Part shown: piece after piece, positions 1 through 64,000 of the stretch | Layout of the letters: the number at the start of each line of letters is the position of its first letter | Position numbering within the stretch: position 1 is the stretch's first letter | Assembly: GCA_951406725.2 (NCBI GenBank) | Contig: OX597830.1 | Location: 61,876,001 to 61,940,000 of the forward strand | Length of the DNA stretch: 64,000 nt | From: Octopus vulgaris | Taxonomy: Eukaryota | Direction of reading: 5' to 3' | Notes under the pieces: generated by a model | Told to the model about the DNA's origin: nothing | The model's input: the letters and a program-made list of their open reading frames with translations, nothing else | Databases searched by the model: none | Program-made: the position numbers and the translations under genes

Positions 1-270
1 ATCCGATCGTGGCCGTTGCCAGCCTCGCCTGGCCCCCGTGCCGGTGGCACGTAAAAAGCACCATCCAATCGTGGCCGTTTGCCAGCCTCGTCTGGCACCT
101 GTGCCAGTGGCACGTAAAAAGCACCTACTAGGTTAGGAAGGGCATCCAGCCATACAAACATTGCCAGATCAGACTGGGCCTGGTGCAGCCTTCTGGCTTC
201 CCAGACTCCAGTTGAACCGTCCAACCCATGCTAGCATGGAAAGCGGATGCTAAACGATGATGATGATGAT
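1..270 (+). mobile_element. 3' tail of a LINE/SINE-type repeat with an internal ~65-bp duplication and (GAT)n tail
   Basis: Two copies of ATCGTGGCCGTT..GCCAGCCTCG..GTGGCACGTAAAAAGCACC, ending GCTAAACGATGATGATGAT; resembles RTE-type tails (recall, not searched). Confidence 0.55.
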
Positions 271-284
271 TATTATTATTATGA

Positions 285-518
285 AGGCGATAGGCTGGCA
301 GAATTGTTAGCGCACTGGACGAAATGCTTTGCAGTATATCACTCGTTGCTATGTTCTGAAATCAAATTACGCCGAAGCTGACTTAGCCTTTCATCATTTC
401 AGGGTCAATAAATTTAGTACCAGATAAATTAATTACCAGTGGTACTTAACACTTGGGTCAATATAATCGACTAGTCCCCTCCCCACAAATTTGAGGGTTT
501 GTGCCACCAGTAGAAAGG
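285..518 (+). mobile_element. tRNA-derived SINE (Nin-domain type), degenerate
   Basis: Homologous to the copies at 8162-8295 and 49368-49600: GCTGGCAGAATTGTTAGC head and GCCTTTCATC..GGGTCAATAAA..AGTACCAG core; followed by (ATT)n/(GTT)n. Confidence 0.7.
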
Positions 519-566
<48 letters not shown>

Positions 567-892
567 AATGAAATCTTCATTGTTATTATTATATTGTCGT
601 TGTTGTTGTTGTTGTTGCTGCTGCTCTTGTTGTTGTTGTGGGTGGCGGTGGTGGCATATAACTGGTGCATTGGGAATTGTAAGCAAAGATAGACAAATGG
701 TTGAAGGAGATTGGAATAGGATACCCCGAAGAGCTTCTACAGAAAGTCAGCCTCTTAAGGACAGGGAAGATTATCAGGAAGGGCTTAAGCACTTGAAAGC
801 TTGTGGATACCTAAGGTTACAGGTAGTAACTCTCTACCCACATTAATTCTACAAGGAATAAGAATGAACCTGAATCAAATCAATGATAATAG

Positions 893-1295
893 TTTCAAAT
901 TTTGGCACAAGGCCAGCAATTGGGGGGGGGAGGAAAGTCTATTATATCGATCTCGATGCACAGCGGGTACTTACTTTATCAACCCCGAAAATATGGAAAA
1001 CAAAGCCGACTTAGATGGGATTTGAACTCAGACCGTAAAAACAGTCGAAATGCAGCTAAGCATGCTAATGTTTCTATGATGATGATGATGATTTCTACTG
1101 TAGGCTCAAGGCCTGAAATTTTGTGGGGAAGGCACTATTTGATTACATCGACCCCAGTGTTCAACTGGTACTTATTTATTGATCCCGAAAGGCAACATTG
1201 ACCTCGACAAAATTTGAACTCTGAACATAAAGATGAGCAAAATACCGCGAAGCATTTCATCCGGCACGCTAATGATTCTGCCAGTTCACTGCCTT
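893..1295 (-). mobile_element. Two degenerate Nin-type SINE copies
   Basis: Reverse complements of the same core (GGTACTTATTTATTGATCCCGAAAGGCAA..GACCTCG..AATTTGAACTC..CTAATGATTCTGCCAG) at ~893-1075 and ~1095-1295. Confidence 0.6.
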
Positions 1296-1315
1296 AACAA
1301 CAACAACAACAACAA

Positions 1316-1570
1316 TGGCGTAGTGGTTAAGAGCACTGGCTACTTACCCCAAGATTCCGAGTTCGATTCCAGGCAGTGACCTGAATAATAATAATAATAA
1401 TAATAATAACAACAACAACAACAACGTCAAAAAATACCTTAGGAACGAGAACCCAGGTTCGAAATTTCCCCAAGACACCTGATGAGGGCTGGAGGGTATA
1501 TCAGCCGAAATATTTTGTTAACAAACAAGATGTGGAGAAATATCCGTCAATTGTAAATAATGCAAATAAT
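1316..1570 (+). mobile_element. tRNA-derived SINE containing a hammerhead-like core
   Basis: A box TGGCGTAGTGG (1316), B box GTTCGATTCC (1361-1370), internal (AAT)n(AAC)n, then CTGATGA-GGGCTG..CAGCC-GAAA at 1479-1510. Confidence 0.6.
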
Positions 1571-1682
1571 GAGCAAAAGACAACAAACCCAGACAGTCGG
1601 AATGTATAATAATGTGCAAAAAGCAATAATCCAGAACACCACAGACAAACATATGAATGAGAAGGAAGGTGAACCTAATGAT

Positions 1683-1899
1683 TGTTATGCGTAGTTTGGG
1701 TTCTAATGGGATAGACAACCAAATGAAAACCATTGTTATTGTTACGTGTTTATTTACTTTTCATGTTATACGGACTCGACATTCAGCGTAGTGATACATA
1801 ATATACTTTACACACAGTTGTACTGTTCACTAACAAAATAGTGCCAAGAGTGGGGATGTAGTTTGGCATATGTAAACACATAGATATGAATGTGTAACA
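1683..1899 (-). mobile_element. Gypsy solo LTR
   Basis: TGTTA...TAACA termini; aligns along its length with the LTR at 30486-30717; GAT on both flanks (imperfect TSD). Confidence 0.8.
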
Positions 1900-2186
1900 G
1901 ATTATGATACTATAAAAATGAGAATAATCAAAGAACTGAAAACTACATATCACAGAATAGACCATCGATTATACCTCCCAAAAATCAAAATAGACAATAA
2001 ATCAACGTCAATAATAAATAGCATGAACTAATAGCCACAGAAACAAATGTGAATATCACCAGGCTAAATGACATGATATATGCAGCAGCCATTGCAGTCA
2101 CAAAAGAAGCTGGGAACTCCCTCAAACCCATCCAAATAGGAGTACCACCACCCAAACAAACCCTGTGGATAAATAATATCAGCCAA
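1900..2186 (+). pseudogene. Fragment of an R4/Dong-like non-LTR ORF (N-terminal region)
   Basis: NITRLNDMIYAAAIAV..PPPKQTLW resembles TELNEIIYASARAI..PPKKQ of the element at 13670; a near-identical inverted copy lies at 7764-8061. Confidence 0.6.
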
Positions 2187-2199
2187 AAAAAAAAAAAAG

Positions 2200-4400
2200 A
2201 AAGAAGAGGGGTGGTGGCACTGCTGAGAAAGGACCCAAAGAAAAGGGACGTGATAGACAATTTCAGGCCCATCACTCTGCTCAATGCAGAGTTGAAGATT
2301 TTGGTCAAGGTGTTAGCGAAGAGGTTGGCGCTTGTGGACAAGCTGGTTGGCAAGGCGCAAAGATGCGCCGTTCCAAACAGGACTATTCACAACAACCTCC
2401 ACCTCATGTACTACATCATAAAGACGGTTGGTAACGAAGCTGGCATGGGTGAGGCTCTGATCAATTCAGTTCAGTATAATGCCTTTGATATCGTTGACCA
2501 TCGATACTTGGTAGCTGTTCTCAAGGCAGTCGGTTTCAGTCCAATTTTCTGTGGTTAGATCGCTGCTTTGTACAGCGACATCTGCTCGGTTGTTCACGTG
2601 AATGGTCACCTGTCGGAAACATTCATTATCTTGCACTCGGTCCGTTAAAGATGCCCTCTCTCCTTCCTTCTGTACGTACTGCAGAAGTTGGCGACATTGA
2701 GGAGTGTCCCGCATTATCTGGGATGTGGCAGAAATGTGTCTGCTTATACCGACGATGTCACCGTGATTGTCTCGAGCCACAGGCATATAGATCTGATTGG
2801 CAACATACTACAAGGATATGAAACAGTGACAGGCGCTAAAATTAACACGGAAAAGTCTGTGGGTTGCAACTCGTCACCTGGAGAGGCAAGTCCATGCCGT
2901 CCAGCAACATCGTGGGACGCTGGACAGACTGTCCGGTTAAACTGCTCTGGTTCGGTCCAAACCTCCAGGTGGAGAAAAACTGGGACGAGGTGATGAACAT
3001 GGTTGCCAATCTCCCCCAGAAATGGACCGTGTGGAAGCTGTCTCCGAAAGGTCGATCCGAGTTGGCAAATGCGTACATCACATCCGTCATCTATTACCGC
3101 TTGACCGTTGTACCTTGCCTCCTGCGCTGGCTGAATAAGCTGGTTAGCTTACTCTTCCGCGTTCTGTGTGGAGGTCACGTTCCGCTGGTAAGGTGCTCCA
3201 TCTGCTGTCAACAGATGCTGATTGGGGGCATGAATATGCCGTGGTTACTGGTGTACAGGCTGCAGCATCTCCAGCGTTTCCTTGATGGTGAACAGGTGTG
3301 GTCGCTGTTTGTCAGACACGCTCTTCCACAGCTCGTCTCATTGACTGAGCTATAATCCTGGATTAGGCCTAGACCAAGGAGGGGCGCTTGGTACCTCGAG
3401 TGCCGTCACGTGTTCACAGCCCTCAGCCAGGAGGCCAATGCGGTCGGTGATAGTTCTACTCAAGCGTTCTATAGAAGGAAAGTGCGACGACGTTCTCGGA
3501 GAAATTCTGGGCGTTGACGGGGATCAACATACTAGTGTTTTGGAAAACTTTCGGGCGGGGGACTATAATAACTTCCAGAAATCCCTCGCCCGGCAGCATT
3601 ACAGAGGGGGGCTGCTCGTTCGGGATAAACTTTACAGGTATAGGAGTGCCGCCAGCCGAGCCTGCCCGAGGTGCGCACAGAGCGACGAAACCGTTCTGCC
3701 CGAGCATTACTGACCTGTGGGTTTATGTGGAACACCAGCTGCCACATGTAGGACGGATCCGGCTATCAGCTGAATCCATACTGAAGATTGCCCCGCTGCC
3801 CTGCTTTGGCCGGGAAGGGCAGGCAATTTTTATTTGTCCGGTGGCTGTAGCGAAAGAGGTGTTATAGTGGACTCATTTGAAAGGGCTAAAATCAGACACT
3901 TTCCTTTTTTTCCAAGCCCTCATCAACTTCAAGTTACACTTGAAGAGGAAGTTGAGGGTGGAGAGGGAAGTGTTGTCTTCTAGCAAGTTTATTGAAAGAA
4001 TGGTCAGTGTGAAAGGACCAATTTTGAGTATGCATCTGTGAAGAAATAAAAGAAGGGCCCTTCCCCTGTTGGACAGGCACCCGTGGCTTTTGTGGATTTT
4101 CTACGAATAGTCTTAAAGCGCCTCCCCAATTGGGAGTTTTATATTGTTTAATTGCGACTGTTGTTAATTTTACACACTGTAAAACCCTTTTTATCGCCTT
4201 GGGTCGTTTTTTTTAATGTTTTGTGTTGTTTTTCCACGAGGACCTTAAGGTGCTTCCCCTATTGGGAGTTTAATTTGTTCCACTTTTTTGTTATTACATT
4301 GTATACACGCGAAAACCCATTGTATCGTCCTGTTTTTGTCTTTTATGTTGTTGCATGTCTTTTAATGTTTGTATGTGAGCCCTTGTGGCCAATAAAAGAA
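2200..4400 (+). mobile_element. 5'-truncated Tx1/L1-clade LINE, ORF2 pseudogene with 3' UTR
   Basis: DNFRPITLLNAELKILVKVLAKRL, SAYTDDVTV (YADD-like), KINTEKS and CPRC..DETV zinc-finger remnant across broken frames; AATAAA at 4391-4396. Confidence 0.85.
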
Positions 4401-4508
4401 TTTATTATTATTATTGAGTGAGAGAGCAGTGCATGCCAACAAAGTGACTCTGGGGTAAAATATACGAAGCCCAGTATAACCATCATGACTACCTGTCTGA
4501 TAAGGGTA

Positions 4509-5069
4509 TGTAGTGATCCTATACAACGGCGCGCGCTCGCGCACCGTCCATTTGTATTTCGCGCGTGCGGGGTTGGTGCTTTCACCACCGGAAGAAGAAC
4601 CCTTTTGCCTACGTAGCAGTTAGCCGAGGCAAGGGGATCGTAAGACGTTGACCACCAGCGTCCAGCAAGCAGCGACTTGAGACATGGCTATCGAAGGCAA
4701 CGGTCACGTATATTTTCTCTCTCTCCGAATTTGATTCTAGCAGCAGTCGGCCGAAAGCTTTTAACCAAATTGTTGCCGACCACATCATCTTCCCTGTTCC
4801 GGACGCCATCTTTAACCCGTTCTGTTTTTAGCGGCTGAACATTGTAAATATTACAATCGATTAACTTTCAGCCTTGCGCGCCCAGAACCAAGGATATCAG
4901 ATATACCACTGATCTCTCACCATAAAACAATAAAGTATATATATTATTTACGTCTGCGTCTTGTTGTTTCTGACTGGTAGAGAATCTGGATTATCAAAGC
5001 AACGGAAAGTGATTGCTTCTCGCACCCCCAAAAGGTCCAGAGAAGATATTCACACGCGAAGTCGTTACA
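4509..5069 (+). repeat. LTR, left arm (561 bp)
   Basis: Starts TGTAGTG, ends CGTTACA, contains AATAAA (4929-4934), followed 1 nt later by the PBS. Confidence 0.85.
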
Positions 5070-5070
5070 G

Positions 5071-5089
5071 TGGTGACCCCGACGTGATT
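5071..5089 (+). other. Primer-binding site complementary to the tRNA-Trp 3' end
   Basis: TGGTGACCCCGACGTGATT is the reverse complement of AATCACGTCGGGGTCA-CCA (metazoan tRNA-Trp 3' end); mirror copy at 6635-6653. Confidence 0.9.
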
Positions 5090-6654
5090 CTGGTCTAAAA
5101 CCAGAGATCACTTAACAACAAAGAAATCCAGTTTTCTGCGAAGTCGGAACACGATTAACTCTACGCATTCATCTTTCGACGATTTGTTTCCGTCCTCTCG
5201 GACCGTTATAGAAGGAGCCCTTTTCTTATTCTTCAACAATGATGACGGACGCCATCATATCATCGATGCCTTTTCTCTACCGTCATCATCGTCGTCTTAG
5301 AACTTCACGTCGTCGTTATCTTCGTCGCCATCAACACTAAGAACAATGTTGTCTCAAGTCCACTACAGTCGCCTTCCACCACCACCGTCGCCTTTCAACA
5401 CCGTCGACCAAGATGTACATAGCAACTCGCGGAACTTTAGCTTTCACGCTGTTCGTGCATAGCGCGCCAAGAATTAACAGCCCAGCACTATCTACGAGAT
5501 TCTTTAACGATTTAACATGTCACAGCATCGAAGCTACAACCGCTACACATTGTGTTCAATCGGCATCTGCATTTGTGATTTCAACATTCTGTTACAGAAC
5601 GAACTGCTATTGTGTATCAGGCTATTACAGACTGGTTAACTAACTCCATTGTCTGGAATAGCCTTGAGAGACATTTCTTTTTATGCGCTGTATTTATTTT
5701 TTGCTCGCATTTCACCTTGTATGTATTTTTGTCGCACACACGTACACACACATAAATGCTATCTCTCACATACATACGTCACACATGCTTTTCTCGCTTG
5801 TTTTTTTTTCTAAATTTGCCTTTTGTGGACACACCTCATTTCTATAGACCCTAGGTCGGTCACCGACCTAGGGTCTATAGAAATGAGGTGTGTCCACAAA
5901 AGGCAAATTTAGAAAAAAAAACAAGCGAGAAAAGCATGTGTGACGTATGTATGTGAGAGATAGCATTTATGTGTGTGTACGTGTGTGCGACAAAAATACA
6001 TACAAGGTGAAATGCGAGCAAAAAAATAAATACAGCGCATAAAAAGAAATGTCTCTCAAGGCTATTCCAGACAATGGAGTTAGTTAACCAGTCTGTAATA
6101 GCCTGATACACAATAGCAGTTCGTTCTGTAACAGAATGTTGAAATCACAAATGCAGATGCCGATTGAACACAATGTGTAGCGGTTGTAGCTTCGATGCTG
6201 TGACATGTTAAATCGTTAAAGAATCTCGTAGATAGTGCTGGGCTGTTAATTCTTGGCGCGCTATGCACGAACAGCGTGAAAGCTAAAGTTCCGCGAGTTG
6301 CTATGTACATCTTGGTCGACGGTGTTGAAAGGCGACGGTGGTGGTGGAAGGCGACTGTAGTGGACTTGAGACAACATTGTTCTTAGTGTTGATGGCGACG
6401 AAGATAACGACGACGTGAAGTTCTAAGACGACGATGATGACGGTAGAGAAAAAGGCATCGATGATATGATGGCGTCCGTCATCATTGTTGAAGAATAAGA
6501 AAAGGGCTCCTTCTATAACGGTCCGAGAGGACGGAAACAAATCGTCGAAAGATGAATGCGTAGAGTTAATCGTGTTCCGACTTCGCAGAAAACTGGATTT
6601 CTTTGTTGTTAAGTGATCTCTGGTTTTAGACCAGAATCACGTCGGGGTCACCAC

Positions 6655-7215
6655 TGTAACGACTTCGCGTGTGAATATCTTCTCTGGACCTTTTGGGGGT
6701 GCGAGAAGCAATCACTTTCCGTTGCTTTGATAATCTAGATTCTCTACCAGTCAGAAACAACAAGACGCAGACGTAAATAATATATATACTTTATTGTTTT
6801 ATGGTGAGAGATCAGTGGTATATCTGATATCCTTGGTTCTGGGCGCGCAAGGCTGAAAGTTAATCGATTGTAATATTTACAATGTTCAGCCGCTAAAAAC
6901 AGAACGGGTTAAAGATGGCGTCCGGAACAGGGAAGATGATGTGGTCGGCAACAATTTGGTTAAAAGCTTTCGGCCGACTGCTGCTAGAATCAAATTCGGA
7001 GAGAGAGAAAATATACGTGACCGTTGCCTTCGATAGCCATGTCTCAAGTCGCTGCTTGCTGGACGCTGGTGGTCAACGTCTTACGATCCCCTTGCCTCGG
7101 CTAACTGCTACGTAGGCAAAAGGGTTCTTCTTCCGGTGGTGAAAGCACCAACCCCGCACGCGCGAAATACAAATGGACGGTGCGCGAGCGCGCGCTGTTG
7201 TATAGGATCACTACA
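6655..7215 (-). repeat. LTR, right arm (inverted)
   Basis: Reverse complement of 4509-5069, with at least two substitutions seen on spot-checking. Confidence 0.85.
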
Positions 7216-7763
7216 GGTACACCAGGCACATGTATCACAACCATATGTGCATGACATGGTGATCTCATATCAAGATAAACAGCACATGACTTTGCAGGTG
7301 GGGCCCAGTTAGAATTTTCTTCTAGTCGAGTAACCCAACCCGCTCAAAAGGTCCCTGAATAAGGGCTGTTTAAGGATGTTGAACAAACCACCCATGTTTC
7401 CAGAGGTGAATTATTCAAACCCCAAAGAATCCCTCTCAACACATGGCTATGATGCTCCACCACTACTTCTGCTCGTGATCAGAGATACACATATCGTCAG
7501 CCACTAAGGGACATGCTCAACTGGTTAAGGTCAAACAACTGACAAGCAAATCTGTGGTATTGAGCAGAATATTTGCTGTGGCCCATCTTTTATACCAAGA
7601 CAAAACAATGTACATAACACTTCCAATCAGTTAAGATCAGCAGCCATGAGAGCCACTGCCTGGTACTGCATCAGGGCATAGCAAATCTGTGGTATTGAAC
7701 AGAATATTTGCTGTAGCCCATCTTTTATACAGCAAAATCACCACGGTCACCTTTTTTTTTTTT

Positions 7764-8061
7764 TATTGGCTGATATTATTTATCCACAGGGTTTGTTTGG
7801 GTGGTGGTACTCCTATTTGAATGGGTTTGAGGGAGTTTCCAGCTTCTTTTGTGACTGCAGTGGCTGCTGCATATATTATGTCATTTAGCCTGGTGATATT
7901 GACATTTGCTTCTGTGGCTATTAGTTCCGTGACGGCCAGGTTCATGCTATTTATTATTGAAGTTGTTTTATTGTCTAATTTGATTTTTGGGAGATATAAT
8001 CGGTGGTCTATTCTGTGATATGTAGCTTTCAGTTCTTTGATTATTCACATTTTTATAGTAT
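7764..8061 (-). pseudogene. Inverted copy of the R4/Dong ORF fragment
   Basis: ORF 7763-7945 (NVNITRLNDIIYAAATAVTKEAG..) matches 1907-2186. Confidence 0.7.
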
Positions 8062-8096
8062 TGAGCAGAATATTTGCTGTAGCCCATCTTTTATAC

Positions 8097-8161
<65 letters not shown>

Positions 8162-8163
<2 letters not shown>

Positions 8164-8295
8164 GGTGGTGAACTAGCAGAATCGTTAGCACGCCGGGAAA
8201 AATGCTTAGCGACATTTCGTCCATCCTTATATTCTGAGTTCAAATTCCGCCGAGATCGACTTTGCCTTTCATCCTTTAGGGGTCGATGTAATTGA
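8162..8295 (+). mobile_element. Truncated Nin-type SINE
   Basis: AAGGTGGTGAACTAGCAGAATCGTTAGCACG..GTTCAAATTCCGCCGAGATCGACTTTGCCTTTCATCC. Confidence 0.75.
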
Positions 8296-10214
8296 CTAGC
8301 AGAGATACCCGGCGTTGCCCGTGTTACATGCACTTGAAGAAATTTACTTTTCTGTTATATTTTCTGTAATGAACTGGAATACCTATGTTTCGAATTTCAC
8401 CAAAATTGCAGATGAGGCTTATTTCCCTCTTTACACACCCTAAAAATAAATTGTAATCAAGCCACATGCATCCCATACTACTGATTTTTATGCGCATATT
8501 CCAAAATCACCACGGTCACCTTTGTTTTTGTAAAGCGTAATGATGTTAGCATCCCGCATATCCTGAGGGACTGTACCCTCTTCCCAGCACTGACCCAGAA
8601 GCTCATGAAGGTGCCGAAGCAGGATGGTGTTTTTGCCGGTTTTGATGATATCTTTACACACCCAAACAAAATTGTAATCGTGCCACATGTATCCCACACT
8701 ACTGATTTTTATGCGCATATTCCAATATTCCAGTCTTATAGAACCTGTTAAAAAGATTTTGCTCCTGAAAAATGGAGGTCATGGAGCTCTAAAATGTGAG
8801 AGTTAACGCCCCTATTGGGGGTGGGCATCTTAATGTCAACCAGAGGAGTTGAATTGTTGAGAATCTTTTTAACTTGGGTCTTATATCTTTTGTTTGAATT
8901 TCTTTGAAATAGGAAATATATGATCACTGGGTTTGTAAAAGAGAGCAAAGCTACAGGAAACCAAAAGATGAATGATCACAATAAGCAGTCAGCTACCCTA
9001 CCCTAGTCGTTACCACTCCCAATGTAGTATTCCTCACCATGGTAAGATGCATTACGAATCTATAGCAATTGGAAGGGCGTGGCCCAACTGAAATAAACAT
9101 TAACAATTGTGTGACATGAGGGCTAAGGACAAATGAAAGTTTGAGTTTGCATATGACCACTATACTGATACGTAACCGGACAGAATAAATATACAATCTA
9201 TAAATGTCTTTGAACAACCAGTCACTCATTTGGGAAGGCCTTGAAATCAATGTTACCATGTGGGGACTATGTGTGATCCAGTGATAATAAAAGACTGAAA
9301 GGAAATCTGCAATCAAATAACTTTACTCAACACTTTACAACTGAATCAGTGGAGGAAAAGATGCCTCTCATTTACTTGACAATTTATGCAGCACATTGCA
9401 GAAATCACAATCTAAGTGCATGTCATAGCAAACTCTTACACTGTTGTACTATTGAATTACAAATAATCCTCATCTTCTATGCTCGGATGACCCCACAGCT
9501 TCCAAGAGTACAACAATTCGTCTTTGCTTAGAGAAAATGACAAAATTGTGGGTGTTAAGTCTCCATGAAAGGGTCTTACTAACTTGTAAGAAGATGAAAT
9601 TTTAAAAATATTACTTCATTTGTATCTAATATTTATGGTTAAAATTTCATCAACAGCAAAAATATATGAATTGTCATGGGGGTTGTAGCCCTTATGCATA
9701 GAATATAATTTCCAAATTTCGTAAAGATCAATTCAGTACTTTTGACTTAGTTTTGGATCATAAAAGAAATTACTAAAATTTGGGAGTTAAGGCTCCCATT
9801 ACGATATCTTAGAATCCTCATGTGAAGTGGAAACTTTGAGAATACTTTTTGATGTGTGTCAATTACCCATGGTTGAAATTTCGTCAACGTCGAAAATTTA
9901 TGAATCTTCATGGGGGTGCTGCCCCCTTTAAGCCATCTGAAATTCAAACCAAACATATTTCATTATACTCGCCCTTATGCATTGAATCTAAGTTTCAAAT
10001 ATCATAAGGTTCCATTCAGTAATTTTGGTCCGTGAAATTGTATGAAACACACAGCATTACCCTTCTCCCTAGGCTTCGATTTTGTGTTCCAAATTTCATT
10101 ATGATCGGTGGAGCAGTTTTCGAATGTATAAGTAATACACGAACACATAAAGACATTGTCTTTGATATAATAAATATGAATGTACACATATACATACATA
10201 TATATATATATATA

Positions 10215-10247
<33 letters not shown>

Positions 10248-10250
10248 TAC

Positions 10251-10289
<39 letters not shown>

Positions 10290-10548
10290 AAGATAAATTT
10301 ATAGATACAACTGAGTGGGCAAACAAAAATATGAGACACAGCGTAGTGCTTTTTTATGTTGATAAGCCTGGTACTTATTCTATTAGTTTCTTCTTGTGAA
10401 ACTAGTAAGTTATGGGTATGTAAATAAGCGAACATCAGTTGTGAAGAAGTGATGAGGGTGAAACACAGAAACAAAGTCACACACATACACTTAAATATAT
10501 ACATACATATATATACGATTGATTTTTTTAAGTTTCTGTCTACAAAAT

Positions 10549-10594
<46 letters not shown>

Positions 10595-11798
10595 TTATAT
10601 ATATATGTATGTATGTATACACACACACACACACACACACAGACAGACAAAGATAAATTGTGTGGTCAAACAAAGATATGAGATACTGCCTAGTGGGGTT
10701 TTTTTAATTTTTATAAGCCTGGTACTTATTCTATCAGTTTCTTCTTGTGAAACCAGTAAGTTATGGGGATGTAAATAAACGAACACCAGTTGTGAGGCAG
10801 TGATGAGGGAGAAACACAAAGACACACACACAGACTTACATATATACATACGTATATGTACGATTGATTTCTTTCAGTTTCTGTCTACAAAATCCAGTGA
10901 CAAGGCTTTGGTTGGTCTGAGGCTATAGCAGAAGACACATGCCAAGTCACCACACAGGAGGACTGAACCCAGAACCATGTGTTTTGGAACGAAATTTGTT
11001 ACCACACAGCCACACCTGCACCTATGTATGTGTGTGTGTATGTGTGTATGGGTGTATATATGTATGCATGTATATATGTGTACATATTACATGTACATCT
11101 ATATATATATAAATACATCTACACATAAACATGTATACATATACATCTATATGTATAGAAATAAATGTGTACTTATACAGCTATGCACACATACACACAC
11201 ACACACATACATAGGTGCAGGTGTGGCTGTGTGGTAACAAACTTCGTCCCAAAACACATGGTCCTGGGTTTAAATTTAAATTTAAAATAATAAGGGTGAA
11301 AAATTGAATATAAATTGAAAACCAGTGGTGTAGCATATAAGACCATAGCGGATCTTTTAGCAAAATGGATGTCCACTGTTAATGGTTCATCCTTCTGATA
11401 TAATAGTTTGACTTTAATAGTTTCAGTATTAAAGTGACAGTATCTGACATTACTATAGAGAGATGTTTTTGTTTCACTTTTAACACGTAATACTGAAATA
11501 GTGGAGAAGATATGATATTGCTGTGGGCTCACCCTAGGCAAGAAGTTAGAATTTTGCCCATGACACTACATGGACCCTAAGTAAGGCATGTGTAAAATTT
11601 GATTTAGAGATTCATAGTGGAAAAGATATGATCTTGCTATGAGCTCGTCCTAGGCAAGACGTTAAAAAAATTTTTGCCCATGACACTCCCCGGACCCTAA
11701 GTAAGGCATGTGTAAAATTTGAATGAAATTGGTTGTGTATTTTCAAGTTTTATGGAAACACACAGACAGACACACATTCTCAGTTTTATATACATAGA
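8296..11798 (-). mobile_element. Non-autonomous Helitron (~3.5 kb) with captured or inserted repeat fragments
   Basis: Minus strand begins A|TCTATGTATATAAAA (11798) and ends GGGCAACGCCGGG-TATCTCTG-CTAG|T (8296); its 3' end and 5' region are shared with the RepHel-coding Helitron at 23029-27330. Confidence 0.75.
8503..8650 (-). pseudogene. RTE-clade RT fragment inside the Helitron
   Basis: LHELLGQCWEEGTVPQDMRDANIITLYKNKGDRGD; flanked by a ~75-bp direct duplication (about 8430-8504 and 8652-8725). Confidence 0.75.
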
Positions 11799-11866
11799 TA
11801 AGCAAAATCCTAATATCACAACAAATTGTTTCGTAACTCAAAAACATGAAAATAATTTATATTATG

Positions 11867-12296
11867 AGATTTACAAATTTCGGATAATCCTATATCTTAA
11901 AATTCCGTGCTCTGTAATGAAGATAACTTTGCACTCCTTAGTAGAGGTAAACCGACAATTTATAAGCGAAAAATACATATATATCCAGATAAATTTTTGC
12001 GTACAGATACCAGTATATACATGCATTTCCTGAGTATATATTACATCTAATCACCCATGTTAATTATATCAGTGGCTAGCGTATAAAAAAAGACCATGGT
12101 CGAGATGGGCGATTAGATGTACTATATGCACGGGAAATCCATGTATATATTGGTCTCTGTACGCAAAAATTTATCGGTATGTATATCTATTTTTCGCTTA
12201 TATATTGTCAGTTTATTTCTATTGAGGAGTGCAAAGTAATCTCCATCGCAGAGCACGAAATCTTAAGATATAGGATTATCCGAAATTTGTAAATCT
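11867..12296. mobile_element. Fold-back/MITE-like element with ~190-bp imperfect inverted arms
   Basis: AGATTTACAAATTTCGGATAATCCTATATCTTAA.. pairs with ..TTAAGATATAGGATTATCCGAAATTTGTAAATCT; short spacer near 12060-12100. Confidence 0.75.
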
Positions 12297-12507
12297 TCTG
12301 ACTTATTTCTTCACGTTCAGCCTTGGGTTATAAATAGAGAACAAATTTAGAGGGAATTGTAGGCATTTGACATCTACTTCTAGTGTATAGGCGCTGACAT
12401 ACCAGTGCCCTTAATTATAATTATATTTTTATAATTATGTAGTTAACTTTACCAATATGGTCGTTTCTTATACATGATACAATCATTAACATGATTATAT
12501 CCTCGAT

Positions 12508-12545
<38 letters not shown>

Positions 12546-12689
12546 TACATACATACATACATACACACATATATATATATATATATATAGTTAATCCAAA
12601 CATGAACAAAGAGAAAACACAACAACGCGAGGACGTGGAACAAGTATAGTGTTATTGGACGCTCAGGAAAGGAAAGAAAGAAGGAGGAT

Positions 12690-12722
12690 TTAACGTTTCG
12701 AGCGGAGCTCTTCGTCAGAAAC
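12690..12722 (-). ncRNA. Minimal hammerhead ribozyme motif in a Penelope-like tail
   Basis: CTGACGA-A-GAGC-TCC-GCTC-GAAAC-GTTA. Confidence 0.65.
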
Positions 12723-12819
12723 GTAGAAAAAGGAAAGGTCCAAGGAAGGGGAGATGGAGAAAGAAATTCGCCAACAATACACAAATTGAAATCAAGCTGG
12801 CAACATGGCCAGTCCGCCA

Positions 12820-12887
<68 letters not shown>

Positions 12888-12898
12888 CTCCATTTTCT

Positions 12899-12938
<40 letters not shown>

Positions 12939-13140
12939 AGAAAATGGAGAAATACACCTTAATCAACAATCAACTACCAGATAATACCCATTCACATAAT
13001 TTATTAACCAACTACATATGAACATCAAGGTCAAACATAATAGTACATAACAAAACAGTGCACATCAATGAGTAATATGATACAATAAATATATGTATAA
13101 ATAAATATAAATAAATATAAATATAAATATAAACTATATC

Positions 13141-13260
13141 TTACAGCTGTTTCAGCCATGTAGATATGAGTATCTCATTATGCTCATATTAGTCAGGTGT
13201 GATAAGTTAATATGTGGTTATAAATGAGACACTTACAAATATATCCCAAGGCCTCTTCAG
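13141..13260 (-). ncRNA. Hammerhead motif in an AT-rich non-autonomous PLE-like element (~12930-13540)
   Basis: CTGAAGA-GGCC...GGCT-GAAAC-AGCT-GTA. Confidence 0.55.
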
Positions 13261-13607
13261 AGATTATAAAGTACAATCTAAATATGAATATCAGAGAAGG
13301 TACACCCTTACAAGAATGAGTACATATACATAATATATAATATACACATACATATAAGTGTATATACCCATGCACCTATATATATACCCGCATATACATA
13401 ATAATATATAATAATATACATACATATATATAAGGTTACTGTTAGTCAAATCAATATATTAGAATATTACAATATACAAACATACACATATCTATATGCA
13501 AATGTACATATACAAAGTCAAGAGTTCATTATATTAAGTTACAAAATGTCATTAATATTACTATTATTATCACCATTATTATTATTATTATTATCATTAT
13601 TATTATT

Positions 13608-13669
<62 letters not shown>

Positions 13670-16600
13670 GATAGAGAACCGCTTCATAAACTCTCAAATA
13701 CAAACCAAAATAAAAAACAAATCCAAATTGGCAACTATGTAACAAATGAAATAATACGAGAATTAAAACCTGATTTTACTGAGTTAAATGAAATTATTTA
13801 CGCTTCTGCTAGGGCAATTGAAACCAGCTGTATGCCCCCGAAAAAACAAAGAAAACAAAACCTGGGAAGAAATCAAACCTGGAGAAGTAAAATTGAAAAA
13901 GAGATTGAATTTATGAGAGGGGAAATATCAATATTAAATGAACTAATATGTGGAAATGATGTAAGATCCAGAACAGGAAGAAAAATGAAGAGAAAATTTT
14001 GATCCTCACCGAGAGAAGAACTGATATCAATAAAAGAAACGCTGAAACAAAAAGTCCAAGCAAAAGCCCAAAGAATACGAAGATTTGAGAAGAGAAACAA
14101 GTTTTACAAGCAAAATAAGCTGTTCACATCCAATGCCAAAAAATTCTACAGAGAAATAGGGAAGGAGAAAGTAACCGTTAAAGACCCCCCTCCCATGGAA
14201 GAAGTTCAAAACTTTTGGAAAAGGATTTGGAGTGACAAGAAGACGTACAACATAAATGCAGACTGGATTATACAAACTGAAGGATCCTACCAAAATTTAC
14301 AACAAGCATGGGAAGACATCACAATAGCAGACCTAAGAAAGGGACTCACGAAGGCCCATAATTGGAAATCCCCCGGTAAAGATAGGGTGCCGAATTTCTG
14401 GCTCGCATCGCTCCCGTGCGCACACGGTAAGCTAGTTTAGCTGCTCAATGGAATTATGAGAGACCCAAAGAAAACACCTGAATGGTTAGCAAGTGGCATT
14501 ACTTACCTACTCCCAAAGAATAACGAAACCAACCTTCCAAAAAACTATCGGCCTATAACCTGTCTATCCACCACGTATAAAATCCTAACATCTATCCTGG
14601 CGGAGAAAACATATGCATTCATGGAGAAGAACGATATTTTCCCCATTGAACAAAAAGGGTGCCGCCGAGGCTCTTACGGATGCAAAGATCAACTGCTAAT
14701 CAATCGTATGATCCTTGAGAACTGTCACAACAAGCGCAGAAATCTCAGCACCGCATGGATTGACTATAAAAAGGCCTTCGACAGTATACCGCATCCATGG
14801 ATCTTGAGATCGCTGGACATCTTCAAAATTTCCCCTGTGATTTCAAACTTCCTGAAGCACAATATGTCGTTGTGGAATACGAATCTCCAATTATACCACT
14901 CTAATGGAGTACTTGCCTCAGAAAATATAAACATGAACTGTGGAATTTTTCAAGGTGACTCACTTTCACCTTTAATATTCTGCATAGCCCTAATACCCCT
15001 TACAAGTGAATTAAACAGAACAAGGTATGGGTATAAAATTGCCAATAAAAAAATAAGCCATCTATTTTATATGGATGACTTAAAACTTTATGGTAAAGAC
15101 AATAATGAACTTGAAGGCCTATTGCGCACCGTGAAATCATTCAGCGATGACATCGGGATGGGGTTTGGACTTGAGAAGTGTGCCAAGGCCACTTTCCAGA
15201 AAGGGAAAGTGAAGACCACAAATTCAGTCGTGTTAGATGTTGACACAGTCATAAGAGAGCTTGAGCAAGAACAAACATACAAATATTTAGGGATAAATGA
15301 AGGCTCTGGTATTCAGCATGCAAGCATGAAAGAGAAAATCAGGAAGGAATGTTATAGGAGAGTTCGTGCAGTCCTGAAATCTGAACTAAATGCACGTAAC
15401 AAGGTGTTAGCTATAAATTCCCTAGCAGTTCCAGTTGTTACTTATAGCTACAATGTGTTGAACTGGAATATGAGTGAAGTAAAGAATATAGATAGAAAAA
15501 TACGCAAGCTGCTGAGTTGTAATAGGATGCACCACCCAAAGGCAGACGTAGATCGCCTTTACCTTCCCAGAGCCCAAGGAGGTCGAGGCCTGATCCAATT
15601 TGAACTAGCTTACAAAACAACCACAATTGGACTGGCCAAATATCTCGAAATATCGAATGACTGGATGCTAAAGCTCGTGGAAAATCACGAGAGACGAAAG
15701 AAGCTTCATTCTATCATCAAGGAAAGCAAAAAATTTGCTATTGATCTCGTGCAGAATACCCAAACTGAACAACCCGAGGGAAGTACGGCAACTATTGTTG
15801 CAAAGAAGGTGAAAATGATGGCAATGAAAAAAGCGCACGAGCAATTGGCTGATAGGTGGGAGGAGAAACCTCTGCACGGCAAATATGTGACCCGCAGCAA
15901 ACAAGCTGATGTTGACCAGAAGCAAACCCATCAGTGGCTGCGGAGCTCAGGGCTAAAAGCAGAGAGCGAAGGTTTCATCCTGGCTGCTCAAGACCAAAGC
16001 CTATCAACCCGGAACTACCAGGCCAATGTGATGAAAAATGGAGCAGACCCAAAATGCCGATTCTGCAACGACATGATTGAAACAGTGGACCACCTAATCT
16101 CTGGATGTAAAGTCTTAGCACCAGTGGAGTATAAATTAAGACATGACAGAGTTGGCCAATATCTCCACTGGCTAATAAGTCGGCATTACAATATCAAAAC
16201 TGCCGACCAGTGGTATAATCACCACCCTGAGGCTGTAACTGAAGGAGAAAATGTAACCATTCTGTGGGACTTTCCAGTACATACAGACCGAACCATCAAG
16301 GCCAATAAACCAGACATTGTTGTGAAAGACCAAAACAATAAAGTTTGCTTATTGATCGACATGAGCATCCCCTGTGATCATAATATCTCAGCGAAAGAGT
16401 TTGACAAGCTCAGAAAATATAAAGACCTACTCATTGAAATTGAGAAAATGTGGCATCTCAAGGCGGTTACAATACCAGTGATCGTAGGAGCACTAGGAAT
16501 GATCAAGAAGGGAACCGAAAATTATATGAGAATGATCCCTGGCTTACCATCCCTGCAAGAAGTGCAAAAGATTGTCTTAACTGGTACATCACACGTATTG

Positions 16601-16803
16601 AGAAGAGCATTGTCGATGTGAGAACTGTTGCTGCTCATGTATTTTAATTTAACTTTAAAAAAAAAAAAATAAAAAAAAAAAAATGAACGAACTACTGAGT
16701 TTGGTTTAATGGCCTACCAATATACACTATGAGTTTCTTTGCCCTAGGAGTCGGGAAGACACTCGGCAAGAAATGGAAGAAAATTTGAAAGAAGAAAAAA
16801 AAA

Positions 16804-16804
<1 letters not shown>
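13670..16804 (+). mobile_element. R4/Dong-clade non-LTR retrotransposon (RT + restriction-like endonuclease), 5'-truncated, within (TAA)n
   Basis: One frame with two premature stops (14000, 14438); A-rich 3' UTR; (TAA)n at 13610-13669 and 16805-16857. Confidence 0.9.
14456..16621 (+). CDS. RT-RLE polyprotein (uninterrupted C-terminal 721 aa)
   Basis: NYRPITCL, WIDYKKAFDS, GIFQGDSLSP, LFYMDDLKL, CRFC..ETVDHLISGC zinc knuckle, RHD, KPDIVV..LIDMS..KY endonuclease. Confidence 0.9.
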   Translation: MRDPKKTPEWLASGITYLLPKNNETNLPKNYRPITCLSTTYKILTSILAEKTYAFMEKNDIFPIEQKGCRRGSYGCKDQLLINRMILENCHNKRRNLSTAWIDYKKAFDSIPHPWILRSLDIFKISPVISNFLKHNMSLWNTNLQLYHSNGVLASENINMNCGIFQGDSLSPLIFCIALIPLTSELNRTRYGYKIANKKISHLFYMDDLKLYGKDNNELEGLLRTVKSFSDDIGMGFGLEKCAKATFQKGKVKTTNSVVLDVDTVIRELEQEQTYKYLGINEGSGIQHASMKEKIRKECYRRVRAVLKSELNARNKVLAINSLAVPVVTYSYNVLNWNMSEVKNIDRKIRKLLSCNRMHHPKADVDRLYLPRAQGGRGLIQFELAYKTTTIGLAKYLEISNDWMLKLVENHERRKKLHSIIKESKKFAIDLVQNTQTEQPEGSTATIVAKKVKMMAMKKAHEQLADRWEEKPLHGKYVTRSKQADVDQKQTHQWLRSSGLKAESEGFILAAQDQSLSTRNYQANVMKNGADPKCRFCNDMIETVDHLISGCKVLAPVEYKLRHDRVGQYLHWLISRHYNIKTADQWYNHHPEAVTEGENVTILWDFPVHTDRTIKANKPDIVVKDQNNKVCLLIDMSIPCDHNISAKEFDKLRKYKDLLIEIEKMWHLKAVTIPVIVGALGMIKKGTENYMRMIPGLPSLQEVQKIVLTGTSHVLRRALSM

Positions 16805-16858
<54 letters not shown>

Positions 16859-17128
16859 CAGTAAAATAATATATGTATCATGCGGTTCACAGTACATATT
16901 AGGTGGAAAAAATCAGATAGAAAACATCAACAGCATAATATAGTGAAATAGTAACATAATAATAATAACAACAATAATAATACAGTACAATACAAAACAT
17001 TATAGATCAGCAAATACATATAAAATGAAAAATATTGATTTACATCATAGCAAAATCCAGAAGTGTACATGCATATAAACACATTTTTTTGTATGAAAAT
17101 TATTTGGAAATTATAAACAAAAGAAATG

Positions 17129-17540
17129 GGATCTTTTCGGTTTGAATGGCAGTATTTTAAAATAATTTCCACGTAACTAAACACTTTTAAACTTCGTATA
17201 CTGGTAGAATGTGTTTATAAAACATCTTTTTCTCTTGGCTTTATTGAGAAAATTCTATAGTTTGTAAGATATTTGTTGTTGTTTTTCTTCAATTTCTGCA
17301 ATTTCAACCAATCACTGACGTCCATTGAGGTAAAAAAACATTCTGTGCCGTATGTATGTGTCCCTCGTTTAAGAAACAGATTGGGTTTATTTACATTTGT
17401 GAAGAAAAAAAGAAACCCTTCCCCCACCCCTAACCCTAAAACAGATTGAAATGCAATAGATCGATACTAGGGTCATAATTATGGGTGACAATTTCATATC
17501 ACACCGCTAGAAAAAACTGCCCTTCAAACCGAAAAGATCC
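17129..17540. mobile_element. Merlin-like MITE
   Basis: 24-bp TIR GGATCTTTTCGGTTTGAA(T/G)GGCAG; 8-bp TSD AAGAAATG/AAGGAATG; internal CCCTAACCCTAA. Superfamily inferred from GG termini plus 8-bp TSD. Confidence 0.75.
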
Positions 17541-17882
17541 AAGGAATGGCAGATTCGGACTGTCCGTATTGTAAAACTATGGTTTTAAAAATAGGAATTA
17601 ATTTTTTAAAAATTGCGCAGTCGTACAAACTTCACGGAGTAGAACACTAATCCATAAAATTTTTCTGAAAATACCAAAAAATAAAAAAAAGTTATGTCAG
17701 GTTAAATGACGGGCTTCGATCAGGACTCCGCTTATTGACAAAGTTGTCGAAAAACCTTACAGTGATACATTTATTTCGAAACTGCACTTTAGCATTATTA
17801 CTAATTAGTGCCCACCCAGATTATTTGGAAGCAGCCCCAGGCACTAAAGTCTAGTGATGGCCTTGCTCTTTAAAAATTAACA

Positions 17883-18681
17883 CTAGAAACGATTTATATC
17901 AAAAAAGCTCTCCGAAATATTCCGAAGATGATTGATATCTCTGGCTGCTTTATACCCAAGCAGTTTATACACATATAAACATGCTTCATCCACATCTTTG
18001 ACGAAATCATACGCAGACTTTAAACGCCATTCCCGAGTATGAAATAAGGAGTTTCGTGCCGAAACTGAAAATGGATTTTTGTTCAAATTTTTGCCTAGCA
18101 TATTTCGGCGAATCCATTCTTGAACATTTTCTGTAAATGGAATGTGAAGGAAATGGTACATATCCTTCGTAACAGCAATGGGATTCTCGCTAAGATTTTC
18201 GTAAAAAAGTGTCATTATTCTCTCTTTAAACTGTGGAATTTTCTTGAGTTCAATAGTTTTTATAGCATTATAATATATTTGAGAACAGAGACGTTTTGTA
18301 TGTTTTTCACCTTCTAAAATTTTTAAACCCACTTTTGAACGGGATCTCAAAATAGCACGTGGATCTCTAATAAGGTGTACAACATATAGGTTCGAATCCG
18401 ACTGTAATAACTCGGGTACTAAATTCATATCAAGGCGGATTACTTTAGCAATTCTGACATTAGCTGAATTACACACATTTTGTAATTGTGGCAGGCATTT
18501 GTTAACCATCGGCACACTATTATTTTTTTTAAGACACTGATTAAATTTTTTACAAATTTTGCATCCTGAAACTGCTCTGTCAAGTAATGTTTCCACAAAA
18601 GTGTTACGAAATTTACAATTAAGATGTGCTTTCAAAATTTGTATTTTTCCCTTTTCTACCGATTTGTTAGTTGCGAAATAT
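17883..18681 (-). CDS. Carbohydrate sulfotransferase (CHST1/3/5-like), last coding exon
   Basis: AKVIRL, VVHLIRDPRAILRSR (3'-PB motif), YENLSENP, C..YKLLGY; acceptor TTTTTCAG before 18681, phase 2. Confidence 0.85.
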
Positions 18682-19076
18682 CTGAAAAATACAAATGAAA
18701 AATACAAACTTTTCAAAACAAGTAAAAGAGACTTAAATCATATAATTATTAAAAAAACAAAAAAAAAAAGCAGTAAATCTCTTGAATTTAATTAGAAGTC
18801 AAGCCTTTGAAACTGTTCAGCAAAATAACATTCAAATTCAAGCCAGAGAGATCGTAGCTTTTCACAGCAACACAGAATTTTACCACGTCAAAGCACGCAT
18901 CTTGAAATGAAAGTACCCTATATCTGGGTTATTTGATGAAATATATGGGAAGCTACCTATGAGTGCACGAACATTATAATGAACTGATGTACAATGTTAT
19001 CCATTATGAAATCAAAAGCACAGTTTTAACATAGCGCATATTAAATACTTTCTTGAAAGAAATATCACGGACCTAG

Positions 19077-19483
19077 GGATCTTTTCCTTTTGAACGGCAG
19101 ACAATTTCTAGTTAACTAAACACTTTAAAACTTCGTATACTAGTAGAATATGTCAAAATAACACATTTTTGTCTCTTGGCTTTCTTGAGAAAATTGTAAT
19201 TTGTTTGTCTAACGTAGTTTAATTTTTCGAATTTTAACCAATCCTATGCTCTCTTTTGAGCTAAAATCATTTGCTACGTCTAAAACTGAAACAACATCCT
19301 GTCACTAACCTTCAACCTAACCCTAACCCTAATTTTATTTTCTTAATTGTTAAATTAATTTAATTGTTACGCGTGTAAAAAAAAAACCGAAAGCAATGGA
19401 AAATAATTTAAACAATTAACAAACAAAATAATTCTATAATTTTATACACACGCTTTCCGTACGTAAACGGAAAACGTGTGTTA
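19077..19483. mobile_element. Partial Merlin-like MITE (intronic)
   Basis: Left TIR GGATCTTTTCCTTTTGAACGGCAG; body similar to the 17129 copy; CCTAACCCTAACCCTAA at ~19316-19332. Confidence 0.6.
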
Positions 19484-19484
19484 C

Positions 19485-20330
19485 GAGGAAAATTTGAGCT
19501 GATGCATTTTGGAAGAAAGTCTATACTAAAACAACCATACTCTCTTCCTTCAAGGGAACCGCTCACAACCTTTAACATTATCAGAGACCTGGGTGTAATT
19601 GTTAATAACAATCTCAGTTGGAGTGCCCACATCAACAATAAGTTCAATATAGCTTGTAGGATGAGCTCCTGGATCTTAAGAACCTTCCGGTGCAGAGAAC
19701 AAAGTGTCATCATTCCACTTTTCTCCTCTTTTGTACGGCCACACCTCGAATACTGTTGTCCCTTGTGGTCTCCCCATACAAAACAAGACATCTCGAGGAT
19801 TGAATCACCCCAGAGGGCACTCACTAAACGAATTGAAGGCATGACTGATCTCGGTAACTGGGATCGCCTTAAATCCTTCAAACTCCACTCTCTCCAGCGC
19901 CGCCGCGAGTAGTGCATCATTTGTAAGATGTGGAGAATATACTGCCAGCATTGCTCAAACGACCTGAACATTAGTTTCAAGGTTCATCCAAGGCTGGGAC
20001 CACGGACCATAGTCCCCAGCCCAATTCAGGATCACAACATATAGGTACACTGCGACATAATTTCTTTTCCTCAACAGGCCCTGCCCTATTTAACATTGTC
20101 CTAAAACTGATTAAAGAGGGAAAGGCTCCCATCACGTTTAAACGGAGTCTGGGCAGATTTCTTTAAGGAATACCAGATAAGCTACCTATACCTGGATACA
20201 ACTCACTCAACAAGAACTTGAATGGACCATAAACAAAACTTGACTTAAACAGGATTTAGATAATCATATCAGGTGGTGCTATTAAGTTAGACATGGCCTA
20301 GACCAATCTTTAGTCGAAACGTATCTAAGT
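19485..20330 (+). mobile_element. CR1-type LINE 3' fragment (intronic)
   Basis: RDLGVIVNNNLSWSAHI, LFSSFVRPHLEYCCPLWSPH, LHSLQRRRE. Confidence 0.85.
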
Positions 20331-20618
20331 TTTTTTTATATATATTGTATTTATATTCGTGTAACATAGTCTGTTTTTCCGTCCTTGTTTCGTAAACATT
20401 CGTTGCTTTTTTTCCGAGGAATCTAATGCTCTTAGCTTAGTTTTTCCTTTTGGGCTGGCCAAATTGGAGCAATCTCAAGATTAATCAGCCGAAATTGCGA
20501 GGATGATCCGGTTCTTGACTGAAGGTAAAAGGCTTCGAATGACCCGTCCGTGTTTTTTTGTATTGTCTATCTGGATGTTTTGTTGTCCTGTTTTGCGTTC
20601 TTGTCCCATTTTGTATTT

Positions 20619-20736
<118 letters not shown>

Positions 20737-20801
20737 GTTTGAATGTATGTTTGTGTGTATGTATATATATCAAAAGAAATAGTTTTAGTATCAATACAAA
20801 C

Positions 20802-20979
20802 CTTTTTTTATCATCAATGCCTGTTAACGGTTGGTTAGCATAGCTGTAAAAGGAAAGTTTGCGAAGTGGTTCGAAATAATATATGGCGTTTCGAGCTTGT
20901 TCGAGTATCTTGCCAGTTACGGATGATCCACTTCGCATGTATGCTAGTATTATGACTTTCGTTATGTTCGCGCGTTTAC
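20802..20979 (-). CDS. Carbohydrate sulfotransferase exon carrying the 5'-PSB motif
   Basis: [28 protein letters not shown]; acceptor TTTTATAG (phase 1); donor AG|GTTTGT (phase 2) joins 18681 to give ..DDKK-R-YFAT. Confidence 0.85.
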
Positions 20980-21124
20980 CTATAAAAATATAACGAGCAG
21001 AACATGGTAATTATGTAGCATCAGCTTTATTTAATCATTATAAGTATTGTTACAGCATTCATGTGTGTGCTTTCGTTAGTTTTACTAATGTCCATAACTG
21101 CACGTATATATGTATAGATGTGTG

Positions 21125-22760
21125 CGCGTTTCATGACTATATCTTTAAATCGATAATAAATAAATTGATACTATTAAAATTAATTCGATTTTAAAATATA
21201 GCCACTCTTCAGGTCTAAAATAATAATAAAATAAATGTATGTATCTTAACATCTTTATTACCCTGATATTATTATGGTCCAGGAAATACATGGTAAATGT
21301 TTTTGCTTTTTATTGCCTTCGAGATTTTATGCAGTTCCTTCTAGCATAAGGGAGTCCTATGATGGATAATATAAAATATTATAATATAAATGATTCCTAT
21401 GATATTTATGATAATAAACCTAATATTAATTATTCCTTATGGGGTCAAAAGTTAAAACAAACATTATTAAAGAGATATTTAAACTAATCGAAGTATTCAT
21501 TATAGATAATATAAAATATAATAGCATTTTTCTAGTAATAATTTTAGAGTTGGTTATTCTACTACTAATAATGTTGGTAACATTATTTTTTCTTGTAATA
21601 GATTTAAGCATAATAAGTTTTACATTAACAAATTAAATAATTATTCCAATGATAATAAAGACCAGAATATAATTAATTGTACATGTAGAGATAAGACAAA
21701 ATGTAATTTGGATGATGTAGTACATAAATGTGTAGTGACTTTGATTGATGATAATATTAATACGAATAGTTATAATTTAAATGTGATTTATGTGAGGTCG
21801 ACTTCTAATAAAATTAAATTAAGGGTGGCTCAACACATGCATTCGTTTAAGAATAAAACATTGATTAATTCAACTGGCCTTAGTAAATATATATGGGAAT
21901 TGAAATCTAGAGCAATTAAGTATAATATAAATTGGGAGATAGTTTGTAAGGCTAAATCTTATCGAATAGGTAATAATTTTTGTTTACTATGTACAAATGA
22001 ATTTATGGAGATATTATTATCTAAAAATTAAAAAGTTGCTTAATTAGCAATATGAGCGAAAAATTAAATGTAGACATAAGTTAAATTACTTATATAATAA
22101 GTTTAGCTAATTTGTGTATATATTTAAACCCTGATTTACGTTACTAATTTTTGCTGTTATAATTTATAGTAGTATAATGAGTATAAATTAGCAGTAGATT
22201 ATGTAGTGTATATTACATAATTGGAATAAAATTAAAGGAAGGTGTTTATAAATTAAATAAATTGATGAATATAGATTAAGTTATCGAAATTTAGTTTATT
22301 TTATGCATTTCACATATTTTAGTTTTTAAATTGCTGAGATATTAAAATTTTTCCATTAAATGGTATATTACATCTAGTTTATTTCTTATTTCCACAACTA
22401 AAATACATATTGTTATTTTCACCGCTAAAATATATTTTTCTATCTTTTTATTTAATTGTTATTATTTACGTCATGTTTTCCCGTGATAAATTTCTTAAGA
22501 ACGCTAGGTTCTAAGTATAACGTTAACATTTCAGTTAACTGGAATTCTTCAATAAGATAAGATTTTATTTTTCATTAATATCATTATATTTTATTCGATT
22601 ATTTATAGTTAAGATACGTTTCTTTCTATATTTATTTATTATATTTTAAGATACATACATTTATTTTATTATTATTTTAGACCTGAAGAGAGGCAATATT
22701 TTTAAATCGAATTAATTTTAATAGTATTGATTTAAAGATATAGTCACGAAACACGTAGTC
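21125..22760 (+). mobile_element. Penelope-like element remnant: GIY-YIG endonuclease region between inverted terminal repeats with hammerhead motifs
   Basis: VVHKC..VIYV.STS..KLRVAQH..GLSKYIWELK..WEI..CLLC (21708-22031); ~21125-21250 is the inverse of ~22645-22760, each with CTGAAGA..GAAAC. Confidence 0.75.
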
Positions 22761-22966
22761 AATTTAATGGTTATTTAATTTAGTGATTTTTTGAATAATA
22801 TCTATTATAGTATATTTAAATTTGTCTAGATGATATAGAGAGAATCTTTCACTATTGAATTACTTAATAGAGGTTAATTCTCTTAATTATGTACTTATAT
22901 AATTTGTGAAATTTGATTTGGATTTGCTAAATTGGACTTTTGCCCTGTAAATTGGGAATTATATTC

Positions 22967-23028
<62 letters not shown>

Positions 23029-23029
<1 letters not shown>

Positions 23030-26000
23030 TAGCAGAGGTACCCGGCGTTGCCCGGTTACATTCAATTGAAGAATTTGACTTTTCTGTTATATATATATGG
23101 ATACACACACACACACGCACACTCACACATATATATATATATATGTATATTAATATAAATACATGAAAGTACATGAAGTTTGTTAAAAAAATGGGGGGAT
23201 CATGTACATACCTCCTGGCTGTTGAGATTATAACACCTCATTGTAAACAATGTTCCTTGTTTTTCCTTGTGGAGCGTATACAAAAAGGTTTCTTTTGATT
23301 CCTACTCTTGAGCAGCCAACATACAGTTGCCCATGCGAGAAGCAGGGCTCTTCCAAGAGAAGACCAGCTACAGAGAGGGTTTGACCCTGAGATTTGTTAA
23401 AGGACATGGCAAAGCTGACACAAAGGGGGCATTGCAGTTTTCTGAATGTAAATGGAATTTCTGCTCCTGATGGAGTAAGTGGAATTCTTGGAATAAAGAC
23501 GTCATCACCTTTTCCACATCCAGAAAGAATGATCGCCTCGATAACGTGTGACATCATTTTCTTCATCACCAGTCGTGTTCCATTGCAAAGTCTTGGTGGT
23601 TCCAGATTGCGGAGTACCATTACAGGAGTTCCAACTTTAAGTGCTAATATGTGTGGAGGTAGTCCAGGAGGCTCCAGCGAATTGAGAAATTCAGGAGGAT
23701 AGTTCACAACTTCATTTATATCTGGAATTGTATCAACAGACTTGTAAGTGTGTATAGTGCCGGGAAGAGAAGGCATTAGCTGTTGATTAATTTTGTTAAC
23801 AGCGACGTTTTTTTGAGCTAATATTGCTCTTTCACACAGCCAATTGTAATTTTGGTAGTTTTGTGTGAAGTTGAGAAAGACTTTGTTTTTGAGGTCATCT
23901 ACAGAATTAACAACAGAGGAAAATGACCACACTTCCATTTGTCCTGCAGCATCGAGAGATATCTTTCCTTCACCAAGTGTCAAAATGTCCTGTGCAAACT
24001 TTGTGGACATTTTGTTGCCGTGTAGCTGAGCTCTCATGTTAGTGGTGAGACTGAGGACTGTAACATGATGCCACAGGGTAGAGGACTTTCGGCGTGCTTG
24101 GACTTCATCTGCTCTAGTGCCTTTCGGAATGACAGGAAGAGTTTGCCTGAAATCACTTGACAACAGAAGCGTTACACCTCCCATTGGAGCCTGACAGTCT
24201 CGGATGCCTTTCAGGGCTCTATCTAATGCTTCCAAAGCTCCCTTTTGAGCCATAGGGCACTCATCCCAGACAATTAGATGACACATTTTAAGTACTTGTC
24301 CCTGATCTGAGCTTTTGTTGATGTTGCATGAAGGCATTTCGGATGCTCCTAAATTGAGAGGGAGTTTAAAAGTTGAGTGTGCTGTCCTGCCACCAGGTAA
24401 CAAAGTAGCTGCAATGCCAGAGGAGGCTACAGCTACTACAATGTCCTGATGCTGCCTAACTTCTGCAAGGAGAAGCTTTGTAATAAATGTTTTTCCTGTC
24501 CCTCCGGGAGCATCGAGGAAGAAGATTCGTCCTTCGCATTGGCGTACACTGTTAAGAATAGTTCTGTAGGCCTGCAGCTGCTCCGGAAGTAATTTAGGCT
24601 CATTTTCAACAATGTACTTTGAAAGCGCTTGAATGTCGTAGGTTGTTTCACGAATGACAGCAGTGGGAAGGCTATTTGACCCTGACCTGAATGCTTGTGG
24701 CAGGCCATACGTCGACAATTCATTTCCACCCAGTTTAGCAATTCTGTCTTCAATGTCAATGAGTGTTTTGTTATAGATTTCATTGCTGATACCCTCCATG
24801 TCAGGATAGAGCAGTTGAGCTTGGCGCTGAAAGTCTTCAGCCAGGTTGTCTCTATATTTGAGCCATAGAGTGGCCGGATCACACAGTTCGCAAGCCTGTA
24901 GTAATACTGCAAATAGTGCCCTGAGACTTTTAGGTGATTGTGATAAAGCGGCCTCTCTTAAAGTAGCATCCCATTGTGCACCATCTTCTAACAGACCTTG
25001 TCGATAGCAGGCTTCTCTGTATGTTGTGCAGACATGTCCATGAACGGTTTTTAGGGCTTGGAAAGACGTTGGCCCTCTGACCTCATGCAGTAGTAGACGA
25101 AGGTAGAAGCACTCTTGTTGAGTGGGATGCACTGTGTATACTCGCCCAAGGCAAGTGTGAAACTTAATGCCAGGGTATCCATGAACATTTTGACCTGCTT
25201 TCCGTGGGGCCTATTTTTTCCATTCCAAGTGTAGTACGATGGAATCTGTGGATACAGCAAGGTTTAAGTGAATGGATCCACTTAACAAAGCTTGAAGAAT
25301 GCAGTGAGTGTGCTACCCCTTGGTTCCTCTGCCAACAGAGAAGCATTAGCATCGGTGAAGTACACTCTTTGACTATTTTCCAGGTGCACTGCAAGCTGTT
25401 GAATGGCGGGGTGTCGTTGGTGAATTGGAAAACCAAAGATGCGCCAGAAAGCCTCGTTGCTACTTATGTACCGTCCCACCTGATAATGCGTCACCTCATC
25501 CTGGCAGTATTCATGTTGAAGTCCAAACATTGCAGCGTCAGAACCCTTGTTTACATATTTGCAAACGTACTTGATGGATTTAACGGAGTTGCAAAACTCA
25601 ACGTTGATGTGGGCATTGAAAGTCTTTGACAGGAGTGGGCAGTATGGAACAATCCATCTATTATCAATATCGTGCTGTCCGATAGTTGCTGTGAAACTTC
25701 CGTCTTCTGGTTTTCTGCGTCTGTATGATGGATACCCATCAGCACCTGTCTGAGTTTCTTGTAGGAACCTCCTTGGAAATCTTTTTGAACATATGCTGTC
25801 CTTCAAGCATGGTGAGTTTATGTTGAATGCACACCCACATGGACCATGTACCATGTTTGCTTTAACTATTTCGTATAGTTCTTTGTCTAAAGCTGGATCA
25901 GGAAGCTCTGCAGAGATTATGTTGTCGATGTAATTGGAATTGACCTTCGCTGAGAGCCAAAGCAGGATATGAGCATGTGGAAGGCCCCTTTTTTTGCCAC

Positions 26001-26944
26001 TCGATTGTGTACATGTCACATTGTATGGGCCCAAAGACTTGCCCTTTTTGTATGAGCTCCATGAGAGAGATTAACTTACGGTGGAAAACTCGGGCGTTGA
26101 GATTCCGGTTCGAATGTAAGGCAGGTTTGAAAGTGTTCCCAACAGTTATTAGTTGTAGTGGTAGAGTGTTTATGCCGAATATGTATGTATGCATGTATGT
26201 ATACCTGTATATATGTACAAAATCCACTGAGAAGGCTTTTGTTGGTCTGAGGTTACAGCAGAAGACACATGCCAAGTCACCACACAGTGGGACTGAACCT
26301 AGTACCATGTGTTTGGAACGTAGTTTGTTACCACACAGCCACACCTGCCCCTATGTATGTGTGTGTGTGTGTGCGTATGTGTGTATGGGTAGATATATTA
26401 TGCATGTATATATGTGTATATATATATATGTGTACATATTACATGTACATCTATATATATACATCTACACATAAAATACGAAATACAAAGTTATATCTTG
26501 ATATCGCTAGTGATAATAATACTCAAAATATATAACAGACTGGAATTGTAGGCCCGTCTCTTGCAATTTCGATCAATTGGATCTTGTCCTCCCTCTTGTA
26601 TAGAAGTGTACGGCTGCAGCGAAATTAATTTTTGGACTTTCTTCTATCGAAGGCATTTTAACAAAAATGCTTCCGTAAAGACGGTAAAAATATTGTCAAT
26701 TTCTCCAAACAGGGACACAATTCAATTTTTAAACAATAACCAAAAGGGGGAGGGTTACGGTTTACAATTATTTAACAAATGCAACACAACAACGTTTCCC
26801 TGACGAGGAACCAACAAACGTGATTACAATAGTCAAACAGTAATAATAATAACAAACCTTTTTTAATTTATCCCCATTTACGTGAAACCACTCATTCAAG
26901 TTCAAGTCATTGATGCAATTTTATACGAATTGCTACTACACACA

Positions 26945-26994
<50 letters not shown>

Positions 26995-27330
26995 ATAAGG
27001 GTGAAAAATTGAATATTAATTTGATTAATATGAATTGAAAACTAGTGGTGTAGCATATAAGATCATAGCGGATCTTCTTCTAGCAAAATGGAGGACCACT
27101 TGTTAATGGTTCATCCCTGTATATAATGCTTTCACTTTAATAGTTTCAGTATTAAAGTGAAAGTGTCTACATTACAAAGAGAGATGTTTTTGTTTCACTT
27201 TTAACGCGTAATACTGAAATAGTGGAAAAGATATGATATTGCTGTGGGGTCGCCCTAGGGAAAAAGTTAAAATTTTTTGCCGATGACTCTCCCCGGACCT
27301 TAAGTAAGGCATTTGTAAAATTTGAATGAA
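23029..27330 (-). mobile_element. Helitron with disrupted RepHel
   Basis: 3' end CCGGGCAACGCCGGG..CTAG|T at 23029, next to (TTA)n; 5' region homologous to ~10850-11730; 5' TC terminus not seen. Confidence 0.9.
23228..26130 (-). pseudogene. Helitron Rep (HUH) and PIF1-like helicase, frameshifted and N-terminally deleted
   Basis: EWQK/RGLPHAHILL (motif 2), IKYVCKYVNKG (motif 3), FLDAPGGTGKT, VWDE, KSQGQT, FSHGQLYVGCSRV. Confidence 0.92.
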
Positions 27331-28617
27331 TCGTGTAAATTTTAAGAGTTCGTAAGTGTTAGTATGTTTTTGTGTCTGTGTGTTCGTGAGGCATAAAATG
27401 TACTGACTATAGAATTAACAATGGAATTTGGTTCACTGTTCATGTTGTTGGTATCAGCATAGCAACAGGTAGTAGCAGATGGCTTAAGGTAGTTCTTAGA
27501 AGAACTAGAACTCAAGACAGATAATTGATTTACCGTTTATGAGGTACACGGAGTGTAAGAGTTCCATATCAAGATATTGCGTCTCGTAGTTGATTCTTTT
27601 ATATGATTAATAATTTTCAATTAAAGAAATTTTGTTCAAATATTGTGATTGTATCAAGAATTCTTAACAAAATTTCTGTGTGTGTGTGTGTGAGTCATAT
27701 AATATAATACTCGATGTGTGTTAATTGCTTACTTGGCCTTTCTCACGAAAGAATACATAGGTAAGCAATGTTACCAAAAATTAAGTACTTTGATCCCAAA
27801 CAAGAAGCATGCGCGTTGATTTGAGAAAGACGAACCCCCTTGGAAATGTCTTTCAAAAGTTTAATGGCTTTCAATAAGCTGTCCCTATGAAGGCAGTCAA
27901 ATTTTAAAACAAACTTTTAAAACAATGATCGTTATACAAAGTGCATGCAGCCAAGTTTGGTCACGCAAATCTATATGACTAATAACAACATTCTAATAAT
28001 CAGTATTATCTTTTTGTAATAAAATCAATGAATCTTGTGAAAACAATCCTGTAACATCAAAAGAACGCTTTCAAGATGAGGTTCGAAATACTGTCAAATT
28101 ACCTTCGTATCATTGATCATGCTCTGAAACTGAAGCGAATTGGACTCAAAGTGTGTCATATATATTTTGTACATTTTAGTATAAAAATAGGATCTATGGC
28201 GGTCGTATCGTATAAGAGACACAGTCGCACGCGATCCCATTCTTAATAAATATTTACTGACCAGGTAATACATGCAGCGGCAAAACACAAGTGGAATGTT
28301 TGTCGATGTCTGTCGCTTGGTTTTTGCTGCGTCTTCATTATATATTCTGCTTGGTTATTTTTCTCTAGTTATAGATATCCTGTAACCGTTTTTTTTCCGT
28401 GGTGATATTTTCACACTAACTGTATGAGAGGTATCTGTAACATCTTGTATTAATGGTGGTCGCCTGCCTTTCGAAACTGGAACATGGTTGAGTATGCTCT
28501 GTGTGGTCAGAGGTTAGCCCTGAGAAGGACTTGAAACCTAAGACGAATACTTGTCTGAGAAACCTTCTTTTATACAGTTTATTGGGCTCAAAATGAACTT
28601 CAGAAATGGAAAGCTGT

Positions 28618-28718
28618 GATTGGCTGCTTGGAACTATGGCGCGAAAATAAGCGGAGGCAAATCGCGTCACGTGGTAACCAGCGGTGCGAACGTAGTAGAG
28701 ACCACGTGTCAACCAATC
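28618..28718. promoter_or_regulatory. Candidate Pol II promoter motif cluster
   Basis: ATTGG (28619), GGCGCGAAAA E2F-like (28638), GTCACGTGG (28666), CCACGTGTCA (28702) and CCAAT (28713) in CpG-retaining, apparently non-repetitive DNA. Confidence 0.4.
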
Positions 28719-29288
28719 GAATTAGTGTTTACAACAATGTTGAACTAGCCGAAGATGTTTGTAATCTCGACCGAGGTTATTCTTAATACTCTTCTCAAAC
28801 AGTGAAGATAACAATGAGAGACGATATTGCTACATTAGAAAGGCTATTGCATTACAGGATTAGTTTTGTTCTTCTAGGTTCCATAGAATAAAAACTATAA
28901 TATTGATTTAATTACCATGTCTCTTGGCCTACAAAAAACTCAATAAAATAAAGGTAACACTTTCGATACTTGTTTGTAACTTCATTTACGTAACCAATGT
29001 CTTCGAGAAAGCATTGAGCAAAATGCAGTTTCATCAGCCTCCTAAAATCAGATAACCTAAAGCAGGCATCTCAAACTCCCGGTCCGTGCAGCAATTTCAT
29101 CCGGCCCGCGGAACCATTTTGATATCAGCATGAAAAGGGCCTAAATGGCGGCATCAACAAATAGAGTACTTTGCTGCCCTCGGCAACATACATGCATTCT
29201 TGTTAAACCTACGCATACATAATGTGTGGTTAAAGTAGGCCATTACATTATATATAGCATTGACTGCACTACCTTTCTTACCAAAAGT

Positions 29289-29679
29289 GGAAGCAGAAGC
29301 ACTCCGTCGGTTGCGACGACGAGGGTTCCGGTTGATCCGAATCAACGGAACAGCCTGCTCGTGAAATTAACATGTAAGTGGCTGAGCACTCCACAGACAC
29401 GTGTACCCTTAACGTAGTTCTCGGGGATATTGAGCGTGACACAGAGAGTGACAAGGCCGGCCCTTTGAAATACAGGTACAAGAGAAACAGGAAGTAAGAG
29501 TGAGAGAAAGTTGTGGTGAAAGAGTACAGCAGGGATCACCACCATCCCCTGCCGGAGCCTCGTGGAGCTTTAGGTGTTTTCGCTCAATAAACACTCACAA
29601 CACCCGGTCTGGGAATCGAAACCGCGATACTATGACCGCGAGTCCGCTGCCCTAACCACTGGGCCATTGCGCCTCCACG
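29289..29679 (-). mobile_element. Full-length tRNA-derived SINE
   Basis: Head TGGAGGCGCAATGGCCCAGTGGTTAGG..GGTTTCGATTCCC; 11-bp TSD TTACCAAAAGT (29278-29288, 29680-29690). Confidence 0.85.
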
Positions 29680-29754
29680 TTACCAAAAGTAACAATAAGT
29701 AAATACACGACTAGAAACAACGCCACTGTAACTCTTACACCCGTTGTCTTATTC

Positions 29755-30485
29755 GTGGTGCTAATGTTGCTATACCGAAAGAGTATAAATCTCAAACGCC
29801 GCTACGAAACAAAACATACGGAAGTGCGGTGGCTCGGTCGGGGCAAAGTCTTCAATATAGTTTCTGAGCTGGTTGAGGAAATATGTCAGTTCATGGACAG
29901 TAAAGGAAAAGAATCCAAAGTTCTGAAGGATGAAAAGTGGAAATGCGAATTGGTGTTTCTGGTTGACATAACTGCGCATCTCCGTGTTTTAAACATCCGG
30001 TTCCGGGGACGGGATCGCATGATCTGTGATATGTATGACGCAATGAAGGCATTTCAAGTGAAGTTGCGCTTATGGGAGACACAAATGCACCAATTGAACA
30101 TGTCTCACTTTCCCTGTTGCCAAGTAATGTTGAGCCAAGTCAGCGCTACGGTGTTCTCGAAGAAACACTTTGCTGATAAATTAAGTGCGGTCCGCATTGA
30201 ATTCATGCGGTGCTATAGTGACTTTGAAGCACAGAAAAATAATTTCGAGCTGCTTCGCAACCCATTTGTCATCAATGTGGAAACTGCACTTGTACAGATT
30301 CAAATGGAGCTGACAGAACTGCAGTATAATGGGATACTAAAAGAAAAGTACAACTGTGTGGGGCCCGCACGGTTCACATGCGTCATACCTAAGGCATTGC
30401 CCCAGCTCCGTTTACATGCAACTCGAACGCGTTCTTTGTTTGGAAGTACATATCTGTGTGAGCAGCCATTCTCTGTGATGAAGAT
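29755..30485 (+). pseudogene. hAT transposase remnant (GTF2IRD2/SPIN-like)
   Basis: HTEVRWLGRGKV, LVFLVDITAHL, FGSTYLCEQPFSVMK; cut by the Gypsy LTR at 30486. Confidence 0.85.
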
Positions 30486-33400
30486 TGTTATGTGTAGTTC
30501 CGTTCTTGATGGGTGATAGACAACTCAATTGAAGGCATTGTTATTGTTTTACGTGTTTATTTACTTTACATGTTACACGAACTGTCAACATTCAGCGTAG
30601 TAATACATATATACTTGAGACACAGTTCGTACTGTTTACGAACAAAATAGTGCCAAAAGTGGGGATGTATTCTACATGCGTATACCTACGTATACACATA
30701 GATATGAATGTGTAACATCCCTTCTTGAAAAAAAATAAAGGGGTCTTTTGGCAGTGAAGACAAATATAAGTATTCTCCCTTACTCTATGGATTGTCAGCC
30801 TGAGGTGGCAATCCTACAGCAGAAATCGTGAGATTATTCTGCCTCTGCTTTGTAATCTAGCAGAATTAGTTACTTATCTTTTCATTTTCTTTTTTTTTTT
30901 TTTCTTTAACGGTATCGAACCGGTGGCAGAATGTTCGATCTCCATCTGGTGGATCTTGTGCTTCGCACTGGTGTCTGAGGTGTGTTGTTGGGCTGCTGAT
31001 AGGTGGTTGGTGCCCGTCGGGGTGATGATTCTGTGGGTGTTGTCACTGATGCAGCAGGTGTTGTACACGTTGTCCTCGACAGCTTTGGTGTTGGGCGGAT
31101 GTGGGCCCTGTTGCGTCTCAGCTGCCCACCAGATTCCGTTTCTATTATATATGATCTTGGAGTTTCAGCTCTACTGACAACCTATGCTGGGATCCATGTT
31201 TTAGTTATGGGATCTTGAGTATGCACATGTCCTCCAAGTATCTCAGGTAAATATTGTGCATGTTTGTTGTAATATTTCTGTGATTGTTCTTGAGTGGCTG
31301 CTAGCTTTGCCCTTGTCTCTTCCTGGTCAATAGGAGGTTGGATCTTAGTTGGCAGGGTAGTTTTGTACTTCCTGCCATTCAGCAATTCTGCTGGGGATTT
31401 CATATCAGCTCTCAGTGGTGTCGCTCGTAGGGACAGAAGTGCCAGGTGTGGGTCTTCCTTAGTCTCTCGGCATTTGACTAGTGTTCTCTTCACTGTCTGC
31501 ACCTGTCTTTCTATAAACCCATGACCTTTGGGGTAGTGTGGAGATGAGGTTGTAATATTGAACCCATACTCATCGGCTAGCTTTTTGAATTATTGCGATG
31601 TGAACTGGGTTCCATTATCACATATGATCTGCTCTGGTATTCCTTGCTCTGCTAGGAGTCCTCGAGCCACTGTAGTGATTGTTTTGGCTCTCAGATCTTT
31701 CACTTTTCTCAAAAATGGAAATTTGGAGTAGTAGCAGACCATTATTAAATACCATTCTTGGCCCTCTGTGAACAGATCTACTCCAATAGTTTGCCATGGC
31801 CTTCTTGGGATGTCACTAGATATCATTTCCTCCTTTTGTTGTGAGTTTCTGTACTTTTGACAGATGTGGCATGTAGAAACTGTCTTTTCTATGTCTTTGT
31901 ACATGCCTACCCAATATACTGCTGACTTGGCTCGGAGCTTGCATTTCTCCATTCCTAGATGCCCATGGTGGATCTTGTCAAGAATCTCTTTTTGCATTGA
32001 CTTGGGTATAATTATTCGGGATCCAGCCATCAGAATTCCATTCTCCACTGATATATCATCATGGATGGCCCAATATTCACGAATGAGGGGCTGCACCTGA
32101 TGTCTCTTTTCTGGCCACCTCTGAATCACCATCTGAGTAAGGAGCTGAAGTTCTTCATCTTTGCTGGTCTCCTCTTTGATTTCTGCTAGCTTTGTGGTTG
32201 TCACATTTACAATGTGGTGGACATTTATGCTTAGTCCTTCCATCTCCTGTTTATCATGTGAGGATAGTCTGGAAAGAACATCCGCCAATATCAGGTCTTT
32301 TCCTGGCTTGTACCTGATATCGTAGTCGTATGTTTGAAGCCTTAACAGTAATCTTTGCAGTATTCTGGCTGGTGCTTTTGTGAGATTTTTTATATGTATT
32401 TGTTGTAGCGGGCGATGGTCTGTTTCAATATTGAAATGTCTGCCATACAAGTATGTATGGAACTTTTCACATCCATATACTACTGCCAGGAGTTCCCTTT
32501 CAATATTTGCGTGCCTTGTCTCTGTGGGTGAGAGCGCTTTCGAGGCACATGCAATGGGTTTACCTTCCTGTATCAGTGCTGCGCCAACTCCTCTCATAGA
32601 AGCATCAACTTGGAGTGTTACTGGTTTGCGTCTGTCATAGAACTGCAGGGTTGTCTCCTTACTGGTGAACTTTTTGATTGCTTTGAAATCCTGTGTGTGT
32701 GAAGCACACCAATCAAACTCTACGTCATCTTTGTTTAGTCCTCGGAGATTTGCAGTGTGATCGGCCAGCTTGGGTATGAAGGCTCACATGTAGTGGATGA
32801 GTCCCAGGAAACTCCTGAGTTCCTTCTTGTCTTTGGATTCTTTAATGTCTCTCATGGCTTCCACTTTAGCGGGGTCTGGTTTAACTCATTCTGCAGAGTA
32901 TATAATTCCAAAGAATTTGCACTCCTTTGCTTTTATCACACACTTGTCTGCATTGAGTTTGATGCCTGCTTGTCGGGTTTCCTCCATAGCTTCATGTAAA
33001 TTGAAGACATATGTGGTCTCATCCTTGCCATGCACTTGGATGTCATCTGCTATCCCAATTGCTCCCTTGCAGCCTTGGTAGGTTTCATCTATTTGGCGCT
33101 GGAAAACATCTTGGCTCACCTTCAATCCAAATGGGAGTCGGTTGAATCGATATCTGCCAAATGGTGTGTTGAAGGTAGTGAGCATGGATGACTCTTCGTC
33201 TATCTTTACATTTCAGTACCCATTACTGGCATCCAGTTTGCTGAGTAATTTGGATCCAGCCAATGATGGTGCGATTTCTTCAAGGGTTGGAATTGGATGG
33301 TACTCCCTTTTTAATGCCTTGTTCAAGTTCCTTGGGTCGAGGCATATCCGTAGGGTACCATTGGGTTTTTCCTTGATTACAATTGAATTCACCCAGTCTG

Positions 33401-33626
33401 TTGGTCGTGTCACTTTGGTGATTATTTCTTTTTTTTCCATTCTATCCAACTCTGTCTTCAGCTTCTCTTTTAGTTCTAGAGGGACGTGGCGAGGTAGGTG
33501 AACAATTGGTTTGATATTGGGGTCGACTGTTATATGGTATCGACATTTCACAAAGCACCCGGCTGTATCGTCAAAGCATTCAGGGTACATGCTTATCAGT
33601 TCTTCTTTGTTTGTGATTGGTGGTCG
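30486..33626 (-). mobile_element. Gypsy LTR retrotransposon, 3' half (RT-RNaseH-integrase, PPT, 3' LTR 30486-30717)
   Basis: RICLDPRNLN, KLDASNGY, RLPFGL, IADD, VDAS, IERELLAV, HHGHLG..CHIC, CDNGTQF; AAGAAGGGA purine tract abutting TGTTACAC. Confidence 0.92.
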
Positions 33627-34440
33627 AAAGAAAATTAAGTTTTGATTTATTATTTTAATTTACAATAAAATGTACATTTTTCTTTTTTGCAACATATTCT
33701 TATTCTAAAATTTTGGAATTTTGACAGGAGATATTTTTATGCAGAGCAAAATATTTTAAGTAATTTAAGTTAAATTTAATTTATTTTTGGAATAAAATTA
33801 TATACCATGTTTCAATACATGTTCATGTTCAAAAAGTTTTAGTCTGTTCAATAAATGTTTATCCTGTTCGGACCGCGACCTGAAGTGTGCTTTGAGTTTT
33901 GGTTCCCTGTGCGACTGAGTTTGACACTCCCTGACCTAAAGCTATATAAGAAATACAGATTTTTTTCTGAAATCGTGCGATTTTTAATAAAAAGATATCT
34001 TACCAGCTTTGCTTCTAGAGACGACGCTTAAATTGTTTTTTGCTGCTGTTGTAACACTTTTCGATCTGGCTGTCGTTGAATTTACTAATATCTGCAGTTT
34101 TATCGCTTCTGTCTTCCTCTCTGTCGCTCCATCTGGATATTCAATTTCTCTTCGAAAATTGGAAAGATTAAAACCTACAATATATAAGATGTATGCATTT
34201 AAAGATATCTGTTCAACTCACCGTGTTTATCAGAATACTAAAGAGATACACTGTCTAGTTATCAGTAAATTTTGAAGAAATCCAAGCATTAACAATGTCT
34301 ACTACACTTGTATTTAGAGTCAATAGTTAGATCTTAAGTTCAGCTGGAAGCTTTTGCATTTGATATGTGCTTCTTGCGGCACTGACGGCATCTTACGCTC
34401 ATTGTCCTTAAGGGACAAATGCTTTGCGAGTGAATTTGAT

Positions 34441-37115
34441 GGCGCAGGAGTGGCTGTGTGGTAAGTAGCTTGCTAACAGGTTGCTTCTGCGCATGTGCGA
34501 GTCAGTGTTGTGTTTGGCACTGAAGCGGTGAAGACGTGCTTTTGAAGCCGTCTTGAATTGAAAATTTTTGAAGCCCCATTGTAAGGTAAGATTCTGTTTT
34601 CTGGGTTGGTGGGAATTTTGGTTGAAAATTGTTTTTTACAGGCAGGAAGTCCTACTCGATTCAGAATTCTGATTCTGCCGACATGGGGCAAATATATTTT
34701 TCTCGCTGAATTGTGAGAATTTTTGGGGGGCGTATTCGTCTTCGATAATTGAGTGAATATTTTTCTCACCTAATTATGAGAACTGTATTGTGCTGTGAAG
34801 AACTTTAAGAATTGTGAAAACTGTTATATAGGGGAGTGTTTTGCCTCCGAAGTTTGAACAATTTTTACCAATTTTACACCAATTTTTGCGGAAGTTGTGT
34901 TCCAGTTGCGGCGTTCCGGGTTCAATTTAGGCCGGGAGTACCGAATGGCCAGAAAGTTTTTGCTGTGTTATTGACTTTCTTTTTAACTTTATTTGACTTT
35001 CTCCTTTTTGCTCATTGTGACTTTCTTCTGATTTCTTTTTCTTCTCGCTTTTTAAGTTTTATTTTGAATATATTTAAAAAATTAAAATAAAATAAAAAAC
35101 ATGGCAATGAAAAATAACAAAGTTTTGAAATGGGAGATCATACCGCCTAAAAAGTGGTTAAAAGACCGTGAAGACAGGACGGTGGTGTTGAGAACCTACT
35201 CCAAGGCACTCGACACCATCGCCCTGTTCGAAAAGACGGCAATTGAAAAGGAGTTGGCAGAGTATTTGCCAACAATTAAATTCATTTCCAGGAGTGTCAA
35301 ATATGCAACGGTGTGGTTGCTATTTGACACCCCTGAAGAGGCTTGCAAATTTGCTAGTAAACCTCTGGAGGGTAAGGAAATTTTATTCCTGCCCACGTAC
35401 CAAAAAAGAGACTGACGAAAGCTTGGATTTGCGGGCTGCCACCTGGGATAGAGCCCGAGTGGATAGAGGAGACTATCCGCCGGGGTCTGGGTAGCAGCGA
35501 AACTAAACTCCTTAATGTAAAAGTTCTTCCTGCGGCTGCTTGGGTTGGGTCAAAAGCAATTTTGACCCTTTGGACCCAATCAGCCAATCTGGTTCTTCCA
35601 GATTTTTTGAAAATGGCCGGGTGCAGGTACCCGGTGATGCTTGAGGGTCGCCCCCTAAGTGTCATCGGTGCTTGGAGTCCGGCCATATAAAGAAGAACTG
35701 TCCCCGGGAACAAAATAGGATCCCGGAACAGTTAAGTGAAACCCCTGTAGAAGAGGGAATGATAACGGCCGAGGGAGCAGAGAAATCCTCAAACAGAGGC
35801 CGAAAGAGGAAGGTGAGCAACAATGGGTGCTCACCAAAGGATACTAGGGAAGAGGAGGGAAAGGCGAATCTTCCGGCCACGGAGGAGACGCACCCTCCCT
35901 CAGTTGAAAAGAAAAAAAAGAAAACGAGGAAGAGAAACGGGACATTACCGGCTGTCGGTGACATAGCACCGGAATGTCCCGGAACTACGTCGGTTGGGGT
36001 TGTGCCACCGACAGGAGAAGAAATACCGTTGGCGGGAACTGTGCCGCCAACGAAAGAATTGAATATTCCGCACCCGAGCAAAAACGAGGTATTGATCCTC
36101 TTCTATAGAGGCGGAGAGATTGAAAAGGTGATGGAAGAGCACCACAAGGGAGCACCTTTAGCCTTCACACAGGACCCCGAATGGCCTCCGCAGGTAGCTG
36201 TGGAGGCCGTGGAGTTCGACGTGACGCTTGGGCTGAAGGAGCTCAATGAGGATTATAGCTTGGTCCCGGGCGACGCTAACTCGGAACTCGATTACGTTCT
36301 GAGGGAGGCGTGGTGGATGGTGCAGGGCGCGGACACAAGTTATTTCGAGGACGAGTCAAATTGTGATACGACTTGAGGGGCCCCGACCTAGAGCTGGCGC
36401 ATTCCTAAGGGAAGTGTAAGCCAGGTCTGGGAGGAGGGGCTTTGTGTATTGTATTTATATATGTAATTATTGAACTATGTTGTTATTAGTAATGGACTGC
36501 TAAGTCCAAAAATTGAAAAAATTGTAAGAGGTTTAATACCTCGTTTTGTGTTTGTTTTTAAAAGAACAATGTTTTAGAGAAGCAGAAGTCGGCGGGCGCT
36601 TTTTGTCTTCTCCCATCCCCATCATCTTTCTTTCATTATCATTCACTTCATTAATGTCCTCGTCCAGCCCGCAAAGCTAACTTACTCTATGTACTGCCTT
36701 TATGGCAAATGTTATGAAATAAAGTAGCGTGCTTACCAACCACATGGTTCTGGGTTCAGTCCCACTGCGTGGCACATTGGGCAAGTGCCTTCTACTATAG
36801 CCTCGGGCTGACCAAAGCCTTGTGAGTGGATTTTGTAGACGGAAACTGAAAGAAGCCTGTCGTATATATGTATATATATATATGTATGTGTGTGTATATG
36901 TTTGTGAGTCTGTGTTTGTCCCTCTAGCATTGCTTGACAACTGATGCTAGTGTGTTTACGTCCCCGTAACTTAGCGGTTCGGCAAAAGGGACCGATAGAA
37001 TAAGTACTGGGCTTACAAAGAATAAGTCCCGGGGTCGATTTGCTCGACTAAAGGCGGTGCTCCAGCATGGCCGCAGTCAAATGACTGGAACAAGTAAAAG
37101 AGAGTAAAAGAGAGT
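34441..37115 (+). mobile_element. tRNA-derived SINE split after nt 37 by an ORF1-only element (parts 34441-34477 and 36722-37115)
   Basis: GGCGCAGGAGTGGCTGTGTGGTAAGTAGCTTGCTAAC resumes as ..CAACCACATGGTTCTGGGTTCAGTCCC, matching intact copies such as 63041. Confidence 0.85.
34478..36721 (+). mobile_element. ORF1-only Tx1/L1-like element (HAL1-like)
   Basis: 5' UTR, ORF1 35101-36376 with two frameshifts and a CHRCLESGHIKKNC knuckle, ~345-bp 3' UTR ending at AATAAA; ~15-bp TSD AAGTAGCTTGCTAAC / AAGTAGCGTGCTTAC. Confidence 0.75.
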
Positions 37116-37144
37116 GATGGACACAAAATGTGTGGAAGTCTTTC

Positions 37145-37188
<44 letters not shown>

Positions 37189-37407
37189 GTGTGTGTGTGA
37201 GTATGGTTGTATGTTGGTGTGTTGACGTCTTTGTTTATCTCTTACCACTGCTTGTATTGTTTATGTATCTGTAACCTAGCAGTTCAGCAAACAAGAGGCC
37301 TACGGAATAAATACCGACTTAAAACAAGTACTGTGCTTGATTTGTTCGACTAAAGCCAGCAAAAAAAAATGCCCCAGCAAAGTAAAGGAATATGTGTGCG
37401 CGTGTGC

Positions 37408-38074
37408 ACATACGTACATACATACATACATACACACATACATACATACATTCATGCATACACACACATGCATACATACACACATACATACATCCATACA
37501 TACATACATACATACATACATGCATACATACATACATACATACATACATACATACATACATACATACATGCACACATACATACATACATACATACATACA
37601 TACACACATGCATACATACATACATACATACATACATACACACACACACATGCATACATACATACATACATACATACATACACACATACATACATACATA
37701 CATACATACATACATACATACATACATACATACATACATACATACAAATATACATACATACATACATACATACACACACACACATGCATACATACATACA
37801 TACATACATACACACACATGCATACATACATACATACATACATACATACATACATACATACATACATACATACATACATACATACACACATACATACATA
37901 CATTCATACATACACACATACATACATACATACATACACACACACACATACATGCATACATACATACATGCATACATACATACACACATACATACATACA
38001 TTCATACATACACACACATGCATACATACATACATACATACATACATACATACATACATACATACATACAAATA

Positions 38075-38106
<32 letters not shown>

Positions 38107-38211
38107 CACATACATACATACATACAAACATACATACATACATACATACATACATACATACATACATACATACATACATTCATACACACATACATACATA
38201 CATACATACAT

Positions 38212-38242
<31 letters not shown>

Positions 38243-38258
38243 TACATACATACATACA

Positions 38259-38290
<32 letters not shown>
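37408..38290. repeat. Compound (CATA)n microsatellite, ~880 bp
   Basis: CATA runs with recurring CACACATG, CAAATATA and CATT variants. Confidence 0.95.
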
Positions 38291-38305
<15 letters not shown>

Positions 38306-38344
38306 TGTATTTCGGGACGATCATTTTTTTTTTGCCATATAAAC

Positions 38345-38552
38345 ACACGCACCATCAATTTGTTCTTCACTCGTTTATTACTGTTCTTTTTATTTTTTTT
38401 TATTTTAACTCATGTCCATTGCCCAGAATCTTTCGTCACACCTCTGTGACCTCTTCAGCGACATTTTATCATTTTCGTGTGTGCTCTTGCTCTGCTTACT
38501 CCATTCTGCGCTTCTAAGCTGCGTATCCTTATGTGCGCATGCGTTTTCGCCC

Positions 38553-38611
<59 letters not shown>

Positions 38612-39420
38612 TTTGTGTGTGTTTGTGTGTATATGGGTTCGCTTCGTATGTTGTTTGTATCCTTGCCCTTTATATAGATTTATTTATTTATTTATATATT
38701 TCCTCTATCTCTTTTTCTTATATTTATCACATGTATATGACAAATATATTTATTTATTTATCAATTTATATATTTATTTATTATTTTTATTTATCTATCA
38801 CTATTTCGTATCTGTATCACAGGTAAGTGCATGTATGTCTATTATGTGTGTATGTATCTGTGTATTATTTACGTTTTTTCTCTCCTCTTCCCACCTGTCT
38901 TTAGTTATGTAGTGGTGGGTATTACTCTTCCATTCGTGTTTTCTATTGAGGCTAGGTTTGTCTACTGTTATGTGTAGCCTCTGTGATCTGTCTAAGTATC
39001 GTGCCAGTTCTATGGGTTGATAATACTTTAACCTCCATGCTATTAATCGAACCTCCATGTTCTGCCTAAACATGTTGGTAGAGCACTAACGAGATTTTCT
39101 CTTCTTTGAGCTCTCGCCAATGCTCACCTATACGCTCTCCTAAGCTGTGTGCAGTCTCTCCAATGTAAGTAGTTGGCATGTTTCTGCACCGTCCTTCAGT
39201 ACAACGTAAGCTATACACTACATTCCTAAACTTACAGCTAACCCGTGGGTTCATCTTACATACAACACAGTTGTACTCCGTACAAGGAGACTTATCATAG
39301 GGATAGGTACTACAGATCAGGGATTTTATACGGGCGCCAGGCCTCTCTACTACTTTAATCCGTAGATTAGCCTTACTTAATGTTTTTCTAAAGTAGCATA
39401 CCTTTTTATGATGTGCAAAT
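38345..39420 (-). mobile_element. Penelope-like 3' remnant (GIY-YIG plus hammerhead motif)
   Basis: CVVC..RNVVYSLRC..TYIGETAHSLGERIGEH; CTGAAGA-G-GTCAC-AGAGGT-GTGAC-GAAA at 38431-38458. Confidence 0.8.
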
Positions 39421-39651
39421 GTTCCGAGGTGTGACTGAATGTAATTCAACTGTAGGCAAGAAACTGTGTTCCTCGCATGCCCAGGTGGCTTTTGCTTTTA
39501 ATTACTTTTGTTTTATTGCCTGAGTGATCTATCTGTGCATACAGCATTGATGCGACATGCACAATTTTGTGTGCATTTTATTTTGTTTGATGAAAAGAGA
39601 AGATAAAGTGATAGAGATAAGAGAAGTACAAAAGGAGACAAAGAAAAATTA

Positions 39652-40411
39652 GGATCTTTACCTTTAGCGTTTTTGAGAAAAGTTTTTATTTACGAAGTTA
39701 TTTCGTTTTAAAGTTGTCGTATTTCGGTAATTTCAACCAATCAATGACGTGTATTCAGCTGAATAGAATTACTGCTGTTGTTTGTCAACAACTTCCGACG
39801 GTGTATATTTCGTTTGTCACTGTTTTTTATGACATATTTCATCTCAGTTACGTTTGTATGAATAAACGAGTGTATCTCAAACATGTTTACTTCATGGCAC
39901 CACCATAATCGTTCGTGCTTCATTTTTCATTTTTTCCGTAACTCTAACCCTAAAACCTCAGTCCTAACCCTAAAACCTCAGTCCTAACCCTAACCCTAAA
40001 ACCTTAACTCTAAACCTAACCCTATAACCCTAGCCCTAAAACCCTAACCCTAAAACCCTAACCCGAAAACCCTAACCCTAACACCCTAACCCTAAAACCT
40101 TAAAGCTAAAGCCAGTACAAACGCACGAACGATGTCATAAATAACAGTGACAAACTAAATATACACCGCCGATAGTTGTTGTAGACAAACAACGGCAGTA
40201 ATTTTATTCAGCTGAATACACATCATTGATTGGTTGAAATTACCGAAATACGACAACTTTAAAACGAAATAACTTGGTAAATATAAACTTTTCTCAAAAA
40301 TGCTAAGAGTAAAAGATATTTTATATGACACATTCTACCAGTATACGAAGTTTGAAAGTGTTTAGTTACAAAAAATATTTTCTAAATCTGCCGGTCAAAA
40401 GGTAAAGATCC
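39652..40411. mobile_element. Merlin-like fold-back MITE with an internal telomere-like array
   Basis: GGATCTTTACCTTT / AAAGGTAAAGATCC termini; perfect TSD AAAAATTA; long inverted arms; (CCCTAA/AACCCTA)-variant array ~39939-40105. Confidence 0.85.
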
Positions 40412-40899
40412 AAAAATTAAGAGCGAACAGAAATGATGTGGATTACAAATAAAATAGCTTACTTTTTTTTCTTAGATATAGCAACATGAATAGCAAACTA
40501 GCGGCAATCAAAACAACTTTGAAAATCTTTTTCAGGATACCCAGCATTTCACCTAGAATATAGCAAATCATCAAAACAACATTTAAATTGGTTTCTTTAT
40601 AATTAAAAAATTATTGGGAAATAAAGAATTAGATAATCAAGCATGAAACTTTAATTTTGACTGTAAAGACAAAGTAAAATGGCGAGTAGATTTTAATCAA
40701 AATCTAAAAATAAATTTATTCAAATGGTATTGATAAAATATATGTGCAGAATTCTCGTGTTCTCTATGTGGTAATATCAACATGTGTGTTGGTGTGAAAC
40801 GGGCAGATGAGAAATAATACCAGCATTCAAGTATTATATCTTTAGAGCTATTGAAACGTTTTCTTTTTCGTTGCTTCATGAGTAACTTGGATTAACATT

Positions 40900-42100
40900 G
40901 ATGGAGACTATCGTCAATTTGTTGAACTCAGTATATAACTAAGGTGGCATAATCTAACGAGCATTGGACAAAAATCATTGCAGTAATTATTCTGATTGTT
41001 TTGCGCTCTAATTGCCTGCACCATAATTTATATAGTATGTACTGGAGGGTGACTAGTCAGCAACAATGGTGTGATCTAGCAGTTAGCTTCCTACTCAAAA
41101 AGATGAAAGACAGGTGGAAACCAGAAGTGTGAATTTAGTTGGTGATATTCTAGTACCTGACACGGTCAAATATGTTGTTGAAGAAGAGGATTGCTAATAT
41201 CACCTTTGAGGTGTTGGAAATGACAGTTGTCAGGATCAGAGATGTTGCTCTTCCTAAGAATGTAGCATGTTTCCAATGACTGGAATAGATTGAAGAGTTT
41301 GGTGAAGGTAGAGCTAGCGCTGAAGTACGTTTGGTGAGTAACGGACGGAGTATTTTCATGGCTGCTGGGGTTATTGGTCTGATGTTATCAAAGATGTTTC
41401 CGCAGTTGTTATTTAGCCCCACGTTATATCTGATAAAATATATCCACGGTTATATAAAACTATGATAAAAAGCATTACAGCTGTGGACGAGTTCTTTTTC
41501 CAGCCCAGTGTTTCGAGAACCACATTATTGAATGTATTGTTCCCTCGTTTTACAGACGGTAGGATGTGATTTGAAGGATGTTTAGTTGCTATTTCTAACA
41601 GATTAAAAAAAAAGCAAGTAAAGGCTTCCCACGGGAATATGTTTGAGAGAATGTGAGTTATGGGATAAGGAATAAAAATCTTGAAGAGTCTTCTTAACTG
41701 AGTATATAGTGACTTTGTATATAATTCGAGATGCAAGTATGGAAGATTTCTCCACAACAGTGCTACTTACGGTGCCATCTAGGCTGAGGTGTGGTGAATA
41801 GAAGGATTAAGCAAAGTTGGTAGACTAAAGTATCTTTTGAAACAGTAACGAGTTGTGACAGTGAATAAAAATCGTTCAGCTGGCACAGAAGTTTCGCCAT
41901 GTGTTAAAAGCATTTTTTTTTTGTCAGCACTGATGTAGCCCACTGTTATGGGAAGCACTTGAATAATATGAGGTTATGAGCTTTGGTGGCTCAGATGAGC
42001 CAGGAAAGAATCGCAATTGCATTGGTAATGTTAAATAGTGGAACTAAATAGCTAACATGATATGCTATAGAAGGAAGGTTTCGAATGCAATACTAGAAGT
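40900..42100 (-). pseudogene. Highly degraded LINE (CR1/Jockey-like) remnant
   Basis: Scattered similarity only (..SHWKHA.., SDPDN, SKV) across frames. Confidence 0.35.
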
Positions 42101-43555
42101 ATGTGAATGCATGGTAAGTAATTTTAAGTAGTGGATGGGCAGCCAATAGATACAGAGACGATGGTAGTTGGATAAATGTTGAGTTTAGGTGTTTAGCAAT
42201 GCCTGTGTATCAATCCGTAGTACTAGAAATTAATTAAGAGATCCAGTTTGGCAAATTTAAATATGCAGCACGGATTTTTGTCAGTGAAGAGGTCGCGGTC
42301 TTAAAGCGACGAAAATATTTTGACAAATTAAACTTAAATGTTGAAGTGAATCGAACGGCTTTTGTGTGTTTCTTAAATGGCTTGCAAACACCTTCCACAA
42401 ATTTAAATAGCTGCAGCAAATAGTCATAAAAACTCAAGATATAATTAATGTTTCGCAAGAGTACTAGAAAATATATCAAATAACCAGAGGATTTTTCTTT
42501 TTCAATCACTGACATTAAGGAGATGGAAATTAATTCATAATTTGATTCCAAACTTCATCAGCTGATGAAAATTGATAGGGAAGGCATTGTGGTCGTTTGT
42601 ATAATCGAAAGTTAAAATCTAAGCTTCAAGCAAAAACTATACAGTAAACGATAACAAACAATAACACAGCATGCAAAGGTGAAACCCAAAGAAAGAGGGA
42701 AAGCTTTTTCATATGACAGCTGGTTGCGATCTTCCTACATAAAAAGAAATTATTAGGTAAATTCCATATATTAATAAAGGGAATGTAAGTTGATCGATGG
42801 TTATTTTATCGACAGGGTAACAAATACGAGATCAATTGTCTAGATCAAAGGATTTTGACCGGCCAGTGAGAACTGATGCCCAATGAGTTTTTTTGATTGA
42901 TTCTAGTTTCAGCTCACGAACTCTGGCCATGCTGGTTGTTTATTTAAGATTTAAATTTATTGTAATACGAGACTGTTGAATACAATAAAAGGCCTGCTGT
43001 CACATTCTTCCACAAATCTTCTGATTCACTTTACCTAATGTCCACCACCAACCGGATGTGAATGCCTTGACAGCAAAAACACAATTAAAAATTCCTTGCA
43101 AAAGTAGGGCTCCGCACATCATTTTCGCTCACACAGCACAAAAATAATAACAATAATAATATAATCTGAAACATTTCTACCCAATTCTCGCGTAAAAAAT
43201 AAAGCAAAAAAACTGAGAGCCGACTTGAGCCTACCGACGGACATAAAAAGTCTTCTCCAACTTTTAATGGTTTATTTCATTATTGTATTTTTTTCAAATA
43301 ATTCATTTATTGTCATCGTTTAAAATCTCATTTGTTTCTTCTTATTCCCCTTACCACTATGCGATTACCTATTTCCGCCTTTATTATCATCATCATCATT
43401 ATCATTATCGCCCACATTATACAAGTTATTCGCCATGACCAAACAAGGCTTTCGAATACGATAAAAGGTCTGCCATTAAAATAAGTAGAATTATTCGGAT
43501 GCAAAATTTTAAATTTTAATTTTAATTTTATTCGTAAGAAAAAATTTCGATAACC

Positions 43556-43855
43556 ATGAATGCAAAACGAAGAAAGGTAGATGCTGAATGCCGAATTTTC
43601 CAAGAAACTTGGACGTTAGATTCGTTCTTCATTGAGCATAGTGGGAACCCGACTTGTCTCATATTTCTAGAAAGCATTGCTGTGAATAAGGTAACAAATA
43701 TTAGGCGACATTACGAGATGCACCATTGTGAAAATTTTAGGACATTTACAGGACAAGCAAGGAAAGATGAAGTTGAGTGGTTGAAGTCTAGTTTTGGAAA
43801 ACAAACGTCATTTTTTAAAAACAGAAAAGGCGAAAATGTGGCAAATACAATAGCA
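43556..43855 (+). pseudogene. hAT transposase N-terminal fragment (SPIN/GTF2IRD2-like zinc finger)
   Basis: KRRKVDAECRIFQETW..FFIE..PTCLI..NIRRHYEMHH. Confidence 0.8.
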
Positions 43856-43859
43856 GGCA

Positions 43860-44865
43860 TGAGAGTTGAGCCCATGCGGCGCAAAGGAGCGAATAGAGAA
43901 GATTAATCCCTGCTCGCGGCGAAAACGGGAGTCCGGATGGTCCCGCTGCAAGGACAATCCGAACACAGACAGGTGTTGTAAAGAGTGACCGGTAGAGCGG
44001 AAATGGTGCGTGACCGAGGTGTCGTTGCCGAGCCGGATGTCTCGGAGGTGTTCCGCGAACCGGTCAGCCGAGCGGCGTCCCGTTTGACCGATGAATAGAG
44101 AGGTCTCGTAGGTTGTGGGCTGGTTTGAATTGAAGGAGGGGAGGAGTCGGTTAGGGAAGATATGCGAAGTGAAGGGGTCGGACTGGAGTCGCCGGAAGGC
44201 TCAGAGAATGGTGCATTGGAGAGGTAAGGTGGTAGGTGAGGGGAAATGAGAGACAGGTGACAGCGGGGCGGGGGCGGAAAGAGAGAGCACATGCAAGGTC
44301 CACGGAACGTGTTCTGGCAAGGGCGGTGTAGATATTGGTGAGGGGATATCCACGTAGGATGAAATGGCGAGCCATGAGTTGAGACTGAGTCTCAAAGTCA
44401 TGGTTGTTATTGCAGAGCCTGCGTAGACGGATGAATTGGGAATAGGGGATGGAGAGTTTGATGTGTTTAGGGTGGGAAGAGGAGGAAGAGAAGAAGGAGG
44501 AGGAGTCTGTGTGTTTGTAGTGGATGGAGGTGGTGAGAGTGGAGTGATGAATTCTGACCGAAATGTCAAGAAAGGCGACTGAGGTGCCGGAAATAGTGCA
44601 GGAGAAGTGGAGAGCGGGATGGAAAGATTTGACAAAAGAGAGGAAAATGTCTAGATGTTCGCGGGATAGTGAGGTCGTACCGATACAGTCGTCAGTATAA
44701 CGACCGTATAGTTCAGGAGTGTGACCAGTGAATATTTGGGCTTCAATGTAGCCAACGAACAGGTTCGCATAGTTGGGGCCCATTCTCGTTCCCCTGGCCA
44801 CTCCCGAGATCTGCTGGTAACAATCACCCGCGAGCGAGAAGCAGTTAAGTAAGAGGACAAGTACG
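43860..44865 (-). mobile_element. Penelope-like (Poseidon-type) RT and GIY-YIG fragment
   Basis: YQQISGVARGTRMGPNYANLFVG, RYTDD, AFLDI, YKHTDS, IPYSQFIRLRRLC. Confidence 0.88.
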
Positions 44866-44868
44866 GCA

Positions 44869-45757
44869 TAATGTGGTGCATAAATTGTCAAGTAAATGAG
44901 AGGCATTTTTACCGCCACTGATTCAGTTGCAAAGTGTCGAGTAAAGTTATTTATTGCAGACCTCCTTTCAGTCTTATTATCACTCGGTCACACATAGTCC
45001 CCAGATGGTAAAATTGATTTCAAGGCCTTCCCAGATGAGTGACTGCTTATTCAAAGACATTTATAGATTGTAAATTTATTCTGTCCAGTTACGTATTAGT
45101 ATAGTAGTCATTTGCAAACTCCAGAGGTTACACTTTCATTACTCCTTAGCCCTCACGTCACACAGTTGTTAATGTTTATTTCAGTTGGGTTATGCCCTTC
45201 CAATTGCTATTGATTCGTAATGCATCTTACGGCTGTGCCTGTCACCTTGATGGTGAGGAATCCTACATTGGGAGTGGTAACAACTAGGGCAGGGTAGCTG
45301 ACTGCTTATTGTGATCATTCGTCTTTTGGTTTCCTGTAGCTTTGCTCTCTTTTACAAACCCAGTGAAGATATATTTCCTATTTCAAAGAAATTCAAACAA
45401 TAGATATAAGACCCAAGTTAAAAAGATTCTCAACAATTCAACTTCTCTGCTTGACATTAAGATGCCCACATAACTCTCACATTTTAGAGCTCCATGACCT
45501 TCATTTTTCATGAGCAAAATCCTTTTAACAGGTTCAATAAGACTGGAATTTTGGAATATGCGCATAAAAATCAGTAGTGTGGGATACATGTGGCACGATT
45601 ACAATTTATTTTTAGGGTGTGTAAAAAGGGAAATAACCCTCATCTGCAATTTTGATGAAATTCGAAACATAGGTATTCCAGTTCATTACAGAAAATATAA
45701 CAGAAAAGTCTAATTCTTCAATTGAATGTAACACTGGCAACGCCAGGTATCTCTATA
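44869..45757 (+). mobile_element. Helitron 3' portion
   Basis: Inverted homolog of 8296-9390 lacking the RTE insert; ends CTGGCAACGCCAGG-TATCTCTATATAG (degenerate terminus). Confidence 0.75.
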
Positions 45758-45759
45758 TA

Positions 45760-45827
<68 letters not shown>

Positions 45828-45850
45828 AAGAAGCAACAAGAATGGATTAG

Positions 45851-45942
45851 TTTTTAGTACAATTGTTTCATACAAAGACAGGCTTTATTAAAAGTTGCAA
45901 AAATTGCAGCAGATAAAAGTGTCCCGTACTCATCAGCTAAAA
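45851..45942 (-). ncRNA. Type I hammerhead ribozyme, apparently intact
   Basis: TTTTAG-CTGATGA-GTACGGGACA..TGTCTTTGTAT-GAAAC-AATT-GTA-CTAAAA; stems I, II and III all pair. Confidence 0.7.
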
Positions 45943-46282
45943 TACATATGAGTTCTCCAAACATCTTAGTGGGTGAGGCCATACTCATGAAATATTGGAG
46001 ATAATTTCATTAAAAGCAGATTTAGGTTGTAAACAGATTTCCGAAGTTCCTTAATGATGATGCACAGTCTTATCACAGGTTTTTAAAAAAGCTTATTAGC
46101 TTCAGAGAGAAGGTGAATTAATCCGTAGTGTAGATGTAAATTTCCAGAGATATGAGGAGGAATTTCATACTCACAGACGATGAATTTATCCATGGTTAAT
46201 CCGCAATGAGGTGGTATCATTTCATGCTATATGATAAGGTATTTGCCACATTACTGTTCTTTTCACAAGACTGCTAAGTTAT

Positions 46283-46320
<38 letters not shown>

Positions 46321-46405
46321 TAAAATGAGATAGGGGTTGAAAATTCAACCCACCATGGGATAATATATATCCAATATACTGCCAGATAGGTACCTTAACT
46401 GTATC

Positions 46406-46469
<64 letters not shown>

Positions 46470-46810
46470 AGTAATTTTATTAACTTTTATAACTTTAGAA
46501 TTTTATGAACTGAACCATGGTTTTAATTTTAATTATTATTTTTCATCTCCCTATGTGTTAGTTTTTTTTAAAAAAACTTTTAGCCAAATATGTATAATAT
46601 CGGTACTTATTAATATTAATATATACACTGATATATATTTTGTTTTTTTTGTTCTGCTTACCTTCCTTTATTGTACAAATGAGTATTATATTATATAAGT
46701 GTAGCATTATGATGTATAAGTTTTTATATTTTATATTTTTATATTTTTATATTTATATGTATATGATTATATAATATTTTTCACAATTATAACAAATTTA
46801 ATTTAATTCT

Positions 46811-46916
46811 CTGAAGAGGCCGTGGGGCATCCTTGTTAATGCCTCATTTATACCTGCCTTTATGACTTATAGGTTAAATGAGGTATGACTGCCCTCACTG
46901 CCGAAACAGCTGTCAG
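46811..46916 (+). ncRNA. Hammerhead motif in a non-autonomous PLE-like element (~46320-47110)
   Basis: CTGAAGA-GGCCGTGGGGCA..TGCCCTCACTGCC-GAAAC-AGCT-GTC-AG. Confidence 0.65.
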
Positions 46917-47108
46917 TTTTGATTTAATTGCATATTATATTTGAAATTTTTTACTTATATCTCTTTATCTTTTTACTATTACTGTATATCTCATTTTGTA
47001 TAATGCCTTTACTCATATGTAATGGTGTATTAAAGTATTGATTGGGTATCATCGGATGGTTGATGTTTTATTGATTTAAGTATGTTTCTCCATTCTCTAA
47101 TTTTGTAG

Positions 47109-47154
<46 letters not shown>

Positions 47155-47158
<4 letters not shown>

Positions 47159-47730
47159 CAAAGAAGAAAAAGGAGAAAATAATTAGTTGACAAACATCAG
47201 CTTACAAACATCATTTGAATCTATTTATTAATTGCAATCATATGGACAAATAAATAAATAAATAAATAAATGAATAAGAATGAGTTCATAAAATTTTCCT
47301 CTTACAGCATATATATGTATATGCATGTATGTATATGCATTAGTGTATGTGTATGTATTTGTATGTGGACGTGATTGTACGTATATATGGATACAAATGT
47401 ATGTACATAGGTTTGTGTGTGTCTGTGTGTGTGTGTGTGTGCGTGTGTATGTGTGTGTGTGTATTTCTCTAATGAAGCTTTGGGGCTCAATTATTGTCCA
47501 ACTTTTGTACAATCTTTGTACAATCACTGTATAATATTTTGTGTAATATTAGTATATGTCAACTTTGGCATACCGGACCCCGGAAGCATAAACAGCTGTA
47601 AGAGGAAAATTTTATTCACACATTTATTCTTATTTATTTATTTATTTATTTATCCATATGATTATAATTAATAAATAGATTCAATTGATGTTTGTCAGCT
47701 AATTATCTTCTCCATTTTCTTCTTTGCCTT
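47155..47730. repeat. ~150-bp inverted repeat pair (PLE-tail-like)
   Basis: 47155-47308 is the reverse complement of 47594-47730 (GCTGTAAGAGGAAAATTTTAT..TTCTCCATTTTCTTCTTTGC). Confidence 0.7.
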
Positions 47731-48162
47731 ATAAATTCTAGGTAAACCCCTGTTTACCTCCACTCATGCCTATTATTCTCTTGCCCTATTGCCTTACAAC
47801 AGTATGCATTTGGATATAAACACATAGGTATATATCCATTAGTATATAGGATATTTATTATCCCTTAGACGGTTGTTTACCCTCTAACTGATATAGACTT
47901 ATATGTGTGTGCGTGTTCGTGTGTGTGTGTGTGTGTGTGTGCGCGCATATATGTATTTGTATATATTTGTATGTGGATGTAATTATAGATATATATATGG
48001 ATACAAATGTATGTACATGAGGATGTGTGTGTGTGTGTGTATTTCTATATGTACGTATGAGTTTGTGACTATATATGTATAAGTGAACAAAAACATAAGC
48101 CACACCCAGATATATGTAGGGTGTAAATGTGCCGGCGCAGATGTATGTATATATATATATAT

Positions 48163-48234
<72 letters not shown>

Positions 48235-48380
48235 GTTTAAGAGACAGAATCACCCTCAAGCAACTCAATCATCATTGAACGACATTATCCACGATAGGTA
48301 TATATAGGACAAAATATGAAAAAATTATCAAAATTAATACCTTCAATTCTTATTCTAAATCATATGCATTACATTATATA

Positions 48381-48475
48381 GACTTCGCGCGTTTCATGAC
48401 AACATATTCCTCGATTTTGCTGAAATAGAAGTTCTCGAAATACCATATTCAAACGATTATATTGCCAATCTTCAG
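48381..48475 (-). ncRNA. Degenerate hammerhead motif
   Basis: CTGAAGA-TTGGCAATATA..TATGTTGTCAT-GAAAC-GCGC; related to the 21125-21214 motif. Confidence 0.45.
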
Positions 48476-48627
48476 GTGTAGATTATATGAACTTATTTTA
48501 CAATTTACATCCTATATAAAGACATGACAAACTAAAATTATATAACTAGAAGTTGTAGGAATAATTTTATTTTATATGGTCATGTACTGCGGATGGCTGA
48601 GGAGAGATGGGTGAAGAAGTGCCAACC

Positions 48628-48736
<109 letters not shown>

Positions 48737-49367
48737 GATAAAACTTATTTAGATGTGGATGCGTGCGTTCTATCATATAATAAAATAATAAAACATATAC
48801 ATATATACATACATATATGTACGTACCTACATCTATATGTATATATACACGCATATATGGCTACAGGACACCAAAAAAACGTCGAACACAATGAAAAACG
48901 AAAACATAAACACAAAACCAAGGAACTGGACATTTTTCTTAAACAACGAAAAAACAGGAGAGTACAAGACATACAACACAAAGGAACATTCCCCTTCTTC
49001 AGCCGCCTCTCTTTCATCTACTCCACGTTTCTCAGATACGAAAATAATTTTTTAAATACTTATTGATAAATGACGAGGTGATCACAGCTTCTAAATTACG
49101 CTGATTGTTATTTAACTCGTTGCCATTAGCTTGTTTGTATGAAATGGCAACAGCTGTTGGATAGGAAGTAACCATAACGCAATGTCGAGTAGTAGTTTTC
49201 TTTGCTTTTGTTAGGAATTCTAATGTGTTGTTAGATCGATGATACAATGTCTTTAAGATTGAGTGCTTTAATAATAGCTTCTTGTTTCTAAAAGAGCAAT
49301 AATTGTTGGTGTAGAATTGTGTGATAGGGCTGTTTTCTTTGTTATATTCTTCAAATTATATGTAACC

Positions 49368-49600
49368 TATTTCTTTACTACCCACAAGGGGCTAAACACA
49401 GAGGGGACAAACAAGGACAGACAGACGGATTAAGTCGATTATACCGACCCCAGGGCATAACTGGTACTTAATTTATCGACCCCAAAAGGATGAAAGGCAA
49501 AGTCGACCTCGGCGGAATTTGAACTCACAACCTAACGGCAGACGAAATACCGCTAAGCATTTCGCCCGGCGTGCTAACGTTTCTGCCAGCTCGCCGCCTT
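49368..49600 (-). mobile_element. Full-length Nin-type SINE
   Basis: TSD CTTCAAATTATATGTAACC (49349-49367, 49598-49616); head AAGGCGGCGAGCTGGCAGAAACGTTAGC. Confidence 0.88.
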
Positions 49601-50262
49601 CAAATTATATGTAACCAGCAACCAAACCATCCCTCTTTAAACAGCAAAATAAAAATAAACAAAAACTAATTATATCCCTAATTAAACACAAATATCCCTA
49701 CTCATCACCAACATCATTAACACAAACTCACTCCTATTTTCACTCCACCAACTTTGCCAAAACTCTCATTTCACACATATCTCAAAACTAAATCATGTAA
49801 ATTATTCAATCCATAAAGGTACCCCTTAGAAAATATATACCTACATATTCTCTGCTAAAGTGACTACAAACTCTGAAAACTACCATGTAGGACTATTTGT
49901 ACACAAATTCAAATTCTAAGCCAACACCTGGACCCGTTTAGACATATTAGCAGTAAATCAAATACTAATCTAACAAATTTATAGGGATCCTCAAAAGCCG
50001 TGCTACAGGCGCAGGAGTGGCTGTGTGGTAAGTAGCTTGCTAACCAACCACATGGTTCCGGGTTCAGTCCCACTGCGTGGCAAGGCGCAGGAGTGGCTGT
50101 ATGGTAAGTAGCTTGCTAACCAGCCACATGGTTCCGGGTTCAGTCCCACTGCGTGGCATCTTGGGCAAGTGTCTTCTGCTATAGCCGCGGGCCGACCAAT
50201 GCCTTGTGAGTGGATTTGGTAGACGGAAACTGAAAGAAGCTTGTCGTATATATGTATATATT

Positions 50263-50298
<36 letters not shown>

Positions 50299-50737
50299 TA
50301 TGTCTGTGTTTGTCCCCCTAGTATTGCTTGACAACCGATGCTGGTGTGTTTACGTCCCCGTAACTTAGCGGTACGGCAAAAGAGACCGATAGAATAAGTA
50401 CTGGGCTTACAAAGAATAAGTCCCGGGGTCGATTTGCTCGACTAAAGGCGGTGCTCCAGCATGGCCGCAGTCAAATGACTGGAACAAGTAAAAGAAAGAA
50501 AAGAAAGAAAGAAAGGTGCGAGAATGAGTTGAAACAATTGCGTTGGTTTTCTTTTTAATAAAGAATCTCCTGAATTTCATTTTCTGTCTCTGATCCATTT
50601 ATATAAAATCTACAGACGCTATGGAATGCCTAAAATATACTGAAGTAGGATGTGCATTGAGTAGCCAGTAACTGCAAATGAGCTTTTAACTGCATTTCAT
50701 AATAATATTTTTATCCGAACATAACTGAACCTCACAC

Positions 50738-50782
<45 letters not shown>

Positions 50783-51533
50783 TGTGTGTGTGTAGGTTTG
50801 CGAGTTTGTTCACCAACATTGCTTGACAACAGATGCTGGTGTGTTTTGCGTGTAACTTAGTGGTTCAGCAAAAAAAAGACCGATAGAAAAAGTACTGGGC
50901 TTACAAAGAATAAGTCCCGGGGTTAATTTGCACGACCAAATGCGGTACTTCAGCATGGCCGCAGTCAAATGATTGAAACAAGTAAAAGAATAAAAGAATG
51001 TGTGTGTGTGTGTGTGTGTGTGTATTATCTTTCTTCGTTTTTGTATCTGGTTTGCAAGGTTATTTCATTAAATTATCTTTATCTCTCATCCCTTACTTGT
51101 TTCACTCATTTGATTGAGTCCATGCCGAGGCACTGTCTTGAACGTTTTTTAGTCAAACAAATTGACCCCAGGGCTTATATATATTAAGCCTAGTACTTAT
51201 TCTATTGGTACCTTTTGCCAAACCAAACCGCTAAGCAACGAGAAGTAAATACACGAATAACAGTTGTCCAGTGGTGGTGGGAGAAGAAATGTACACACAC
51301 ACACACACACACACACACACTTTCTCTGTCGCTTTCTCTATCCCTCTCCCTTCTCCTTCTCTCTAGCGTTGCCCTGACAGACTTTGAAACTTTTCATCAG
51401 TAACCTTGCCCTTTTTCTTCAGCGACATTGATTCCTTTTTCTAATATAGCAATGTATTATGCGCACACATGCTTAAGCTGTTTCTTGCAGACTAGCATGG
51501 TCATCTCTTTTTTCTTTAATTCACTACCTAGAG

Positions 51534-51736
51534 CAGTGGTTTTCAACCAGGGTTCCGCCAGTACAATCCAGGGGTTCCGCAAGAAGTTACAAAACTGCTA
51601 AAATCGGCAGTAATTTTTAATTCTCCTGTGCAGATATGTGTGCATAAGACTATTAAATTATTGCACAGGGGTTCCCCCCGAGCCAGTGGAATGTTTCCTT
51701 GGGGTTCCGCTCCAGCAAAAAGTTTGAAAAGCACTG
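51534..51736. mobile_element. hAT MITE (present in each array unit)
   Basis: CAGTGGTTTTCAA / TTGAAAAGCACTG termini; 8-bp TSD ACCTAGAG. Confidence 0.85.
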
Positions 51737-52641
51737 ACCTAGAGAACTATATCTTCCGGCTTGCTCATGTTATTCACGTAATCCCTCCCTCTTGCCCCCT
51801 AACCACCACCAGATCAACGAAACAGTTTATGTGAGCTGCTGCTTACTGCAAGGATGTCTTTTTAGGCAACGGCCTCAAAATAGAATTAAATAAAAGACCC
51901 TAGTAATAAGCAGCATTAACTCCCATAACCCCTCACATTATTAGACAGGTTGCTCTCAAGTACTATTAGGTAAATGTTTTTCTGATGGAGGGAGTGTGCA
52001 TTGTGCTACACAGCCAATGACCACTATAACCAAAACCATGTGCAGGTGAATAAAAAAAATCGAGTAAAACAAAAACAAAAGTTTTATTGCCACTTATATG
52101 GTGTGCTTCAATCGGAACTCCGCCAAAACATGGAAATGAAGAGAGAATTAGTTAAAATCACAACGATTACATTTTCTTCAATACATAAAAAATAATTCAT
52201 AATATTATTAAAAAAATGGGCACAAAGTAAGACAATCTGATTAAGAAAAGTAATTTTACCTGCTTATTTAGTTCCCAAAGCTTGGTCAGCGTTTAAAACT
52301 GCAGATTTATGAAGAAAAAGAACTATTGAAATTAATTCTATCCTGTTCTTAACAAAAATGATTTTTTCCTCACTATGTATCTCTCTCCCTCTCCCTCCCC
52401 CTCACCCTCCCTCTCTCTCTCTCTCTCCCTCTCCCTCTCTCTTTCCCTCTCAATCTCTACCTCTCATCCCTCTCTCTTTCTCTTTTTCACCGTCTCTCTT
52501 CTCTCTTACACACACACACACACAAGCAATCAATAAACGCCTATATCGAAATTGCAATACACAATAACAAAAGAAAACTATGTGTGCACTCATATGCGAT
52601 TTAAGGAGAGAGAAAAAAGAGTGCCTGCGCGCTATGGCGTG

Positions 52642-52712
<71 letters not shown>

Positions 52713-52814
52713 GTATGTAGACGGCTGAACATGTATGCGCCTTAATGTAAGCATGCACATCTTTTATTATTTATCTTTTACTTTTTATCTTTTACTTATT
52801 TCATTCACTGAAAC

Positions 52815-53220
52815 AAAAATGGCAAATATATTTGAATGACGACTTTATTATTTGGAATGTGACCATTGATAAACTTTTGGAATTTAAATCAATACTAAAT
52901 TATATAAATCCAAACACTCAGTTTACAATGGAATATAGGAAAGAACAACTCCCTTTCTTAGATATTCTGGTAAAAAAAGAGTCAAGAGTCGAAATTGTAA
53001 CCGACATCTATCATAAACCAACGGACCCGAAGCAATATCTTCTGTTTAGTTCAAACCACCCGCAACACATCAAAAGAAATATTCCATTTAATTTTTAAAA
53101 AATGATTTGCACAATAGTTTCTGATGGAAATACTCGGGACCTCCGTCTTCAAGACCGCAGAACAACACAAACCGAGAGACATTTATAGATGAGGAAATTA
53201 AACGTACCAAGAAAATAGAT
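52815..53220 (+). pseudogene. Penelope-like RT fragment (present in each array unit)
   Basis: DDFIIW..NPNTQFTME..LPFLDILV..TDIYHKPTD..YLLFSSNHP. Confidence 0.85.
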
Positions 53221-53480
53221 AGGCGCAGGAGTGGCTGTGTGGTAAGTAGCTTGCTAACCAGCCACATGGTTCCGGGTTCAGTCCCACTGCGTGGCAAGGC
53301 GCAGGAGTGGCTGTGTGGTAAGTAGCTTGCTAACCAGCCACATGGTTCCGGGTTCAGTCCCACTGCGTGGCATCTTGGGCAAGTGTCTTCTGCTATAGCC
53401 CCGGGCCGACCAATGCCTTGTGAGTGGATTTGGTAGACGGAAACTGAAAGAAGCTTGTCGTATATATGTATGTATATATT

Positions 53481-53511
<31 letters not shown>

Positions 53512-53950
53512 TTGTATGTCTGTGTTTGTCCCCCTAGTATTGCTTGACAACCGATGCTGGTGTGTTTACGTCCCTGTAACTTAGCGGTACGGCAAAAGAG
53601 ACCGATAGAATAAGTACTGGGCTTACAAAGAATAAGTCCCGGGGTCGATTTGCTCGACTAAAGGCGGTGCTCCAGCATGGCCGCAGTCAAATGACTGGAA
53701 CAAGTAAAAGAAAGAAAAGAAAGAAAGAAAGGTGCGAGAATGAGTTGAAACAATTGCGTTGGTTTTCTTTTTAATAAAGAATCTCCTGAATTTCATTTTC
53801 TGTCTCTGATCCATTTATATAAAATCTACAGACGCTATGGAATGCCTAAAATATACTGAAGTAGGATGTGCATTGAGTAGCCAGTAACTGCAGATGAGCT
53901 TTTAACTGCATTTCATAATATTTTTATCCGAACATAACTGAACCTCACAC

Positions 53951-54050
<100 letters not shown>

Positions 54051-54253
54051 GTTTGCGAGTTTGTTCACCAACATTGCTTGACAACAGATGCTGGTGTGTT
54101 TTGCGTGTAACTTAGTGGTTCAGCAAAAAAAAAGACCGATAGAAAAAGTACTGGGCTTACAAAGAATAAGTCCCGGGGTTAATTTGCACGACCAAATGCG
54201 GTGCTCCAGCATGGCCGCAGTCAAATGATTGAAACAAGTAAAAGAATAAAAGA

Positions 54254-54309
<56 letters not shown>

Positions 54310-55920
54310 TATCTTTCTTCGTTTTTGTATCTGGTTTGCAAGGTTCTTTCATTAAATTATCTTTATCTCTCATCCCTTACTTGTTTCACTCATTTGATTG
54401 AGTCCATGCCGAGGCACTGTCTTGAACGTTTTTTAGTCAAACAAATTGACCCCAGGGCTTATATTTTAAGCCTAGTACTTATTCTATTGGTACCTTTTGC
54501 CAAACCAAACCGCTAAGCAACGAGAAGTAAATACACGAATAACAGTTGTCCAGTGGTGGTGGGAGAAGAAATGTACACACACACACACACACACACACAC
54601 ACTTTCTCTGTCGCTTTCTCTATCCCTCTCCCTTCTCCTTCTCTCTAGCGTTGCCCTGACAGACTTTGAAACTTTTCATCAGTAACCTTGCCCTTTTTCT
54701 TCAGCGACATTGATTCCTTTTTCTAATATAGCAATGTATTATGCGCACACATGCTTAAGCTGTTTCTTGCAGACTAGCATGGTCATCTCTTTTTTCTTTA
54801 ATTCACTACCTAGAGCAGTGGTTTTCAACCAGGGTTCCGCCAGTACAATCCAGGGGTTCCGCAAGAAGTTACAAAACTGCTAAAATCGGCAGTAATTTTT
54901 AATTCTCCTGTGCAGATATGTGTGCATAAGACTATTAAATTATTGCACAGGGGTTCCCCCCGAGCCAGTGGAATGTTTCCTTGGGGTTCCGCTCCAGCAA
55001 AAAGTTTGAAAAGCACTGACCTAGAGAACTATATCTTCCGGCTTGCTCATGTTGTTCACGTAATCCCTCCCTCTTGCCCCCTAACCACCACCAGATCAAC
55101 GAAACAGTTTATGTGAGCTGCTGCTTACTGCAAGGATGTCTTTTTAGGCAACGGCCTCAAAATAGAATTAAATAAAAGACCCTAGTAATAAGCAGCATTA
55201 ACTCCCATAACCCCTCACATTATTAGACAGGTTGCTCTCAAGTACTATTAGGTAAATGTTTTTCTGATGGAGGGAGTGTGCATTGTGCTACACAGCCAAT
55301 GACCACTATAACCAAAACCATGTGCAGGTGAATAAAAAAATCGAGTAAAACAAAAACAAAAGTTTTATTGCCACTTATATGGTGTGCTTCAATCGGAACT
55401 CCGCCAAAACATGGAAATGAAGAGAGAATTAGTTAAAATCACAACGATTACATTTTCTTCAATACATAAAAAATAATTCATAATATTATTAAAAAAATGG
55501 GCACAAAGTAAGACAATCTGATTAAGAAAAGTAATTTTACCTGCTTATTTTGTTCCCAAAGCTTGGTCAGCGTTTAAAACTGCAGATTTATAAAGAAAAA
55601 GAACTATTGAAATTAATTCTATCCTGTTCTTAACAAAAATGATTTTTTCCTCACTATGTATCTCTCTCCCTCCCCCTCCCCCTCTCCCTCCCTCTCTCTC
55701 TCTCTCCCTCTCCCTCTCTCTTTCCCTCTCAATCTCTACCTCTCATCCCTCTCTCTTTCTCTTTTTCACCGTCTCTCTTCTCTCTTACACACACACACAC
55801 ACAAGCAATCAATAAACGCCTATATCGAAATTGCAATACACAATAACAAAAGAAAACTATGTGTGCACTCATATGCGATTTAAGGAGAGAGAAAAAAGAG
55901 TGCCTGCGCGCTATGGCGTG

Positions 55921-55987
<67 letters not shown>

Positions 55988-56755
55988 GTATGTAGACGGC
56001 TGAACATGTATGCGCCTTAATGTAAGCATGCACATCTTTTATTATTTATCTTTTACTTTTTATCTTTTACTTATTTCATTCACTGAAACAAAAATGGCAA
56101 ATATATTTGAATGACGACTTTATTATTTGGAATGTGACCATTGATAAACTTTTGGAATTTAAATCAATACTAAATTATATAAATCCAAACACTCAGTTTA
56201 CAATGGAATATAGGAAAGAACAACTCCCTTTCTTAGATATTCTGGTAAAAAAAGAGTCAAGAGTCGAAATTGTAACCGACATCTATCATAAACCAACGGA
56301 CCCGAAGCAATATCTTCTGTTTAGTTCAAACCACCCGCAACACATCAAAAGAAATATTCCATTTAATTTTTAAAAAATGATTTGCACAATAGTTTCTGAT
56401 GGAAATACTCGGGACCTCCGTCTTCAAGACCGCAGAACAACACAAACCGAGAGACATTTATAGATGAGGAAATTAAACGTACCAAGAAAATAGATAGGCG
56501 CAGGAGTGGCTGTGTGGTAAGTAGCTTGCTAACCAGCCACATGGTTCCGGGTTCAGTCCCACTGCGTGGCAAGGCGCAGGAGTGGCTGTGTGGTAAGTAG
56601 CTTGCTAACCAGCCACATGGTTCCGGGTTCAGTCCCACTGCGTGGCATCTTGGGCAAGTGTCTTCTGCTATAGCCCCGGGCCGACCAATGCCTTGTGAGT
56701 GGATTTGGTAGACGGAAACTGAAAGAAGCTTGTCGTATATATGTATGTATATATT

Positions 56756-56786
<31 letters not shown>

Positions 56787-57226
56787 TTTGTATGTCTGTG
56801 TTTGTCCCCCTAGTATTGCTTGACAACCGATGCTGGTGTGTTTACGTCCCTGTAACTTAGCGGTACGGCAAAAGAGACCGATAGAATAAGTACTGGGCTT
56901 ACAAAGAATAAGTCCCGGGGTCGATTTGCTCGACTAAAGGCGGTGCTCCAGCATGGCCGCAGTCAAATGACTGGAACAAGTAAAAGAAAGAAAAGAAAGA
57001 AAGAAAGGTGCGAGAATGAGTTGAAACAATTGCGTTGGTTTTCTTTTTAATAAAGAATCTCCTGAATTTCATTTTCTGTCTCTGATCCATTTATATAAAA
57101 TCTACAGACGCTATGGAATGCCTAAAATATACTGAAGTAGGATGTGCATTGAGTAGCCAGTAACTGCAGATGAGCTTTTAACTGCATTTCATAATATTTT
57201 TATCCGAACATAACTGAACCTCACAC

Positions 57227-57296
<70 letters not shown>

Positions 57297-57499
57297 GTTT
57301 GCGAGTTTGTTCACCAACATTGCTTGACAACAGATGCTGGTGTGTTTTACGTGTAACTTAGTGGTTCAGCAAAAAAAAAGACCGATAGAAAAAGTACTGG
57401 GCTTACAAAGAATAAGTCCCGGGGTTAATTTGCACGACCAAATGCGGTGCTCCAGCATGGCCGCAGTCAAATGATTGAAACAAGTAAAAGAATAAAAGA

Positions 57500-57551
<52 letters not shown>

Positions 57552-59163
57552 TATCTTTCTTCGTTTTTGTATCTGGTTTGCAAGGTTCTTTCATTAAATT
57601 ATCTTTATCTCTCATCCCTTACTTGTTTCACTCATTTGATTGAGTCCATGCCGAGGCACTGTCTTGAACGTTTTTTAGTCAAACAAATTGACCCCAGGGC
57701 TTATATTTTAAGCCTAGTACTTATTCTATTGGTACCTTTTGCCAAACCAAACCGCTAAGCAACGAGAAGTAAATACACGAATAACAGTTGTCCAGTGGTG
57801 GTGGGAGAAGAAATGTACACACACACACACACACACACACACTTTCTCTGTCGCTTTCTCTATCCCTCTCCCTTCTCCTTCTCTCTAGCGTTGCCCTGAC
57901 AGACTTTGAAACTTTTCATCAGTAACCTTGCCCTTTTTCTTCAGCGACATTGATTCCTTTTTCTAATATAGCAATGTATTATGCGCACACATGCTTAAGC
58001 TGTTTCTTGCAGACTAGCATGGTCATCTCTTTTTTCTTTAATTCACTACCTAGAGCAGTGGTTTTCAACCAGGGTTCCGCCAGTACAATCCAGGGGTTCC
58101 GCAAGAAGTTACAAAACTGCTAAAATCGGCAGTAATTTTTAATTCTCCTGTGCAGATATGTGTGCATAAGACTATTAAATTATTGCACAGGGGTTCCCCC
58201 CGAGCCAGTGGAATGTTTCCTTGGGGTTCCGCTCCAGCAAAAAGTTTGAAAAGCACTGACCTAGAGAACTATATCTTCCGGCTTGCTCATGTTGTTCACG
58301 TAATCCCTCCCTCTTGCCCCCTAACCACCACCAGATCAACGAAACAGTTTATGTGAGCTGCTGCTTACTGCAAGGATGTCTTTTTAGGCAACGGCCTCAA
58401 AATAGAATTAAATAAAAGACCCTAGTAATAAGCAGCATTAACTCCCATAACCCCTCACATTATTAGACAGGTTGCTCTCAAGTACTATTAGGTAAATGTT
58501 TTTCTGATGGAGGGAGTGTGCATTGTGCTACACAGCCAATGACCACTATAACCAAAACCATGTGCAGGTGAATAAAAAAATCGAGTAAAACAAAAACAAA
58601 AGTTTTATTGCCACTTATATGGTGTGCTTCAATCGGAACTCCGCCAAAACATGGAAATGAAGAGAGAATTAGTTAAAATCACAACGATTACATTTTCTTC
58701 AATACATAAAAAATAATTCATAATATTATTAAAAAAATGGGCACAAAGTAAGACAATCTGATTAAGAAAAGTAATTTTACCTGCTTATTTAGTTCCCAAA
58801 GCTTGGTCAGCGTTTAAAACTGCAGATTTATGAAGAAAAAGAACTATTGAAATTAATTCTATCCTGTTCTTAACAAAAATGATTTTTTCCTCACTATGTA
58901 TCTCTCTCCCTCTCCCTCCCCCTCACCCTCCCCTCTCTCTCTCTCTCTCCCTCTCCCTCTCTCTTTCCCTCTCAATCTCTACCTCTCATCCCTCTCTCTT
59001 TCTCTTTTTCACCGTCTCTCTTCTCTCTTACACACACACACACACAAGCAATCAATAAACGCCTATATCGAAATTGCAATACACAATAACAAAAGAAAAC
59101 TATGTGTGCACTCATATGCGATTTAAGGAGAGAGAAAAAAGAGTGCCTGCGCGCTATGGCGTG

Positions 59164-59248
<85 letters not shown>

Positions 59249-60015
59249 GTATGTAGACGGCTGAACATGTATGCGCCTTAATGTAAGCATGCACATCTTT
59301 TATTATTTATCTTTTACTTTTTATCTTTTACTTATTTCATTCACTGAAACAAAAATGGCAAATATATTTGAATGACGACTTTATTATTTGGAATGTGACC
59401 ATTGATAAACTTTTGGAATTTAAATCAATACTAAATTATATAAATCCAAACACTCAGTTTACAATGGAATATAGGAAAGAACAACTCCCTTTCTTAGATA
59501 TTCTGGTAAAAAAAGAGTCAAGAGTCGAAATTGTAACCGACATCTATCATAAACCAACGGACCCGAAGCAATATCTTCTGTTTAGTTCAAACCACCCGCA
59601 ACACATCAAAAGAAATATTCCATTTAATTTTTAAAAAATGATTTGCACAATAGTTTCTGATGGAAATACTCGGGACCTCCGTCTTCAAGACCGCAGAACA
59701 ACACAAACCGAGAGACATTTATAGATGAGGAAATTAAACGTACCAAGAAAATAGATAGGCGCAGGAGTGGCTGTGTGGTAAGTAGCTTGCTAACCAGCCA
59801 CATGGTTCCGGGTTCAGTCCACTGCGTGGCAAGGCGCAGGAGTGGCTGTGTGGTAAGTAGCTTGCTAACCAGCCACATGGTTCCGGGTTCAGTCCCACTG
59901 CGTGGCATCTTGGGCAAGTGTCTTCTGCTATAGCCCCGGGCCGACCAATGCCTTGTGAGTGGATTTGGTAGACGGAAACTGAAAGAAGCTTGTCGTATAT
60001 ATGTATGTATATATT

Positions 60016-60051
<36 letters not shown>

Positions 60052-60487
60052 TATGTCTGTGTTTGTCCCCCTAGTATTGCTTGACAACCGATGCTGGTGT
60101 GTTTACGTCCCTGTAACTTAGCGGTACGGCAAAAGAGACCGATAGAATAAGTACTGGGCTTACAAAGAATAAGTCCCGGGGTCGATTTGCTCGACTAAAG
60201 GCGGTGCTCCAGCATGGCCGCAGTCAAATGACTGGAACAAGTAAAAGAAAGAAAAGAAAGAAAGAAAGGTGCGAGAATGAGTTGAAACAATTGCGTTGGT
60301 TTTCTTTTTAATAAAGAATCTCCTGAATTTCATTTTCTGTCTCTGATCCATTTATATAAAATCTACAGACGCTATGGAATGCCTAAAATATACTGAAGTA
60401 GGATGTGCATTGAGTAGCCAGTAACTGCAGATGAGCTTTTAACTGCATTTCATAATATTTTTATCCGAACATAACTGAACCTCACAC

Positions 60488-60565
<78 letters not shown>

Positions 60566-60768
60566 GTTTGCGAGTTTGTTCACCAACATTGCTTGACAAC
60601 AGATGCTGGTGTGTTTTGCGTGTAACTTAGTGGTTCAGCAAAAAAAAAGACCGATAGAAAAAGTACTGGGCTTACAAAGAATAAGTCCCGGGGTTAATTT
60701 GCACGACCAAATGCGGTGCTCCAGCATGGCCGCAGTCAAATGATTGAAACAAGTAAAAGAATAAAAGA

Positions 60769-60824
<56 letters not shown>

Positions 60825-62437
60825 TATCTTTCTTCGTTTTTGTATCTGGTTTGCAAGGTTCTTTCATTAAATTATCTTTATCTCTCATCCCTTACTTGTT
60901 TCACTCATTTGATTGAGTCCATGCCGAGGCACTGTCTTGAACGTTTTTTAGTCAAACAAATTGACCCCAGGGCTTATATTTTAAGCCTAGTACTTATTCT
61001 ATTGGTACCTTTTGCCAAACCAAACCGCTAAGCAACGAGAAGTAAATACACGAATAACAGTTGTCCAGTGGTGGTGGGAGAAGAAATGTACACACACACA
61101 CACACACACACACACTTTCTCTGTCGCTTTCTCTATCCCTCTCCCTTCTCCTTCTCTCTAGCGTTGCCCTGACAGACTTTGAAACTTTTCATCAGTAACC
61201 TTGCCCTTTTTCTTCAGCGACATTGATTCCTTTTTCTAATATAGCAATGTATTATGCGCACACATGCTTAAGCTGTTTCTTGCAGACTAGCATGGTCATC
61301 TCTTTTTCTTTAATTCACTACCTAGAGCAGTGGTTTTCAACCAGGGTTCCGCCAGTACAATCCAGGGGTTCCGCAAGAAGTTACAAAACTGCTAAAATCG
61401 GCAGTAATTTTTAATTCTCCTGTGCAGATATGTGTGCATAAGACTATTAAATTATTGCACAGGGGTTCCCCCCGAGCCAGTGGAATGTTTCCTTGGGGTT
61501 CCGCTCCAGCAAAAAGTTTGAAAAGCACTGACCTAGAGAACTATATCTTCCGGCTTGCTCATGTTGTTCACGTAATCCCTCCCTCTTGCCCCCTAACCAC
61601 CACCAGATCAACGAAACAGTTTATGTGAGCTGCTGCTTACTGCAAGGATGTCTTTTTAGGCAACGGCCTCAAAATAGAATTAAATAAAAGACCCTAGTAA
61701 TAAGCAGCATTAACTCCCATAACCCCTCACATTATTAGACAGGTTGCTCTCAAGTACTATTAGGTAAATGTTTTTCTGATGGAGGGAGTGTGCATTGTGC
61801 TACACAGCCAATGACCACTATAACCAAAACCATGTGCAGGTGAATAAAAAAAATCGAGTAAAACAAAAACAAAAGTTTTATTGCCACTTATATGGTGTGC
61901 TTCAATCGGAACTCCGCCAAAACATGGAAATGAAGAGAGAATTAGTTAAAATCACAACGATTACATTTTCTTCAATACATAAAAAATAATTCATAATATT
62001 ATTAAAAAAATGGGCACAAAGTAAGACAATCTGATTAAGAAAAGTAATTTTACCTGCTTATTTTGTTCCCAAAGCTTGGTCAGCGTTTAAAACTGCAGAT
62101 TTATGAAGAAAAAGAACTATTAAAATTAATTCTATCCTGTTCTTAACAAAAATGATTTTTTCCTCACTATGTATCTCTCTCCCTCTCCCTCCCCCTCACC
62201 CTCCCCCTCTCTCTCTCTCTCTCCCTCTCCCTCTCTCTTTCCCTCTCAATCTCTACCTCTCATCCCTCTCTCTTTCTCTTTTTCACCGTCTCTCTTCTCT
62301 CTTACACACACACACACACAAGCAATCAATAAACGCCTATATCGAAATTGCAATACACAATAACAAAAGAAAACTATGTGTGCACTCATATGCGATTTAA
62401 GGAGAGAGAAAAAAGAGTGCCTGCGCGCTATGGCGTG

Positions 62438-62532
<95 letters not shown>

Positions 62533-63040
62533 GTATGTAGACGGCTGAACATGTATGCGCCTTAATGTAAGCATGCACATCTTTTATTATTTATCTTTTA
62601 CTTTTTATCTTTTACTTATTTCATTCACTGAAACAAAAATGGCAAATATATTTGAATGACGACTTTATTATTTGGAATGTGACCATTGATAAACTTTTGG
62701 AATTTAAATCAATACTAAATTATATAAATCCAAACACTCAGTTTACAATGGAATATAGGAAAGAACAACTCCCTTTCTTAGATATTCTGGTAAAAAAAGA
62801 GTCAAGAGACGAAATTGTAACCGACATCTATCATAAACCAACGGACCCGAAGCAATATCTTCTGTTTAGTTCAAACCACCCGCAACACATCAAAAGAAAT
62901 ATTCCATTTAATTTTTAAAAAATGATTTGCACAATAGTTTCTGATGGAAATACTCGGGACCTCCGTCTTCAAGACCGCAGAACAACACAAACCGAGAGAC
63001 ATTTATAGATGAGGAAATTAAACGTACCAAGAAAATAGAT

Positions 63041-63204
63041 AGGCGCAGGAGTGGCTGTGTGGTAAGTAGCTTGCTAATCAACTACATGGTTCCGGGTTCA
63101 GTCCCACTGCGTGGCATCTTCGGCAAGTGTCTTCTGCTATAGCCCCGGGCCGACCAATGCCTTGTGAGTGGATTTGGTAGACGGAAACTGAAAGAAGCCC
63201 GTCG

Positions 63205-63235
<31 letters not shown>

Positions 63236-63390
63236 ATGTTTGTCCCCCTAGCATTGCTTGACAACCGATGCTGGTGTGTTTACGTCCCCGTAACTTAGCG
63301 GTTCGGCAAAAGAGACCGATAGAATAAGTACTGGCGGTGCTCCAGCATGGCCGCAGTCAAATGACTGAAACAAGTAAAAGAGTAAAAGAG
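63041..63390 (+). mobile_element. SINE closing the array (single head, internal deletion)
   Basis: Same family as the unit heads but lacks the ~75-bp head duplication and the GGCTTACAAAG..CGACTAAA segment. Confidence 0.85.
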
Positions 63391-63761
63391 TATTAAAACA
63401 TGAAGGGAAACAAAACGAAACCCCATACTTCGTCTCAAATACTACCCTCAAATACTATCGACTCACAACCCTAGAAACAATGAGGCATACAACACTATTG
63501 TACAAAATCCACCAATGCTCATTAGGGACCTAAAGTTGAACTACATTCTTAAAACACAAATTCATTAAATGTAAAAAGCAACCCAAATCGATGAAAAGAC
63601 CACCGACAATGGCAAAACTATACACAACAACCACGAAATCAATAGTTAAAACTTGTAGGCCGACTGCAGTTCGGCCCAAGAGACGAACTGCAGTTCGGCC
63701 CAAGAGACGAACTGCAGGAAAGTGCGCCTCACAAACGGCGACCACACCTGTTCACCGTCGT

Positions 63762-63762
63762 C

Positions 63763-63825
<63 letters not shown>

Positions 63826-63826
63826 C

Positions 63827-63885
<59 letters not shown>
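63762..63885. repeat. (GATA)n microsatellite
   Basis: Direct reading. Confidence 0.95.
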
Positions 63886-63890
63886 ATAAC

Positions 63891-64000
63891 TTTCTTTATT
63901 AGCCACACAGGGCTGAATACAGAGGGGACAAATACAAATGCAGAGCTTTTCTTTTCGAGGGTGGAAAAAAATAAAAATGTAAGATTGCGATCAAAAGGGA
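63891..64000 (-). mobile_element. 3' end of a Tx1/L1-like element abutting (TCTA)n
   Basis: CAGCCCTGTGTGGCTAATAAAGAAA resembles GAGCCCTTGTGGCCAATAAAAGAA at 4377-4400. Confidence 0.5.

Follow-up and report, generated by a model that had tools for sequence, protein, structure and literature searches.

Origin of a palindromic LTR insert

The window analysed here is a stretch of 64,000 nucleotides from Octopus vulgaris (contig OX597830.1, positions 61,876,001 to 61,940,000). Close to one end it contains a palindromic LTR insert that departs from the canonical LTR layout, since its LTRs are inverted and not direct. The locus raises the question of how such a structure came to be integrated, and whether it represents a self-propagating inverted-LTR family, a single rearrangement or something else.

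Structure of the insert

The initial annotation described a 2,707-bp palindrome at 4509–7215, with arms of 1352 and 1354 bp and a one-base centre, and this description is confirmed. The left arm spans 4509–5860 and the right arm 5862–7215, with a C at 5861 between them. The two substitutions and two homopolymer indels reported between the arms were all recovered. Both substitutions are G/A transitions (4528/7196 and 4988/6736), one of them at a CpG, and the right arm has one extra homopolymer base at 6453 and another at 6026. In relatives, the right-arm state is rare or absent at three of these four positions (motif counts in the fetched loci of 22 vs 1, 31 vs 0 and 18 vs 0); the fourth sits in a variable T run, which permits no polarisation.

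The anatomy proposed for each arm, an LTR followed by a tRNA-Trp primer-binding site (PBS), is also borne out. Each arm starts with TG. The left-arm LTR (4509–5069, plus strand, 561 bp) ends with the terminal CA at 5069 (mirrored at 6655) and matches four solo LTRs at 96–98% identity; the left insertion junction lies at its U3 end. After a single spacer base comes the PBS (5071–5089, plus strand), which equals the reverse complement of the human tRNA-Trp 3' end at 19/19 bases (tRNA as given in the available text of 10.1101/400127). The non-coding 5' internal region of a non-autonomous family follows at 5090–5863 (plus strand), up to the switch point; it has no long ORF and is 95–96% identical to the best relatives, and parent copies diverge from it after 5863. 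The same features recur on the minus strand as an inverted internal-region copy (5864–6634), a second PBS (6635–6653) and the right-arm LTR (6655–7215), whose U3 end forms the right insertion junction, the normal place of a U5 end. The insert has two PBSs and lacks the purine tract of the parent family. No ORF of at least 120 aa lies inside the palindromic element, and ARAGORN and Rfam gave no match in the window.

Target site

The insert lies within an abundant host repeat whose size and copy number are SINE-like; the left part of the repeat is at 4402–4508 and the right part at 7216–7500 (both plus strand). Exact copies of GGTA flank the insert (4505–4508 and 7216–7219, plus strand), and had been read as a target-site duplication. 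Paralogues of the host repeat provide the empty site. From the best 40 scored among 942 candidates, 19 were fetched, and all 19 consist of left flank, a single GGTA and right flank; in 17 the BLAST match starts at the first base of the right flank. Because the paralogues are contiguous across GGTA, the window element interrupts continuous sequence with a genuine and family-typical duplication. Amongst 39 family loci the duplication is 4 bp in 32, ambiguous in one that lies in a TA run, and not clear in six. Both insertion junctions are exact U3 termini flanked by this 4-bp duplication.

These flanks bear on the possibility of an assembly or read artefact, in which a fold-back read or a wrong repeat path created the palindrome. 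A fold-back read would enter the reverse-complemented left flank, not the right flank and a duplication. In addition, the arms differ by two transitions, one of which is at a CpG, and the pattern is found at three loci (see below), one with clearly diverged arms. Four of 24 public sequencing runs were compared with 5826–7900; the listed pieces are shorter than 100 bases and form the smaller part of the set, and the raw-read run gave three reads. In these listed short pieces the junctions are neither confirmed nor refuted. Neither the centre nor the right junction is crossed by any listed read or contig, and the highest share of 5826–7900 words in any run is 0.60, as an artefact would allow. 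One contig (X15) shows ordinary continuation after 5863, and in others (X6) the host repeat runs uninterrupted up to 7216. Paralogues would be expected to give both patterns, and neither bears on the window allele. Taken with the structure of the flanks, an artefact is highly improbable.

Parent family and autonomous partner

The genome searched comprises 2.8 Gb in 227 contigs. A search with one arm was scored for the best 40 of 1,020 candidates, and 28 other loci were fetched. All 28 run on past the centre into ordinary sequence; the second LTR is direct in 27 (in two only partly) and inverted in none. Intact relatives are ~2.5–2.75 kb long, are bounded by TG..CA and contain a PBS and a short purine-rich tract; the family has direct LTRs of ~500–600 bp around a non-coding interior of ~1.5 kb. 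In the window insert, the 5' half of such a normal non-autonomous element is fused to the reverse complement of itself. Copies of the family differ by 2–20%. The two window arms are 99.7% alike yet only 95–98% identical to their nearest relatives, which indicates one template lineage for both arms.

The parent family, which we take to be a non-autonomous LTR element of the TRIM/LARD type, is like these elements in its direct LTRs, PBS, short purine-rich tract and non-coding interior sharing short blocks with an autonomous partner. The window copy differs in that it arose from such an element by rearrangement and is not itself the mobile unit.

Longer copies (5.4–5.8 kb) have the same termini, with parts of the LTR at ~80% identity and short internal blocks at 81–90%, and 19 direct LTR pairs lie 4–6 kb apart as candidates for the autonomous partner. 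In L064, the Pfam domains RVT_1, RNase H, Integrase_H2C2 and rve occur in Gypsy order with a protease-like motif upstream, and the partner accordingly has the Pol order PR-RT-RH-IN. The PBS of the autonomous copies has about its first 12 bases in common with the window PBS. A CHCC Gag motif (CX2HX9CX3C) is present in 8/8 autonomous loci and CCHC in none. This motif, replacing CCHC, is amongst the marks of CsRn1-like elements in the available text of PMC2582038. Together with the tRNA-Trp PBS and the 4-bp duplication, it upholds the CsRn1-type Gypsy partner suggested by the initial annotation, and by these sequence marks the relatives are assignable to a CsRn1-like Gypsy group, as one of its non-autonomous elements. 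The family resembles the CsRn1 clade of Ty3/Gypsy (CsRn1, PwRn1 and AgCR; PMC2582038, available text) in its tRNA-Trp PBS, 4-bp duplication and TG..CA LTRs, and its partner does so in CHCC Gag and PR-RT-RH-IN order as well. In contrast, the window copy lacks the 3' half, the PPT and a U5 terminus, is non-coding and has inverted LTRs.

Two other observations were made on this family. In L004–L030, the 5' and 3' LTRs of a single copy often disagree over the last 10–20 bases before the terminal CA, which hints at switching among RNAs packaged together. L066 (1312–5839) is a tandem non-autonomous copy with three LTRs and two interiors, the units being 99% alike.

Genome census

The exact centre junction has one match in the whole genome, and amongst 57 exact LTR–PBS junction matches the only opposite-facing pair is that of the window. 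A census by exact LTR-start pattern gave 384 distinct starts in 293 loci; for this pattern it is complete on contigs C1–C9, with 24 matches on later contigs outside the tally, and it misses mutated termini. Neighbouring starts within 12 kb form 83 direct, four convergent and four divergent pairs. The convergent pairs are those of the window, L037, L069 and L060. Two of the divergent pairs are formed by distinct neighbouring elements (L062/L068 and L070), and the other two belong to L037, which thus appears in both classes, and to L061. L037 (2403–5689) was rejected as an insert with two U3 ends, since its convergent pair consists of a normal copy whose 5' LTR hosts a reversed solo LTR of another subtype. 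Two-U3-end inserts are therefore found at 3/293 loci, each single-copy with its own centre and length, and they derive from both autonomous and non-autonomous LTR types. Elements with two U5 ends and an internal centre were absent from the 293 loci.

The self-propagating inverted-LTR family put forward initially does not survive this census, and we regard it as the least probable reading of all. It would be served by the two intact attachment sites, the two PBSs and the matching autonomous partner in the genome. Against it, the window centre occurs once, three loci have three different centres, and 0/28 relatives are inverted. Moreover, the structure lacks a sense 3' R for first-strand transfer, a recombinase and a DIRS-type internal complementary region. 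Without a sense-strand 3' R or a PPT, the window insert is unable to finish a further round by the LTR route, and it does not represent a new class of autonomous or self-spreading element.

The initial annotation had set this family against a one-off rearrangement, to be recognized by a single palindromic copy amongst relatives with direct LTRs. The exact structure is indeed single and the relatives are direct, but the type of product recurs, at L069 and L060. The presence of two further single-copy two-U3-end inserts suggests that the palindrome is the product of a recurrent copying accident, neither a new self-spreading family nor a one-off event.

Two further inserts with two U3 ends

L069 (G000:C3:78442141-78442516; locus 1642–2017) is the cleanest example of the class. 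It is a perfect 376-bp palindrome with arms 100% identical, flanked by the non-palindromic duplication CACT. Its arm corresponds to the first 188 bases of an autonomous LTR and is 188/188 identical to the 5' LTR of L065. The centre falls on a natural AAGGCCTT of the L065 LTR, and an inverted match as good as this is offered by 1.5% of positions in that LTR. There is no hairpin at this centre and the predicted self-dimer is strong (−9.4 kcal/mol), which favours pairing between two strands.

L060 (G000:C2:194135442-194136027; locus 1943–2528) is an asymmetric insert of 586 bp with the duplication GATC, in which ~220 bp of LTR is joined to ~370 bp of inverted LTR. The junction has a 3-bp exact match (4/5 against the parents). 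Four substitutions and two deletions separate the arms over ~220 bp, a divergence that would fit either age or the use of two templates. No usable paralogue of the L069 or L060 flanks, from which an empty site could be read, was present among the fetched loci.

The window centre is less informative. Parent sequence extends three bases beyond the geometric centre, to 5863, which places the junction on a 2-bp inverted microhomology around one base, GT-C-AC (5859–5863, no strand assigned), just 3' of a small natural parental stem-loop. Since a match of this grade is offered by chance at 11% of positions, the window centre does not discriminate between mechanisms; its self-dimer is weak (−2.8 kcal/mol). 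The stem-loop was considered as a special centre signal and rejected, as three parent copies fold no better than shuffles (z −1.13, −1.16 and +0.81). Autointegration was likewise ruled out, there being no U5 end at any of the three centres.

Mechanism of formation

The proposal that integrase joined two U3 ends is backed by the two further loci, which have U3 termini and 4-bp duplications, and it is likely that integrase now and then inserts such ends. Work on retroviruses shows that concerted insertion of two separate short ends by integrase is possible in vitro (PMC5329712, available text), and that the enzyme acts on the terminal 16–20 bases, imperfect inverted repeats with TG/CA (PMC12789967, available text).

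The best explanation for the window insert, with a probability of about 0.58, is a dead-end by-product of reverse transcription, in which aberrant cDNA arises from plus strands priming on each other or on themselves. Each plus strand of LTR cDNA would begin at the U3 terminus. The 3' end of a stalled plus strand could anneal to a short inverted match, located either on another plus strand or on the same strand, which would be reopened later. Extension of the paired strand would generate a duplex bounded on both sides by U3 attachment sites, and the integrase of the partner would accept this duplex, leaving the 4-bp duplication customary for the family. The stall would have occurred after second-strand transfer in the window, ~790 bases past the PBS, and inside U3 in L069 and L060. 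This route is reconstructed, at the same probability, from three loci, with no cDNA intermediate seen. The microhomology of only 2 bp in the window, at the 11% chance level, counts against it. The hairpin-primed fold-back originally favoured stands as the self-pairing form of this route, but it is not the best fit for L069, where a centre hairpin is lacking and the self-dimer reaches −9.4 kcal/mol.

That strand-inverting switches occur in this family is shown by L078, whose ends are normal and flanked by a 4-bp duplication but whose inner segment is inverted. This element (524–2036; G000:C8, near 31561000-31562500) is 1,513 bp long with the duplication AACA, and its 5' part after base ~20–26 is inverted and partly deleted. 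At L061 (2391–4278; G000:C2, near 202692000-202693800), a solo LTR in a TA microsatellite is preceded by two inverted partial copies. The inverted LTR rearrangements there take in host flank, and the locus looks like a genomic rearrangement. The inversions at L061 and L078 imply that inversions in the family can arise by other routes.

Integration of two molecules is a possible though rather unlikely alternative. The U3 ends of two cDNAs would be paired by integrase, leaving a break flanked by one element on either side; host repair would then join the free ends through resection and annealing at a short inverted match, or would trim the middle of a larger unstable palindrome. This predicts the same ends and the same duplication, and concerted joining of separate ends is routine in vitro (PMC5329712, available text). 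The loop-less centre of L069 suits intermolecular pairing, and at L060 a base found in both L011 LTRs is present in one arm and missing from the other, as two templates could produce. On the other hand, the arms are 99.7% (window) and 100% (L069) alike in a family diverged by 2–20%, so that the two cDNAs would need to be siblings from one particle. End joining does not usually leave symmetric centres. A full-length tail-to-tail dimer was found in 0/293 loci.

A chromosomal template switch after an ordinary insertion is more doubtful still. A fork would reverse at the centre, copy the 5' half back and return through a 4-base inverted match at the terminus, keeping the old duplication. Such a switch has no need of an unusual integrase substrate, and inverted rearrangements are present at L061 and L078. 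The palindrome is also close in length to a normal element (2,707 vs ~2,500–2,750 bp). TGTA/TACA is common to the LTR termini, and at L060 the duplication GATC is itself palindromic, which extends the match at the return point to 8 bases; for that locus the chromosomal switch is almost as good an explanation as the cDNA route. In the window and L069, however, the return would have been on 4 bases, exactly at the terminus both times, after 1,350 and 188 bases of reverse copying, whereas the clearly genomic tracts of L061 enter host flank and ignore termini.

Comparison with known elements

DIRS elements encode a tyrosine recombinase, make no duplication, and have inverted terminal repeats and an internal complementary region. 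The window insert is similar in having inverted terminal repeats on a retroelement. It differs in its duplication, its integrase-type TG..CA ends and its PBS, and in the absence of an ORF, a recombinase and an internal complementary region; the integrase of the partner is of the DDE type.

Mu killer of maize is a DNA transposon derivative in which the 5' end is duplicated in inverted orientation, with silencing shown. The inverted 5'-end duplication in the window is comparable, and could similarly give a long hairpin RNA against its own family: transcription from either LTR is predicted to yield a hairpin RNA of ~1.3 kb. The origin from a DNA transposon and the silencing shown set Mu killer apart from the window insert, for which a hairpin role is predicted only.

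Ginger1 transposons (PMC2836005, available text) have TGT-starting inverted termini, a 4-bp duplication and Gypsy-type integrase chemistry, as is the case here. Their 40–270-bp TIRs have been proposed to derive from two opposed LTRs (PMC2836005, available text), and the LTR-derived inverted termini of L060 (~220 bp) and L069 (188 bp) are of comparable form. In contrast to Ginger1, there is no ORF and thus no transposase between the termini, no CCGG/CCGT preference (the duplications are GGTA, CACT and GATC) and no sign of remobilization. The same centre at several target sites, as in a MITE-like or mobile inverted-LTR element, was absent.

In the titles and abstract openings searched, with few subscription journals covered, no description of two-U3-end insertions was found, and the available text of PMC3187697 and PMC8090852 contains nothing on them. 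The two-U3-end insert is apparently a little-described product of a known kind of element.

Possible significance

If this reading is correct, symmetric DNA with two U3 ends is inserted by LTR integrases in the germ line of a living animal, and frequently enough to account for 3/293 loci in one family. Tools based on direct LTR pairs would probably miss these inserts or class them as TIR elements. The inserts would offer concrete intermediates for the opposed-LTR origin proposed for Ginger1 TIRs (PMC2836005, available text), and would be candidate hairpin-RNA loci able to damp their own family. A broader proposal, speculative and rather improbable at present, is that Gypsy reverse transcription regularly (at ~1 locus in 100) makes two-U3-end duplexes that integrase inserts, turning LTR termini into TIRs in one step. 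Ginger1- or MITE-like elements bounded by TIRs could then arise directly from LTR retrotransposons, and the family would carry an intrinsic source of hairpin RNA able to silence it.

Other features of the window

The window is rich in microsatellites. At 50007–63400 there are about four tandem copies of a 3.2–3.3-kb unit, 97–98% alike and composed of repeat fragments and microsatellites, an array that reflects either young tandem amplification or assembly expansion. A 430-bp imperfect inverted repeat at 11867–12296 is MITE-like, with 192-bp arms at 88% identity. Open frames in the window include one with a non-LTR-type RT (14441–16621, plus strand), a presumably Helitron-like one with a PIF1 helicase (23228–25210, minus strand) and one with an unrelated LTR RNase H–integrase region (31590–32783, minus strand). 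A 284-aa open frame at 17883–18737 (minus strand) contains a sulfotransferase domain (PF00685, E 3e-09) and is possibly a host gene exon. Two opposite-facing copies of another repeat, 88–96% alike, lie 36 kb apart at 8301–9397 and 44870–45754.
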